From: Chitinophagaceae bacterium
GTDB lineage: Bacteria > Bacteroidota > Bacteroidia > Chitinophagales > Chitinophagaceae
Reading direction: 5' to 3'
Assembly: GCA_031360425.1 (NCBI GenBank)
Contig: JANMBO010000108.1
Span: 6,486 to 70,485, forward strand
DNA length: 64,000 nt
A program made the position numbers and the translations under genes. The notes below the pieces were generated by a model. It was not told where the DNA came from. It saw only the letters and a list, made by a program, of their open reading frames with translations, and searched no databases. Position 1 is the first letter of the stretch, and every line of letters begins with the position of its first letter. Of this stretch, positions 1 through 64,000 are shown piece by piece.

Positions 1-519
1 CAATTGAAAATCCGTCCCAAACTGATAGTGATGGACACCATGAATTTTTGGATGGAAATTGCTATGCCACAATTAGAAGAAACATTGAAACTCGTAGATG
101 TATTGATGGTGAATGATAGCGAAGCCAGGCAATTAAGCGGTGAGTTTTCGCTGGTAAAGGCAGCGAAGGAAATTATTAAGATGGGACCTAAATACCTTAT
201 CATAAAAAAAGGAGAACACGGAGCGTTATTATTTCATGGAGAAAATGTTTTTTTTGCGCCTGCGCTTCCTTTAGAAGTAGTGTTTGATCCAACGGGGGCT
301 GGTGATACTTTTGCCGGTGGCTTTATTGGTCATATTGCAAAAACAGGCGACATTTCCTTTGCGAATATGAAACGGGGTATTATTGTGGGATCGGCCATGG
401 CTTCTTTTTGTGTAGAGAAGTTTGGCCCGGAGAGATTGAAGGAAGTCAACAAAGCCGATATCGACAGCCGTATTCAGCAGTTTGTGGATCTGGTAAGTTT
501 TGATATTGAGTTAGTTTAA
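1..519 (+). CDS. PfkB-family carbohydrate kinase, C-terminal part (5' end lies outside the window)
   Basis: The reading frame is open from base 1; the ORF-track start at 4 is only an in-frame TTG. It contains the PfkB signature region DPTGAGDTFAGGFIGHI. Confidence 0.8.
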   Translation, partial: QLKIRPKLIVMDTMNFWMEIAMPQLEETLKLVDVLMVNDSEARQLSGEFSLVKAAKEIIKMGPKYLIIKKGEHGALLFHGENVFFAPALPLEVVFDPTGAGDTFAGGFIGHIAKTGDISFANMKRGIIVGSAMASFCVEKFGPERLKEVNKADIDSRIQQFVDLVSFDIELV

Positions 520-631
520 TGAGCAAATTAGGAAATGTGCAGATGTGCAAATGGATTCCATGATATTCTAGAGACTGAATAATGGAAAACAAATCGAAGG
601 AAGAGCATTTGCATATTTTCTCATATACTAA

Positions 632-2353
632 TTATAGCCCTCTCGCTAACGTCACTACATTCTTAAACCGTTTCGTTTTCCCCTGCAGGTTAAATATTTC
701 CGTTAAGATAATATATGTACCGGTAGGTAATCGCTGTTGCTGATCATTCAGCCCATCCCATCGGAATATTCCTGTAGAGGACAGCGTAGCATTTCTTACC
801 AGTGATTTCACTATTCTTCCAGCCACATCAAAAATACTGATGGTTGCCACATAGCCCGGTTCGGTAAGTGTACAATGGATCGTTGCAAAATCATCTACCC
901 CATCATTATCGGGCGAAAATATTTTTGGATAGATGCTTATTTGAGCTTGAACCTGGAGATCGGCCCTGAATTGTGAGTTTGGATAAGAGGGCGTTCCAAA
1001 ACCCACAGTGGACGCCGCAGAGGTCCAATTGGTTTTTTCTTGAGTTGGTTCATTATAATTTATCCGCTCCAGTGCAACACCTTCTTTGTTATCAATAAGA
1101 GGGAAATGCCAGCTCTGTTCATACTTGAGTTCATCGATGACTTTTCCCTGGAAGGTCATAACTGCAATAGTTCCTTTGTCATCCGGCAATGTGGGAAACG
1201 CATTCATTTGAATAACCTGGCTGGTAACTTTCACTGCGTAATTTTGTTGGAGCCATTTAATATTCTCGGTGATCACTATAAACTCTCCCGGGAAACATAA
1301 AAAGGAAGTGGGTATTATTTGGTGGATGGTAGTGATCGCCCCTGTACTGTTTCTATTTGCTGTATACAATTGTTTGCAATCTATAATTTTATTGCTGCGG
1401 TTATAAAATTCCACATAATCGTAACCATCTGTTTTGGGGTTGAAGAGAAGTTCGTTTATTACGATATCCATTAAACCGGCTGCTATTGGTAATCCCACTT
1501 TTGCTGAATTCATAACACCAATTGTATTACCGGCACAATCGCTTATATTATTTATAGTGAGCTGGTAAACTGTTTCCGCTTTCAGCGCTTTATTTAATTG
1601 AAGGTGTACTTCTGTAAATAATGGAGGAAGTGGTGTAGCTGATTGAATACTGCCAACAGTATTATTCAACCGGTAACTAGTACCATTAGAGGCATAGGTA
1701 CTATCCAGCGATTCATCAAATAAAGCAACAATGGTAACACTGTCAATGGTAAAAGTCCGGATTAATGCCGGGAACTGATCATCTCTATTGATTCCGTCAA
1801 TTGAATTTCTGGTTCCGGGGGTACCTCCCTTGTAATTGATGCTGGCTCTCCAGTTGCCGCTGGCGCCACAGGGATTTTTGGGATCGATCATTTCTAAGGT
1901 CCATCCACCTGCTGCTTTAAGATCGTTCTGGTACCAGGCATCTGTATAACTAACGGCGTGAATGATTAGCCCCTCGGGGGAATAAAGAGTAATAATATCT
2001 GCATCATTATTCAAAGAAGGGAATCCACTTACGCCAAGGGTTGTACCGAATACTGAAAATGAATTTACAGCCGCAGCCGGACAAATGATTACGAAGCTAT
2101 CCGGTTGTAACAAATAATTAATATTGATTACTACGGTGCTGTTGCCATCGCTTATTTTCCAATTACGCATTGCAATAGCAACCGTTGTGATATTTTTCAA
2201 TTCAATGAATTCGCTATTAGGCAATCCAACAGATGGAGATGGATCGGCAAACAGCTCAGTAATTACCACATCAAACCGGTTGGGCGCTTGCGAGTTAACC
2301 TGCAAAACAATTGTTAACATAGCAAAGAGCAGAAAGAGTAGATACTTAGACAT
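632..2353 (-). CDS. secreted lamin-tail-domain protein with C-terminal T9SS type-B (gliding-associated CHU_C-like) sorting domain
   Basis: Signal peptide MSKYLLFLLFAMLTIVLQVNSQ. Two LTD-like segments are present (VVITELFADPSP..SEFIELKN and IVINELLFNPKTDGYDYVEFYN). The C-terminus FSPDNDGVDDF..WDGLND..LPTGTYII..VTLAR fits the gliding-motility C-terminal domain pattern. Confidence 0.7.
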   Translation of the reverse strand: MSKYLLFLLFAMLTIVLQVNSQAPNRFDVVITELFADPSPSVGLPNSEFIELKNITTVAIAMRNWKISDGNSTVVININYLLQPDSFVIICPAAAVNSFSVFGTTLGVSGFPSLNNDADIITLYSPEGLIIHAVSYTDAWYQNDLKAAGGWTLEMIDPKNPCGASGNWRASINYKGGTPGTRNSIDGINRDDQFPALIRTFTIDSVTIVALFDESLDSTYASNGTSYRLNNTVGSIQSATPLPPLFTEVHLQLNKALKAETVYQLTINNISDCAGNTIGVMNSAKVGLPIAAGLMDIVINELLFNPKTDGYDYVEFYNRSNKIIDCKQLYTANRNSTGAITTIHQIIPTSFLCFPGEFIVITENIKWLQQNYAVKVTSQVIQMNAFPTLPDDKGTIAVMTFQGKVIDELKYEQSWHFPLIDNKEGVALERINYNEPTQEKTNWTSAASTVGFGTPSYPNSQFRADLQVQAQISIYPKIFSPDNDGVDDFATIHCTLTEPGYVATISIFDVAGRIVKSLVRNATLSSTGIFRWDGLNDQQQRLPTGTYIILTEIFNLQGKTKRFKNVVTLARGL

Positions 2354-2423
2354 GAACGATTGTTAGCAATAAGAAATAAAAAATTTGTTCAGCAATATGG
2401 ACGATATTATTTTTGCGCCAGTT

Positions 2424-2545
2424 ATGATAATAATGAAACATACCAAACGCACAAAGAAACACTCCTGATGGAAGGTTTGCAGCGTTCTGTATGTTACCAT
2501 ATAAAAGCTTGACAGACCTTCCTCAACAGGAAGGTCTTTTTTTTG
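2424..2545 (+). promoter_or_regulatory. candidate leader-peptide attenuator upstream of asd (mini-ORF MIIMKHTKRTKKHS, antiterminator, terminator)
   Basis: A 14-codon ORF spans 2424..2468. GGAAGGTTTG (2470-2479) can pair with CAGACCTTCC (2513-2522), which is the 5' arm of the terminator at 2514-2544. No plus-strand gene lies upstream that this terminator could serve. Confidence 0.45.
2514..2544 (+). terminator. intrinsic terminator hairpin
   Basis: A 9-bp stem AGACCTTCC/GGAAGGTCT with loop tcaaca, followed directly by a run of 8 T. Confidence 0.8.
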
Positions 2546-2586
2546 CCACTGTCCTGCAAGGGGAAAAAAGCAGGAAATTGGTTTTT

Positions 2587-2608
2587 ATAACCGGTTTATA
2601 ACCGGTTT
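2587..2608. promoter_or_regulatory. tandem 11-bp repeat ATAACCGGTTT x2, each containing the palindrome AACCGGTT; possible transcription-factor site in the asd upstream region
   Basis: Perfect direct repeat read from the sequence. The palindromes are spaced 11 bp apart, about one helical turn. Confidence 0.3.
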
Positions 2609-2739
2609 TCCACAAAAAAGGCATCAAGCCCGCAAAGAATTTTACTTTGTGTTTTGTTGTCTTGGTGGAAAAGGAATTCAAGCTTTATTCTTAATCATTT
2701 AAAAAGTCTTCCACTTGTTTGGAAGAACAGGAGGGTACC

Positions 2740-3747
2740 ATGAAAGTTGCAGTTGTAGGAGCCACCGGATTAGTAGGCACAAAAATGTTACAGGTATTAG
2801 CAGAACGGAATTTTCCCGTTACCGAATTAATTCCCGTTGCCTCAGAAAGATCGGTCGGAAAAGAAATTGAATTTAAAGGGAGGAAATATAAAGTGGTAAG
2901 TATGATGGATGCTATTGCCGCTAAACCGGCCGTGGCATTATTTTCCGCAGGCGGTGGTACATCACTGGAGTGGGCCCCTAAGTTTGCCAAAGCGGGAATA
3001 ACAGTAATTGATAATTCCTCAGCCTGGCGCATGGATCCTGCCAAAAAACTAATTGTACCGGAAATAAATGCAGATGCATTAACTAAAGAAGATAAAATAA
3101 TTGCCAATCCCAACTGTTCTACCATTCAAATGGTGGTGGCATTGAATCCGCTGCACAAAAAATATGTAAGCAGGCGAATTGTAGTGAGCACTTATCAAAG
3201 TGTAACGGGTACCGGGGTAAAAGCCGTAGATCAATTAAACGGGGAACGGGAAAAAGCGATTAAAGGGAATGGGGCCGAATATCCTATGGCCTATAAATAT
3301 CCCATCGACCTGAATGTAATTCCGCAGATTGATGTGTTTTTAGATAATGGCTATACCAAAGAAGAGATGAAGATGGTACATGAAACAAAGAAAATTATGC
3401 GCGATGATTCCATCCGGGTTACAGCCACTACGGTTCGTATTCCGGTAATGGGCGGGCACAGCGAAAGCGTAAATATTGAATTTGAAAAGGAGTTTGATTT
3501 GAGTGAAGTGAAGGCGTTGTTGCAGGCGGCTCCCGGCGTAGTAGTGGTGGATGAACCAGGTGCACAAAAATATCCGATGCCAAAAGATGCACATGAAAAA
3601 GACGATGTATTTGTTGGAAGATTGCGACGGGATGAAACGCAACCAAAGACACTTAATATGTGGGTAGTTTCTGACAACCTCCGGAAAGGAGCTGCTACCA
3701 ATGCCGTGCAGATTGCGGAATATCTTGTTGAAAAAGGATTGTTGTAA
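2740..3747 (+). CDS. asd: aspartate-semialdehyde dehydrogenase
   Basis: MKVAVVGATGLVGTKMLQVLAERNFP N-terminus, NPNCSTIQMV active-site Cys region, and typical length of about 335 aa. The start is placed at the ATG at 2740, preceded by GGAGGG; the ORF-track start at 2719 is less likely. Confidence 0.93.
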   Translation: MKVAVVGATGLVGTKMLQVLAERNFPVTELIPVASERSVGKEIEFKGRKYKVVSMMDAIAAKPAVALFSAGGGTSLEWAPKFAKAGITVIDNSSAWRMDPAKKLIVPEINADALTKEDKIIANPNCSTIQMVVALNPLHKKYVSRRIVVSTYQSVTGTGVKAVDQLNGEREKAIKGNGAEYPMAYKYPIDLNVIPQIDVFLDNGYTKEEMKMVHETKKIMRDDSIRVTATTVRIPVMGGHSESVNIEFEKEFDLSEVKALLQAAPGVVVVDEPGAQKYPMPKDAHEKDDVFVGRLRRDETQPKTLNMWVVSDNLRKGAATNAVQIAEYLVEKGLL

Positions 3748-3893
3748 AACTAATGTCCAAATGTACGATGACTAATGTGCAAATGGATAATTGGCGAATG
3801 TGCGAATTATTGAATGTTCGAAATCGTTTCAATAACTATGAAGTTTTTTGTCGGAAATCTTGACACTAAAAAATTCGCACATCCGCACATTGG

Positions 3894-4562
3894 TTAATTC
3901 TCCACGGCTTCATTTAAAAAATTCAATACAGGTTGCAGAGTTTGAAAGGCATCAATGGTTTTTTTCACCAATGTTTTTGAAGTAAGGTCGGTATCTGTCA
4001 ACGGTACAAAGGCAATAAAACTTTTCAGCCGTAAGTATTCGGCTGCCGGGTTTTCAGCGTTATATCCTTTAGGAACCCGACTTAATAGATATTCTTCACT
4101 TCTATCCAGTCCACCATAAACAGCTTTAAACTTCTTAGAGCCGGTAATTTTTTTAAAGGCATCCCAGTTATAATCTATTTCCTGCCGAACTTTACGCAAA
4201 TCGTCGGGCAAGGGCATATACATTCCCCCACCGGCGAAGGATTGTCCGGGTTCTAAATGAAAATAGTATCCGGCCACCATGGCTTTCTTTCCTCCCTTAT
4301 TTATACTGGCACCAAAATTTGTTTTATAGGGTGATTTGTCTTTGGCAAAGCGTATATCCCTGTTGATACGAAACATACATTCTTTGGCTTTCAAAGAAAC
4401 AATTGATTTATCGGCGCTGCCCTGTTTATCTATCAGCAATTGTACGAATTGGGTAAAATTCTCTTTCGCGGTCTCGTATTGTTTGCGATGCACATCGAAC
4501 CAGGATTTATTGTTGTTCTTTTTGAGATCTTTTAAAAATTTAATAGTAGAATCCTGCAGCAT
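3894..4562 (-). CDS. DUF2461 (TIGR02453) family protein
   Basis: FLKDLKKNNNKSWFDVHRKQYE N-terminus plus RINRDIRFAKDKSPYKT and YYFHLEPG motifs typical of this family. Confidence 0.75.
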   Translation of the reverse strand: MLQDSTIKFLKDLKKNNNKSWFDVHRKQYETAKENFTQFVQLLIDKQGSADKSIVSLKAKECMFRINRDIRFAKDKSPYKTNFGASINKGGKKAMVAGYYFHLEPGQSFAGGGMYMPLPDDLRKVRQEIDYNWDAFKKITGSKKFKAVYGGLDRSEEYLLSRVPKGYNAENPAAEYLRLKSFIAFVPLTDTDLTSKTLVKKTIDAFQTLQPVLNFLNEAVEN

Positions 4563-4621
4563 ATAGGTGATTTATGGAAATAAAGTTAAGCCAGTTGATT
4601 AACAGTGCGGGGATGGTTGAA

Positions 4622-4663
4622 TAAAAAAAAGAACCAACCATGTTCGCGTGCATGGTTGGTTCT
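4622..4663 (-). terminator. intrinsic terminator after the HNH gene
   Basis: Perfect 13-bp stem AGAACCAACCATG/CATGGTTGGTTCT (4630-4642 / 4651-4663). It is followed on the minus strand by a T8 run (plus-strand A-run 4623-4630). Confidence 0.85.
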
Positions 4664-4680
4664 GCTTACATATACCCGTG

Positions 4681-5247
4681 TCAGGATTTTACCCGACCCC
4701 AGTTTTCACCACTTTTAATGCGGTACATGGTCATTTCGCTGACGCCATATTTTTCCGACAATTTCTTAATGGTGATCTTCCGGTTTTTGTCGTTCAATAC
4801 TTTCTTAATGCTCTTAACCTGGTTGGCATTGAGTTTAAGTCCAACAGTACGGTTCGCCTGGACAATTTTGTAAGCGATTTTTGCAGGACTGTGTTGCTGG
4901 TGCTTGATCATTTCTTCCAGTGTGGCCCATTTTAGATTCTTCACCCCATTATCCAGTTTGTTGTGATTAACATGAATCACATACTTGTGTTTAGGTGATT
5001 TTTTCTGGAGAAACAATCTTGCCAATTCGCGGTGAATGTACAGGGTGCCGTTGTTTCCGGGCCTGTGCAGGTTGAGGGTTCTGTAGCCGGTTGTAAGAGA
5101 CCCTTCTAATAATTTACCGTCGGCCGTTACCTCGCTGTAATAACTGGCAATACGGCCACGTGATGACAATGCGTACTTTTTTCGGAGGTGTTTCCAGCCA
5201 GGAAATTGTAAAGGTTTCCAAACCTCTCCGGTGATTTTTTTTACCAT
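4681..5247 (-). CDS. NUMOD4 / HNH_3 homing-endonuclease-like protein with C-terminal helix-turn-helix
   Basis: GEVWKPL..YALSSRGRIAS (NUMOD4-like), YIHRELARLF..HVNHNKLDNGVKNLKWAT (phage-type HNH_3 motif) and a C-terminal KITIKKLSEKYGVSEMTMYRIKSGENW HTH. Confidence 0.75.
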   Translation of the reverse strand: MVKKITGEVWKPLQFPGWKHLRKKYALSSRGRIASYYSEVTADGKLLEGSLTTGYRTLNLHRPGNNGTLYIHRELARLFLQKKSPKHKYVIHVNHNKLDNGVKNLKWATLEEMIKHQQHSPAKIAYKIVQANRTVGLKLNANQVKSIKKVLNDKNRKITIKKLSEKYGVSEMTMYRIKSGENWGRVKS

Positions 5248-5313
5248 CGCTTTTCCATTTTTATAAAGTTACATAAAAGAAAAACGATTTAGCGCAAACG
5301 ATTTCAAAAGTTA

Positions 5314-7455
<2,142 letters not shown>

Positions 7456-7578
7456 TTATCCTTAAATTTTTTAGGGCGAATAATGCTGTTGATCAAATCA
7501 GGGGAAGAAATCATTGCGGCTATCAGTAGAAAAGAAAATTTTTGTTTTAATTGCGGGCTTAATGAAATTGAACTATTT

Positions 7579-10500
7579 ATGCGTAAATTCATCTTCAAAT
7601 CACTTCCTATGATAAAGACAGTTTACTTGGTTCTGTTGGGTATTGTGTTTGGTAGTACTTCTTTTGCCCAATTGCTCATTACGGCTCCTGCTTTTCCAAA
7701 AGACACATCTGGCATTTCCATAACCGTTGATTGCGCCAAGGGGAACCAGGGATTATTCAACTATTCGAATACAAGCGATGTATATGTTCATGTGGGAGTT
7801 ATTACCAACCTTAGCAGTGGTGCTTCCGATTGGAAGTATTCAAAGTTTGCCTGGGGATCTACGGACGGAGCTGCCAGGGCTACCTCAGTGGGTAATAATA
7901 AATATCAATACGTTATTAATAATATACGCAGTTTTTTTGGCGTACCATTATCGGAAACGATTCTAAAAATATCCATTCTTTTCCGCAATGGAACCGGAAG
8001 TACGGTACAACGAAATGCTGATGCGAGTGATATGTATATTCCTATATACGGTACTGATCTGGCTGGTAAATTTATACTTCCTCTCATAGAGCCTAAGTAT
8101 ATTCCTACTCCGGAGCCTATTACAAAAAGCATTGGCGATACTATTCGCATTACCTGGTTCAGCAATCACACAGCCGATCTGAAGACATTTTTTAATGGAA
8201 CTCAAACCAATGCAGTATCTTCTTCCAACGCCATACTGGATTCAGTTGTTATTAGTGCAACAGGTAACCAGCAGGTAGTAGCCAGGGGTACTGAAGGAGT
8301 CATCACTATTTCAGACACTATTAATTTTTTTGTTGCCCCGCTAGCAAATATTTTACCGCTACCGGCGGGAACCAGGGACGGTATTAATTATGAACCGGGA
8401 GATACTTCTGCCATCCTTGTTTTATATGCTCCCAACAAGGCGAGGGTTTCAATACTTGGAGACTTTAATAACTGGCTGGAGAATACAAATTACCAAATGA
8501 ATAAAACTCCCGATGGCCTCCGGCATTGGATAAGAATTATAGGGCTTGTTCCGGGAACAGAATATGCCTATCAGTATGTTGTTAATGGAAACCTGAAAAT
8601 AGCGGACCCATATACTACTAAGGTGTTGGATCCAAGCAACGATCCTTTTATCAGTTCAATTACCTATCCTAACCTAAAAGCCTATCCCAACGGAAAAGCC
8701 ACTGGCATTGTTAGTGTATTGCAAACAGCAAAGCCTGCTTATACCTGGCAGGTTACCAATTTCAGCCGGCCTGATAAAAGAAGCCTTATTATTTACGAAT
8801 TATTACTCAGAGATTTTGTTGATAAGCACGATTGGAAAACCCTGAAGGATACTCTTTCCTATCTAAAAAATCTTGGCGTCAATGCAATTGAATTGATGCC
8901 CATTAATGAGTTTGAAGGAAATATTAGCTGGGGGTATAACCCATCTTTTTATTTTGCCCCCGATAAATATTACGGGCGGGATAGCAGTTTAAAAGCATTT
9001 ATTGATGAGTCCCACAAACAGGGTATTGCTGTTATCATGGACATTGCATTAAATCATTCCTTTGGCCAGTCGCCCATGGTACAATTGTATTTTGATGCAG
9101 CCAATAACCGGCCGGCGGCAGACAACCCCTGGTTCAATCCGGCGGCAAGACATGCCTTTAATGTAGGGTATGATATGAATCACGAATCTCCGGCTACCCA
9201 ATATTTTGTTAGTCGTGTGGTTGAGCATTGGCTAACCGAATACCACATCGATGGATTCCGCTTTGATCTTTCGAAAGGATTTACTCAAACCAGTACCTGC
9301 GATGCTAATGGAAATAATTGTAATGTAAATGCATGGAGCGGGTACGATGCATCGCGGGTGGCGATCTGGAAAAAATATTATGATACGCTGCAATTGAAAT
9401 CTGCCGGTAGTTATGTTATACTGGAACATTTTGCTGCTAATACGGAAGAAAAAGAATTGTCCGACTATGGTATGCTGTTATGGGGGAATATGAATTATAA
9501 TTTTAATGAGGCGACAATGGGGTTTGTAACCAATTCAAACTTTGATGGGGCATTACATACCAGCCGGGGTTGGGGTAATCCACATTTGATTGCCTATATG
9601 GAAAGTCATGATGAAGAAAGGTTGATGTATAAGAATATAAAATTTGGAAATTCATCAGGTAGTTATAACGTAAAGGATATAAATATTGGGTTACGTAGAA
9701 ATGAAATGGCTGCTTCCTTTCTTTTTATGATGCCCGGTCCTAAAATGATCTGGCAATTTGGAGAAACCGGGTACGATTATTCAATTAATAACTGCGCTAA
9801 CGGAACAGTGAGTAGTAATTGCCGCACCGATCCAAAGCCGATCCGCTGGGATTATTTACAGGAACCGAATCGAAAACTGCTGGAAGATGTAACTGCGGGG
9901 TTGTTGAAACTACGGGCACACCCGCTTTTCAAAAATGGATTTGTTACAGACCGGGTTGAAAAGAGTTTGAGCGGGGCATTCAAATGGTTGAAATTAACGA
10001 CTGATACTTCGAATGTCTTAGTTGTCGGAAATTTTGATGTTACTGCCACCACGGGTTCTGTTACTTTTCAAAATGCGGGTACCTGGTATGATTATTTTGG
10101 TGGTAATACCATAACTGCTTCCGGCGTTGCCCAAACAATTTCTTTGCAACCTGGCGAATACCATGTTTATGTAAACAGGAACGTTACCAATATTGTTTCT
10201 CCCGTTACCGATATTATCTATAACGGGAAACGCATCCGCTTAAGCGTTTATCCTAATCCAGTTCGTCACCAGGCCACTATTGAATATGAATTACCTGAAA
10301 CCGGGAAAGTGGATTTACGATTGGTTAATATCAGCGGGCAGCAGGTAGCAAATATATATGCGGGTTTTAAGGTTAAAGGAATTTACCGACTTTCATTAAA
10401 CCAGTTACAGGGCCTGTATAAATTACCAGCGGGTACCTATTTCCTGCAACTGGAGTTTGGGCAGCGTAAACTGGTTCAAAAACTGGTGCTGGATTTTTAG
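7579..10500 (+). CDS. secreted GH13 alpha-amylase-family glycoside hydrolase with T9SS (Por_Secre_tail) C-terminal sorting domain
   Basis: GH13 regions VIMDIALNHS, DGFRFDLSKGF, ILEHFA and YMESHDEERL. The C-terminus LSVYPNPVRHQATIEYELPETGKVDLRLVNISGQ is T9SS CTD-like. The start is set at MRKFIFKSLPMIKTVYLVLLG (signal peptide); the ORF-track start at 7438 is probably too far upstream. Confidence 0.85.
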   Translation: MRKFIFKSLPMIKTVYLVLLGIVFGSTSFAQLLITAPAFPKDTSGISITVDCAKGNQGLFNYSNTSDVYVHVGVITNLSSGASDWKYSKFAWGSTDGAARATSVGNNKYQYVINNIRSFFGVPLSETILKISILFRNGTGSTVQRNADASDMYIPIYGTDLAGKFILPLIEPKYIPTPEPITKSIGDTIRITWFSNHTADLKTFFNGTQTNAVSSSNAILDSVVISATGNQQVVARGTEGVITISDTINFFVAPLANILPLPAGTRDGINYEPGDTSAILVLYAPNKARVSILGDFNNWLENTNYQMNKTPDGLRHWIRIIGLVPGTEYAYQYVVNGNLKIADPYTTKVLDPSNDPFISSITYPNLKAYPNGKATGIVSVLQTAKPAYTWQVTNFSRPDKRSLIIYELLLRDFVDKHDWKTLKDTLSYLKNLGVNAIELMPINEFEGNISWGYNPSFYFAPDKYYGRDSSLKAFIDESHKQGIAVIMDIALNHSFGQSPMVQLYFDAANNRPAADNPWFNPAARHAFNVGYDMNHESPATQYFVSRVVEHWLTEYHIDGFRFDLSKGFTQTSTCDANGNNCNVNAWSGYDASRVAIWKKYYDTLQLKSAGSYVILEHFAANTEEKELSDYGMLLWGNMNYNFNEATMGFVTNSNFDGALHTSRGWGNPHLIAYMESHDEERLMYKNIKFGNSSGSYNVKDINIGLRRNEMAASFLFMMPGPKMIWQFGETGYDYSINNCANGTVSSNCRTDPKPIRWDYLQEPNRKLLEDVTAGLLKLRAHPLFKNGFVTDRVEKSLSGAFKWLKLTTDTSNVLVVGNFDVTATTGSVTFQNAGTWYDYFGGNTITASGVAQTISLQPGEYHVYVNRNVTNIVSPVTDIIYNGKRIRLSVYPNPVRHQATIEYELPETGKVDLRLVNISGQQVANIYAGFKVKGIYRLSLNQLQGLYKLPAGTYFLQLEFGQRKLVQKLVLDF

Positions 10501-10528
10501 AAGTCATAAACTATATTTGACGCTATTT

Positions 10529-11254
10529 ATGACAACCGAACCCCAAAAAACGGTAAAGCGACTTAAGTCTGAAAACAAATCCTACTTCCAGATTGCCATA
10601 TCGGTGGACTGTGTAATTTTTGGTTTTGAAAATGGAGAGCTGAAAGTATTATTGATCCGTTCGGACCTGGAAGAATTTAAAGATAAATGGACATTGCTGG
10701 GTGACCTGGTGAATCCTAACGAAGATTTGAATACGGCATCCTATCGAGTATTAAAAGAAAGAACTGGTTTAGATGATGTGTTCCTTGAGCAGGTGTATAC
10801 ATTTGGAGATGTAAATCGTCACCCCGCCGGTCGTGTTATTACTACTGCTTATTATTCGCTGGTAAATATAAAAGACCACCAATTGAAGCTGCCTCACCAT
10901 CAACTTCACTGGCACCCGGTAAAAGAAACAGCCAGCCTGGCCTTCGACCATAAAAAAATACTAAACACCTGTATTGCCCGGTTGCAAAACTCCATAATGG
11001 AATACCCTATCGTATTTAACCTGTTGCCTGATAAGTTTTCACTACGTGAACTGCAAAGCCTGTATGAAGCAATTCTCGATACTAAACTTGATCGCAGAAA
11101 TTTCCGAAAGAAGTTTTTTCTGATGGAATGGTTGATCGATTTAAATGAATTTGAACAGGATGTGCCTCACCGACCAGGTAAATTATACCAGTTCAATACG
11201 CAAAGTTTTTCTAACGGTAAGGAGAAACGGGTAGTAGTGGCAGGCAAAGTATGA
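10529..11254 (+). CDS. Nudix-domain protein with C-terminal winged-helix region (NrtR-like transcriptional regulator)
   Basis: Nudix fold region WTLLGDLVNPNEDLNTASYRVLKERTGL, followed by a DNA-binding-like region of about 90 aa (LRELQSLYEAIL..LDRRNFRKK). The start is set at MTTEPQ. Confidence 0.65.
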   Translation: MTTEPQKTVKRLKSENKSYFQIAISVDCVIFGFENGELKVLLIRSDLEEFKDKWTLLGDLVNPNEDLNTASYRVLKERTGLDDVFLEQVYTFGDVNRHPAGRVITTAYYSLVNIKDHQLKLPHHQLHWHPVKETASLAFDHKKILNTCIARLQNSIMEYPIVFNLLPDKFSLRELQSLYEAILDTKLDRRNFRKKFFLMEWLIDLNEFEQDVPHRPGKLYQFNTQSFSNGKEKRVVVAGKV

Positions 11255-11271
11255 ATCCATTTCCCCCTTTT

Positions 11272-12270
11272 TTATATTGATCCACCGTCCACCAGTTTTG
11301 AGGGAACGGTTAATTGCTGTACAAATGTTTTGCCGGACTGGTAATCCATCATCCGCTTGAATGCCAGTTTACCCAGGTCGAAGCCACTTGTTTCAATAAA
11401 GGTGATAGAGGGATCGTACAGGGACGGAATAAAATTATTGTTACAAATCGACAGGATAGCTATTTCATCCGGTACCTGAAGTTTTAGTTTCTGCACTCCT
11501 TTCATCACCCCGGTAAGAATTTCGTCACTCATAGAAAATACAACATCTGGCCGATGAGAAGGAGAACAAAACTGCAACGTAAGCTGCATAGCTTCTTCCG
11601 ATGTATCGGCATTAGTATTTATTACGCTGATTTGTGAAGGATGAGAGGAGAACGTTTCGGAAAAAGCTTTTTGCCGCTTTTGGGTGATCGACAATTCGGT
11701 ATTACCAAAAATAGCGAGGACATTTCTTTTATTTTTCTCAATTATTATTTCAGCTGCAAGGGTTGCTGCTTCCGCATCTGCCAGACAAATTTTATTGCAT
11801 GCTTCGAAGGCCGGCACTTTATCGAAAAAAATAACAGGAATATCCACTTCATCGAGTTTTAGAAACGGCTTTATATCTTTTGTGTGTGTAGCTATTGAAA
11901 CAAAAACACCAGCCACCCGGTTAATTCGGCATAGCCTGAGATTCTCCATTTCAATATGAGGATCATCTCCCGATTGAAGTATTATCAGGGAATAACCAAT
12001 GTGCCGGGCCTCTTCTTCCACCGAAGCAATAAAAGAGTGGTAAAAGTAATTGGATATAACAGGTACAATCAACCCAAAAATTTTACTCTTATTGGTGCGA
12101 AGATTAATGGCATGTGTGTTGGGCTCATATTCTATAACGGAAGCCAGTTCCATTACTTTCCGTTTGGTTTCTTCCGAAATGTCGGGATGGTTTTTTAATG
12201 CCCTCGATACGGTGGAGATACTTATATGTAGCGTTTCGGAAATATTCTTCAGCGTGGCCTTTGTTTTCAT
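11272..12270 (-). CDS. LacI-family transcriptional regulator
   Basis: N-terminal HTH ATLKNISETLHISISTVSRALKNHPDISEETKRKV followed by a periplasmic-binding-protein-like sugar-binding domain. The start is set at MKTKATL; the upstream extension is translated from a tandem DNA repeat. Confidence 0.88.
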   Translation of the reverse strand: MKTKATLKNISETLHISISTVSRALKNHPDISEETKRKVMELASVIEYEPNTHAINLRTNKSKIFGLIVPVISNYFYHSFIASVEEEARHIGYSLIILQSGDDPHIEMENLRLCRINRVAGVFVSIATHTKDIKPFLKLDEVDIPVIFFDKVPAFEACNKICLADAEAATLAAEIIIEKNKRNVLAIFGNTELSITQKRQKAFSETFSSHPSQISVINTNADTSEEAMQLTLQFCSPSHRPDVVFSMSDEILTGVMKGVQKLKLQVPDEIAILSICNNNFIPSLYDPSITFIETSGFDLGKLAFKRMMDYQSGKTFVQQLTVPSKLVDGGSI

Positions 12271-12761
12271 AAAAATGGAAGCTTTTATAGAATAAGTTAT
12301 CCACAGCAAACATTTGCGCAGACATTTGCGCAAACCATTGCGGCGAATTAAAGGTAATCATAAGGTATGCTAAAAAATAACTTAATATTTTGCAAATGAT
12401 TAAGGTGTATTGTTTGTACCTCCTTGAAGGCTAAGGGATAAAGTGTTGCTATGATTCTCTAAAAGAATGTAAAGTGAAAAGGGACAAGGATGCACGGAAC
12501 GGAACAGAAAATGAATGATTAATTTGAAAAGGAGGCAGCGTTTTATCTCCTGTTTGTTGTCTATTTCATAATTCTTTAAGGGGATGCCGGTTTTGGGTTT
12601 GAAGAAATAATATTTCTCAAGGGATCTATTACGGGATGAACTAATTAAAAAAAATTATTGTTAAATTTTTTTTCCAGCTAAAAAAAGCATAAAATTGTGT
12701 TTTGTGTGTACGAATTACACATTGTATTTGATCATTTAGTAACCATTTATAATTATTGTTT

Positions 12762-15734
12762 ATGACCCTCAAACGACTGCTTCAGGCAAGCTCATTGCTG
12801 TCGCTATTATTAATTTTCTCTCTCGGGGCCTTTGCCCAGGAAAAAACAATTTCCGGCAAGGTCACTGACTTCAAGGACGGATCTCCTATATCAGGAGCAT
12901 CAGTTGTTCCAAAAGGTGCGTCCACTGCGGGAACAACTACTGGTCCAGATGGTACTTTCCGTCTGAATGTTGGTGGAAAAGTTACTTCTCTTATCATTTC
13001 TTATGTTGGGTACGGTACTGTAGATATATCAATCTCCGATAAAACTATCGTAGATATTAAATTATCGGCTGCCGGTTCTAACCTTAATGAGGTAGTGGTA
13101 GTTGGGTATGGTACTGCCCGGAGACGCGACCTCACTGGTGCGGTTACCTCAATCAGGGAAAGAGATTTCAACAAAGGAGTAATTACTTCTCCCGATCAAC
13201 TAATTCAGGGAAAGGCTGCAGGTGTTTTGGTTATTAATAATACTGGCCAGCCTGGTGGATCAACAACAATAAGAATCCGTGGTTCCTCTTCCATCAGGTC
13301 CGGTAACCAGCCATTATTTGTAATTGATGGAGTTCCTTTATCCGGAAATTCTTCCCGTCCTGGATCCAGCGGGGCTGATTTTGGAAGTGACGGCGGTAAC
13401 CCTCTTAGTTTTATCAATCCAAACGATATTTCAAATATAGAAATCCTGAAAGATGCATCCGCAACGGCCATTTACGGTTCTAGAGGAGCAAACGGGGTGG
13501 TGATGATAACTACTAAACGTGGTCAGTCTGGAGCGCCTTATTTGGATGTTAACTCCTCTATTGGTGTTTCAACTGTTTTAAAGAAACTGGACGTATTAAG
13601 CGGCGATGAATACAGAAAGGCATTAACTGATTATGGTGTGACCAGCGGTAATTATGGCAAAAGTGAAGATGCATTTAAAGCCATTACACAAACGGCGATT
13701 ACGTCCAATAGTAATATAGCTTTCGGTGGTGGTAATGAAAATGGCCGATATCGTTTTTCCCTCGGTTACCTGGATCAGGAAGGGGTTGTCAGGACTTCTG
13801 ACCTGAAAAAAATAACCGCCAATCTTACCAGCAACTTCAAATTTCTTCAAAACAGAAAATTAGGGCTGGATTTCAATATCCTGGTAACACAAACCGATGA
13901 AGATATTGCTCCTGTTTCCGCTTTTGCGGGTTTTACAGGAAATGTCATCGCTCAGGCATTGCAATGGAATCCGACGTTAAATTTGAGAAAACCTGACGGT
14001 TCAATAAATCCTTTTCCAGTAGGAAACACAACTATTAATCCTTTGTCTTCATTGGAATATTATAAAGATAAAGCCAGGGTTAATACTATTATTGCTAGCG
14101 TGGCGCCATCGTATAAGATAACTGACGATTTGGAATACAAGGTCTTGTTTAGTGTAAATCGCCAATCAGGTGTTAGAAAAGGAATGGCAAATCGTCTTCT
14201 GAATTTACAGGGTATTGAAAATCGGGGGTTAGCATTTATTAATAATAGTGAGCAAACCAATACGCAAATTACCCATACCCTGAATTATAATAAGCAGATT
14301 ACTTCTTCAATTAATTTAAATGCAGTAGCCGGTTACGAATGGCTGACATTTAATAGCAGGGGTAATGGCGTGAGCGGAAGGGATTTTTCTAACGTCGGGT
14401 TGAATTATTACGATATCCTTCAATATTCTACAACCGCAGACAGATCAATTGGTTCTGGTATTAATCCTACTACCGAATTGCAATCTTATTTTGCCCGGGC
14501 AATTTTGAATTATAAAGATCGATATTTAATTACGGGTACATTCAGGGCCGATGGCTCAACAAGGTTTGGTAAAAATAATAAATATGGGTACTTCCCTTCT
14601 GTAGGATTTGCCTGGAACGCTACAAACGAATCATTCCTGGAAGGAAATAAAATATTTGATAATCTGAAACTGCGTTTAGGTTGGGGTACAACCGGTAACC
14701 AGGAATTCCCTTCAGGCGCTTCGCAGGATCGCTTCGCGGTAACCGGAATTGGAACTTTCTCCCAGACAAACTTTGGTAATCCTGATTTGAAATGGGAAAC
14801 TTCTGCAACGAGCAATGCGGGGGTTGATTTTAGCGTGCTTAATAGCAGATTGAGCGGATCTATAGATTATTTTTATAAGAAAACAACGGATGTACTGTTT
14901 GAAAGAACACTGGCCCAACCTGCCCCATCCGGAAAAATTTGGGTTAATTTGGATGGATCTGTCATAAACAAAGGAGTGGAAATAACCTTATTGGGCGCAA
15001 TAATCAGGAACAGTGATTTCACCTGGAACTTGGGAGGTAATGCTTCGTTCCTTCAAAATGAAGTTACCGGGTTAGTGGGTTTTTATGAGACCGGCGATTT
15101 GAGAGGACAGGGATTTTCAGGAGTCTTAGGTCAAAGAGTGGTTAGTGGACAGCCATTAAATGTTTGGTACCTTGCCATACATGAAGGAATTGATAAAACT
15201 ACCGGTCAGAGTATTTATACTGGTGGTGACCCTGCTTCAAACAAATTTTATTTAGGAAGCCCCAACCCCAAAACCATATTGGGATTGTCGACTGATGTTG
15301 CTTATAAGAAATTTACGGCAGCACTTAACTTCAACGGAACTTTTGGACAATACCTGTTTAATAATACAGCTGCTACGGTCTTGGGAATTGGTAATTTAGG
15401 AAATAGAAATATTGCTAAGAGTATATTGAGTGGTGGTGTAAAAGAGGCTATCTCTAATGCCCCGGCTCCTTCTAACCGTTACCTGGAAAAAGGAAATTAT
15501 ATTAAGCTGGCAAACGCTACTCTCAGCTATCGGGTAGGTAAAATAGGAAATGTGATCAGAAACTTAAACATTTCTTTGACTGGCCAAAACCTTTTTGTGA
15601 TTACAAAATACACTGGTTTTGATCCCGAAGTCAACACGGATGCAGGATTTGGCGGTATACCTTCTTTAGGGGTTGACTATATTCCCTATCCTTCTGCAAG
15701 AACAATAATATTAGGAGTAAACTTTTCTTTATAA
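12762..15734 (+). CDS. SusC/RagA-family TonB-linked outer-membrane transporter
   Basis: Signal peptide, CarboxypepD_reg-like GKVTDFKDGSPISGASV, plug region (NEVVVVGYGT..DQLIQGKAAGV), and a C-terminal ..GVNFSL ending in an aromatic/aliphatic residue. Confidence 0.92.
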   Translation: MTLKRLLQASSLLSLLLIFSLGAFAQEKTISGKVTDFKDGSPISGASVVPKGASTAGTTTGPDGTFRLNVGGKVTSLIISYVGYGTVDISISDKTIVDIKLSAAGSNLNEVVVVGYGTARRRDLTGAVTSIRERDFNKGVITSPDQLIQGKAAGVLVINNTGQPGGSTTIRIRGSSSIRSGNQPLFVIDGVPLSGNSSRPGSSGADFGSDGGNPLSFINPNDISNIEILKDASATAIYGSRGANGVVMITTKRGQSGAPYLDVNSSIGVSTVLKKLDVLSGDEYRKALTDYGVTSGNYGKSEDAFKAITQTAITSNSNIAFGGGNENGRYRFSLGYLDQEGVVRTSDLKKITANLTSNFKFLQNRKLGLDFNILVTQTDEDIAPVSAFAGFTGNVIAQALQWNPTLNLRKPDGSINPFPVGNTTINPLSSLEYYKDKARVNTIIASVAPSYKITDDLEYKVLFSVNRQSGVRKGMANRLLNLQGIENRGLAFINNSEQTNTQITHTLNYNKQITSSINLNAVAGYEWLTFNSRGNGVSGRDFSNVGLNYYDILQYSTTADRSIGSGINPTTELQSYFARAILNYKDRYLITGTFRADGSTRFGKNNKYGYFPSVGFAWNATNESFLEGNKIFDNLKLRLGWGTTGNQEFPSGASQDRFAVTGIGTFSQTNFGNPDLKWETSATSNAGVDFSVLNSRLSGSIDYFYKKTTDVLFERTLAQPAPSGKIWVNLDGSVINKGVEITLLGAIIRNSDFTWNLGGNASFLQNEVTGLVGFYETGDLRGQGFSGVLGQRVVSGQPLNVWYLAIHEGIDKTTGQSIYTGGDPASNKFYLGSPNPKTILGLSTDVAYKKFTAALNFNGTFGQYLFNNTAATVLGIGNLGNRNIAKSILSGGVKEAISNAPAPSNRYLEKGNYIKLANATLSYRVGKIGNVIRNLNISLTGQNLFVITKYTGFDPEVNTDAGFGGIPSLGVDYIPYPSARTIILGVNFSL

Positions 15735-15759
15735 TTTACGTAATGTTAAAAACAGCTTT

Positions 15760-17286
15760 ATGAAATATATCAAGATTTTTGCCATCTTATTGTGCACTTC
15801 TCTCTATTTCTCCTGCACCAAGCTGGAAGAGAATTTCAGAGGAGAATTGTCACAGACCAGCTCCAGTAGTATTACCGCAGCTGAATTATTGACCAGTGCC
15901 TATAATGGCGCAGGTCAAACTTTTATGACAGGTGATTTCTGGCACCTGCAGCAACATACTACAGACGAAACCATTGGGCCAACAAGAGCTGGAGACTGGG
16001 ATGATAATGGCCTATGGAGAGCATTACACGCCCATACCTGGAATGCTGATCATGGAATCATTTCCGGCGCGTTCAGTGGTTTATTGGGTTCGCAGTTCGC
16101 CGCTTCTAACGTGCTTCAGTTCAATCCATCTGCCCAGCAAGCGGCAGAAGCCCGGTTTATCAGGGCCCTGGTTATGTTTGCAGTATTAGATGGATGGAAC
16201 CAGGTTCCTTATAGATCAAAGCTCGGTAATTACAAAGATCTCCCGGAAACGCTGAAAGGAAAAGATGCGGCCGATCTTATTATAAGCGAATTGAATGCGA
16301 TCCTCAATGATCTGCCCAGTACCGGACCTGCTTATCAAGCCACTAAGAATGCAGCAAGAGTTTTGCTGATGAAGCTTTACTTAAATTATGGAGTCTACAC
16401 GGATAGAAAAACTCCTAGTTGGCCTGCCGATAAAATGGCGCTGGTTATTTCGCTGGCGAACCAAATTACAGGCTATACAATAAACGCTGGAAAGTATTTT
16501 GATAATTTTGCCCCCAATAACGATGCAGTATCAACGGAAAACATCTTTACTTTTTATAACCAGAATGGTGTAAGAGGAGGAAATGTGCGTGGTGCCTGGT
16601 TTCAGATCGCTCATTATAATATGAACCCCAGTGGGTGGAACGGATTTGCTACTCTCTCTGATTTCTATGATAAATTTACACCAGGTGATGAGAGGGTAGG
16701 TAAAAAATATGTATATCCGGGTTCTCTTCCTAATCCAGGGAACAGGACAAATGTTGGTTTCCTCATAGGGCAACAGTACAATTTGACTACTGGTGCAGCG
16801 TTGACTACCAGACAATCTAATCCATTAGTTTTTACCAGAGCGGTAGCACTTAGGGAAACTAATGCTAATACCCTTGAATTAACGGGTATCCGGGTTTCAA
16901 AATATCCTTACGATTATGCCACTTCGGCTGATCAAACTAATAACGACTGGGTTCTTTTCAGGTATGCGGACGTGATACTAATGAAAGCTGAAGCATTGCT
17001 CAAAACAGGTAATGCTACTGGCGCACGTGATTTGATAAATACCGAATTGCGAGCTAAGCGCGGTGCGGCTAACCTGACTACACTTGATGATACCGAATTA
17101 TTAAATGAAAGGGGTCGGGAGTTATACTGGGAAGGTTGGAGAAGGAATGATTTGATCAGGTTTGGTAAATATTTGCTGCCTTGGCAGGAAAAACCTACTG
17201 ATGATCCCAAAAATCTTTTTTTCCCTATTCCTAATAATCAATTAGCTGTTAACCCAAACCTTACTCAAAATCCTGGTTATAAATAA
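15760..17286 (+). CDS. SusD/RagB-family nutrient-binding lipoprotein
   Basis: Lipoprotein signal LYFSC. It lies immediately downstream of SusC and has the C-terminal RGRELYWEGWRRNDLIRF motif typical of SusD-like proteins. Confidence 0.9.
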   Translation: MKYIKIFAILLCTSLYFSCTKLEENFRGELSQTSSSSITAAELLTSAYNGAGQTFMTGDFWHLQQHTTDETIGPTRAGDWDDNGLWRALHAHTWNADHGIISGAFSGLLGSQFAASNVLQFNPSAQQAAEARFIRALVMFAVLDGWNQVPYRSKLGNYKDLPETLKGKDAADLIISELNAILNDLPSTGPAYQATKNAARVLLMKLYLNYGVYTDRKTPSWPADKMALVISLANQITGYTINAGKYFDNFAPNNDAVSTENIFTFYNQNGVRGGNVRGAWFQIAHYNMNPSGWNGFATLSDFYDKFTPGDERVGKKYVYPGSLPNPGNRTNVGFLIGQQYNLTTGAALTTRQSNPLVFTRAVALRETNANTLELTGIRVSKYPYDYATSADQTNNDWVLFRYADVILMKAEALLKTGNATGARDLINTELRAKRGAANLTTLDDTELLNERGRELYWEGWRRNDLIRFGKYLLPWQEKPTDDPKNLFFPIPNNQLAVNPNLTQNPGYK

Positions 17287-17311
17287 GTAAGTGTTAACGT
17301 ATTTTATTGCT

Positions 17312-17346
17312 AAAGGGTCATATTTTTATGACCCTTTTATTTTTTG
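17312..17346 (+). terminator. hairpin plus T-run after the SusD gene
   Basis: AAAGGGTCAT..ATGACCCTTT stem followed by TATTTTTT. Confidence 0.6.
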
Positions 17347-17408
17347 AAAACGTCATAGCGTATTTAATTTCGTTACTGGTCTGAATTGAATCGATGATTA
17401 ATTAATGA

Positions 17409-20400
17409 ATGATGAAAGTTGAATTACCATCATTGTTGAAAATAATATTACCCTCCTTCTTGCTCATTACTTCCTGTAAACAGAAAGAACCTCACCCTGC
17501 TCTTTTTGAATTGAAAAAAAACACAGGAATCATCTTCACTAATACAGTAACGAATTATAAGGATTTTAATATTTTCAGTTATCGTAATTTTTACAATGGA
17601 GGCGGTGCTGCCATCGGGGATATTAATAATGATGGATTGGCAGATGTATTTTTCACTGCTAACATGGGCAGCAATAAACTATTTTTAAATAAAGGTAACT
17701 GGCAGTTTGATGATATTTCAGAAAAAGCGGGTATTGCCGGAAGGGATCAATGGAATACAGGAGTGGTAATGGTTGACATCAATAACGATGGCTGGTTAGA
17801 TATATATGTATGCAATGCGGGGTATATGAACGGACAGATACCTAAAAGTAAATTATACATCAATAATAAGGATTTGACTTTCACCGAGGAGGCGGAGGCT
17901 TATGGATTATCCAATACCGGGGGATACGCTACCCATGCTGCTTTTTTTGATTATGATCTCGATGGCGATCTTGACGTATTTATTATCAATAACAGTTTTA
18001 TACCTGTCAACACGCTGAACTATGCTAATAAAAGGGAAATAAGGGCAAAGGATTGGCCGGTTGAAGATTTTTTGAAAGGTGGAGGCGATCGGTTTCTGCG
18101 AAACGACCATGGGAAGTTTACAGACATCAGCGAACAGGCCGGCATTTATGGAAGCCTGATTAGTTTTGGTTTAGGCGTTACTGTGGGGGATGTAAATGGA
18201 GATCACTACCCCGATGTGTATGTTTCCAATGATTTTTTCGAACGTGATTACCTCTATATTAACCAGCGTAATGGTACTTTTAAAGACGAGTTGGAGCAAC
18301 GGGTTCGTCATCTCAGTCATTCTTCGATGGGCGCCGATATGGCAGATATAAATAATGACGGTTATCCAGATTTGTTTGTAACGGAAATGCTTCCTGATAA
18401 CGATTTCCGGCTAAAGACAACTACTTCATTTGAAAACACCGATGTGCAGCGGTTAAAAGTAAAATCTGGTTTTTATTACCAGTTTATGCAAAACACACTG
18501 CAAATAAATGAACAGAACGGGAAGTTCATGGAAACAGCTTACTACAGCGGTGTGGCGGCTTCCGACTGGAGCTGGGGCGGGTTAATATTTGATGCGGACA
18601 ATGATGGATTATCGGACATATATGTTTGTAATGGTATTTACCACGATGTTACCAACCAGGATTTTATCGACTTTTTTGCCAACGACGTTATTCAAAAAAT
18701 GACGATGACTGGAGAAAAAGAACAAGTAGAAGAAATCATCAATAAAATGCCCTCGGTTCCTATACCCAATAAGGCATTCAGAAATTTGGGAAATTTGAAA
18801 TTTGCCGACTCTGGAAAGCAATGGGGATTTACTGAACCGTCCTTCTCAAACGGAGCCGCTTATGGCGACCTGGACAACGACGGCGACCTGGATTTGATTG
18901 TTAATAATGTAAATGAACCGGCCTTTGTTTATAAAAATAACAGCCGCGAACAAAATAAGAATAATTATATCGGAATTGTACTGAAAGGAAGAGATCAAAA
19001 TACTTTTGCCGTTGGCAGTACTGTGAAGATTTACCAGGGCGACCAGGTTATTACGCGCGAATTAATCCCCAGCCGGGGCTTTCAATCTTCAGTAGATTAT
19101 AAAATAATTGCCGGACTGGGAAATAAGACAGCCGACTCTGTGGTGATCACCTGGCCCGATCGCACCAGCACCAGGCTTGATAAGCCGGCTATTAATAAAA
19201 TTCATGAAGTTCGGCAGGGAAGGGAATTATATATTGCCCCAATACTTAGTACGAATCAAATAAGCACCCTATTATACCCTGTTCAGCAAAATTTTGATAA
19301 GCATACTGAAGATGATTTTATTGATTCGTATTACGATCGGAATATACCTCATGTAATTTCACGGGAGGGTCCTCACGCGGCACATGGCGATGTGAACGGC
19401 GATGGATTAGAAGATATTTATATCGGGGGGGCTCGCAAGCAAAGCGGGCAATTATATATTCAAACCCGCGACAGATTTTTTAAGAAACCGGAAGCAGCTT
19501 TTGAACGATTTGCTGAATACGAAGATGTGGCCACCCTATTTTTTGATTGTGATAAAGATGGCGACCTGGACCTGTTTGTTGGATCCGGTGGAAATAACCG
19601 CGATGCAGGAAGTCCTGAAATGCAAAACCGTCTTTACAAAAATGATGGAAAAGGAAATTTTGAATTCGATAGCACCTCGTTACCTAAAAGCGGATTTAAC
19701 TGTGCCGTTGTGGTAGCAAACGATTTTGATGAAGATGGGGATATAGACTTATTTGTAGGTAGCAGAAGTATCCCATTGAATTATGGTCCCGCTCCGCAAA
19801 GTTTTTTATTGCAAAATGACGGCAAGGGAAAATTTACCGATGCTACTAAAACAATTTGCCCGGCCCTGGACAAAATAGGATTGGTAACAGGAGCAGTATG
19901 GGTTAATGTACTAGGGGATAAAAAGAAAGAATTAGTGGTAGTGGGTGAATGGATGGCGCCCCGCCTATTCCGCATAATTGAAAATCGTATGGAAGAAGTG
20001 AAAACTTCTTTAAATGCCACCTATGGTTGGTGGCAAACGATAGCTGCTGCAGATTTGGATGGTGATGGTGACGAGGACCTGGTACTGGGGAATATCGGAG
20101 AAAATTTTTATCTCCATCCCGATGAAAAAAATCCAGTTAAGTTGTGGATAAATGATTTTGACAAAAATGGATCAGTAGAAAAAATCATTACACGCACCAT
20201 AGAGGGAAAAGATATGCCGGTATTCCTAAAAAGAGATCTCACTGACCAGGTAGTCTCTTTAAAGAAACAAAATTTGAAATACGAAGACTTCGCTAATAAA
20301 TCGATTCAGCAATTGTTCAGCCCGGAAATAATAAGTACCTGCACAGTGGGACTATTTAATTTCACCAGTACCTGTATTGCATTAAATGAGGGAGAAGGAA

Positions 20401-20777
20401 AGTTTACGTTAAAAGAGTTACCCATGTTAATGCAGTTGTCTTCAGTGAATGCCATCTTATGTACAGACATTAATGGAGACGGGCTTACTGATATTATTGC
20501 AGGGGGTAATCGATTTGATCTTTTACCACAGTTTGGCCGCCTCGATGCCAGTTACGGTCATGTGTTGCTAAATAAAGGGAACGCAATATTTAAAGAACTT
20601 GCTTCAGACAGATCGGGTCTATTGTTAAATGGAGAAGTGAGAGATATGGAGGAAGTAAAAAGAAAAAATGGCCGGTATTTACTGGTATTGCAGAATAATG
20701 ATTACCCAGTATTATATCAGTTACCTGACAAAGCAACCACGGGGATGGGCACTAAACCATTGAAGCTTGATAAATAA
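17409..20777 (+). CDS. FG-GAP/VCBS-repeat lipoprotein with ASPIC/UnbV domain (CRTAC1-like)
   Basis: Lipoprotein signal LLITSC. There are many DxNxDGxxD FG-GAP/VCBS repeats (GDINNDGLADVF, VDINNDGWLDIYV, GDLDNDGDLDLIV). The central ASPIC/UnbV-like block is VGSTVKIYQGDQVITRELIPSRGFQSSVD..VVITWPD. Confidence 0.85.
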   Translation: MMKVELPSLLKIILPSFLLITSCKQKEPHPALFELKKNTGIIFTNTVTNYKDFNIFSYRNFYNGGGAAIGDINNDGLADVFFTANMGSNKLFLNKGNWQFDDISEKAGIAGRDQWNTGVVMVDINNDGWLDIYVCNAGYMNGQIPKSKLYINNKDLTFTEEAEAYGLSNTGGYATHAAFFDYDLDGDLDVFIINNSFIPVNTLNYANKREIRAKDWPVEDFLKGGGDRFLRNDHGKFTDISEQAGIYGSLISFGLGVTVGDVNGDHYPDVYVSNDFFERDYLYINQRNGTFKDELEQRVRHLSHSSMGADMADINNDGYPDLFVTEMLPDNDFRLKTTTSFENTDVQRLKVKSGFYYQFMQNTLQINEQNGKFMETAYYSGVAASDWSWGGLIFDADNDGLSDIYVCNGIYHDVTNQDFIDFFANDVIQKMTMTGEKEQVEEIINKMPSVPIPNKAFRNLGNLKFADSGKQWGFTEPSFSNGAAYGDLDNDGDLDLIVNNVNEPAFVYKNNSREQNKNNYIGIVLKGRDQNTFAVGSTVKIYQGDQVITRELIPSRGFQSSVDYKIIAGLGNKTADSVVITWPDRTSTRLDKPAINKIHEVRQGRELYIAPILSTNQISTLLYPVQQNFDKHTEDDFIDSYYDRNIPHVISREGPHAAHGDVNGDGLEDIYIGGARKQSGQLYIQTRDRFFKKPEAAFERFAEYEDVATLFFDCDKDGDLDLFVGSGGNNRDAGSPEMQNRLYKNDGKGNFEFDSTSLPKSGFNCAVVVANDFDEDGDIDLFVGSRSIPLNYGPAPQSFLLQNDGKGKFTDATKTICPALDKIGLVTGAVWVNVLGDKKKELVVVGEWMAPRLFRIIENRMEEVKTSLNATYGWWQTIAAADLDGDGDEDLVLGNIGENFYLHPDEKNPVKLWINDFDKNGSVEKIITRTIEGKDMPVFLKRDLTDQVVSLKKQNLKYEDFANKSIQQLFSPEIISTCTVGLFNFTSTCIALNEGEGKFTLKELPMLMQLSSVNAILCTDINGDGLTDIIAGGNRFDLLPQFGRLDASYGHVLLNKGNAIFKELASDRSGLLLNGEVRDMEEVKRKNGRYLLVLQNNDYPVLYQLPDKATTGMGTKPLKLDK

Positions 20778-20781
20778 GGTT

Positions 20782-23700
20782 ATGAAGTACAGGAAAAACC
20801 ATTCTTCAATACTCTATTGCCATAAAGGGACTTCACATCTTTTATTGAATAAGGGAACTCTTTCGGACAGTAGACGTAATATTATAAATTCTGGTATTGA
20901 AAAATGCTTGCAGTATTTCATATTTTTATTCCTTTTCATGGTATTGGCTTGTAAATCGGATGATAAAAAAGCTGCACAGGAACCTTTATTTAAAATTCTG
21001 GAAGAAAAAGAAACAGGTATTAGCTTTTCCAATAAGCTAACTCCCACACCTGCTTTCAACATGTTTAATTACATGTATTTCTATAACGGAGCCGGCGTAG
21101 GAGCGGGTGATTTTAATAAGGATGGATTAATCGATCTTTTTTTTGCATCGAATCAGCAACAAAACAAACTATATCAGAATACCGGCAACCTGAAGTTTAA
21201 AGATATTACAATGGAAGCCGCAATTCCCCGGGATACTGGATGGAGTACGGGTGTTTCGGTAGTAGATATAAATAATGACGGCTGGCTCGATTTGTATATA
21301 TGCCGTGTAGGAAATTATGAATCATTACAAAGTCGGAACCAGTTATTAATAAACCAGGGAGCTGATAAAAACGGCACTGTCCATTTTATAAATAAAGCAA
21401 AAGAATACGGGCTGGATTTTTCTGGGTTTAGTACCCAGGCGGCTTTCCTTGATTATGATCAGGATGGTGATCTTGACATGTACCTCATGAATCATTCCTT
21501 GCGATTCAACGGTACTTTTTCCGAGCGCAGTACGTATGCTAATACCTTTGATTCATTATCGGGGGATCGTTTTTACCGGAACGATAATAACCGGTTTAAA
21601 GAAGTGACAAAAAGTACAGGTATCAACAGTTCCATAATTGGTTACGGACTGGGTATTGCCATATCAGATATTAACCTGGATGGCTACCCGGATATTTATA
21701 TTGGCAATGATTTTCATGAAAATGATTATCTCTATATTAATCAGCAAAATGGAACTTTTTCTGAAGAGCTTACTAGCCGCATAATGCATACCAGCCAGTT
21801 TTCAATGGGCGTTGATGTAGCCGATATAAACAATGATGCGTGGCCTGAAATTATTTCAATGGATATGCTACCTGCAGACCCCTATATTTTGAAGCGTTCG
21901 TTGGGAGAAGATGCCTACGATGTCTTCAACTTTAAAATACGGCATGGATATTACTACCAGTATGAACGAAATAATCTTCAATTGAACCGTGGTACCGGAA
22001 TGTTTAGTGAGGTAGGATTATATGCCGGAGTATTTGCAACTGATTGGAGCTGGGCGCCATTGTGGGTAGATTTTGATAATGACGGCCTAAAAGATCTTTT
22101 TGTCTCAAATGGAATACCCAAGCGGCTAAACGATATTGATTACGTGAATTATGTTTCGAATGAGGAATTACAGCAAAAGATAAGAAGCAATAACCTGGAA
22201 GATAAGGATATGCTGCTTATTAATAAGTTCCCGGAAATTAAATTACCCAATAAGTTTTACCGGAATACTGGTAATATTTCTTTTGATGATATGGAGGGCC
22301 ATATCGAAAATAATAAAAAAACATTTTCGAATGGCGCGGTATATGCCGACCTGGATAACGATGGTGACCTGGATATTGTGGTAAATAATGTGGATGATCC
22401 GGCGTTGATTTACCAAAATAAAAGCAATGACAAAAAAGATCAATCCTATTTGAATATACAGCTCAAAGGCCCGGTGGAAAATATAAATGCAATTGGAGCA
22501 AAACTGCTGGTTTTTGCAGCAGGTGAAGTAAGAGCATATGAAAAATACCCGGTGCATGGATTTCTATCTTCCATGGAAATACCTTTACTCATTGGACTCG
22601 TAAATACTAAGGCCGATTCAATACTATTGTTGTGGCCCGATAACAGCTACCAGTTAGTGAAGCCCACTCCGGGCCAATTTAATGTAGAAGTTACTTACAA
22701 ACCCGGGTTACCGGCTTTTAAATACATGGTGCTGACCGATCGTTTACCAAATACCACCCGCGCATTTACTGATATTACCAATAAAACAGGATTACAGTAT
22801 AAGCATATTGAAAATCCTTTTATAGAATTTGACCGCGAACCCTTGATTCCTCATATGGTTTCCCGGGAAGGACCGGCGCTAGCAATTGCCGATGCGAATG
22901 GAGACGGACTTGAAGATGTATTTATAGGTTCATCTAAGGAAAACAAACCCGCTATCTTTTTTCAGCAACCCAATGGAACATTTTACCATTCAAGGCAGCC
23001 TGCCCTGGATGCGGATAGTATGTTTGAAGAAACAGACGCCTGTTGGGTGGACGCAAATAAGGATGGGTTTGTTGATCTAATTGTTGCCAGCGGCGGCAAT
23101 GAATATTATGGAGAAGATGAACATCTTACTCCCCGGGTTTTTTTAAATGACGGGAAAGGAAATTTCACCAAAAAGAAAGAGGCATTTAATAAACTTTATT
23201 TAACAGCCTCCTGCGTGTTGCCTTATGATTTTACCGGAGACGGATATCCTGATCTTTTTATTGGTGGCAGAGCAGTGCCCTGGGAATATGGACAGTCACC
23301 TAAATCCTATTTGCTGGAGAATGATAAATCAGGAGGATTTAAAGACGTTACTTCCAAATATAGCCCGGAAATCAGTAAAGTTGGATTTGTTACCAGCAGT
23401 CGTTGGTTTGATATGGATAAAGATGGCGATATGGATTTAATAATTTCGCTGGAATGGGGCGGTATTGCTGCTTTCGTAAATGAGAAGGGCCTATTTACAA
23501 AGAAGATGATAACCAATAAAAAAGGCTGGTGGAATTTCGCTATTCCCTTAGATGTAGATGGCGATGGAGATATAGATTGGATTGCCGGCAACCTGGGGCT
23601 AAATAGCCGTCTGAAAGCTTCGGAGAATGAACCAGTGCGTTTGTATTATTACGATTTTGATGGTAACGATAAAAAAGAACAGGTGCTTACCTATTATCTT

Positions 23701-24225
23701 CAAGGGAAAGAGATTCCGTTTGCCAATAAAGAAGAGTTACAAAAACAATTACCGGGGTTGAAAAAGAAATTTTTATATGCAGAAGATTTTGCCAAAGCAA
23801 CATTGAAGGATTTGCTGGGGGCTGATAATCTTGCCAAGGCGGAGCTGCTGTCAGTGGATTATTTTTCGAATGCACTATTGATTAATGAAGGGAATTATAA
23901 GTTTTCAATCAAAGCATTGCCCTGGCAGGCGCAACTTACTCCTTATTATGATGGGGTGTCAATAAATGCCAACAACGACAGTTTGCCGGATTTGTTATTG
24001 CTGGGAAATTTTTACGAGAACAATATACAAATGGGACGGTATGATGCAGACTTCGGAACGGTACTCATTAATAGGGGGGGCGGAAAATTTGATTACCAAA
24101 TGGTAAATGGATTATCCATAAAAGGGCAGGTACGGCATGTTAAAAAAATCAAGCTGGGTAACGAAGAGGCTTTTGTGCTGGCAAAGAATAACGACAGCTT
24201 ACAGATTATTCGTTTTAAAAAGTAA
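20782..24225 (+). CDS. second FG-GAP/VCBS-repeat protein with ASPIC/UnbV domain (paralog of the preceding gene)
   Basis: Same repeat architecture and ASPIC/UnbV-like block (IGAKLLVFAAGEVRAYEKYPVHGFLSSME..ILLLWPD). An ATG at 20782 lies 4 nt after the upstream stop. A hydrophobic lipobox-like FLFMVLAC sits about 55 aa in, so the true start is uncertain. Confidence 0.8.
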   Translation: MKYRKNHSSILYCHKGTSHLLLNKGTLSDSRRNIINSGIEKCLQYFIFLFLFMVLACKSDDKKAAQEPLFKILEEKETGISFSNKLTPTPAFNMFNYMYFYNGAGVGAGDFNKDGLIDLFFASNQQQNKLYQNTGNLKFKDITMEAAIPRDTGWSTGVSVVDINNDGWLDLYICRVGNYESLQSRNQLLINQGADKNGTVHFINKAKEYGLDFSGFSTQAAFLDYDQDGDLDMYLMNHSLRFNGTFSERSTYANTFDSLSGDRFYRNDNNRFKEVTKSTGINSSIIGYGLGIAISDINLDGYPDIYIGNDFHENDYLYINQQNGTFSEELTSRIMHTSQFSMGVDVADINNDAWPEIISMDMLPADPYILKRSLGEDAYDVFNFKIRHGYYYQYERNNLQLNRGTGMFSEVGLYAGVFATDWSWAPLWVDFDNDGLKDLFVSNGIPKRLNDIDYVNYVSNEELQQKIRSNNLEDKDMLLINKFPEIKLPNKFYRNTGNISFDDMEGHIENNKKTFSNGAVYADLDNDGDLDIVVNNVDDPALIYQNKSNDKKDQSYLNIQLKGPVENINAIGAKLLVFAAGEVRAYEKYPVHGFLSSMEIPLLIGLVNTKADSILLLWPDNSYQLVKPTPGQFNVEVTYKPGLPAFKYMVLTDRLPNTTRAFTDITNKTGLQYKHIENPFIEFDREPLIPHMVSREGPALAIADANGDGLEDVFIGSSKENKPAIFFQQPNGTFYHSRQPALDADSMFEETDACWVDANKDGFVDLIVASGGNEYYGEDEHLTPRVFLNDGKGNFTKKKEAFNKLYLTASCVLPYDFTGDGYPDLFIGGRAVPWEYGQSPKSYLLENDKSGGFKDVTSKYSPEISKVGFVTSSRWFDMDKDGDMDLIISLEWGGIAAFVNEKGLFTKKMITNKKGWWNFAIPLDVDGDGDIDWIAGNLGLNSRLKASENEPVRLYYYDFDGNDKKEQVLTYYLQGKEIPFANKEELQKQLPGLKKKFLYAEDFAKATLKDLLGADNLAKAELLSVDYFSNALLINEGNYKFSIKALPWQAQLTPYYDGVSINANNDSLPDLLLLGNFYENNIQMGRYDADFGTVLINRGGGKFDYQMVNGLSIKGQVRHVKKIKLGNEEAFVLAKNNDSLQIIRFKK

Positions 24226-24239
24226 TTTGTTCCGATGGT

Positions 24240-25172
24240 TTAGAAAATAGGATAGTAAACCCGGGTAATCCATTTAGTGGTATCAGGTTCTTTCATTCGG
24301 TCGGTTACCAGGGATGCAAAAGGAATAGCGGGTGAAGTAAGACGGTAATCGATTTTATAATTTTCCAGTTGTTTAATGGCCGCTTCCGCAGCATACGATC
24401 CACCTTTTACTTCAGCCCAGATAATATTACCCAATACCATCCGCTTCAATTCAATATCTCTCTTTCCTTTTAATAACCGGTTGGTAGGTATCGCAACCAT
24501 TACATTATACACGCTGCTGTCGGTTTGCAGCACATTTAACATCGGCGGATTGGTTTCCGATGCATTCTCCGATTTGATGTATTCTTTCAGCTTTTCAATC
24601 ATTCCATATATTTCCGGGGTAGAAGGATAGTGGGTAAAGTGTCCCCTGGTGGCAACCAGAACGGTATCGGTGACTTTCGCTTTTTCAATTTTTATTCCAT
24701 ATATGTTATCCTGCTTTTCTACAAAATTCTTAAGACTATTTAGAATGCTTGTCATATCTGCTTTTAAGTTCCCCGCAGTAAAATAATGTTGAATTTTTTT
24801 AAAAGGGTTAGTGCCATTATTTACCTGGACACTCCATTCTAATGCGCTGGAATCAATTGTTTGCGGCACTACCAATATTCTACTGGTTAATAACGAATCC
24901 TTTTCTTGAATAGTGGTTTCCACGGTATTTACCGCAGAGCCAACAACACTATAGTTGTTTCCATTATACACTAGTGACGAAGCCTGGCTGTTTATTTTTA
25001 CCGGCCACCATTTATTCCATTCGTTTTGATTTGCCAGGAAAGAAATGGTACGCGCTGCGGGAGCATGCATAGTTAAACTGGTTACAATTGTTTCAGAAGA
25101 AGGCAGAAAAAAGTAGGACCAGCCAAGTAACACAGCCAGGAGTAAAACAAGAAGAGAAAATATTTTTTTCAT
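24240..25172 (-). CDS. hypothetical membrane-anchored protein (SRPBCC-like N-terminal part, GyrI-like C-terminal part suspected)
   Basis: Signal/anchor MKKIFSLLVLLLAVLLGW. Domain guesses come from general resemblance only; no catalytic motif was recognised. Confidence 0.4.
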   Translation of the reverse strand: MKKIFSLLVLLLAVLLGWSYFFLPSSETIVTSLTMHAPAARTISFLANQNEWNKWWPVKINSQASSLVYNGNNYSVVGSAVNTVETTIQEKDSLLTSRILVVPQTIDSSALEWSVQVNNGTNPFKKIQHYFTAGNLKADMTSILNSLKNFVEKQDNIYGIKIEKAKVTDTVLVATRGHFTHYPSTPEIYGMIEKLKEYIKSENASETNPPMLNVLQTDSSVYNVMVAIPTNRLLKGKRDIELKRMVLGNIIWAEVKGGSYAAEAAIKQLENYKIDYRLTSPAIPFASLVTDRMKEPDTTKWITRVYYPIF

Positions 25173-25222
25173 AAACGAACATTGATGGTAGAGGGACGGC
25201 AAAGTTATGTGGAAGCTGGTGC

Positions 25223-25825
25223 TTATTGAATTATTTGCTGATGTTTTATGATAAAAAGAATTAACTCTTCCAACGGTACATTTATCCTGGATAACGCATC
25301 GGATATATCATCGCGATTTACCTGTGCGGCAAAGGAAGGAGTTTTAAGTTTTTTCTGTATGCTTTTTACATCCATTCCTTCATACCGGGTGGGCCGGATA
25401 AGAGCGGCTGCATGTATAAAACCAGACAGCTCGTCAAACGCGTAAATCATTTTATCCATATTGTTTTGTGGCTCTACTCCAAAATAGCGGGGGCCGTGGG
25501 AAGCAATACAATGAATTACCTCGGGGTCTATATTTCTTTTTTCGAGTTCTTCAATAATTATCCGGCAATGATCATCCGGGTTTTTCTCCCAGTCGGCATC
25601 GTGCAGCAGGCCGGCCAATTCCCATTTATAGGCTGTTTGTTCGTCGGCATTTTCTTTTTCTATGGCCCATGCTTTCATTACTGCCGCCACCTGTTTCATA
25701 TGGAGCCGAAGCCGCTCGTTGGGCACCCACTCGTTTAATATTTGATTCGCTTCTTCAATTGGCATTAAATTACCCGCATTAATAGAATTGCCAAAGGAGG
25801 TGCGACCAAGTAGATGATTAGACAT
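25223..25825 (-). CDS. HD-domain metal-dependent phosphohydrolase
   Basis: H..HD pattern (LRLHMKQVAAV..AGLLHDADWE) with later conserved His residues (CIASHG). Confidence 0.65.
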   Translation of the reverse strand: MSNHLLGRTSFGNSINAGNLMPIEEANQILNEWVPNERLRLHMKQVAAVMKAWAIEKENADEQTAYKWELAGLLHDADWEKNPDDHCRIIIEELEKRNIDPEVIHCIASHGPRYFGVEPQNNMDKMIYAFDELSGFIHAAALIRPTRYEGMDVKSIQKKLKTPSFAAQVNRDDISDALSRINVPLEELILFIIKHQQIIQ

Positions 25826-26242
25826 ATTTCTATTGGGTATTATTCATTTGCAAAATAAAATAGGATTAGGCAAGATAGCAATTCAGTTTTTTAGATCAAG
25901 GGATCCATAAGATAAGAGTGTGAGGCTTTCTTACACTATACCAACGGGTGTTTGGCACAGCAACTGTTTATTCGGAATAATACAGACTGCAGATGCTGAT
26001 TGTTCTCTATTTCAAAAGGAGCTAATATCTTGCTTCTACAATGCCTATTTTAAATTTGATGCAAAATTTTTATTGTAAATCAGCTAGTTATAAAGGTTCA
26101 ATAAAAAATAATATAGTAAATGCTTGGCTGATTGATAGAGTTGGGGTTATCTTCGCGACCCTTTTAAGGTATTAACTATCTAGTTGAGTATTATAGAAGG
26201 AAGCAGGAGAGCGGGATGGCGCACCTGTTTTAATTTTTAACC

Positions 26243-26307
26243 GGCTATTAGCGTACGGCTCGATTGCCTTTGCGTTACGCTTCGGCGAAGCAGGGTAGCT
26301 AATAGCT
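26243..26307 (+). promoter_or_regulatory. structured leader hairpin immediately upstream of rplM
   Basis: A perfect 9-bp closing stem GCTATTAGC (26244-26252) / GCTAATAGC (26298-26306) encloses smaller GC-rich helices and ends 14 nt before the rplM ATG. The same GGCTATTAGC word recurs in the rplM-rpsI spacer hairpin (26768-26806). Confidence 0.4.
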
Positions 26308-26320
26308 TAAAGCATATTAA

Positions 26321-26764
26321 ATGAGTAAGCTACATTTCACTACTAAACATGCTAATGCGGCTACCGTACAACGTCACTGGTACGTTGTGGATGGTACCAA
26401 TCAAACCGTCGGACGCATGTGTGCAAGAATCGCTGCTGTTCTTAGAGGTAAGACCAAAGCGTATTATACGCCACATGTTGATTGCGGAGATTATGTAATT
26501 ATTATTAACGCCGACAAAATTCGTTTCACCGGAAACAAAATGGATGAGAAAGAATACATCACTTTCTCTGGTTATCCAGGTGGTCAGAAGATCGAGATTG
26601 CAAAAGATTTACTGAAACGCCGCCCGGAAGCCTTACTCGAAAGGGCCGTTAGAGGCATGCTTCCAAAGAATCGCCTGGGTCGAAAAATGATCAAAAAATT
26701 ATTCGTGTATGCCGGTAACGAACACCAGCATGCTGCACAACAACCTAAAGAATTAAAATTCTAA
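26321..26764 (+). CDS. rplM: 50S ribosomal protein L13
   Basis: WYVVDGTNQTVGRMCARIAAVLRGK and YTPHVDCGDYVIIINADKI are canonical L13 sequences. Confidence 0.97.
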   Translation: MSKLHFTTKHANAATVQRHWYVVDGTNQTVGRMCARIAAVLRGKTKAYYTPHVDCGDYVIIINADKIRFTGNKMDEKEYITFSGYPGGQKIEIAKDLLKRRPEALLERAVRGMLPKNRLGRKMIKKLFVYAGNEHQHAAQQPKELKF

Positions 26765-26820
26765 AACAGCTGCAGGCTATTAGCCGCCCGCTAATTCCTG
26801 CAAGCTAAAAGCTTAAAAAA

Positions 26821-27210
26821 ATGGAAAAGCAAAAAAATGGTGTTGGTCGTCGTAAAGAAGCTGTGACAAGAGTTTTCCTGTCCAAAGGAACCGGTAAAAT
26901 TACAGTTAACGATAAAGACTATAAAGAATATTTCTCTCTTGTATACTTGCAGAACCAGGTGGAGTTGCCATTGAAAACTATTCAGTCGCTCGATAAGTTT
27001 GATGTAAAGATCAACGCATCGGGTGGTGGAATGAAAGGCCAGGCTGAAGCGGCTAAGCTCGGTATTGGTCGTGCATTAGTAGAATTAAATGGGGAATGGC
27101 GCCCTTCTCTGAAAGCAGCAGGTGTTTTGAAAAGAGATCCCCGTTCAGTGGAGCGCAAGAAGTTTGGACATAAGAAAGCCCGTAAGAGCTTCCAGTTCTC
27201 TAAACGTTAA
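26821..27210 (+). CDS. rpsI: 30S ribosomal protein S9
   Basis: GVGRRKEAVTRVFL.. and C-terminal RDPRSVERKKFGHKKARKSFQFSKR. Confidence 0.97.
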   Translation: MEKQKNGVGRRKEAVTRVFLSKGTGKITVNDKDYKEYFSLVYLQNQVELPLKTIQSLDKFDVKINASGGGMKGQAEAAKLGIGRALVELNGEWRPSLKAAGVLKRDPRSVERKKFGHKKARKSFQFSKR

Positions 27211-27278
27211 AGAAGAAGCTATGAGCACGTGCTGCAAGCTCGCAGCGTATAATTATAAATTATTTATAAATAGAAATA

Positions 27279-28166
27279 ATGGAAAACAACACTTCTCTTC
27301 AACAACAACTTTTGGATGCAGGTGTACATTTCGGTCACTTACGCAAGAAGTGGAACCCCAAAATGTTGCCGTACATTTTTGCAGAAAAGAAAGGCATTCA
27401 CATCATTGATTTGAATAAGACTACTGAAAGTCTGCAGGAAGCCGCTGCCGCATTGAAGCAAATGGCCCGTAGTGGTAAGAAGATTATGTTTGTAGGAACA
27501 AAGAAACAAGCCAAAGAAATTGTTACGGAATGTGCCCGCAGAGTAAATATGCCATTTGCCACTGAAAGATGGTTAGGTGGAATGCTTACTAATTTCAATA
27601 CGGTTCGGAAGAGCGTAAAGAAAATGCTGAACATTGATAAGATGCTGAACGACGGAAGCGCCGATAGTTTAACCAAGAAAGAAAGATTAACACTTGGCCG
27701 CGATCGAGATAAAATGGATAAAGTATTAGGAGGTATCTCTCAGTTAGGACGCGTACCGGCTGCCTTGTTTATAATTGATATCGGTCACGAGCATATTGCC
27801 CTGGCAGAAGCAAAACGGTTAGGTATTACTACTTTCGGGATGGTAGATACTAATTGCGATCCCAATAAAGTTGACTTTGCCATACCGGCAAACGACGATG
27901 CTACCAAATCAATTGCTATCATAACTCAGTACATCACGGCGGCTATTGCAGAAGGCTTAGCGGAAAGACAAGCGGCAAAAGATGAAGAAGTAGAAGATAC
28001 CAGTGATGATGATAAAGAAAAGAAAGCGGCCCGTTTACAAGCAGAAGCGGAAGCAGAAGGCGGTAGAGGTGGAAGAGGAGCTGGTCGTGGTGGTCCGGGT
28101 GGTCCGCAAAAACGCCGGATACCCGGAGGTGCCAGTCGCAGACCCGCTGGTGGTGGAGGAAGATAA
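27279..28166 (+). CDS. rpsB: 30S ribosomal protein S2 with an extended acidic then Arg/Gly-rich C-terminal tail
   Basis: LLDAGVHFGHLRKKWNPKM and ERWLGGMLTNF are canonical S2 sequences. The last 60 or so residues are low-complexity (..GGRGGRGAGRGGPGGPQKRR..). Confidence 0.95.
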   Translation: MENNTSLQQQLLDAGVHFGHLRKKWNPKMLPYIFAEKKGIHIIDLNKTTESLQEAAAALKQMARSGKKIMFVGTKKQAKEIVTECARRVNMPFATERWLGGMLTNFNTVRKSVKKMLNIDKMLNDGSADSLTKKERLTLGRDRDKMDKVLGGISQLGRVPAALFIIDIGHEHIALAEAKRLGITTFGMVDTNCDPNKVDFAIPANDDATKSIAIITQYITAAIAEGLAERQAAKDEEVEDTSDDDKEKKAARLQAEAEAEGGRGGRGAGRGGPGGPQKRRIPGGASRRPAGGGGR

Positions 28167-28200
28167 GAGAAGGATCAAAGTGGATTTTGCTCCCTTTATA

Positions 28201-28240
28201 TTATGTAGGGTCATGCAAAATTATGTAGGGTCATGCAAAC
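28201..28240. repeat. perfect tandem duplication of a 19-20-nt unit TTATGTAGGGTCATGCAAA(A/C) in the rpsB-tsf spacer
   Basis: Read directly from the sequence. It is followed at 28251-28276 by three TTTTTAA heptamers. Confidence 0.9.
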
Positions 28241-28276
28241 TGCTTTAGCATTTTTAATTTTTAATTTTTAATTCTT

Positions 28277-29113
28277 ATGTCTACTGTAACTATTTCAGTA
28301 ACTGATATTAATAAATTGCGCCAGGCAACCGGTGCAGGTATGATGGATTGCCGCAAAGCATTAACGGAATCAAATGGTGATTTTGAAACTGCGATCGACT
28401 GGCTTCGGAAAAAAGGTGCTAAAGTGGCCGCACTTCGCGGCGACCGGGAAGCCAAAGAAGGCGTGGTGTTGGCTAAAACAACAGCGGATAATAAAACCGG
28501 TATCGCAGTATGTGTTAGTTGCGAAACTGATTTTGTAAGCAAGAACGCTGACTTCGTTGTTTTTGCACAAACTATTGCTGACGCCGCTATTGCTAACAAT
28601 GTAAAAAATATCGATGAACTGAATAATGTAGCTATCAAAGGGATTAAGGTGGCCGACCTGGTTAATGACAAACTTGCTTCGATCGGCGAAAAAATTGGCA
28701 TCACCAAACTCGAAAGAGTAGATGCTCCTTATGTAGCCTCTTATATTCATGGGGCGAACCGTATTGGAGTGCTGGTAGGTATGAATAAGGAAGCGGCTGA
28801 AGCCGGTAAAGATGTAGCAATGCAAATTGCCGCTATGAACCCGCTGGCCGTTGATGCAGCTTCCGTTCCTGCTGCGACGATCGAAAGAGAAAGGGCCATT
28901 GTTACAGAACAAATTCAGGCCGATCCAAAAATGGCCGGTAAGCCAGCGGAAATGATTGCCAAAATTGCTGAAGGTAAACTAAATGCCTTCTTCAAAGAAA
29001 GTACTTTGAATAGCCAGCCCTTTGTTAAAGATAATAGCAAGACTGTCGGAGATCATCTAAAAAGCGCCGGGGATGTAAAAGTTACCGAGTTTAAGAGAGT
29101 GGCATTAGGATAA
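28277..29113 (+). CDS. tsf: translation elongation factor Ts
   Basis: N-terminal UBA-like LRQATGAGMMDCRKALTESNGDFETAIDWLRKKG, with synteny after rpsB. Confidence 0.96.
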   Translation: MSTVTISVTDINKLRQATGAGMMDCRKALTESNGDFETAIDWLRKKGAKVAALRGDREAKEGVVLAKTTADNKTGIAVCVSCETDFVSKNADFVVFAQTIADAAIANNVKNIDELNNVAIKGIKVADLVNDKLASIGEKIGITKLERVDAPYVASYIHGANRIGVLVGMNKEAAEAGKDVAMQIAAMNPLAVDAASVPAATIERERAIVTEQIQADPKMAGKPAEMIAKIAEGKLNAFFKESTLNSQPFVKDNSKTVGDHLKSAGDVKVTEFKRVALG

Positions 29114-29137
29114 TTTTTCTATTAGCAAATTATAATT

Positions 29138-29169
29138 AAAGGGAATCAGGAAAGATTCCCTTTTTTTTT
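29138..29169 (+). terminator. intrinsic terminator after tsf
   Basis: Stem GGGAATC/GATTCCC (29141-29147 / 29154-29160) followed by a T9 run. Confidence 0.85.
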
Positions 29170-29352
29170 GCCACATTGAGATGCTTTGAAAATGTAAAAT
29201 GTTGAATATAAAATGCAAAATTCAAAACGCAGTGAAAGTCGAATATTCATTTTAGTACTGAATAATTGATCCCGGGCTCCTTATACTTTTTACGTTTTAC
29301 ATTTTTCATTTTATATTCCTGAACCTCGTATATTGCGACGCAAATACTCTTC

Positions 29353-30066
29353 ATGTTGCCAAAATACAAACGCATTCTGCTTAAGCTTTCCGGCGAATCC
29401 TTAATGGGCGACAAATCATTTGGCCTCGATCCGGTAGTAATTGAAAAGTATGCCCGGGATATTAAAGAGATAGTTGAACTAGGAGTACAGGTAGCTATTG
29501 TGATAGGTGGCGGTAATATTTATCGCGGGATGAATGAAGGTGATACAGGTATTGAGCGGGCTCATGGTGATTACATGGGTATGCTGGCAACGGTGATTAA
29601 TGGAATGGCTTTGCAGGCCATGCTGGAAAAGGTAGGCGTTTTTACCCGTTTGCAAAGCGCTATCAAAATGGAACAGATTGCGGAACCTTATATCCGACGA
29701 CGCGCTATTCGTCATGTAGAGAAGGGAAGAGTGGTAATCTTTGGAGCAGGTACGGGTAACCCTTATTTTACAACGGATACAGCGGGTTCGCTTAGAGCCA
29801 TAGAGATACAGGCGGATGTTATTTTGAAAGGAACGAGAGTGGATGGAATTTATACCGCCGATCCCGAAAAAGATCCCTCTGCAAAAAAATTTGAAACCAT
29901 AACTTTCCAGGATTGTATTTCCAGGAATTTGCGTGTAATGGATATGACGGCGTTTACGCTTTGTATGGAAAACAACCTTCCTATTATTGTCTTTGATATG
30001 AATAAACCTGGGAACCTGCTAAAAGTAGTGACAGGTGAAAAGGTGGGAACTTTGGTAAAAGGTTGA
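29353..30066 (+). CDS. pyrH: UMP kinase
   Basis: [28 protein letters not shown] and [20 protein letters not shown] motifs. Confidence 0.96.
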
Positions 30067-30255
30067 AAAACAGACTTTAAAAATTTAAACAGCCTTGTGC
30101 TTGCATTAACCAGATAAGCTACTTATTTTTCGAACATGAAAAGCCACCATCCTGGTGGTTTTTTATTTACTCCTCCCGAATCAAAATCCCTTGAAGAACG
30201 GTTTATTAATTTTAATTCCGAAAGACCGGATTTAAAAGCTTATTCCCGAACCGTT

Positions 30256-31260
30256 ATGAACACACAAATCATCTTCCTGGCTTTACAGATCAGTTTAGTG
30301 GAGATCATCATCTTCCAGGTGGGCGCTATCGTCCTGGGTTTCGCCATTCACTTCTTTATTTCAAGCAAAAAAAATATAAGAATTGAAGAGCAACCAGCTA
30401 CTTCTGGTATTAGTGAGGCGGAAGAATGGAGGTTAAAATATTATGAAGAACTGGAGTTGCAGGAAAAACGCCAGGAGCAAATGAAAGAGCAAATTGAGGA
30501 AGCAAGGGAAAATGAACAACAATTGGAACAGGAACTGGCTGATATGCGTTTCGAAACCCGGCGCATTTTGCAAGAACAAGCAAACAAACCTGCCGAAATA
30601 CCTACTATAGAATACCTTGATCAGTTAAAGCAGGCTCAGAGTAATTTGTTTGAACACAATCATCGAATCAGCCGATTACTGGAACAGATAGATTTATTGA
30701 GAGATTCGGAACAAAAGCACCTCGATACCTTAAAGATTAATGAAGCGCTTAATACGCAATTGAGGGAACTTAGAAAAGCATTGACTGAAAAGGAAAGCGA
30801 AATTAAGCAGATACGTCAGCAACAGTCACTATCAAAAGAAATGCACGACCGGCTGGATAAAGCGTACGGAGAATTCAACTATTTACAGGAAAAGATTCAA
30901 AAAGTTGAAACCCACCTGTCTCAACCACAAAACCGCACTTTTGAATTTGACGAATTACAGCAATCCTATTTCAAGCTTACTAAGGATTTTGATGAAATGA
31001 AGCTGAAATATCTTTCTATGATGGAGGAGAATCAGCGCCTTACCCGCCTCCTCGCCGATGCGGAGGATAAGTTGCGCGAAGCAAACTTCCAGCGTCAGCA
31101 GTTAATGAAAAAAGTTGGGTTCCTTGAAGAATTAAATAATGATCTGCAACAGGTAGCAGAGCATAACAAAAAACTGGAAAATCAATTGCGCCGTATTGGC
31201 GAAATAGAAGCTATGCTTGCCCGGGTTTCGGGAAATAAGGGAGATGACCCCCAGGCATAA
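30256..31260 (+). CDS. membrane-anchored coiled-coil protein of unknown function
   Basis: One N-terminal TM helix (IIFLALQISLVEIIIFQVGAIVLGFAIHFFI) followed by about 290 aa of heptad-like, E/Q/K/L-rich sequence. The start is set at MNTQ; the longer ORF-track start at 30136 is possible. Confidence 0.5.
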   Translation: MNTQIIFLALQISLVEIIIFQVGAIVLGFAIHFFISSKKNIRIEEQPATSGISEAEEWRLKYYEELELQEKRQEQMKEQIEEARENEQQLEQELADMRFETRRILQEQANKPAEIPTIEYLDQLKQAQSNLFEHNHRISRLLEQIDLLRDSEQKHLDTLKINEALNTQLRELRKALTEKESEIKQIRQQQSLSKEMHDRLDKAYGEFNYLQEKIQKVETHLSQPQNRTFEFDELQQSYFKLTKDFDEMKLKYLSMMEENQRLTRLLADAEDKLREANFQRQQLMKKVGFLEELNNDLQQVAEHNKKLENQLRRIGEIEAMLARVSGNKGDDPQA

Positions 31261-31457
31261 CCCTTTTCTTTTCTTTATCATGAACGAATCTGAAAATAAG
31301 GAATGAAAAATGGTTAATGAGAAATAAGAAAACAACCCCTGGATAATTTATTAGGCACTACTCCATTCCTATCCTCTCTTTTTAATTATTAATTCTTCAT
31401 TCTTAATTTTTAATTTCACGGCATAATTTGTTTCAATTTATTTCAAAATAATAACTT

Positions 31458-32099
31458 ATGCCTTCTGTAGCCGATATTCGTAAAGAGTATAAACTCCATT
31501 TACTAACCGAAAAAGAAGTAAAAGCTAATCCCATAGACCAATTTGCCAGCTGGTGGAATGAAGCGGTGGGTGCCGAAATAGATGAGGTAAATGCAATGAC
31601 TTTGGCTACTGCTTCAGCCGGAGGAGTGCCTTCGGCCCGCATTGTACTATTAAAGGGATTTGATGGAAAAGGGTTTATTTTTTTTACCAACTATAAAAGT
31701 TATAAAGGAAAGGACCTGGAGGAGAACCCACGTGCCTGCCTGGTTTTTTTCTGGAAAGAATTAGAAAGACAGATCCGTATTACCGGCCTTGTTCAAAAAG
31801 TAAGTGCTGCCGAAAGCGATGAGTACTTTAATGGCCGACCTGTAGGAAGTCGTATAGGTGCCTGGGTCTCTCCGCAAAGTGAAATCATCAGCGGGAGGGA
31901 ATGGCTGGAAGAAAATGAAAAAAAATACCAAAAAGAAAATGAACTCCACTCTCTTTCAAGGCCTCCACATTGGGGAGGATACCGGGTAATTCCAATTACC
32001 ATTGAATTCTGGCAGGGTCGAACCAATCGCTTACACGACAGGATTCAATATTCTTTGCAGGATGAGGGAGAGTGGATGATAGAGCGGTTGGCGCCTTGA
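31458..32099 (+). CDS. pdxH: pyridoxamine 5'-phosphate oxidase
   Basis: PSARIVLLKGFDGKGFIFFTNYKSYKG, ERQIRITG, YFNGRPVGSRIGAWVSPQS and RLHDRIQY are typical PdxH blocks. Confidence 0.92.
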   Translation: MPSVADIRKEYKLHLLTEKEVKANPIDQFASWWNEAVGAEIDEVNAMTLATASAGGVPSARIVLLKGFDGKGFIFFTNYKSYKGKDLEENPRACLVFFWKELERQIRITGLVQKVSAAESDEYFNGRPVGSRIGAWVSPQSEIISGREWLEENEKKYQKENELHSLSRPPHWGGYRVIPITIEFWQGRTNRLHDRIQYSLQDEGEWMIERLAP

Positions 32100-32168
32100 G
32101 TTAGTTGAAGTGTGGATAGGTTGATAAGTTATAAAGGAGAAAACTCACCAGTCAATTTATCAACTTAC

Positions 32169-32279
32169 TTACTTCTTAGCCGCTTTTTTCTTAGCGGATG
32201 CCGGTCTCGCCGGTCTGCTTTTACCGAAGGATCCCTTAAATGTTTTTCCTTTTTTAGTTTTTTTATCTCCTCTGCCCAT
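32169..32279 (-). CDS. 30S ribosomal protein THX (36 aa; below the ORF-track length cutoff)
   Basis: My translation of the minus strand is MGRGDKKTKKGKTFKGSFGKSRPARPASAKKKAAKK. It resembles the Thermus/Bacteroidota Thx pattern MGKGD(K/R)RT.(K/R)GK...G(S/T)(F/Y)GK.RP. The plus-strand ORF 32112..32294 is its shadow. Confidence 0.75.
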   Translation of the reverse strand: MGRGDKKTKKGKTFKGSFGKSRPARPASAKKKAAKK

Positions 32280-32319
32280 ATAGATTTTTTATAATGAATA
32301 AATGAAGTAATGCTTTAAT

Positions 32320-32348
32320 GAAAAAAGCCCCGGTATTTCGCCAGGCTT
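32320..32348 (-). terminator. probable terminator after the HU gene
   Basis: The minus strand reads AAGCC..GGCTT stem followed by TTTTTT (plus-strand A-run 32321-32326). Confidence 0.5.
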
Positions 32349-32396
32349 AGTATTACCAAGCTCAGTACCAGAGCTGTAAAATACAATGATGCGGCA

Positions 32397-32666
32397 TTAT
32401 AATTTAGAAGAAAGTTCTTTACCGGCTTTGAAGCGGGCTACTTTCTTGGCTTTGATTTTGATAACAGCACCTGTTTGAGGGTTACGGCCGTTACGGGCAG
32501 CTCTTTTCGAAACAGTGAAAGTTCCAAAACCCACTAACGTTACTTTACCACCACCTCTTAATGTTTTGGTAACAGCCTCAACGAATGAATCCAGGGCCGC
32601 GTTACCTTGCGTTTTGGTAATACCTGCATCATCGGCAATCTTTGAAATTAATTCAGCTTTGTTCAT
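32397..32666 (-). CDS. HU-family DNA-binding protein
   Basis: MNKAELISKIADDAGITKTQ..GFGTFTVSKRAARNGRNPQTG is canonical HU/IHF sequence. Confidence 0.95.
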   Translation of the reverse strand: MNKAELISKIADDAGITKTQGNAALDSFVEAVTKTLRGGGKVTLVGFGTFTVSKRAARNGRNPQTGAVIKIKAKKVARFKAGKELSSKL

Positions 32667-32957
32667 AGTGTAATTTTTTTAAAATTTAAGCAGCAACAAA
32701 TTTAACCGCTTTTCTATACCAATAAAATTTTTCTTGTAAACATTTTCCATTTTACCACATGCTGAAATCCCCACCGGGCAAGGGTTGTATACTATTTCGT
32801 TCAATAGAAAACAAAACAACTGAAAAATGGTGAATATGAAGACCCTTACTGGGTATACGTTTCAGGGGAGTTAGCTAAAATGCTGTAGGGGTGCGGCTTT
32901 CAGAGAAATTCTCAGTAATCTCCCGTTGATGAAGTTCGACCATTTTCTTATCCACAC

Positions 32958-33200
32958 TCAGTTAATAACCTCCATTAATGTACGGAATGCAATTATTTTA
33001 TTTCCCCACTTATTAATGGTGCTTTCCCGCAAAGTGGCCGAGTGTATTTCTATATATCGATTGTAATCAACTTTAATTCCAGCCGAATATTGCACGGCAT
33101 ACATAAAGCCATCTTCTTCCTCCGTTTCAAACACCCGCAATAACCTGCTTTCGGTAAAGCATCCTGTTTGCATTACTTCCGGAATATGAATCTGCTGCAT
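32958..33200 (-). CDS. DUF4286-family protein, possibly N-terminally disrupted
   Basis: EW(L)EWMQQIHIPEVMQTGCF..YAVQY..AFRTLMEVI resembles DUF4286. Family-like sequence NVTTKLDKNIHREWLEW continues upstream of the first ATG to an in-frame TAA (33252-33254). Confidence 0.55.
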   Translation of the reverse strand: MQQIHIPEVMQTGCFTESRLLRVFETEEEDGFMYAVQYSAGIKVDYNRYIEIHSATLRESTINKWGNKIIAFRTLMEVIN

Positions 33201-33308
33201 CCATTCAAGCCATTCGCGATGGATGTTCTTATCTAATTTGGTGGTAACATTTTATATGTAAATAGAAAGAAAATATGGCAGTTTATTACGGAATATTTTA
33301 TTTATAGG

Positions 33309-34076
33309 CTATTCTTTTATTTCCAAGTACACCGGGCAGTGATCGCTGTGCTTTATATCGGGATATAATTCCGCATCTTTAATTCTTTTCTTTAATGATT
33401 CTGTCACATTAATATAATCAATACGCCAACCTTTATTTTGTAATCTTACTGAAGGAAACCGTTGGCTCCACCAACTATAACGATGGGGTTCCGCATGAAT
33501 TTCACGGAAGGTATCTACCCAGCTGCCTTCGAAAAATCTATCCATCCATTTCCGCTCCTCGGGTAAAAACCCAGAAGAATTCTTATTGCCTTTGGGATCG
33601 TGAATGTCTATTTCTTTGTGAGCAATATTGTAATCGCCGCATAAAACAAGGTTGGGATGTTTCTTCTTTAGTTTATTCAAATAAGTATAAAACTCATCGA
33701 GCCAGGCATATTTAAACGTCTGCCGCTCATCGCCCGAAGTTCCGGAAGGGAAGTAGGCATTAATAAGTCGAATATCGCCAAAATCTAATTGAATTACGCG
33801 TCCTTCATCATCACTAACAGCATGCCCCGTTCCGTATTCAACGTGGTCGGGCTTTATTTTAGTAAATACCGCCACCCCGCTGTATCCTTTCTTTTGCGCG
33901 CTAAACCAAAAGTCGTGATAACCCAATTCGGTAAACTGTTTATGATCCACATTATCTTTATTCGCTTTGGTTTCCTGCAGGCAAATGATGTCTGCGGGAT
34001 TGGTTTTTAACCAATCAATTAATCCCTTGTTCATCGCGGCACGAATTCCGTTTACATTATAAGAGATGATTCGCAT
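33309..34076 (-). CDS. xth: exodeoxyribonuclease III
   Basis: MRIISYNVNGIRA, DIICLQETK, LCGDYNIAH and SDHCPV blocks of the ExoIII/APE family. Confidence 0.93.
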   Translation of the reverse strand: MRIISYNVNGIRAAMNKGLIDWLKTNPADIICLQETKANKDNVDHKQFTELGYHDFWFSAQKKGYSGVAVFTKIKPDHVEYGTGHAVSDDEGRVIQLDFGDIRLINAYFPSGTSGDERQTFKYAWLDEFYTYLNKLKKKHPNLVLCGDYNIAHKEIDIHDPKGNKNSSGFLPEERKWMDRFFEGSWVDTFREIHAEPHRYSWWSQRFPSVRLQNKGWRIDYINVTESLKKRIKDAELYPDIKHSDHCPVYLEIKE

Positions 34077-34117
34077 AGTATTATTCTTTAAATTGACCTG
34101 CAATTTAAAGAATAGAT

Positions 34118-34867
34118 ATGGAAGCTAAAGTTTCAAAAGATATTATTGAGCAGATCATTCCATCCAAACAGCATGTATACCTTGACGGGCCCAAGAGCCG
34201 GGGGTACGAATTAACTTTTGCCTGGCGGGTATTCATCCAATTTATTAAAGGGTTCCGTTCGCTGCATTTTGCAGGTCCCTGTATAACTGTGTTCGGGTCG
34301 GCGCGGTTTAAAGAGGATCATCCCTATTATGCAGCCGCCCGGCATTTTGGAAAACATATAGCACAGATGGGGTTTACTACCATGACTGGCGGAGGACCCG
34401 GAATTATGGAAGCCGCTAACCGCGGAGCATTTGAAAATGGGGGGGCTTCCATTGGTTGTAATATTCAGTTGCCTTATGAACAAAAGCCCAATCCTTATGT
34501 ACATCGCTCGATCACCTTCGAATATTTTTTTGTGCGAAAGGTTTTGCTGATGAAATATTCTTATGCGTTTATTATTTTGCCGGGGGGCTTTGGCACGATG
34601 GATGAATTTTTTGAAACACTTACGCTTATCCAAACCAAAACCATCACCCAATTCCCGGTAGTATTGTATGGTAAAGAATATTACCGCGAGTTATGGGAAT
34701 ACATATCGTATATGGCAAGCCAGGGAATGATAAGTAGAGAAGATCTTTCGCTGGTATTATTAACAGATGATGTGGATGAGGCGATGCAGCATATACACAA
34801 TTATGTCAGTAAGAATTACACAGTAAAACCGCGAAAAAAATTATGGTGGTTAATGGAAAAACGGTAA
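34118..34867 (+). CDS. LOG-family (TIGR00730) Rossmann-fold nucleotide-binding protein
   Basis: TGGGPGIMEAANRGA and PGGFGTMDEFFE motifs. Confidence 0.88.
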   Translation: MEAKVSKDIIEQIIPSKQHVYLDGPKSRGYELTFAWRVFIQFIKGFRSLHFAGPCITVFGSARFKEDHPYYAAARHFGKHIAQMGFTTMTGGGPGIMEAANRGAFENGGASIGCNIQLPYEQKPNPYVHRSITFEYFFVRKVLLMKYSYAFIILPGGFGTMDEFFETLTLIQTKTITQFPVVLYGKEYYRELWEYISYMASQGMISREDLSLVLLTDDVDEAMQHIHNYVSKNYTVKPRKKLWWLMEKR

Positions 34868-35268
34868 GGGTAGGAAATATTAAGTGAAGTATTATTAACG
34901 AAAAAGATATTGACAGACTAACTAAAATAATGATGCGTAAAATGGATGCTTCCTCTAATGATTGGGATACTGAAATTTGCTTTCAGAATCCTGGGTATGA
35001 ATCTCCATAATATAACTTAAGATAAGCCTTTATAATTTCTGATGAATAGAATAATAGACAAACTCGAAAGAAGTTCATCATCGATGAATTAAGTTGATTT
35101 CTCCGCTTGCAGGAAATAAAATATTATCACACTCATCTTAGGAAATCGATTGCGTAATCCAATTGCTTGCAGAATGCAGCAAAGCACGGAATTGTTTTGT
35201 CTTAAGAAAAGGTTAATTCTCTAAAATCACATAGTTTCACATTTATTATTTTTATTAAACACACCGAC

Positions 35269-38200
35269 ATGAAAAAACAAATGCTGCTCTTAATGAGCAT
35301 ATGCATGCTTCTTTGCAACATGCTGTATGCTCAAAACAAGGAAATAACCGGAACGGTTACTGACTTGAAAGCCGGCACTCCTATACCAGGAGCTACGGTA
35401 AGAATTAAAGGAGGTGGCGCTACCACTACTAAAAGTGACGGTACTTTCATTATTAAGGCAAATAAAGCTGAAGTAATACTGGAAATTTCAAGCATTGGCT
35501 ATTTGGAAAAAACAGTTACCGCCAGTAGCGGAGCTAATTTAACCATCCAGTTAGAAGTAGATACAAAGGCATTAAATGAGGTAGTGGTAACGGGGGTTGG
35601 TATCGCGACAAGCAAAAGAAAGCTGGCGATTTCTGTTGAATCGTTAACAGCTGAAAAACTGCCCCAGGGTGGAACAGCTTCCGTTGACCAGGCTTTAGTG
35701 GGAAAAATTGCCGGAGCACAAATAACCCCTATCAGCGGCGTTCCTGGATCCCAGGCGCGCATCTTATTGAGAGGTATTAATACGCTCCAGGGTAGCACCA
35801 ATCCAATGATCTTGCTTGATGGAGTACAATTAGCGGCTACCGATATAAACTCCATTGATTTGAGCGGTATAGAAAGAATAGAAGTAATTCAAGGGGCCGG
35901 GGCAGCTACAATTTATGGCGCACAAGGAGCTAACGGGGTAATCCAGTTATTTTCTAAAAAAGGCAAAGCGGGTCAGCTTAATATTGATATCTCGTCAAGC
36001 ATTGCTCAAAATACTTACCTGAATATTGGCGGCCTTGGTAAAGCGCAAACGCATGCTTTTAATACCAACACCAACAACGAAGTTATAGGAGGAAACGGTA
36101 ACCCACTTACTTATAATCCCGCAACCGGCGTATTAAATGCCAATTTAATTTGGGATGCGTTGAACCCAAATAATGAAACCAAAAAACCTTACGACAAGAA
36201 TTTAAAGTATTACGACCACTTTAAGCAATTTTTTGTTCCGGCCAATGTATATAACAATTCTGTAAGCATTTCGGGGGGAAAAGAAAAACTCGATTTTGCT
36301 ATTTCTGCATCCAATAACAGGCAGGAAAGTAATTTCAAGAAAATGGGGTATAATGAGCGTTCAAATTTGATTTCCAATATTGGTTTTGAAGTGGCAAAAA
36401 ATCTGAGGTTCCGTAGCATTACCCAGTTGGTATATACTAAAAATACGATTAATGGTGACCAGGGCCTCGTTTATCCCATTTTTAACTCTCGTCCTTTTGC
36501 TGATTATGATGCGCTTACTCCCGATGGGCATCACAGTGTTTATATTGGAAATGCTGCCGGAGTAAACGGAAATAACCCCAATTATACTAACGAGTATTCC
36601 AGTACATTGGATAACAAAGTGGATGTGGTACAAAGCTTTAACTTAAATTATAAATTTTCTAAGTTAGTTGAACTGGATGCAAAATACGGATTGAATTACC
36701 GGAATGAAGATTTTACCAAGAAGGTGCTGAATCAATCAAATGACCTAAGCTCTTTGGCAACAGACCATTGGGTGGCATATAATAACCCAGACAGAACAGG
36801 GGAGATCAGCGACTACCGCTACAAAACAATTTTTCAAAATTTTATCGGTACAGCAACCGTACGGTTCGATTTCCAAAGAGATTTTCACATAAACTTACCA
36901 ATCATTGCAACTACCCAGGGTGCTTTTGATTATAGAAAAAATGTTTATAAAGAGTATGACTCGTATGCTTTAGGGGTACCAACTTATTCTCCTTTTACGG
37001 CCAGCCAGGCCACTACATTTAAAGTATTTACAGACTATACAGAGCCGTTTGTCACGTATGGGTATGTAGCCACCCAAAGATTTGATTATGCTGATATAGC
37101 TGGAATTTCCGGAGGTATAAGGAGTGACTATTCCTCTGCCTTTGGCCAGGGATCCAAACCATTTACCTTCCCCAGGGGAGATGCTTATGTCCGTCTTTCC
37201 GCTATGAATTTCTGGGCCGACAGTAAATTGCACAATGTAATTAATGAATTCAAATTAAGAGGTGCTTATGGGGAAGCAGGAATTCAACCTACGCCGTTTC
37301 AGCGGTATGTAACGTTAAGTACAAAAACGTATGGCAACAGTAATGCTTTCTATGTGAGTGCATCACAGCCTAATCCGAATTTGAACGTGGAAGTTTCCAA
37401 AGAATTGGAGATTGGAGCGGACATGTCCTTTAAGATATTCAAAGGAAGCTGGCTGAAAACTATAAATCTTTCTACGACCTATTGGGATAGAAGAACGGAT
37501 AATGCCATTTGGAATCTTGATGCAGCTCCCTCCACTGGAACAGGTAACCTGGTAGATAATGTATTTGGGTTAAAGTCTCATGGATTGCAGGCATCTTTCA
37601 ATGCTAACGTATTCACCTCAAAGAATCTCAGCTGGAACTTCACTACCAACTATGGAAAGCAGGTTTCAATCATTTCTTCTGTTAAAGGTCCGGAAGTAGT
37701 AATTATTTCAAGCGCCGGAAGCACCAACTATGTACTGAGAGCAGGTGAAAAGGTGGGTCAGATTTATGGTTTTCTTGGACTACACAGCGTAGACCAGGTT
37801 GATGCGAATGGAGATCCTTATATTGCTAAGGCCGACCAGGTTAACTATACATTAGCCAGTAACGGTTGGGTAGTTAATAAAACTACCAGGCAACCTTATT
37901 TCACCCCCAATCAATATACTTTTGGCGACCCGAACCCTAAGTTCAATATGGCCTTTATTAATGAATTTGCTTATAAAGATTTCCTAACCTTTTCTTTCCA
38001 GGTTGATTGGATTTATGGCGCTCATATTTATAATCAGACCAAAGAGTGGATGTATAGAGATGGTATTAATAAAGATTACGAAAAGCCTATTACTATTGAT
38101 GGGGTTACCGGTGCATGGACGGCATTTTATCGCGGTGTGTATGCGCAAATTTCCAGGAATGGTACTAAAAACTATTTCTATGAAGATGGTTCGTTTGTAA

Positions 38201-38433
38201 GACTTCGTAACGTGGCTGTAGCCTTTGACGTAGCGAAAATAACAAGTATTAAACCCTTCAAAAGGCTTCAACTGGTATTGTCAGGCAGAAATCTGATAAC
38301 CATAACCAAATACACTGGTATGGATCCGGAGATGAGTTCAGGTGCAACTAACTCCCCATGGGATAGAGGTACCGATCACAGCACGCTGCCTAATTTCAAA
38401 ACTTACCAGGCGGGTATTAATATTGGATTTTAA
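35269..38433 (+). CDS. SusC/RagA-family TonB-linked outer-membrane transporter (second copy)
   Basis: Signal peptide, GTVTDLKAGTPIPGATVRIKG CarboxypepD_reg-like domain, plug (NEVVVTGVGI..DQALVGKIAGAQI) and C-terminal TYQAGINIGF. Confidence 0.92.
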   Translation: MKKQMLLLMSICMLLCNMLYAQNKEITGTVTDLKAGTPIPGATVRIKGGGATTTKSDGTFIIKANKAEVILEISSIGYLEKTVTASSGANLTIQLEVDTKALNEVVVTGVGIATSKRKLAISVESLTAEKLPQGGTASVDQALVGKIAGAQITPISGVPGSQARILLRGINTLQGSTNPMILLDGVQLAATDINSIDLSGIERIEVIQGAGAATIYGAQGANGVIQLFSKKGKAGQLNIDISSSIAQNTYLNIGGLGKAQTHAFNTNTNNEVIGGNGNPLTYNPATGVLNANLIWDALNPNNETKKPYDKNLKYYDHFKQFFVPANVYNNSVSISGGKEKLDFAISASNNRQESNFKKMGYNERSNLISNIGFEVAKNLRFRSITQLVYTKNTINGDQGLVYPIFNSRPFADYDALTPDGHHSVYIGNAAGVNGNNPNYTNEYSSTLDNKVDVVQSFNLNYKFSKLVELDAKYGLNYRNEDFTKKVLNQSNDLSSLATDHWVAYNNPDRTGEISDYRYKTIFQNFIGTATVRFDFQRDFHINLPIIATTQGAFDYRKNVYKEYDSYALGVPTYSPFTASQATTFKVFTDYTEPFVTYGYVATQRFDYADIAGISGGIRSDYSSAFGQGSKPFTFPRGDAYVRLSAMNFWADSKLHNVINEFKLRGAYGEAGIQPTPFQRYVTLSTKTYGNSNAFYVSASQPNPNLNVEVSKELEIGADMSFKIFKGSWLKTINLSTTYWDRRTDNAIWNLDAAPSTGTGNLVDNVFGLKSHGLQASFNANVFTSKNLSWNFTTNYGKQVSIISSVKGPEVVIISSAGSTNYVLRAGEKVGQIYGFLGLHSVDQVDANGDPYIAKADQVNYTLASNGWVVNKTTRQPYFTPNQYTFGDPNPKFNMAFINEFAYKDFLTFSFQVDWIYGAHIYNQTKEWMYRDGINKDYEKPITIDGVTGAWTAFYRGVYAQISRNGTKNYFYEDGSFVRLRNVAVAFDVAKITSIKPFKRLQLVLSGRNLITITKYTGMDPEMSSGATNSPWDRGTDHSTLPNFKTYQAGINIGF

Positions 38434-38453
38434 AACTCTAAAGCTATTAATGT

Positions 38454-40109
38454 ATGAAAAAATATAAATTATTATTCTTCACCGTTGCTCTTTCAGGATT
38501 AATTTTTTCCTGTAAAAAACAATTGGATGTTAAGAATCCCAATCAGCCTACACCCGAAAGTGCTAAAACGGAATCAGGAATCATAGCACTTGCCCAGGGT
38601 GGAATTTATTTTAACGGGTTAGGATCCGGCAGTTTAAAATATGGCGGATTCAACGGAAGTTTTTGGAATGATCCCGTTAGTTATCATGACCTGATGGGTG
38701 ATGTAATTGGGGTAGAAGCCGCGAACCAATACATTAACCAATGGAGTTGTCCGGACTGGGTTATAATTGACAATGGAACGAAAATCCTTGATCCTAATTC
38801 ACCCAACAAGCAGATACTCACATTAAGGGCAATTAACAGAAATGCCAATGCAAGCGATAATCCAGTTTATTACGAGTGGGGGTACATGTATGCCTTAATT
38901 GGTAGTTGCAACAACCTTTTGTCTCTTGTAGATGATATAAAATTTAGCGGAGACGAAGCCACCAAAAAGAATACTATTAAAGCCTGGGCTTACTGGTGGA
39001 AGGGGTATGCTTATTCACGAATTGGTTCTTTTTATTATGCAGGAATTATTAATGATAATCCAAGCGGAACCAATGGCAATTATGTTACGAAAGAAAAAAT
39101 TATTGAAGAAGCCACCGCGAATTTTGATAAATGTGTTACGGCTCTAAATGCAGCAACCAATACAGGAGATTATCAAACGGTACTCGGAAAAATAATTCCT
39201 GATTTCTTCCAGGTTGGCCTGGGCAAGGTTCCTTCGGTGGCAGAATGGAAAAGAAACATTAATTCGTTGAAAGCTCGTAACATACTCGTTAATACACCTA
39301 CTGCTACCATGAGTGCAGCACAATGGACAAGTATTAACACCTTAACTTCTGATGGAATAAAACTGGGCGACAATGTATTCACTGGACGCTCTAATACCAG
39401 CGCAGATTTTATGTCTCCCAGTTTTGGCAATACGGCAGCACTCTCTGTAGGTTCAGAACCAGGTTACCGGATTAGTGAAAGGCTAATAAATGATTTTAAG
39501 CCAGGAGATAAAAGATTGAGCAATAATTTTGTAAAAAAGCCTTCTCCCTGGGTTGGAAATACTGACAGGGGAAATGTATTTAATACTAGTTGGGATTTAC
39601 TCGATGGGGGTAATGGACAGCCCGGTGTGGCTGTTTTTGGAAACCGAGCTGTAGGTGAATATGAACTCTATATTGCCTGCAGCTACGAAGAAAATCAACT
39701 CATGCTGGCAGAATCGAAAATTTATGGCGGTGATATTAATGGAGGATTAGCCTTACTTGACGGAGTAAGATCTTATCAAGGTGCGGGCTTAGCTGCAGTA
39801 AGTGGTACCGGCTTAACTCTTGCACAAGCAAAAGAAGAATTAAGAAAAGAAAGAAGGGTGTCTCTTGTATTCAGGGCCCTTTCTTTCTATGATGCACGCC
39901 GTTGGGGTGTAATTAATGATGTATCAGCTGGCGGAGGAAGAACGGGAGTTACTGTTCTTTCACCTACCGGACCTAATGGTTCAATAGTAGTTAATACCAA
40001 TGCAACAATTAATTATAATTACCTTGATTATTGGGATGTACCGGATAATGAATTGGTGTATAACCCTCCTGCCCCAGGCAGCGCCGCAGTTAAGAATCCA
40101 AAACAATAA
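38454..40109 (+). CDS. SusD/RagB-family lipoprotein (second copy)
   Basis: Lipoprotein signal GLIFSC. It lies directly downstream of SusC and has the C-terminal KERRVSLVFRALSFYDARRWG SusD-like motif. Confidence 0.85.
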   Translation: MKKYKLLFFTVALSGLIFSCKKQLDVKNPNQPTPESAKTESGIIALAQGGIYFNGLGSGSLKYGGFNGSFWNDPVSYHDLMGDVIGVEAANQYINQWSCPDWVIIDNGTKILDPNSPNKQILTLRAINRNANASDNPVYYEWGYMYALIGSCNNLLSLVDDIKFSGDEATKKNTIKAWAYWWKGYAYSRIGSFYYAGIINDNPSGTNGNYVTKEKIIEEATANFDKCVTALNAATNTGDYQTVLGKIIPDFFQVGLGKVPSVAEWKRNINSLKARNILVNTPTATMSAAQWTSINTLTSDGIKLGDNVFTGRSNTSADFMSPSFGNTAALSVGSEPGYRISERLINDFKPGDKRLSNNFVKKPSPWVGNTDRGNVFNTSWDLLDGGNGQPGVAVFGNRAVGEYELYIACSYEENQLMLAESKIYGGDINGGLALLDGVRSYQGAGLAAVSGTGLTLAQAKEELRKERRVSLVFRALSFYDARRWGVINDVSAGGGRTGVTVLSPTGPNGSIVVNTNATINYNYLDYWDVPDNELVYNPPAPGSAAVKNPKQ

Positions 40110-40118
40110 GTTGATTAT

Positions 40119-40148
40119 AAGAAGAGGCCTGGCAAAAGGCCTCTTCTT
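40119..40148 (+). terminator. hairpin after the SusD gene
   Basis: An 11-bp stem AAGAAGAGGCC/GGCCTCTTCTT. The T-tract is weak (TTAATTT), so terminator function is tentative. Confidence 0.5.
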
Positions 40149-40161
40149 AATTTAGGCAGCT

Positions 40162-40878
40162 ATGAAAATCATAATTTCTCTTTTGCTTATAGGAGTTAAC
40201 TTTTATTCTTACTCCCAAAACCAGGTTGTAAGAACATTAGACCACAGGGGAACTGGGTGGATGAATGATCTTATAATGTCAGATTATAATGGACGACCAT
40301 TTAAATTATATTATGAGGGCGTGGAGGGATCGCCGTTTATGTTTGACGAGTGGAAATTGGCAGATATTACCCTGAGTAGGGGTAAGAAATTTGAAAAAAT
40401 AAAGGCCCGGGTGGATTTATGCAGCCAGGAAGCACATTTTATAACCAGGAACAATGTTGAAATAGTAACTCCCAATGGATTGGTTACAAAAATAGTGCTA
40501 TTTGATTCCACAACAGCTGGAATGGATAGCTTCACCTTAAAAACTGGGTTTCCGGCAATCGACAATCAAAATGAAAATAATTTTTACGAACTCCTATCGG
40601 ATGGACGGGCTCAATTAGTAAAGTCAATCAGGAAAAAGATAGTGGAAAAGAAAAATGATGTTTCTGGCCAGGTAGAAAAAGAATTTGATTCCTATGAAAA
40701 TTATTATGTTTTTAATAAGGGAGTGATAAAAAAGATAAAAAGAGATAGGGCCTCTGTGCTGGATTTATTAAATGACCAACAAGAAAAAATAGAAGAATTT
40801 ATAAAAAGTAATAATATTAACCTAAAAAGAACAGACAGCCTGATAAGGCTATTTGATTATTATAATTCTCTTAAATAG
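40162..40878 (+). CDS. secreted hypothetical protein
   Basis: Signal peptide MKIIISLLLIGVNFYSYSQ. No recognisable motif. It lies downstream of the SusC/SusD pair. Confidence 0.5.
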   Translation: MKIIISLLLIGVNFYSYSQNQVVRTLDHRGTGWMNDLIMSDYNGRPFKLYYEGVEGSPFMFDEWKLADITLSRGKKFEKIKARVDLCSQEAHFITRNNVEIVTPNGLVTKIVLFDSTTAGMDSFTLKTGFPAIDNQNENNFYELLSDGRAQLVKSIRKKIVEKKNDVSGQVEKEFDSYENYYVFNKGVIKKIKRDRASVLDLLNDQQEKIEEFIKSNNINLKRTDSLIRLFDYYNSLK

Positions 40879-40987
40879 AAACGAAAAACTTTTAGCAAAT
40901 AAAAATCCAAAATATAGAATCACGAGTGAAAATAGAATTCTTTTTATCCTGGCTTGTATTCCTTTTTGTAGGGTTTGTGTTTCGAAT

Positions 40988-41395
40988 TTACCTGAACGAA
41001 ATCAACTCCACTTCAAATATCAACGTGCTATTAGGTCCAATCATTGCGCCGGCCTGCCTGTCTCCATACCCTAATTGTGAAGGGATATAAAAACGCCATT
41101 TACTTCCCGCCGGCATGAGTTGCAATCCTTCCACCCAACCTTTAATTACCGCATTCAGGGGAAAGCTGGCGGGTTGCCCTCTTTTTACCGAACTATCAAA
41201 CACTTCTCCGGTAATTAAGGTGCCATGATAATGGCAGGTTACCGTATTGCGCAAAGATGGTTTTTCACCCGTACCAGTTAAGAGGATCTCGTATTGTAAT
41301 CCACTGGGCAAGGTTACTACACCCTCTTTCTTTTCATTGATGGCTAAAAAAGCCTCACCGGCTTTTAAATTAGCGGTTGCTTTTTCGTCTTTCAT
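40988..41395 (-). CDS. FKBP-type peptidyl-prolyl cis-trans isomerase
   Basis: LPSGLQYEIL..G.G..P....V.CHYHGTLITGEVFDSS..RGQPASFPLNAVIKGW.EGLQLM..GSKWRFYIP..LGYG is canonical FKBP_C. Confidence 0.9.
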   Translation of the reverse strand: MKDEKATANLKAGEAFLAINEKKEGVVTLPSGLQYEILLTGTGEKPSLRNTVTCHYHGTLITGEVFDSSVKRGQPASFPLNAVIKGWVEGLQLMPAGSKWRFYIPSQLGYGDRQAGAMIGPNSTLIFEVELISFR

Positions 41396-41573
41396 TTTTT
41401 TAATTTATCTGCTACTGACACAGTATTTTAATTGAATTAGTTGAAATTTCTCAACTTAATAATAAAATGTCCTTTGAACTTATTTATTGCCACAGATTTC
41501 CTGGTTGTTCATAGAAAAAGAATCGTCTCAATTTAATCTGTGATCTAAAAAAAATAACTAAGACAAGACCAAA

Positions 41574-44500
41574 TTAGTCTAAAATGGGTCTCAACCACCT
41601 CGTCATTTCCTCTTTGCTCATTCCCTTGCGCCGGGCATAATCATTCAATTGATCTTCTTGTATCTTACCCACTCCAAAATACTGGCTCTGCGGATGACTG
41701 AAATACCACCCACAAACAGAGGAAGCAGGATACATGGCTAAGGATTCTGTAAGATGAATGCCGGTGGCTTCTTCGCCCCCTAATAGCTCAAAGAGTTTAT
41801 ATTTTTCGGTATGATCCGGACAGGCCGGATAACCTGGTGCAGGGCGAATACCCTTATATTGTTCTTTAATCAATTGTTCGTTTGTGAGTGTTTCATTTTT
41901 GTCGTACCCCCAAAATTCTTTTCTGACTCGTTGGTGCATACATTCAGCAAATGCTTCTGCGAAACGATCGCCCAGTGCCTGCAACATAATCTTATTATAA
42001 TCGTCGTAGGCGGCTTCAAATCTTTTAATGTGCGGTTCAATACCTTTAATGGTAACGGAGAAGGCGCCAATGAAGTCGGCCCCCTGTCCCCCGAAGGGGG
42101 AACTCAAATCTGAATTTTCCTTAATACTCTTTTGACTCTTTAAAATCGAAGAGATGGTTGATAATACTGTTTCTGTGTTATTAAGCACTTGCAGATTAGT
42201 AAACCGGATTACTTTAAATCCTTTTAAATCTAACCATTCGGTGCGTTCTTCATCCGATACTTTATTACCCGGCAATTGATGAATTAGTCCATCAATTTCA
42301 ATAATCAATCTTTTGTCAAGGCAAACAAAGTCTGTAATAAAATTTCCAATGATATGCTGTCTTCTGAACTTATATTCTTCTAATTTTTTTGTTTTAAGAA
42401 GCTCCCATAACACTTGCTCCGCTTCGGTAGGTTTTGACCGATGTTTAAGGGCATACTCTTTTAATAAAGGATATATAACAGGGTCTGCCCAATGATAACC
42501 GGGTTCTTTCTCCACTTCCCCCCGGGAAGGGGCTTTAACAGCATCTTGTATTGTTTGAGAGGTATGTCGGGATGGGCTTGGTTTTATGAAATCTGCGAGA
42601 CTGAGATTCGGTTGGTCCGCTACTTTTTTAATTTGTTGGCGGAGTGTTTCAAGATAGATTTTCCCTGTTGCTGTTTTTACTTCGATGATGTCAGGTGCAA
42701 TGGTGCCTGCTTCCCAAAATCCGATAACACCCTGGGCGGTCAGCCATTTTTCATTTACAATTTTATCGAGCAAGGAATTTGCATCGTTGTACAACTTAGT
42801 AGCTTCTATCCCTACTTTTGAATCGGTAAGTATTTCAGGAAAATTTCCATGAAGCTCCCAGGAGATAAAGAAAGGTTTCCAGTCGATATATTTACGAAGT
42901 TCCGACAGATCGTATTCCAGGAAAATCTTAGTGCCGGTAAAAGTTGGCACCACGGGTGTATAATTTTTCCAGTCAATTTTTACCCGGTTATTCTTTGCAT
43001 CGGTATAGGATAAATATGCTTTTGTTACTTTCTTATTTTCAAAATCACTCTTCAGTTTTATATATTCCTCTTTTGTTTTGGCAAGAAACCCTTCTTTTTG
43101 TTCGTTCAATAAGGAACCAGCTACCGTAACGCTGCGGCTTGCGTCTAATACATGCACTACCCCCTCGTCGTATTGTGGAGCTATTTTTACCGCCGTATGC
43201 ATCCGCGAGGTAGTAGCGCCACCAATCAATAAGGGTTGTTTCATGCCACGCCGTTTCATTTCGTGGGCTACGTTTACCATTTCATCCAGGGAGGGCGTGA
43301 TAAGGCCACTTAAACCGATGATATCTGCTTTTTCTCTTTCGGCAGTATCTAATATTTTATCGGTGGGTACCATTACACCAAGGTCTACAATATCGTATCC
43401 ATTACAACCCAATACTACACCTACAATATTTTTACCAATATCATGTACATCTCCTTTTACCGTAGCTAATAAAATTTTTGCAGCCCCAGCGCCCTCTTCA
43501 TTCACAGTACCTGCTTTCAGATGGGCCTGTCTGCGTAATTCTTTTTCGGCTTCTATATAAGGAGTGAGTACGGCTACCGATTTTTTCATTACCCGGGCAC
43601 TCTTTACCACCTGGGGCAAAAACATTTTTCCGGAACCAAATAAATCTCCCACCACATTCATGCCTGCCATTAGCGGGCCCTCAATAACATCTAACGGCTT
43701 GGGATATTTTTGACGTGCTTCCTCTGTATCGGCATCTATATAATCGGTAATGCCATTTACTAAAGAATGTTTTAACCGTTCTTCCACACTGGTACCCCGC
43801 CATGCTTCATCTTTTACCGTTACTTTTCCTTTTGCTCTTACGGTTTCAGCAAAAGCAATCAGTTTTTCGGTAGCCTCGTTGTTGGTATTATTGCGGTTTA
43901 AAATAACGTCTTCGCAGAGTTCCCGCAATTGGGGTTCTATTTCATCATACACCACCAACAGGCCGGCATTTACAATGCCCATGTTCATACCTGCTTTGAT
44001 GGCATAGTATAGAAATACGGAGTGCATGGCTTCCCGAACAGACTCGTTGCCACGGAAAGAGAAAGAAAGATTGCTTACGCCACCACTGATACCGGCGAGG
44101 GGCATTAATTGCTTTATTCTCCTGGTGGCATTAATAAAGTCAACCCCATAATTATTATGCTCTTCCAGCCCGGTGGCAACGGCAAATATATTGGGGTCGA
44201 AAATAATATCTTGTCCATCGAAACCTACCTGTTCGGTAAGTATTTTATAAGCCCGGTGACAAATTTCTACTTTGCGATCTTCGGTATCCGCCTGTCCTTT
44301 TTCATCGAAGGCCATTACAATAACGGATGCGCCGTAACTCATGCAAATGATTGCCTGCTCAATGAATTTAGACTCTCCCTCTTTCATCGAGATGGAGTTT
44401 ACAATTGATTTCCCCTGTACGCATTTTAATCCTGCTTCAATAATTCCAAATTTGGAGCTGTCGATCATTACCGGAATTTTGGCAATATCCGGCTCACTTT

Positions 44501-44774
44501 GTAAAAGGTTAATGAAAGTAGTCATGGCCTGTACTCCATCCAGCAACGCATCATCCATGTTTACATCAATTACCTGCGCACCGCTTTCCACCTGTTGCCG
44601 GGCTACGCTCAATGCCTCTTCGTATTTATTTTCTTTGATAAGACGCGCAAATTTTTTAGAGCCGGTTACGTTGGTGCGCTCACCAATGTTTACAAAATTT
44701 GTTTCGGGACGAACAACCAATGGTTCTAATCCTGATATGCGCAAAAAGGGTTTAATATGTAAGGGTTCGCTCAT
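41574..44774 (-). CDS. metH: methionine synthase (cobalamin-dependent): pterin-binding, B12-cap/B12-binding and AdoMet-reactivation modules, carrying a foreign in-frame insertion
   Basis: [31 protein letters not shown] (pterin domain), [15 protein letters not shown] (DxHxxG B12 motif), [13 protein letters not shown], and reactivation domain ..[24 protein letters not shown]. Confidence 0.93.
42084..42578 (-). mobile_element. in-frame DUF559 / Vsr-like (PD-(D/E)xK-fold) endonuclease cassette inside metH (boundaries approximate)
   Basis: About 165 extra codons lie between ..LADFIKP and GADFIGAF... They contain [42 protein letters not shown]-rich palindromes flank the nuclease core at 42087-42101 and 42515-42532. 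Confidence 0.6.
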
Positions 44775-44779
44775 GATAA

Positions 44780-45781
44780 TTATACTAATTCCCTGTCAAC
44801 TACGGGTAATGAACGCGGAGTAATTTCCTTAACGTGGTCTGCAATATGTTTTATATGATCTGGGGTGGTGCCGCAACATCCTCCCACTATATTTACAAAT
44901 CCTTCTTTAGCCCAGTCTTCCAAATAATGACCTGTATCCTCCGGGTTTTCGTCGTATTCTCCCATGGCATTGGGCAGGCCCGCGTTTGGATAGGCCGAAA
45001 CATAACAACTGGCTAAATGCGATAGTTCCGCAATATGGGGCCTCATTTCTTTGGCGCCTAATGCACAGTTTAATCCAACACTTAATGGTTTTGCATGCAT
45101 GATGGAAGTATAAAAAGCCTCGAGCGTTTGCCCGCTCAAAGTTCTTCCGGAAGCATCGGTAATAGTACCACTTATCATTATTTCTTTTTTCGCCGCGTCT
45201 GGATGTTGACGGAAGAATTTTTTGATGGCGAATATTGCGCCTTTCGCATTCAGCGTATCGAAAATGGTTTCTATCAGTAGTATATCTACTCCTCCGTCTA
45301 CCAACCCTTTTACCTGTTCGTAATAAGCAGCTACTACTTCATCAAACGTAACGGCCCGGTAACCGGGATTGTTTACATCAGGGGAAAGCGATAAGGTTTT
45401 GTTTAGCGGCCCGATGGCTCCGGCTACCCACGCATGCTTGCCTGATTGCCGGATGGCCTCGCGAGCGCATTGGGCGGCTGCCACGTTTAATTCATAGGCC
45501 AATGACTGCATTTCATAATCGGCCATAGCAATAGAAGTACTGCTGAAGGTATTTGTTTCGATAATATCAGCCCCTGCATCCAGGTATTGTTTATGTATTT
45601 CGGTGATGATATGCGGTTGGGTAAGGCATAATAAATCATTGTTGCCTTTTACATCGAGGTGCCAGTCTTTAAACCGTTCGCCCCGGTAATCGGCTTCAGA
45701 AAGTTTATAGCGCTGAATCATGGTTCCCATAGCGCCATCGATGATGATAATACGTTTTTCGAGTTCTTTACGAATGTCCAT
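44780..45781 (-). CDS. metH: homocysteine S-methyltransferase domain protein (N-terminal module of a split MetH)
   Basis: [39 protein letters not shown] and [14 protein letters not shown] (Zn-binding Cys cluster). The stop lies 5 nt before the start of the downstream metH ORF. Confidence 0.9.
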
Positions 45782-46056
45782 AGTTAAAGCTTTTTATCAT
45801 TGTGCTGCTCTTTAGGAATCTTCCCGCCAAGACACGAAGACACAAAGCATTACACTTAGTGACCCTGGTGGTCTTAATGGGAGTCTTATTACTGGAACTA
45901 TAAACGTTGGAAAACCGGTGAGGGAGTTTCGTGGCGTTTATTAGTTCAAATTTTTACCCATTGTATTACTCCGGGTCAGGCCGAACAATAAACAAATCCG
46001 CCTGCGGTTAGTTGGCAAAGCTATAATAACTATTTATAATTAGCAAGGGGTAAAAC

Positions 46057-46677
46057 TCAGCGATTGGAGACATAACTTTCAACCGGCATCCGGTTCTGGA
46101 GGCTTCTGCCGAGGGTGAGTTCATCTGCATATTCCAGTTCACCGCCAAAGGCAATGCCCCGGGCAATAGTGGTAATCCGTATGGGGGCTCCGGCCAGCTT
46201 TTTTTGTATATAATATATGGTAGTATCTCCCTGGATGTTCGGGTTTAGAGCAAATATTAATTCTTCCGTTTTTTCCTTTTGAATACGATGCAGCAACGGT
46301 TCAATAGCAAGCTGATCGGGGCCGATACCATCTAATGGGGAAATAATACCCCCTAATACATGATACGTTCCGCTGAATTGCTGGGTACTCTCAATGGCAA
46401 TAACATCCCGTATATTTTCCACTACACAAATAATATCCTGGTGACGCATGCTATTGGCGCAGATGGAACAGATATCGGCATCGGCCACATTGAAACAACG
46501 CTGACAAAACTTGATTTCCTTGCGCATACGGATTACGGCCTCGCCCAGGTTCTCCACTTTTTCCGGATCTGTTTTCAATAAATGCAACACCAGCCGTAAA
46601 GCCGTTTTCTTACCAATACCCGGCAGTTTGCCAAATTCGTTAACTGCATTTTCCAGTAAAGAGGAAGAGAATTGCAT
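46057..46677 (-). CDS. recR: recombination protein RecR
   Basis: FGKLPGIGKKTALRLVLHLL (HhH), Zn-finger C..C..C..C (FCQRCFNVADADICSIC), and a Toprim region (ICVVENIRDVIAIE). The start is set at MQFSSS. Confidence 0.92.
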   Translation of the reverse strand: MQFSSSLLENAVNEFGKLPGIGKKTALRLVLHLLKTDPEKVENLGEAVIRMRKEIKFCQRCFNVADADICSICANSMRHQDIICVVENIRDVIAIESTQQFSGTYHVLGGIISPLDGIGPDQLAIEPLLHRIQKEKTEELIFALNPNIQGDTTIYYIQKKLAGAPIRITTIARGIAFGGELEYADELTLGRSLQNRMPVESYVSNR

Positions 46678-46818
46678 AAGACAAAGATAGGTGACAAGTT
46701 TTAAGTTTGTGGTTGGTTGTTTATAGAATCCTAAAAAACGGAGAAGTTTCCGGGAAGGCATAACGATAAACTCAAAATCGGTCTACCAGCAGAACGGTTA
46801 CAAACCACAAACTGTAAA

Positions 46819-48252
46819 CTATAAAGTAATATCCACCTCATTGTCCCAGTTTGCTTTTATAGTTAGCCGGCGCGGTATGGTAATTACTTTTTCCGGTTGG
46901 CGACGGGTTCCAAAGAACTGGCCCGCATCCCATTTACCATTCTTATTCTCATCGTATAAAATGCGTAAATCATATTCGCCGGGAGAAAAGAGTTTCGCAA
47001 AATATTCACGCGAAGTAAAAACATAAGAAAGCTTCACTTCTTCGTTTTGTACAAACTGGAGTACCGGGTTTTTTGAGAGATCGAGGTTAATGAAGCGCAA
47101 ACGCACCAAACCGTAAGCACCTTGTTTCTTAGTACGAAAAAAAAGCGTATCGTTCTTATTTAGTTTACGGCCCGCGGTATCCGACGCAAAGTCTTTATCT
47201 ACTATTAACGCGTAGCCGGTATTTTCCATCCAGGCATATTGCAAAGTAAGCTTGCTGTTATTCGTGTCGCGTACGATCCGGTAATTGGAAATGGGATTCA
47301 GTTTGTCATCGGTGAATATAATTTTCGAAGAATCAAATTCTTTCAACGGAGCTATTCTAAAATATACTTCCAGTTGTTTCAGCAGATCCATTTCCCCATT
47401 ATCCAGGTTGGTTTCAAGTCGAAGGCGTTTATCCGCGGCGGCCCCTCCCCGGGCACCTGGTATCCGGACGGTGGGTGCAGTACCTGTTCGCTTCACTTCT
47501 TCTTTTTCTGTATAAGCAAAGAGTGTGATAGGCCTGGTCGAATCGCTCACAACTACTACGCTATCGGCAAAAGCAAATAATTGACTTTTGGATATATACC
47601 GTTTAGAACCCCCTTCATCTTTGAATGCGTATAAATAGAAACTGCCAGCAGGCAAATTCCGAAAATTAAAATTCCCATCCTTATCCAAGCGGGTAATGTA
47701 CCGGGGCCGTTCTTTATAAACTGTCGAATCATCTCCCTTCTTATACAGCACGGCAATAAGGGTGCTGTCGGATTTACCACTTTCGGCCAAAATCACTTTG
47801 CCGGACAGTTGCAACAGGTCGATAGTATTTCCGGTTGAAAAAGAATAACTGAAATTGCGGAGCACATTGTTTTCATTTACATCTTTAATGGCGTTACCGA
47901 AATTATAAGTATAGGTGGTATTGGGTTCAAGCGTATCTTTTATGGTAACGGTTACCATGCGTAATTTTGATTCTACCAGAGGATTGATTTTTGGCATAGG
48001 CGATACCAGCAAGTTTTCGCTCACATTATCCAACTGAACAAATTCATTAAATTCTAAAATGATTTTTTTTCCTGCAAAATTTTTGGAAGAATCCGCCGGT
48101 CGGGCGATAATCAATGCGGGGGGTATCGAATCCCTTGGTCCTCCTACAGGTGGTATAATATTCGCGCAACCGGTTTGTATAACTAACTGGGGAAGTAAGA
48201 AAAGCATCAGCAGAACCGGGAACACTATTTTTATTGGCACATTCTTTTGCAT
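46819..48252 (-). CDS. lipoprotein with N-terminal SbsA/Big_5-type Ig-like domain
   Basis: Lipobox IQTGC, then PPVGGPRDSIPP..IILEFNEFV..V.P....V......V.I....L.PNTTYTYNFG typical of Ig-like (Big_5) domain lipoproteins. Confidence 0.6.
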   Translation of the reverse strand: MQKNVPIKIVFPVLLMLFLLPQLVIQTGCANIIPPVGGPRDSIPPALIIARPADSSKNFAGKKIILEFNEFVQLDNVSENLLVSPMPKINPLVESKLRMVTVTIKDTLEPNTTYTYNFGNAIKDVNENNVLRNFSYSFSTGNTIDLLQLSGKVILAESGKSDSTLIAVLYKKGDDSTVYKERPRYITRLDKDGNFNFRNLPAGSFYLYAFKDEGGSKRYISKSQLFAFADSVVVVSDSTRPITLFAYTEKEEVKRTGTAPTVRIPGARGGAAADKRLRLETNLDNGEMDLLKQLEVYFRIAPLKEFDSSKIIFTDDKLNPISNYRIVRDTNNSKLTLQYAWMENTGYALIVDKDFASDTAGRKLNKNDTLFFRTKKQGAYGLVRLRFINLDLSKNPVLQFVQNEEVKLSYVFTSREYFAKLFSPGEYDLRILYDENKNGKWDAGQFFGTRRQPEKVITIPRRLTIKANWDNEVDITL

Positions 48253-48323
48253 AGAAGAACCGCAAACTTAATGGGTTTGAGAGGAAAAACAGGGCTTTAT
48301 TTCTTAATAATCCATTAAAGATA

Positions 48324-51300
48324 TTAATCGGCATTTTCTTCTTCTTCCATTAGTTCATGGAGGGCAATGGCCAGGTTATTAGTTTTTACAAAATTGCACC
48401 AGTGGCAATCAGCCTTGCCACAACCGGTATAAAATTCCCGGTTTTGTATCTTTTGCCAGGTAGTTTTTATCTGTTCCGTAACCGTAGCAATGTCTGGGGT
48501 CGTGATCAGTAATTTTTCCTTCCGGTAGTTCTTCTTTTTATCGGGTTCAATAAAATCAAACTCGGTACTGACAGCGTTCCAGTCTTTTTGCCCGTTATTA
48601 TCCACAAGGATTTTATAAAATACTGCCTGCCGCCAGTAGTCGCCTCCGTTGGGTTCTTTATCGTTGGGTCCTTTTAGTTTGGAGATGGCTTTATCCGGAT
48701 CGCCGGTTTTATAATCTACTACATTAACGGACTTACCATCGAATTCCAGTTTGTCGAGCTTACCTTTTATAGGTACTCCCTGAATTTCCACGTTTCGGAT
48801 TGTGCGTTCAATGGCTACTATTTTATTGAAGCTATTAATATTCTTATCATAATAGTTTTTCAATACTTCCTGGCCATATTCCAGGCGGCGTTCAAATTGT
48901 TCTTTGGTAAAACTTTCGCGGTGCCGGTGCATGTACCATTCAAAATCGGCAATAAACTGTTGCTTGGAATGAAAATCGTTTATTTTGTTTTCCTGTAATT
49001 TGCGAAATAGTTGTTCTAAGGCAAAGTGAACCGAAGAACCAAATTCAGTAGCTTCATTTTTTGGGGAAGGAATACGAACCAGGGTTTTAAAATAGAATTC
49101 GAGCGGGCATTTCAAATAATTATTGAGGGCAGTAACGTTCATCACAAATTTTTCCAGTAACCGGCTTACAAAATCTTCTTCAAGCTTTTCAATTTCCGGA
49201 GCGGTTTCGCCAAATTGTAATGCCGCAAATAATGATAAGTCTTCCTGGCTTATGGTAACCGGTGTAGTGGTAAGGAGAGGATGCTGATCCTGTATCTCGG
49301 CTATAAACATTGATGGCTCCAGTTCTTTACCATCATTTTTGAACCGGCTGTAGGAAATAAAAAGAAATTGTTCAGCCCTCGTAATGGCTACATAAAACAA
49401 GCGGCGGAGCTCCTCTTCATCTTTATGCCTGGGTTGCGAGGAAAACATAGTATCAGGCAAAGTATATCCGTTGGCTGGTTTTCTTTTCTTTTCCCAAAAT
49501 GCCGCATTGCAGCCTGTCAGGAAAACATATTCAAACTCCAGGCCCTTGGAGCCATGCCCGGTGAGCAGGTTTACTCCTTTTTCACTTCCGCTTACCTGTA
49601 CAAGGGGCAATGATATTGCTTCTTTCTCCATCAGTTCAATTATGCTTACCAACTCCTGCAGATCCATAACCGGGTTGCGGTGCGTTTCTTCCTTGACAAA
49701 ATCAAAAAGGGCGGTTAACACTTGCAGCTGCGTGTGCTTATCGTCACTTTCCATCATGTGTTTGAGAATACCGGCTTCTCGAATGATGTTCTCAAATAAC
49801 TGTTGAAGCGTAACATTGGGCACCTCCGCGATCAGTTGTTCCAAAATGGCTGATGCTTTTTTCATATGTTCGTTCAATCCCTGCGAAAAAAGATCTTTGG
49901 GAGGAGCGATGGCTTTTTCATACAGCAAGCGTCTCAATGATGTTTTGCCTTCCCCGAATTGTTTTTCGGCTACTTCCACACTTAGTTTGGCAATTTCGAT
50001 CGGGGGAATATTGAGCCAGTTGAAATGCAGGATTTCAAAAAGCATTTCATCGCCTCCATAAGCCACATCATGTTCAGCCGCGAGATATTTAAGTAATAGT
50101 ATAATTTTTTCCGCAAGCGGAATTTGCAGGATATTCTGATGTCGTTTAATGTACACCGGGATATTCAGGAGTTTGAAATAGCGGGCAAGCTCTTCGCCAT
50201 ATTTGTTTTCTTTATAAATAATACCAATTCTTCCGGGGAGTATGTTTTGTTTTTGTACCAGTTGCTGCACCCGCTGTGCAATGTCCACCATTTCCTGTTG
50301 CTGCGTTTCATATTGATGGATAATCGGGGGGTGGGTTAATTGGCTGATGCGCTGGTTGGAAGCAATAAGTTCTTTAGTAAGATTTAATGCTGGATTTGTT
50401 TTAATCAACCGCTCTTTGTTTTGCTCGATAAGTGATTTGGATATATCAAGGATTGGCTGAACGGAGCGGTAGTTTCTTTCCAATACTATTACCAGAAGGT
50501 TGGAATAATTCTTCATGAACGCTTCCATGTTCTCCACGTTAGCTCCCTGGAACCGGTATATACTCTGGTCATCATCGCCCACCACAAAAACATTCGGTGA
50601 ATCCCAGTAATTGATGAGCAGTTCTACAATTTTATTTTGTGTTCCGCTGGTATCCTGGTATTCATCCACCAAAAAATACTGAAATCGTTCCTGGTAACCG
50701 GCCAGCAGGTTTTTATTTTGTTCAAAAGCGGTGATCACCCAGTTTATCATATCATCATAATCGTACCGGTTTCGTTGGCGCATTAATTGCTGAAAGCGGT
50801 CGAATTCGTTTACGGCAGCCCGTAACTTTTCCATCTTTTCTTTCTGTTCCTCTATCTTTTCCTTCTTTATATCACCTGCTTTGAATTCTTTAAATTTCTT
50901 TTTATATATAAATTCATCGCGGGTGGGTAAGTCGTTCAGGTATTCATCAATCTTTTGGTTAATAAAAGCAGGCCTCCATCCTTCTTTTTTCATATTGCTA
51001 AACAACGACTGAAGATTGTTGATTTCGTAATACACATCACCGCGGTATCTTTTCAGCGGATGATTTTTGGGGAAAGAATCGATCAACTCTTTAAATAGTT
51101 CTATCCGTTCGAGATCAGAAATAGGATCGAGGGCTGTTTTTTCAAATAAGGAAAGATTTTCCTGGATCACTTCGTTGCAAAATGCGTGAAAGGTATAGAG
51201 GTGTACCTTGTACGCATCGGGGCCGATAAATTGCAGTAACCGCTTGCGCATGGCTACTACTCCGGCATCGGTATAAGTAAGGCAAAGAATATTTTCAGGG

Positions 51301-51485
51301 GCGGCATCGGTATCCAATAATATTTTTCCGATTCGGCTGGCGAGTATCTGGGTTTTGCCGGTGCCTGGTCCGGCAATCACCATTACTGGCCCTTCGATAG
51401 TATCTACCGCTTTCCTTTGTTGTGCATTCAACTTTTCGTATTCCTGCAAGAATTTTTGCGTCAGTTTTTCCCGGTTATAGCTCAT
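48324..51485 (-). CDS. UvrD/PcrA-type SF1 helicase fused to a C-terminal PD-(D/E)xK (RecB/AddB/Cas4-like) nuclease with four Cys
   Basis: Walker A AGPGTGKT, FLVDEYQDT, VVGDDDQSIYRFQGA, HGSKGLEFEYVFL and YVAITRA. The C-terminal nuclease carries KCPLEFYF, ..VNVVDYKTG.. and CGKADCHWC. Confidence 0.88.
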   Translation of the reverse strand: MSYNREKLTQKFLQEYEKLNAQQRKAVDTIEGPVMVIAGPGTGKTQILASRIGKILLDTDAAPENILCLTYTDAGVVAMRKRLLQFIGPDAYKVHLYTFHAFCNEVIQENLSLFEKTALDPISDLERIELFKELIDSFPKNHPLKRYRGDVYYEINNLQSLFSNMKKEGWRPAFINQKIDEYLNDLPTRDEFIYKKKFKEFKAGDIKKEKIEEQKEKMEKLRAAVNEFDRFQQLMRQRNRYDYDDMINWVITAFEQNKNLLAGYQERFQYFLVDEYQDTSGTQNKIVELLINYWDSPNVFVVGDDDQSIYRFQGANVENMEAFMKNYSNLLVIVLERNYRSVQPILDISKSLIEQNKERLIKTNPALNLTKELIASNQRISQLTHPPIIHQYETQQQEMVDIAQRVQQLVQKQNILPGRIGIIYKENKYGEELARYFKLLNIPVYIKRHQNILQIPLAEKIILLLKYLAAEHDVAYGGDEMLFEILHFNWLNIPPIEIAKLSVEVAEKQFGEGKTSLRRLLYEKAIAPPKDLFSQGLNEHMKKASAILEQLIAEVPNVTLQQLFENIIREAGILKHMMESDDKHTQLQVLTALFDFVKEETHRNPVMDLQELVSIIELMEKEAISLPLVQVSGSEKGVNLLTGHGSKGLEFEYVFLTGCNAAFWEKKRKPANGYTLPDTMFSSQPRHKDEEELRRLFYVAITRAEQFLFISYSRFKNDGKELEPSMFIAEIQDQHPLLTTTPVTISQEDLSLFAALQFGETAPEIEKLEEDFVSRLLEKFVMNVTALNNYLKCPLEFYFKTLVRIPSPKNEATEFGSSVHFALEQLFRKLQENKINDFHSKQQFIADFEWYMHRHRESFTKEQFERRLEYGQEVLKNYYDKNINSFNKIVAIERTIRNVEIQGVPIKGKLDKLEFDGKSVNVVDYKTGDPDKAISKLKGPNDKEPNGGDYWRQAVFYKILVDNNGQKDWNAVSTEFDFIEPDKKKNYRKEKLLITTPDIATVTEQIKTTWQKIQNREFYTGCGKADCHWCNFVKTNNLAIALHELMEEEENAD

Positions 51486-51697
51486 GAATCAAAGATAGGA
51501 ATTCACTCAGCGTTAGTATGATTCTGGCTGAATAGGAAGGTGAAGGCTCTGGTAATTCCGTTAAGGGGAAATACATACACCCTGATAATTAATATCTTAA
51601 AGAAAAATCAAAAAGAAATGTTTAAGGAAGGGAAAAATTCTTTTTTTGGGAATAAATAATAAAAAACTGCGTTATAGGGAGAGCGAATCCAATCTCC

Positions 51698-53059
51698 ATG
51701 AAGAATATTAACAACCTGAAGATTTTTATATTGGAAGATGATGTTATGTATGGATCTATACTCCAGCATTATCTTTCGCTTAACCCTGATTTTGAAGTTA
51801 AGCGGTTTGAGAATTCGAAGGATTTCTTCAGCCGCCTCCATGAGCAACCCGATGTAGTAACGCTTGATTATTCAATGCCCGATATGGATGGTAGTGAAGT
51901 ATTGAAGCGTATTAAAGAGATGCATCCAACTATACAGGTCATTATTATTTCAGGACAGGAAGACGTCGGTACGGCCATCGACCTGCTTAAGAATGGCGCG
52001 TTTGATTATATAGTAAAAGACGATGATACCAAGGACCGTATCTGGAACTCGCTGATGCATCTGAATGAGATCAACGGGTTAAAGAAACAGGTGGAACACC
52101 TGAAAGAGCAGGTAGGTAAGAAATATGATTTTTCTAAATTTCTGATAGGCAAAAGCGAACCGATTGAAAAAGTTTTTGCCCTGATCGAGAAAGCATCCAA
52201 AAGTAATATTACTGTTTCGATAGCGGGTGAAACGGGTACAGGAAAAGAAATGGTGGCTAAAGCCATTCATTATAATTCGGACCGGCATAATAAACCTTTT
52301 GTTGCGGTGAACGTTGCCGCTATCCCCCGCGACCTGATTGAAAGTGAATTATTCGGTCATGAAAAAGGCGCATTTACTGGTGCCGCTACCCGCCGTATTG
52401 GAAAATTTGAAGAAGCATCGAATGGTACGTTATTCTTAGATGAAATTGGCGAGCTGGATATCAACCTCCAGGCAAAACTTTTACGGGTGTTACAGGAGAG
52501 AGAGATTATTCGAATAGGCGGGAATGAAGTAGTGCCCATAAATGTTCGCATCATTGTAGCTACGCATCGTAATCTTCCGGAAGAAGTGCAGAATAAAACA
52601 TTTCGCGAAGACCTTTATTATCGATTGATGGGATTACCCATACACCTGCCACCGCTTCGTGAAAGAGGCAGCGACATTATTGTATTAGCCAAATATTTTG
52701 TGGACGGTTTCTGCAAGGATAATGGATCGGAAAAAAAAGTACTATCGCCCGAAGCGCAGCAGAAATTACTGAGTTATCCGTTTCCCGGTAATGTGCGGGA
52801 ATTGCGATCAGTAATGGAGCTATCGGTAGTCATGAGTGACGGCGATACTATTATGCCGGGACATATTTCGGTGAATACTGGGACCTCCTTAAATAACCTG
52901 ATGAGTTATGAAAAAACATTGAAAGAATATGAAACGCAGATCATTCAGCATTTTCTGGATAAGTATAATAAAGATGTTTTACTGGTAGCTAAGAAACTGG
53001 ATGTCGGCAAGTCTACCATTTATCGTATGATTCAAGCCGGAGAACTTAACACAAAATAA
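51698..53059 (+). CDS. sigma-54-dependent response regulator (NtrC/Fis family)
   Basis: Receiver domain (ILEDD..TLDYSMPDMDG), AAA+ domain (GETGTGKE, ESELFGHEKGAFTGA, LFLDEIGE) and C-terminal Fis-type HTH (VAKKLDVGKSTIYRMI). Confidence 0.92.
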   Translation: MKNINNLKIFILEDDVMYGSILQHYLSLNPDFEVKRFENSKDFFSRLHEQPDVVTLDYSMPDMDGSEVLKRIKEMHPTIQVIIISGQEDVGTAIDLLKNGAFDYIVKDDDTKDRIWNSLMHLNEINGLKKQVEHLKEQVGKKYDFSKFLIGKSEPIEKVFALIEKASKSNITVSIAGETGTGKEMVAKAIHYNSDRHNKPFVAVNVAAIPRDLIESELFGHEKGAFTGAATRRIGKFEEASNGTLFLDEIGELDINLQAKLLRVLQEREIIRIGGNEVVPINVRIIVATHRNLPEEVQNKTFREDLYYRLMGLPIHLPPLRERGSDIIVLAKYFVDGFCKDNGSEKKVLSPEAQQKLLSYPFPGNVRELRSVMELSVVMSDGDTIMPGHISVNTGTSLNNLMSYEKTLKEYETQIIQHFLDKYNKDVLLVAKKLDVGKSTIYRMIQAGELNTK

Positions 53060-53064
53060 TTACC

Positions 53065-53418
53065 ATGGAAGCAAATGATAAATTATATGATCTCAGCATG
53101 ATCGAAACTATTTCGGGAGGAGACCAGGGTTTTATTAAGAATATGGTGCAATTGTTTATTGATACTATGCCCCAGAATTTAAAAGACCTGCAGGACACGT
53201 TGAAACAGGAAAACTGGGAAATGGTAGGGAAACATGCGCATAAAATGAAATCGACCATCGATTCCATGGGTATTACTTCATTGAAAGATGACATACGGGC
53301 GGTAGAAGCTGGAGGGAAGTCCAAAACCAACCTGGAAAATTTACCTGCTTTAATAGTGAAGATATCCAACACATTGGATAATTGCATTACGCAAATAAAA
53401 AATGATCACGGATTGTAA
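53065..53418 (+). CDS. Hpt (histidine phosphotransfer) domain protein
   Basis: The HAHKMKSTIDSMG motif (HxxKG-like) in a helical protein of about 115 aa, 5 nt after the response regulator stop. Confidence 0.75.
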   Translation: MEANDKLYDLSMIETISGGDQGFIKNMVQLFIDTMPQNLKDLQDTLKQENWEMVGKHAHKMKSTIDSMGITSLKDDIRAVEAGGKSKTNLENLPALIVKISNTLDNCITQIKNDHGL

Positions 53419-53468
53419 ACTTATTGGGGATAGATTGGTTATAATAGCGAACTATCAATAAGATTATT

Positions 53469-53948
53469 ATGGCCGTTCATTCATTTAAAACAGTGCAGTT
53501 GATACCGGTTAGGCTGGAAGAGGCGTGGGATTTCTTTTCGAGCCCCTCTAATTTACAGGTCATAACTCCTCCGAACATGGACTTTCGTATTATTTCAAAA
53601 TACCAGGGTACTAAAATGTATCCGGGGCAGGTGATCGAATATACCGTAAAGCCTTTGCTGAATATTCCGATGTATTGGATGACGGAAATTACTCATGTGC
53701 AACCACAGGAATTTTTTGTAGACGAACAACGTTTCGGGCCCTATAGCATGTGGCACCACCAGCATCATTTTAAGGAAGTAGCAGGCGGAGTTGAAATGAC
53801 GGATATTGTTCATTATAAAATACCCGGCTGGTGGATAGGCGATGTTATGAACACGTTATACGTAAAGAAACAGCTAAATAAAATTTTTGATTACCGGCAT
53901 AAGAAAGTGGAGGAGTTGTTTGGGAAGATTTTACCGCAGAGACCATGA
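53469..53948 (+). CDS. SRPBCC-family protein (COG4276-like)
   Basis: F.S..NL..ITPP...F.I.....M..G..I.Y......P..W..EI......FVDEQ..GPY..W.H.H.F pattern. Confidence 0.7.
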   Translation: MAVHSFKTVQLIPVRLEEAWDFFSSPSNLQVITPPNMDFRIISKYQGTKMYPGQVIEYTVKPLLNIPMYWMTEITHVQPQEFFVDEQRFGPYSMWHHQHHFKEVAGGVEMTDIVHYKIPGWWIGDVMNTLYVKKQLNKIFDYRHKKVEELFGKILPQRP

Positions 53949-54048
53949 GGAAAGGAGTTTTCGCTGGTGAGTTACTAGCACTGACCCTGGGCTCTCCATT
54001 CTCTGAAGTAAAAATATTTTCGGAGTTTATGGGTTGAAATTATCTCCC

Positions 54049-54699
54049 TTATCCTGGAATACGCGTAATATACTTTTCAACTTCTTTAATCTGCTTAATT
54101 ATTTCGGGGTTGGTTGGTTTCAATGCTTTACTCTTACGGAAGAATTCTTTGGCGGCACGAAACTCTCTTTTATTCATCATAATATTACACATCTGCAGGT
54201 AGGCGGCGGCCTCATTATCTTTATCGGGCAATCCTTCCCGGATCGACTGGCGGATATAACTTTCGGCTTGTTTTAAATTGCCACGCTGCATCGATATCAT
54301 CCCCATTTGCAGCAGACTGGCCCCTTTTACTTCCTTCATAGGTGATCCAAGGTCCAGCCCTTTTTGCATCATTTTTTCGGCTCCGTCATAATCCTGTTTC
54401 ATCATGGCCAGCTGTCCTTTCACTGTATAATAGGCGGAGCGGACCGGTTTATAAAGCAGGGTAGGATATTTTATTGAATTCAATACTTTTTCGGCCCCTT
54501 CCATATTACCCGTTTCGAGATGCTCTTGTATCAACCGCAAAGGGCCGATAAAGAAATGCCCTGCTATTAAAATAAGGCCTATAAAATAGGCTGGAAAGGC
54601 GGGCCAGAAACTCGCAAATATATTGGTGATGATTCCAATACCTATCAGTATAAAACCCAGTGCCAGCCGGTACCGTATAAGAAGATTGTAAAATTTCAT
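54049..54699 (-). CDS. membrane protein with TPR-like repeats
   Basis: Two N-terminal TM helices followed by helical repeats (..GNLKQAESYIRQSI.., ..REFRAAKEFFRKSKALKP..). Confidence 0.55.
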   Translation of the reverse strand: MKFYNLLIRYRLALGFILIGIGIITNIFASFWPAFPAYFIGLILIAGHFFIGPLRLIQEHLETGNMEGAEKVLNSIKYPTLLYKPVRSAYYTVKGQLAMMKQDYDGAEKMMQKGLDLGSPMKEVKGASLLQMGMISMQRGNLKQAESYIRQSIREGLPDKDNEAAAYLQMCNIMMNKREFRAAKEFFRKSKALKPTNPEIIKQIKEVEKYITRIPG

Positions 54700-55036
54700 T
54701 CAATAATTTTTTATAACTCAGTGTTCGGGTCTAAAACAAAATCGGCCACAATATTAAGGTATTTTGGACGGTTGAGACCGGCTTTGCATTATAGGGAAGA
54801 TTAATGGAGCAATTGGCTGGAGCAGAAGACCGTATAGTCGAGCCAACTGATTGCCTGATTAATAGTTGCCGCTTAGATTCCTAAAAAAGACAGGTTTTGC
54901 TGTGATTCCTGAACTTTTGGTGGGTCCGCAATCCATAATCCTTGCTAATTGAGATTGTAATAATGAATTCAAAAATATTTTAGCAGTTGAATCGTTATTG
55001 ATCAGATATATCCTGTAAAACCTAAATCCAAAATCC

Positions 55037-56584
55037 ATGAAGCAGGCTTCTATTGTATTCATATGCCTGATCGTAGGTTTGTTGAATACAAACGCTCAAT
55101 TACGAATAGCTATTTCGGGAGGCCCGCAGCTTGCATCGGTGCCCGGCAATTACAGTCCGGGATGGGATACCATTTCCTATCAATTCAGTAACAGACAGGG
55201 TTGGCGCGCAGGGGTGTTGACCGATATCCATTTTTCACCCAGCTCAATATTCTATTTGCAGTCGGGTATGTTTTATTCCAACAAGGGAAGAAATCTATCT
55301 GCCAAATTCGATACCGCAACAGGAAATTTGTCTCATGTTAACGGAGTTCAATACCTGAACTATTTTGAATTTCCATTAAATATCGTATTGAAGCTAAACT
55401 TAGGAAGGAAAGCCAAGATTATGTTTGGAGGCGGCCCCTATGCGGCCTATTTATTTAGTGGCAGGGAACGCAGAGAATTTCACAATAAAAATGGTTCTGT
55501 ACAGACCTTTGAGAATACCGATTTAAAAATAAGTACCTCAACGGTTCAGTACAATAATATGGATTATGGATTAAACGGCCTGTTCGGTTTTGAATTTGGC
55601 CGATTGATAATATCTGGTCATTACAGCCAGGGGTTTAAAGATTTTTACAAGCCTTCCACAATACAAGGGGTTTATAAGCACCAGACCATAAATGCTTCTC
55701 TTGGATATTACATTACAAGAGGGGTAGCTAGGAAACAAAAAAAGAAAGATACTAAGCCCGGGAAAGAGCCAAAGATTAAAGATCAGGACCTTGATGGAGT
55801 TCCGGATAAGATAGATGCCTGTCCCGATAAAGTGGGTACGCTGGCTATGTTAGGTTGCCCGGATGCGGATGGAGATAGTGTGGCCGACAAGGACGATCAA
55901 TGTCCGAATATTGCAGGATTATTGAAGTACAAAGGATGCCCTGTTCCAGATACGGATAAAGATGGAATAAATGATGAGGAGGATTCATGTCCTGAAACAG
56001 CGGGAGTTAAAAAATACAATGGTTGTCCAATTCCGGATACAGACAATGACGGAGTTAATGATGAAGAAGATAAATGCCCGGCTATGGCAGGATCCTCAAA
56101 ATATAAAGGTTGCCCGATTCCGGATTCAGATAATGATGGTGTTAATGATGAAGAAGATAAATGTCCTAAAAAGAAAGGCGTATCATCCAATCATGGATGC
56201 CCGGAGATTAAGAAAGCGATTATTAAAAAGGTGGATATGGCAGCCCGGCGGATTCAGTTTAAATATAAAAGTGTATTGCTGTTACCTGTCTCCAAAAAAG
56301 TACTTAATGAAGTCGTAAAAATATTAAAGAAAAATCCAGAACTGAACTTATCCATTGAAGGACATACCAGTAGTGATGGAAACCCGGATAATCATATGAA
56401 ATTATCGTATGCCCGGGCCTATAGTGTGAAAATATACCTGGAGTCGAAAGGAGTTTCTCCGTTCCAGTTGAAAGCGGAAGGATTCGGAGCCACCCGTCCG
56501 TTAGCCAAAGGAAATTCAGCTGCAGAATTAGCGCGTAACCGAAGGGTAGATATGAAGTTGAATAATTTCCAGCAAGGGTTATAA
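55037..56584 (+). CDS. OmpA-family outer-membrane protein: N-terminal beta-barrel, thrombospondin type-3 repeats, C-terminal OmpA domain
   Basis: Signal peptide and barrel-like alternating region. There are 4-5 repeats of CP.PDTD.DG(V/I)NDEED.CP. The OmpA_C motif is IEGHTSSDGNPDNHMKLSYARAYSV..NRRVD. Confidence 0.9.
   Translation: MKQASIVFICLIVGLLNTNAQLRIAISGGPQLASVPGNYSPGWDTISYQFSNRQGWRAGVLTDIHFSPSSIFYLQSGMFYSNKGRNLSAKFDTATGNLSHVNGVQYLNYFEFPLNIVLKLNLGRKAKIMFGGGPYAAYLFSGRERREFHNKNGSVQTFENTDLKISTSTVQYNNMDYGLNGLFGFEFGRLIISGHYSQGFKDFYKPSTIQGVYKHQTINASLGYYITRGVARKQKKKDTKPGKEPKIKDQDLDGVPDKIDACPDKVGTLAMLGCPDADGDSVADKDDQCPNIAGLLKYKGCPVPDTDKDGINDEEDSCPETAGVKKYNGCPIPDTDNDGVNDEEDKCPAMAGSSKYKGCPIPDSDNDGVNDEEDKCPKKKGVSSNHGCPEIKKAIIKKVDMAARRIQFKYKSVLLLPVSKKVLNEVVKILKKNPELNLSIEGHTSSDGNPDNHMKLSYARAYSVKIYLESKGVSPFQLKAEGFGATRPLAKGNSAAELARNRRVDMKLNNFQQGL
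55781..56200 (+). repeat. tandem coding repeats (thrombospondin type-3, Ca-binding DxDxDGxxDxxD) within the OmpA gene
   Basis: Near-identical 87-93-nt units are present, for example GCPIPDTDNDGVNDEEDKCPAMAG and GCPIPDSDNDGVNDEEDKCPKKKG. Confidence 0.85.
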
Positions 56585-56620
56585 ATATTGATAAATAAAA
56601 ATCGAATCTCAATTTAAATT

Positions 56621-56655
56621 GAATAACCAACCTGGCTTTCACAGGTTGGTTATTC
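56621..56655. terminator. bidirectional terminator hairpin between the convergent ompA-like and SnoaL-like genes
   Basis: Perfect 14-bp stem GAATAACCAACCTG/CAGGTTGGTTATTC with a 7-nt loop, and A/T-rich flanks on both sides. Confidence 0.75.
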
Positions 56656-56684
56656 TCCATTTTAAAGAACAAGAAACAAGCTGC

Positions 56685-57038
56685 TCAATAAAAAAATTCT
56701 TCAAAAACAATTTTTCCATTTTCCACTTTGTAAACGCAAATTTCTTCCAGTAACACTCTGCCCCGGCCTTTCATAGTGGCATCGAGTACCATGCCCATAC
56801 TGAAATACTTTCCGGTAACGATCGGGTCGGTAACGGAGCCACCATGGCGTTCTTCAATCATACTGGCAAATTGTTTTCCTTTTTCAATAACGGCTTTAAG
56901 TCCTACTGCTTTTTCAACGGGTGCCCCTGCTGGTTCAATACTAACCATGTTTTCACCGTATAATTCTGTTTGGGCCTGCTGGATTTGCCCGGTACGGCAA
57001 AGTTCCACTAAGCGACTAGCCACTTCCTGAGTATTCAT
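56685..57038 (-). CDS. SnoaL-like / NTF2-fold protein
   Basis: Small (117 aa) alpha+beta protein. The pattern ..LY.EN.VSIEP..........G..A...K........I......V..P.V.G..F.......T.K is typical of SnoaL-like domain proteins. Assignment is by resemblance only. Confidence 0.5.
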   Translation of the reverse strand: MNTQEVASRLVELCRTGQIQQAQTELYGENMVSIEPAGAPVEKAVGLKAVIEKGKQFASMIEERHGGSVTDPIVTGKYFSMGMVLDATMKGRGRVLLEEICVYKVENGKIVFEEFFY

Positions 57039-57252
57039 AACTTAAATTTTAATTGTAGTGAAATAAGCAAAAATTTTCTTTCAATGACTTTCCTGTTAGT
57101 TGATATAGTTATGACGAACAGCAGATGCTAAACCGGACAGGGTACTCTCGAAATAATTTCAATTTATTAAAACCTGCCAATATCTGAAAGATCTTAATCT
57201 TATAATGACATTTGAATGGGATGTATGATTGGAGTGGGTGTTGTTATGTTAA

Positions 57253-59308
<2,056 letters not shown>

Positions 59309-59316
59309 ATCACCTG

Positions 59317-60084
59317 TTATAGTTTGACATATTTTTTATTGAAAGTGTAAACCAGGCTTACATTCCAGAGAAAGTCCTTACTTCCTGAAATATTTGATTT
59401 AATTTCTTTGTTGATGATGGCTGAAACAGCGAGTGGAAAATTTTTCTTTGCTACCGTAAGTGAAGAAGTAAAATAAATACCATCTTGTGCATCCAGCTTT
59501 AAATAGTAAAATTGCGGATTTATGTTGAGGAAAAACTGATCCGTGATTTTGATATTCGAATAATTTAAATTAAAGGTAATGAAGTGTGTGTTCCCTATGG
59601 TGCCTGCATCAAGACCATGTGAATACAAGTAATATAAACCAACACTGAAATTTTTTGAGAGAAAATAATTAGGAGAGAGCTCGCCGGCTAAATAGCGTCT
59701 GGTAACTGTTGTTTCACTTGAATCTCCGTTTATTGGTATATCAGATGTTTTAAAATTCAGCCCAAGATGCGCCCCTGTATTCATCTTAAACTTATCAGTT
59801 GTTACTAATTTGTACCTGCCCCAGAAAAGAAAAGACCAGGGCTTTCCCCCCAATGAGAATCGAAGGTCGGGTTCAAAGCTATACCTGTTTTTTCCCACCG
59901 ACAGGCTGAATATAGCCGCAGGTTTACCTAAAGAAAAAGAGGGTACAATTGAAATTCCGTTATTGGTAATACTGATTGAACCTGAAAAATGACTGATACT
60001 TTTTGCACTATCCTTCTTTTGCGAAAAAGAGAAATGAGACAGCATTAATAGCGCAAAAAGCATTAGACCTGTATACTTTTTCAT
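59317..60084 (-). CDS. secreted hypothetical protein, probable outer-membrane beta-barrel
   Basis: Signal peptide MKKYTGLMLFALLMLSHFSFSQ, alternating hydrophobic strands, and a C-terminal aromatic-rich ..VSLVYTFNKKYVKL. Confidence 0.5.
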   Translation of the reverse strand: MKKYTGLMLFALLMLSHFSFSQKKDSAKSISHFSGSISITNNGISIVPSFSLGKPAAIFSLSVGKNRYSFEPDLRFSLGGKPWSFLFWGRYKLVTTDKFKMNTGAHLGLNFKTSDIPINGDSSETTVTRRYLAGELSPNYFLSKNFSVGLYYLYSHGLDAGTIGNTHFITFNLNYSNIKITDQFFLNINPQFYYLKLDAQDGIYFTSSLTVAKKNFPLAVSAIINKEIKSNISGSKDFLWNVSLVYTFNKKYVKL

Positions 60085-60250
60085 CGTTTTAATTGTGTTT
60101 TAATTTCAAGATGCAAAAGAACTTTATTCAGCCAGGTTTTTATAACGAAGTTCAAATAGATCATTACGATTTTCAAATAGTTTACACCGGTTGGGTTGGG
60201 GATTTAAGTAGGAAACCGGATTCAGTCAGCCTTTTGCTTCATATGCGAAA

Positions 60251-60460
60251 AGATCCCGGCAAATCGAACTTCCCGGAGGGATTAAGGAGGTAAGTTCTTA
60301 ACAGAAAAAGCGAAAATCAAACTTATCGGTGATTATCACTCCGATTCGGGCATTTGTAGTCCCGAACCCGCAAGCACCTGTGGGGTATCAAAACTTTAGA
60401 CCCGCCTGGTAAAGTAGCCAGGATCCCGAATGTGCGGGATACCTAGAGTTTAGTCCCACA
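60251..60460 (-). repeat. series of degenerate partial copies of the tRNA-Arg 3' half
   Basis: In minus-strand sense, 60357-60400 reads AAAGTTTTGATACCCCACAGGTGCTTGCGGGTTCGGGACTA, against the tRNA AAACTTTTGATACAGGTTCGATTCCTGTCGGGACTA. Shorter relics are GGAAGTTCGATTTGCCGGGATCT (60251-60273), TTCGGGATCC (about 60421-60430) and GGGACTAA (60450-60457). Confidence 0.55.
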
Positions 60461-60468
60461 TTTCAAAG

Positions 60469-60540
60469 TAGTCCCGACAGGAATCGAACCTGTATCAAAA
60501 GTTTAGGAAACTTCTATTCTATCCATTGAACTACGGGACC
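60469..60540 (-). tRNA. tRNA-Arg (anticodon CCT)
   Basis: Hand-folded cloverleaf: acceptor GGTCCCG/CGGGACT, D-arm GTTC-AATGGATA-GAAT, anticodon arm GAAGT-TTCCTAA-ACTTT, 4-nt variable loop, T-arm ACAGG-TTCGATT-CCTGT, discriminator A. CCA is not encoded. Confidence 0.88.
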
Positions 60541-60640
60541 GCCTAAATAATAGGGAGGCAAATATAAGAAAGAAAAATAGAGAGATGGGGAGGAAGAATA
60601 ATCAGCCTCATCATTATTAAGTAAATCAATTGCCTTATTG

Positions 60641-60988
60641 CTACAAATGGGTTTGCTTCAAAAAGTCTCCATCCACAATTAATAGCTTTACCATTTCTTT
60701 TGTTACAGAACGGTGCGAACTTAAACCATCCGAAACTAAATAAGTCATTCCGGTAGTTAATACAAATTGTTCTCCCGTTTCCATTTCACTCAGCAATTCT
60801 CCTTCCAGGCAATGTACAATATGTCCTTTCTGGCACCAGTGATCGGCTAAATAACCGGGAGAATATTCAACCAGCCTTATGCGCAACCCGGGTAATTGCA
60901 GAGTTTGCCAACTGGCATTTCCTGTTGCTCCGGGATGAATTGTTTTTGGAATATCGGACCAGTCAATAGTATGAAAAGGGATATTCAT
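60641..60988 (-). CDS. small cupin-fold protein (DHCW-motif type)
   Basis: 115 aa containing ..LADHWCQKGHIVHCLEGEL.. (DH(W)C motif) and a beta-rich cupin-like pattern. Confidence 0.6.
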   Translation of the reverse strand: MNIPFHTIDWSDIPKTIHPGATGNASWQTLQLPGLRIRLVEYSPGYLADHWCQKGHIVHCLEGELLSEMETGEQFVLTTGMTYLVSDGLSSHRSVTKEMVKLLIVDGDFLKQTHL

Positions 60989-61142
60989 TTATTAAAGCAT
61001 TATGATTATTTAATAAAGTGCCTGGGATGCGGAGGCAAAATCAAGACTAGGAAATAATGAAAATTACAAGGACCTTTAATTGGTGGGTAACCAGGTAAAG
61101 GGAGGAATCCTGGGGTAGGATGCTTTTGATAATAGTACATTG

Positions 61143-62933
61143 CTAGGAATAAATTCGGGCAATAGCCTCTTTGTATTTTTCCATAACCACCTTTCTTTTC
61201 AAGGAAAGCTTGGGAGTCATTTCCCCTGTTTCCACGCTCCATTCATTAGGCAAGAGTTCAAATTTCTTAACCTGCTCTACGTGGTTGAAGAATTTATTGA
61301 AGCTTTCGACCAGCTCAAGGTAGAGGGTTAATACTTTTTCATTTTTGATAAGTTCTTCCGGCTTTGCATCAGGTATATTATTATTTCTGCACCAGCCGCG
61401 CAGGTTCGGAAAAGAAGGAATAATTAAAGCGCCTACAAACTTTTCATCAGCACCTACCACCATGATCTGTTCTATAAAGGGCGATTCTTTCAGCTTGCTT
61501 TCAATAGGAAGCGGGGCCACATATTTTCCACCACTGGTCTTGAACAATTCTTTTTTACGGTCAGTAATTTTGAGAAACGTATTATCTGCCATAGTACCTA
61601 TATCTCCCGTTAGTAGCCAGCCATCTTTAATTACCTCAGCGGTAAGATCGGGCCGTTTATAATAACCCATCATCACATTGGGACCTTTGCAAAGTATCTC
61701 TCCGTCTTCCGCAATTTTTATTTCTATTCCTTCAATAGCTGGCCCTACCGTTCCAAACTTTCTTCCTGTTACATCATACCGGTTTACACACATAACCGGT
61801 GATGTTTCTGTTAAGCCATACCCTTCCATTATCGGAATATTACCGGCGGTAAAAATCCGGATCAACCGAACCTGGCAGGCAGCGCCACCGGTTACTATGC
61901 ATTTTATATTACCCCCCAACCCTTCTCTCCATTTACTGAAAATAAGCTTGTTGGCCAGGTCTAACTGTACATTGTACCAAAGTCCCTGGTTGGTATTAAT
62001 CTCAAACTTTTCGGCCAGGCTATGGGCCCAGAAGAATAATTTTCTTTTAATTCCACTCAGTTCAGCTCCCTTTTGCATTATGCGGTCGTACACTTTTTCC
62101 AGCAGGCGGGGTACTGTGGTAAATAAATCGGGTTTCACTTCTCTTAAATTATCTCCGATACTATCCAGGCTTTCGGCATAATAAATAGAAGTGCCCCTGA
62201 ATAAATATAAATAAGTTACCATTCGCTCAAAAATATGATTGAGCGGAAGAAAACTGAGTGCCCGAAGATTGTCGCCCGGTGGAAAGCATTTTATACTGGC
62301 TAATACATTACTGAGAATATTACGATGCGATAACATAACTCCTTTGGGTTTACCCGTGGTCCCAGAGGTGTAAATGATGGTGGCCACATCTTCATATCTG
62401 ATCTTAGCGGAAATTGTTTTAACCTGCGCCAGTAATTCTTCCGTGCTGCTATTAAGTATTTCTTTCCAGTGCTGGGCATTAGGCGTATGTTCAAAAGAAT
62501 ATATTTCTTTGAGACTGGGAACCCGTTCTTTAATACTCAGGACTTTTAAATACAGATCTTCATCATTTACAAACACCATCTTTACCTGGGCATCATTCAA
62601 TACAAATTCCAGTTCATTTACATTAATGGTTGGATAAATAGGAGTAAGAATAGCACCAATCTGTTGCACAGCCAGGTCAAGCAAAATCCATTCCGGGCGG
62701 TTTCTGCAAAGAATAGCCACTTTATCACGACCCTCTACTGTCATATCATTTGGCCCAATGCCCTTGCTCAATAAACCAGCGCTTAATTTATTCACCAAAT
62801 CCTTCACTTGCTGGGTACTGTATTTTTTCCACTGACCGTTTTCTTTTGCTGCCAGCATATCAGGTAAAGGAGTACCCGATAATTGTTGTTCGATACAATC
62901 AAATAGACGTTTAGGTTCATTCATTGCCGGCAA
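61143..62933 (-). CDS. long-chain fatty-acid--CoA ligase (AMP-dependent synthetase/ligase)
   Basis: AMP-binding motif IIYTSGTTGKPKGVMLSH, plus GYGLTETS, TGDIG and ITDRKKELFKTSGGKYVAP. Confidence 0.9.
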   Translation of the reverse strand: MPAMNEPKRLFDCIEQQLSGTPLPDMLAAKENGQWKKYSTQQVKDLVNKLSAGLLSKGIGPNDMTVEGRDKVAILCRNRPEWILLDLAVQQIGAILTPIYPTINVNELEFVLNDAQVKMVFVNDEDLYLKVLSIKERVPSLKEIYSFEHTPNAQHWKEILNSSTEELLAQVKTISAKIRYEDVATIIYTSGTTGKPKGVMLSHRNILSNVLASIKCFPPGDNLRALSFLPLNHIFERMVTYLYLFRGTSIYYAESLDSIGDNLREVKPDLFTTVPRLLEKVYDRIMQKGAELSGIKRKLFFWAHSLAEKFEINTNQGLWYNVQLDLANKLIFSKWREGLGGNIKCIVTGGAACQVRLIRIFTAGNIPIMEGYGLTETSPVMCVNRYDVTGRKFGTVGPAIEGIEIKIAEDGEILCKGPNVMMGYYKRPDLTAEVIKDGWLLTGDIGTMADNTFLKITDRKKELFKTSGGKYVAPLPIESKLKESPFIEQIMVVGADEKFVGALIIPSFPNLRGWCRNNNIPDAKPEELIKNEKVLTLYLELVESFNKFFNHVEQVKKFELLPNEWSVETGEMTPKLSLKRKVVMEKYKEAIARIYS

Positions 62934-63112
62934 TCGTTTACGGGTTAAGAATCAGGAGCCGTTGGACATTCAAATTAATGAAATAAATACAAATAAAATA
63001 GTCGGGAAGCCTGTTTGTCTGCAGACAGGTCCGAAAGTCCGAAAGAAAGGAAGCAAGGCAGCAATAGAGCGAAATGCTCAGGAACTTATCATATCAATAT
63101 AGCGGAGTTAGC

Positions 63113-64000
63113 TTATTTGCTCGTGGAGGTTTGGTAGTACTGCCCCGGAGGTACTTTGAAAACCCTGTTTTTTTGCAGACGGATAAACTCATTGTTTACA
63201 TCTGTGTGCATACTGGTCCATTGCTGGTAAGCAGGTAAATTCCCGGCTGCTCCGAATACCCATTGATTGTATGCGTCAAAAAATCCCATTTTTAATAACT
63301 GGTTGTGGTGCTCAAATAGCCGGAATGGAAAGCGGGCAGCATACTTATCGTACCAATCCAGTATAAAACGGGCCCGAAGCGTAGTTAGAGTTTCCGGTGT
63401 AACGCCTTCTGCTACCACGGCACTATGCTTTTGCATTAAACCCAGGAAGGCGCTAACAAATTCGTTTTTGGTATTTTGATATTTTAAAAAGTCGTTGCCG
63501 GTAAACAGTTTCTTATATCCTTCCAATAAAAGGCTCTTAATTTCAACAGTGCGCAGTGAGTAGCTCTCTATATTGATAAATATTTCTCCATAAATAAGTC
63601 CCCAGGTTTTATCGGCTGATAAGTAATAAAACTTCGCGGCATTGTAATAATTACCGGAATTGTTGGGATCCATTTCAATTCCCTTTTCCCAGAGTTTCGC
63701 TGCTTCCGCAAATTCTTTTTTGGTCCATAACATTTCGCCATACTCATTATACAATACGCCGCTGGCAGGAAATTTTTTCAGTGCGACCCTGTATAATTTT
63801 TCGCAGTCTTTTCTTTCTTCAAGTGCTTTATAGATGAGGGCCAGTATTTGGTACGCCTGTACATCCGAATCTTTCCTCTCTTCAAAAGGCTTGGCTGTTT
63901 CCAATGCTCTCGCATAATCTTTGTTCAGGTAATACGCAAAGGCAAGGTCTTTCAGGAGTTCCAGGTTATTAGCATCATTCTTCAAGAGGCGGTTCAGTAC
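63113..64000 (-). CDS. TPR-repeat protein (5' end outside the window)
   Basis: The frame stays open to base 64000; the ORF-track M at 63985 is an in-frame TTG. TPR-like repeats include LAFAYYLNKDYARALE and AKLWEKGIEMDPNNSGNYYNAAKFY. Confidence 0.6.
   Translation of the reverse strand, partial: VLNRLLKNDANNLELLKDLAFAYYLNKDYARALETAKPFEERKDSDVQAYQILALIYKALEERKDCEKLYRVALKKFPASGVLYNEYGEMLWTKKEFAEAAKLWEKGIEMDPNNSGNYYNAAKFYYLSADKTWGLIYGEIFINIESYSLRTVEIKSLLLEGYKKLFTGNDFLKYQNTKNEFVSAFLGLMQKHSAVVAEGVTPETLTTLRARFILDWYDKYAARFPFRLFEHHNQLLKMGFFDAYNQWVFGAAGNLPAYQQWTSMHTDVNNEFIRLQKNRVFKVPPGQYYQTSTSK

Follow-up and report, generated by a model that had tools for sequence, protein, structure and literature searches.

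A DUF559 nuclease cassette with hairpin ends, nested in frame in the methionine synthase of Chitinophagaceae, as a probable selfish element

Vsr-like ("EDxHD") homing endonucleases are selfish enzymes that reside in conserved housekeeping genes, where they are found in group I introns, between the halves of split inteins or between gene fragments (Dassa et al. 2009, PMC2677866; Taylor et al. 2011, PMC3239194). They are multidomain proteins with N-terminal DNA-binding regions and their own start and stop codons (PMC2677866; PMC3239194). Hairpins beside the nuclease genes were noted for the "fractured genes" nucleases (Dassa et al. 2009, PMC2677866), and Vsr, DUF559 and the homing endonuclease I-Bth0305I have been grouped together (Steczkiewicz et al., PMC3424549). 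Here we describe a cassette in the methionine synthase gene of a Chitinophagaceae bacterium that, like the EDxHD enzymes, appears to be selfish, lies in a conserved housekeeping gene and is predicted to have the same catalytic fold. In EDxHD systems splicing restores the host gene, or the gene remains fragmented, whereas the cassette is translated within the host protein. It consists of a bare core of about 120 aa between disordered linkers, has no splicing element, and comes with terminal repeats and derivatives of the miniature inverted-repeat (MITE) type. Its housing is thus not that of a homing gene, being neither a self-splicing intron or intein nor a gene with its own start and stop; what it does share with homing genes is presence/absence polymorphism at one precise site, as seen between the relatives L002 and L001 and in the mini-cassette of L133.

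Inteins with a nested homing endonuclease resemble the cassette in lying in frame at conserved sites of essential proteins, in being translated with the host, in carrying a nuclease thought to drive homing and in decaying to mini forms. Unlike inteins, however, the cassette has no Hint domain, splicing residues or excision, the host protein has to work with the domain in place, and the ends are DNA hairpins and terminal inverted repeats (TIRs), which inteins lack. Comparable too are intragenic MITEs, palindromic repeats that are also in frame (Delihas, PMC2229807), and the Rickettsia palindromic elements (RPEs; Ogata et al. 2000, via PMC10969869), which in that second-hand account are in-frame palindromes in unrelated metabolic genes, with a loop location that, as in our case, makes them compatible with folding. 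The mini-cassettes and solo repeat units reported below behave as RPEs are described to do there. By the same account, RPEs are short repeats without coding capacity or a known enzyme, whereas the cassette has a conserved nuclease gene and its ends double as protein linkers. As in a MITE, the TIR of our copy is shared with dispersed repeats, but its intact nuclease ORF sets it apart from non-autonomous elements, to which the nuclease-less L133, L062 and L119 do correspond.

The REPIN-RAYT system also pairs a nuclease gene with flanking inverted cognate hairpins, which are dispersed as doublets as well, and its inheritance is likewise largely vertical and long-lasting (Bertels & Rainey 2011, PMC3116915; PMC3337134). 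RAYTs are HUH (Y1) tyrosine transposases, usually single-copy and intergenic (PMC3116915; PMC3337134). The cassette, in contrast, encodes a PD-(D/E)xK Vsr-like nuclease, exists in many copies and is often nested in frame. IS200/IS605 elements are, like the cassette, tiny; they too have subterminal hairpins and hairpin derivatives that are non-autonomous, and they show no target-site duplication. Their enzyme, however, is the HUH protein TnpA, which acts through a covalent intermediate, and neither hairpin is an inverted copy of the other. To our knowledge, they do not occur as in-frame protein domains. In full-text searches of the openly accessible literature, we found no published description of an in-frame nested DUF559 or of a TIR element with DUF559 as its gene. 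The reading that we favor, and consider reasonably probable, is that positions 42078-42578 of the window (the whole 64,000-nt stretch of DNA analyzed) hold one copy of a small selfish element that encodes a DUF559 nuclease and is spread by homing-type copying.

The host gene encodes a cobalamin-dependent methionine synthase (MetH) in which the insert lies in frame within the activation domain, as the initial annotation had read it: host sequence passes into SPSRHTSQ...SSPFGGQGA, and host sequence resumes with DFIGAFSVT (Table 1). Accordingly, the Pfam match to PF02965 (Met_synt_B12) is broken into two stretches, one on each side of the insert, while MetH structures in the PDB match the host ORF at an E value of 0. 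The annotation had also recognized this ORF as a MetH without its homocysteine-binding (Hcy) domain, and that domain is indeed a separate ORF just upstream.

Table 1. Coordinates of the metH locus and of the parts of its cassette (positions in the window).
Feature	Position	Strand	Remarks
Host metH, cobalamin-dependent methionine synthase without Hcy domain	41574..44774	-	1066 aa including insert; ORF list
metH domains: pterin-binding, cap, cobalamin, activation			Pfam PF00809, PF02607, PF02310, PF02965
Homocysteine-binding domain ORF of split MetH	44780..45781	-	333 aa; PF02574, E 3e-101
Host codons ADFIKP, directly 5' of insertion point	42579..42596	-	Conserved: E. coli (LADFVAP), human, all relatives
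Whole cassette	42078..42578	-	501 nt, 167 codons, MetH aa 733-899
Left terminal segment (AGCCCATCCCGACATACC...GCTGTTAAAG)	42533..42578	-	16 aa, first part of N-side linker
Left hairpin, gene sense CCCCTTCCCGGGGGGAAG	42515..42532	-	6-bp stem, 3-nt loop; encodes PSRGE
DUF559/Vsr-like nuclease domain (GYHWADP...ILKSQ)	42141..42500	-	MetH aa 759-878
Right terminal repeat, gene sense TTGAGTTCCCCCTTCGGGGGACAGGGGGCC	42078..42107	-	30 nt, encodes 10 aa; TIR of dispersed MITE family
Right hairpin TCCCCCTTCGGGGGA, inside terminal repeat	42087..42101	-	6-bp stem, TTC loop; encodes SPFGG
Host codons DFIGAF, directly 3' of insertion point	42060..42077	-	Align to E. coli MetH ADYIGAF

About 165 codons are extra in this MetH: in alignments to solved MetH structures, the residues that adjoin the insert are 403 and 407 in the E. 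coli chain (3BUL) and about 1089 and about 1094 in the human enzyme (9SSP). The short E. coli loop stated in the annotation is therefore real and has a human counterpart, with 4 to 6 residues where the cassette sits. On the C-terminal side, DFIGAF opens a conserved beta-strand, which the AlphaFold2 (AF2) model places at residues 300-310 with a pLDDT of 87-94. In the same model, pLDDT is 88-96 in the host domain, 65-95 in the nuclease (about 90 in its core) and below 50 in both linkers. These Pro/Gly/Ser-rich linkers are predicted to be disordered and to flank a folded nuclease domain in a surface loop of the activation domain. At about 33%, the GC content of the nuclease domain is below that of the flanks (about 43-45%).

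We placed the boundaries of the cassette by alignment with MetH relatives that have no nuclease, by identical ends in other host genes, and by the intergenic MITEs L062 and L119, which, like the mini-cassette L133, bear both ends of our copy. The initial annotation had put the element at 42084-42578; its left end holds, whereas the right end lies 6 nt (two codons) further on, at 42078, with GGQGA assigned to the cassette because other host genes and MITEs show the same end. The cassette has neither a start nor a stop codon of its own. The left terminal segment, for which AF2 gives a pLDDT below 50, also precedes the left hairpin in the MetH cassettes of L002-L005, L091, L106 and L145, and it too is found in the two MITEs and L133. 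The coordinates of the two hairpins were correctly annotated, but the likeness seen between them was not borne out: they are two different hairpin types and not copies of each other. The left type, CCCCTTCCC-N3-GGGAAGGGG, occurs with other loops and compensated stems in other cassettes of the main MetH lineage at this site (site B), while the right hairpin belongs to a terminal repeat whose consensus is aGGCCCCCTGTCCCCCGAAGGGGGAACTTAGGT. The ends of the element themselves encode the linkers, as pyrimidine arm, loop and purine arm read P/S...G/E. Because its ends supply the linkers, the element can occupy essential genes without an intron or intein; its survival there would rest on being one open reading frame with built-in flexible linkers.

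The insert matches PF04480 (DUF559) with an E value of 2.7e-33 and 114.5 bits, against a curated cut-off of 20.6 bits, and covers profile positions 4-108 of 109, in agreement with the DUF559/Vsr-like identity first assigned to it. In NCBIfam, the DUF559 equivalog PRK09767 was matched below its cut-off only. The nearest sequence in the PDB is 3HRL (phmmer E value, 2.8e-19), which also ranks first in Foldseek (E value, 5.5e-8; TM score, 0.88). Second there is 3R3P, the I-Bth0305I catalytic domain (1.3e-4; 0.74), from a proven homing endonuclease, followed by Vsr (1VSR; E value, 0.05). At the sequence level, phmmer against the PDB gave no 3R3P match at an E value of 10 or below, and no link to Vsr or I-Bth0305I was detectable; that kinship is visible only through comparison of the predicted fold.

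The catalytic-type residues (TDF, EIDGLIH) are retained in the window's copy. Across 118 MetH-nested copies, conservation of FRRQH, D, E-x-D-G-x-x-H and R is at least 98%; the active-site residues are invariant in 54 mixed copies, and dN/dS of the nuclease is about 0.3 or lower, showing that it is under selection. The insert is thus a putative endonuclease. The core of about 120 aa comes without an extra DNA-binding domain, so it is hard to see how it would recognize many different host sites. Among PHROGs we found only weak matches, to families of unknown function and to one HNH-annotated family.

The insert might instead be removed before the mature enzyme is made, by hairpin-guided RNA excision, atypical protein splicing or proteolysis in the linkers. 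In canonical copies, the outer left C-run and the outer right G-run could indeed pair and so join the junctions, and linkers as disordered as predicted would be accessible to proteases. Yet all 118 MetH copies, like every other nested copy, keep the reading frame across both junctions with no stop codon, which RNA excision would not need, and simple proteolysis, which may occur, would not rejoin the host protein. We considered an intron or known RNA, and an intein, and rejected them: Rfam families, introns included, gave nothing at E values of 1 or below save two chance-level matches, and, in line with the annotation's view that intein features are lacking, Pfam gave no Hint or intein match. 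Nor are there splicing residues; the residue at the N-side junction varies (S/G/A/R), the C side reads GA followed by D, and neither a His-Asn nor a Cys/Ser/Thr at +1 is present. We judge removal to be very improbable.

More than 100 distinct Chitinophagaceae MetH proteins, 74-94% identical, carry the cassette at the identical codon, and it is present in full in 118 of 121 close MetH sequences. The more than 100 proteins are non-redundant and come from assemblies in NCBI, JGI, ENA and Logan, some of them with contigs of 1-5 Mb; the same metH architecture is also seen in nine loci at the DNA level. That a chimeric contig fused metH to a DUF559 gene, or that annotation did so, has a negligible chance in the face of these recurrences, and we found no point in its support. 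The observations that had been named in the annotation as telling against an element (a missing profile match, misassembled junctions, an ancestral domain, a cassette without relatives) are opposite to what we found: the DUF559 match is strong, more than 100 assemblies independently show the same architecture, MetH proteins from unrelated phyla do not have the segment, and related cassettes exist.

Alleles of metH without the nuclease also exist. L133 has a mini-cassette at the site, P0231 has the native short loop there, as do E. coli and human, and L001 and L148 have deletion scars. The occupied L002 and the nuclease-less L001 are 94.7% identical in the flanking gene. We considered L001 and P0158 as naive empty targets and rejected them: L148 retains 9 of the 12 nt at the element's right end, and 7-nt tandem repeats are present in both alleles, so that they are deletion scars rather than naive sites. 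The empty sites that the annotation had proposed to look for in relatives are therefore represented by alleles lacking the nuclease, of which those nearest to the window are scars; no naive target was seen in a close relative, and no unambiguous gain event was seen among the relatives compared.

By sequence comparison, at least two unrelated cassette lineages occupy the same metH codon. In L014, the cassette at the window's codon has quite different hairpins, and in P0122 the linker of the site-B cassette resembles those of cassettes at a site in the Hcy domain. This linker similarity and L014 are better evidence for separate lineages than the core identity of the P0122 cassette (68% versus 63%), which discriminates weakly and does not by itself mark that cassette as clearly different. 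The Hcy-domain site, before IMISGTITD, is occupied in the relatives P0009, P0034, P0077, P0250 and P0265 and unoccupied in the window.

The cassette is found in frame at three MetH sites altogether, and the same type, with the same kind of hairpins, is nested in frame in more than 20 other protein families and also occurs free-standing, so that further hairpin-bearing copies exist as the annotation had anticipated. Hosts, with dozens of essential genes across Bacteroidota among them, include MetRS, LeuRS, IleRS, ValRS, RecG, RecQ, RecJ, MnmE, TGT, IspG, RNase H, CinA, Acs, a PaaZ-like enzyme, SpoIIE phosphatases, adenine deaminase, DegT, UDP-GlcNAc 2-epimerase and SpoIID. The domain matches 45,247 cluster representatives; of the best 150, about 55 are long proteins that carry it internally. 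A search of the window for the hairpin motif and DUF559 found only the metH copy; C-run/G-run inverted repeats around 1970, 19067 and 46337 were rejected as copies, as they have no terminal-repeat motif of the element. The idea of a selfish cassette that colonizes tolerant loops in frame is well borne out by its loop site, by linkers predicted to be disordered, by the many hosts and by the relatives without nuclease; all of the annotation's proposed checks that computation could address spoke for it.

These distributions also bear on whether the insert could be a domesticated, immobile domain that is inherited vertically and benefits its host, either as a piggy-backing repair or defense nuclease or as a regulator of MetH reactivation. 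Its long in-frame persistence in more than 100 diverged MetH proteins with a conserved active site is what one would then expect, and host and insert divergence are positively correlated over 118 MetH sequences (Pearson 0.45), which means that inheritance is mostly vertical and that the element may move only rarely. However, the presence of the same cassette in more than 20 unrelated enzymes makes a MetH-specific role unlikely, the metH site shows loss, mini-cassette decay and replacement by other lineages, and the ends belong to a dispersed repeat family. Of known defense systems, PADLOC gave only one marginal match (mREase_II; E value, 0.006). Together with the lateral exchange suggested by synonymous divergence (below), these observations render domestication improbable.

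Canonical copies end in 5'-GCCCCCC..CCCCCC-RAA-GGGGGG ... CCCCCC-TTY-GGGGGG..GGGGGGC-3', and canonical cassettes with the terminal repeat at both ends are found in L006 (in MetH), L011, L021, L030 and L125. The 21-nt core of the right repeat of the metH copy occurs at at least 120 metagenome loci, and complete MITEs bear this repeat at both ends as hairpin doublets. The terminal hairpins, proposed in the annotation as recognition or mobility determinants, are thus the termini of the element and common to a dispersed MITE family. Neither a target-site duplication nor a common target motif was found at seven canonical insertions or at seven complete MITEs, and the seven insertions showed no common flanking motif. 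Separately, GC-rich repeats of the "PxxGEG / PFGGQGA" kind litter Bacteroidota proteins and intergenic regions.

GC-rich perfect hairpins (stem of at least 6 bp, within 150 nt of the core) lie upstream of 22 and downstream of 21 of 32 related nuclease cores, compared with 2.3% of 5280 background windows, an enrichment of about 30-fold. Stems vary between cassette lineages yet pair perfectly through compensatory changes; to judge from such sequence patterns, the hairpins are themselves under selection. Across cassettes, loops are pyrimidine-rich on the right side and purine-rich on the left, the expectation for inverted repeats. Hairpin type tracks nuclease clade rather than host gene, which suggests a cognate nuclease-hairpin pair.

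The repeats could nevertheless be the mobile entity, moved in trans by another enzyme, with DUF559 as a passenger or secondary parasite; in a variant of this alternative, a homing endonuclease gene would target the MITE and use its arms as homology, and the MITE in metH would have been invaded later. A nuclease is nearby at just 11 of the 120 TIR loci among the matches listed, and the hairpin repeats may therefore be spread by something else. Solo units of 21-30 nt stand in frame in many proteins (56 of 131 matches lie within open frames of at least 250 aa), the ends of nuclease-less MITEs and mini-cassettes are exactly those of the metH cassette, and L010 and L114 have nuclease cores and mini-cassettes nested within one another. 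In the loci examined, however, no other candidate transposase was seen beside the repeats. The cognate pairing noted above also speaks against a passenger, as do free-standing DUF559 genes of other phyla (L022, L023), which are flanked by their own inverted hairpins. We regard this alternative as unlikely, though deserving of weight; it overlaps with the reading as a nuclease-encoding selfish element, since here too selfishness and in-frame nesting would hold.

Divergence around the cassettes bears on their movement. Between the window and L002, dS is 0.14-0.20 in the cassette, versus 0.28-0.91 elsewhere and 0.7-0.9 in the adjacent intervals, and is the minimum of about 120 intervals compared. 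Two LeuRS genes, L018 and L019, differ at 3 positions in 700 nt around the cassette, compared with 5-10% elsewhere, on a mosaic background with other low-divergence blocks, and two MetRS genes, L009 and L011, have a relative dS trough adjoining the cassette. The troughs in these three pairs point to lateral exchange, to which composition or ordinary mosaic recombination could partly contribute. An informative-site test at the L002 junction gave a 25-nt patch in which L002 equals the window, which an L001-specific change fits equally well.

If the insert is indeed a selfish nuclease element, we infer that it would move as follows. The nuclease would break or nick alleles without the element, or its own hairpin repeats, and recombinational repair from an occupied copy would then insert the element, resulting in homing between alleles and in rare entry into new sites. 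Selection would spare only in-frame insertions located in loops, and copies would degenerate into mini-cassettes or MITEs that lack the nuclease, with deletion scars as the last stage. Because a PD-(D/E)xK nuclease cannot itself join DNA, this scheme does not account for entry into new sites. More tentatively, and with somewhat less than even confidence, we suggest that DUF559 nucleases may be the mobility enzymes of an unrecognized class of prokaryotic mobile element. The class would comprise, as its three tiers, solo hairpin units (21-30 nt), MITEs built as hairpin doublets together with mini-cassettes, and autonomous nuclease cassettes of about 500 bp. Since their ends encode flexible Pro/Gly linkers, members of every tier could reside in frame within essential proteins without an intron or intein.

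Were this true, homing-type nucleases would have a fourth lifestyle beside the intron, the intein and the free-standing gene, and a biological role would be assigned to a domain family that has more than 45,000 cluster representatives but no known function. A testable function is offered both for DUF559 and for the "PxxGEG / PFGGQGA" repeats. The insertions are a natural catalog of places where proteins such as aminoacyl-tRNA synthetases, helicases and MetH can accommodate a 17-kDa domain, with natural linkers included; they may be a live example of how domain insertions arise in protein evolution, and cognate nuclease-hairpin pairs may yield new sequence- or structure-specific nucleases. In databases, we observed that gene callers often split or mis-start cassette-bearing genes and that many entries are fragments starting inside the cassette.

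The metH ORF of the window carries, between ..LADFIKP and DFIGAF.., the segment that the initial annotation had quoted and assigned to DUF559. Pfam agrees with that assignment, matching the segment to PF04480 (E 2.7e-33) and interrupting the PF02965 activation-domain model, with one part on either side. The ORF for the homocysteine (Hcy) domain lies five bases upstream (gap 44775-44779), so that MetH is encoded as two adjacent ORFs; the split, with a separate Hcy domain, also occurs in L001, L002 and L148, three of the loci read at the DNA level. Alignment to the solved E. coli (3BUL) and human (9SSP) structures placed only 4-6 residues at the insertion point, in line with the short native loop that the initial annotation gave for E. 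coli; the insert is not an old MetH domain. The GC content of the nuclease core is ~33%, compared to ~43-45% in the surrounding gene. Splicing features, which the annotation had reported missing, were tested for and are absent, and Pfam gave no intein family match in the MetH ORF; cryptic splicing of the insert is among the less likely explanations.

Coordinates and host genes of the element and its relatives
Feature	Locus	Coordinates	Strand	Remark
Cobalamin-dependent methionine synthase without homocysteine domain	window	41574-44774	minus	1066-aa ORF
Homocysteine domain, separate ORF	window	44780-45781		333 aa; PF02574
Right end of the cassette	window	42078-42107		gene sense TTGAGTTCCCCCTTCGGGGGACAGGGGGCC; matches dispersed repeat
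Solo unit	L049	3012-3032
Solo unit	L097	12137-12157
Solo unit	L034	7010-7030
Solo unit	L086	2761-2781
Cassette in frame, MetRS	L009, L011
Cassette in frame, LeuRS	L018-L020
Cassette in frame, ValRS	L021
Cassette in frame, IleRS	L015
Cassette in frame, RecG	L024
Cassette in frame, PaaZ-like enzyme	L012
Cassette in frame, NTP-transferase	L010
Cassette in frame, MetH site A	L013			Flavobacteriaceae genome

The best 120 hits of a whole-protein search were MetH sequences 74-94% identical to the query; they bear the names Chitinophagaceae, Ferruginibacter and Agriterribacter and come from assemblies held by NCBI, JGI, ENA and Logan. Of the 121 MetH sequences aligned with MAFFT, 118 have a DUF559 segment at exactly the codon occupied in the window (site B), always in frame. 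An artefact is a very unlikely source of the insert, given the identical position of DUF559 in these sequences from varied assemblies. The three sequences without the segment read FIKP-TPDSRLPTP-DYIGAF (protein P0158), FIRP-THDSRLTTHEQGS-DYIGAF (P0211) and FIAP-ESTGLQ-DYLGAF, a native-looking loop (P0231). Some MetH sequences of ~1200 aa carry a second cassette at site A, the cap/cobalamin linker, and the Hcy-domain ORF has a third site, before IMISGTITD. Site A of the window (43419-43568, MetH aa 403-452) is unoccupied. It exceeds the E. coli linker by ~15 residues, and its end, ..EEGAGAA/KILLATVKG, faintly echoes the ..GGxGA with which site-A cassettes finish. This may be the scar of an old cassette; the window site-A DNA contains no clear repeat remnant.

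Among the 118 MetH copies, conservation is 98% or higher at Y..ADP, FRRQH, the Asp of TDF, E-x-D-G-x-x-H and a downstream Arg, and an alignment of 54 mixed copies shows no variation in these residues. Judged from these sequences and a dN/dS of ~0.1-0.3 over the core, the nuclease gene is under purifying selection and its product looks functional. An AlphaFold2 model of the activation domain with its insert gave pLDDT 88-96 for the host parts, 65-89 for the nuclease and below 50 for the two linkers (model residues 133-160 and 285-298), while the insert modeled alone has a core at ~90 and disordered linkers. The predicted geometry is that of a nested domain, and the cassette is predicted to be translated within its host proteins through these disordered linkers. 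The core comprises 120 aa, with no extra DNA-binding domain. Its top Foldseek match in the PDB was the DUF559 structure 3HRL (TM 0.88), also the only PDB match by sequence alone, followed by the catalytic domain of the homing endonuclease I-Bth0305I (E 1.3e-4, TM 0.74) and, third, Vsr.

Nearly all nested cassettes have one perfect GC-rich hairpin per side, with a stem of 5-10 bp, a loop of usually 3 nt and the pyrimidine arm always first in the coding strand. The stems vary between cassettes (CCCCTTCCC/GGGAAGGGG, CCCCTCTCC/GGAGAGGGG, TCCTCCCC/GGGGAGGA, C5-6/G5-6) yet are fully paired, indicating that it is the pairing that is kept and not the peptide, and the type of hairpin goes with the clade of the nuclease, not with the host gene. 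Purines predominate in the left loops and pyrimidines in the right ones, as inverted repeats should show, and GC-rich hairpins are ~30-fold enriched beside nuclease cores. The ends of canonical copies read 5'-GCCCCCC-xx-CCCCCC-RAA-GGGGGG ... CCCCCC-TTY-GGGGGG-xx-GGGGGGC-3', with neither a target-site duplication nor a flank common to the copies. Three short C-run/G-run inverted repeats elsewhere in the window (1970-1980, CCCCTCGGGGG; 19067-19078, CCCCAGCCGGGG; 46337-46353, GGGGAAATAATACCCCC) lack the terminal-repeat motif.

A scan found the 21-nt core of the right end at 120 or more metagenome loci (consensus aGGCCCCCTGTCCCCCGAAGGGGGAACTTAGGT). Complete miniature inverted-repeat elements (MITEs) of 109-274 bp have this repeat at both ends of an AT-rich non-coding interior, and the MetH cassette of L006 has it at either end. 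The left end in the window is a second end type, AGCCCATCCC...GCTGTTAAAG plus a CCCCTTCCC-type hairpin, and the window's left/right pair bounds the intergenic MITEs L062 and L119. As these are independent copies with the same ends, the limits of the element are fixed at 42078 and 42578. The initial annotation had given 42084-42578; its upper limit holds, and the lower one moves to 42078 because GGQGA belongs to the element. It had placed both hairpins correctly and was right to regard them as terminal: the hairpin ends of the cassette are conserved, covary and are shared with MITEs. A nuclease lies nearby in only 11 of the 120 repeat loci listed, and the main rival explanation holds that another enzyme moves the hairpin repeats, with DUF559 either as a passenger or as a homing gene directed at the MITE. 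Less likely is domestication of the insert.

Among the metagenome loci listed (L028-L147), 56 of 131 terminal-repeat copies lie within open frames of at least 250 aa. Solo units, single hairpin repeats of 21-30 nt (C5-N3-C5-N3-G5), occur in frame in many unrelated proteins, with recurrent sites in histidine-kinase HATPase_c domains, aspartate kinase, the MetRS C-terminal domain and IleRS; the repeat reads APLPPEGG one way and PPSGGRGA or SPFGGQGA in the opposite orientation. Mini-cassettes, which have both ends and no nuclease, were also found in frame in IleRS (L015) and the Hcy-domain ORF (L014). The element thus exists as solo units, doublets (MITEs or mini-cassettes) and nuclease cassettes, all three seen in frame and open to read-through. 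In L114 (minus strand), a full MetH cassette has a mini-cassette (SPSPQTNFSVQGFTEAPSRKEGEK...) nested in its C-terminal linker, indicating that elements insert into each other. L087 (112-276) and L032 (~13750-14030) contain tandem hairpin-unit arrays of 72-nt period, open in one frame, repeating ..EEKAPLPPEGGFLDHADAHLFALG.. in what is apparently an N-terminal protein region.

Searching with the insert only recovered free-standing DUF559 proteins of 120-140 aa and fusions to Hcy-methyltransferase, IspG, alpha/beta hydrolase, RNase H and TGT. A genome scan, with one genome per species, gave 24 loci, and metagenome loci added acetyl-CoA synthetase and CinA to the hosts. When 1.84 billion cluster representatives were searched exhaustively with a profile, 45,247 matched at E <= 1e-3; in ~55 of the best 150 of these the domain is internal, in proteins of 300-1270 aa. 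By Pfam, it splits SpoIIE phosphatases, adenine deaminase, LeuRS, MnmE, RecQ, RecJ, SpoIID, DegT and UDP-GlcNAc 2-epimerase. Many insertions occupy a loop adjoining a strongly conserved motif, for example directly before VWFDAPIGY, TTRPDT, TTRPET or VMTATPIPRT. In the best-scoring representative, P0241 (377 aa), a single protein contains three DUF559 stretches, suggestive of cassettes in tandem. In L010 (2764-4296), from a Hanamia MAG, the NTP-transferase gene has, at its extreme N-terminus, a DUF559 core with a complete mini-cassette on each side; the two mini-cassettes form direct repeats of ~180 nt, and the frame begins inside the end of the upstream gene.

Most MetH relatives have the full cassette at site B, and other states of the site were also found. 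L133 (minus strand, ~560-680) has a mini-cassette of ~38 codons at the same codon (KP/../DYIGAF), with the ends joined without the nuclease; its MetH protein also carries a full cassette at site A. The nuclease-less alleles closest to the window, L001 (encoding P0158) and L148 (encoding P0211), both show a 7-nt unit repeated in tandem where the cassette would insert: (GACTCCC)x4 in L001 (~8196-8230) and, in L148, (ACTCACG)n with n ~4 preceding a remnant of the element's right end. L148 (P0211 aa ~733-745) retains GAACAGGGATCC before GAC, where occupied alleles have GGACAGGGGGCC. Both alleles are scars. As each 7-nt copy shifts the frame by one, the tandem repeats may, on sequence grounds, reflect frame-restoring slippage following imprecise deletion. 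L001 metH has an extra C in a homopolymer near its 3' end (~8600-8637, on a 587-kb contig), either an assembly error or the mark of a pseudogene; it truncates the protein to 878 aa, compared to 912, and this allele should therefore be treated with caution. P0231, E. coli and human MetH have the native loop. Site B has also been occupied by more than one lineage, as two of its cassettes differ from the main one: that of L014 has quite different hairpins and a nuclease that clusters with the IleRS and RecG cassettes, and that of P0122 has a C-linker like those of Hcy-domain-site cassettes.

Between the window and L002, whose proteins are 94% identical, dS over the cassette is 0.14-0.20, the lowest of ~120 sliding windows, compared to 0.28-0.91 elsewhere and 0.7-0.9 in the adjoining windows. 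Over the rest of metH, L002 is 94.7% identical at the nucleotide level to the nuclease-less L001 and 90% identical to the window. At the L002 junction, a 25-nt patch in which L002 agrees with the window fits co-conversion and a change specific to L001 equally well. Around the LeuRS cassette (L018 2700-3400), L018 and L019 have 3 mismatches in 700 nt, compared to 5-10% divergence over most of the gene, their background divergence being mosaic, and the MetRS pair L009/L011 shows a relative dS trough. These comparisons speak for some lateral movement of the cassette. The L018 and L019 MAGs are assigned to different families (Flammeovirgaceae and Cyclobacteriaceae), and a 21-nt indel lies directly upstream of their LeuRS cassette. 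Across the 118 MetH sequences, host and insert identity are positively correlated (r = 0.45), indicating mostly vertical inheritance. At the level of sequence comparison, the cassette is polymorphic and in decay, and it appears locally to be younger than the gene that hosts it.

We propose that the nuclease would nick or cut unoccupied alleles or its own cognate hairpin repeats, and that recombinational repair would then copy the element. This would drive a homing cycle in which the element is gained, becomes fixed, decays to a mini-cassette, is lost and is then regained; entry to new sites would be rare, with in-frame loop insertions as the only survivors. The proposal of a selfish in-frame cassette is supported and extended by its many hosts, MITE-shared ends and site turnover.

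Vsr-like homing endonucleases, known from group I introns and "fractured genes" (PMC2677866, PMC3239194) and placed in one group with DUF559 (PMC3424549), match the cassette in fold and selfish habit. They are encoded by their own ORFs and depend on introns, split inteins or gene fracture, however. Inteins have the in-frame habit in common with the cassette, but not its lack of splicing features. Rickettsia RPEs and other MITEs are likewise in-frame palindromic insertions (reviewed in PMC10969869), but without the enzyme gene that the cassette carries. REPIN-RAYT systems, which involve another enzyme class and are intergenic (PMC3116915), resemble it in placing a nuclease gene between inverted cognate hairpins that are also dispersed as doublets. 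We regard the finding as an intragenic MITE joined with a nuclease gene of the homing type. In openly readable full-text literature we found no account of DUF559 as an in-frame domain nested in another protein, nor as the gene of an element bounded by repeats. There is a substantial chance that the cassette represents a distinct, unrecognized class of mobile element and explains the role of DUF559. The association of hairpins with the nuclease reaches beyond Bacteroidota: in L023, an Actinomycetes MAG, a free-standing DUF559 gene is flanked by three left-type hairpins upstream at 51-nt spacing (2822-2943) and an inverted right-type hairpin on its 3' side (3326-3343).
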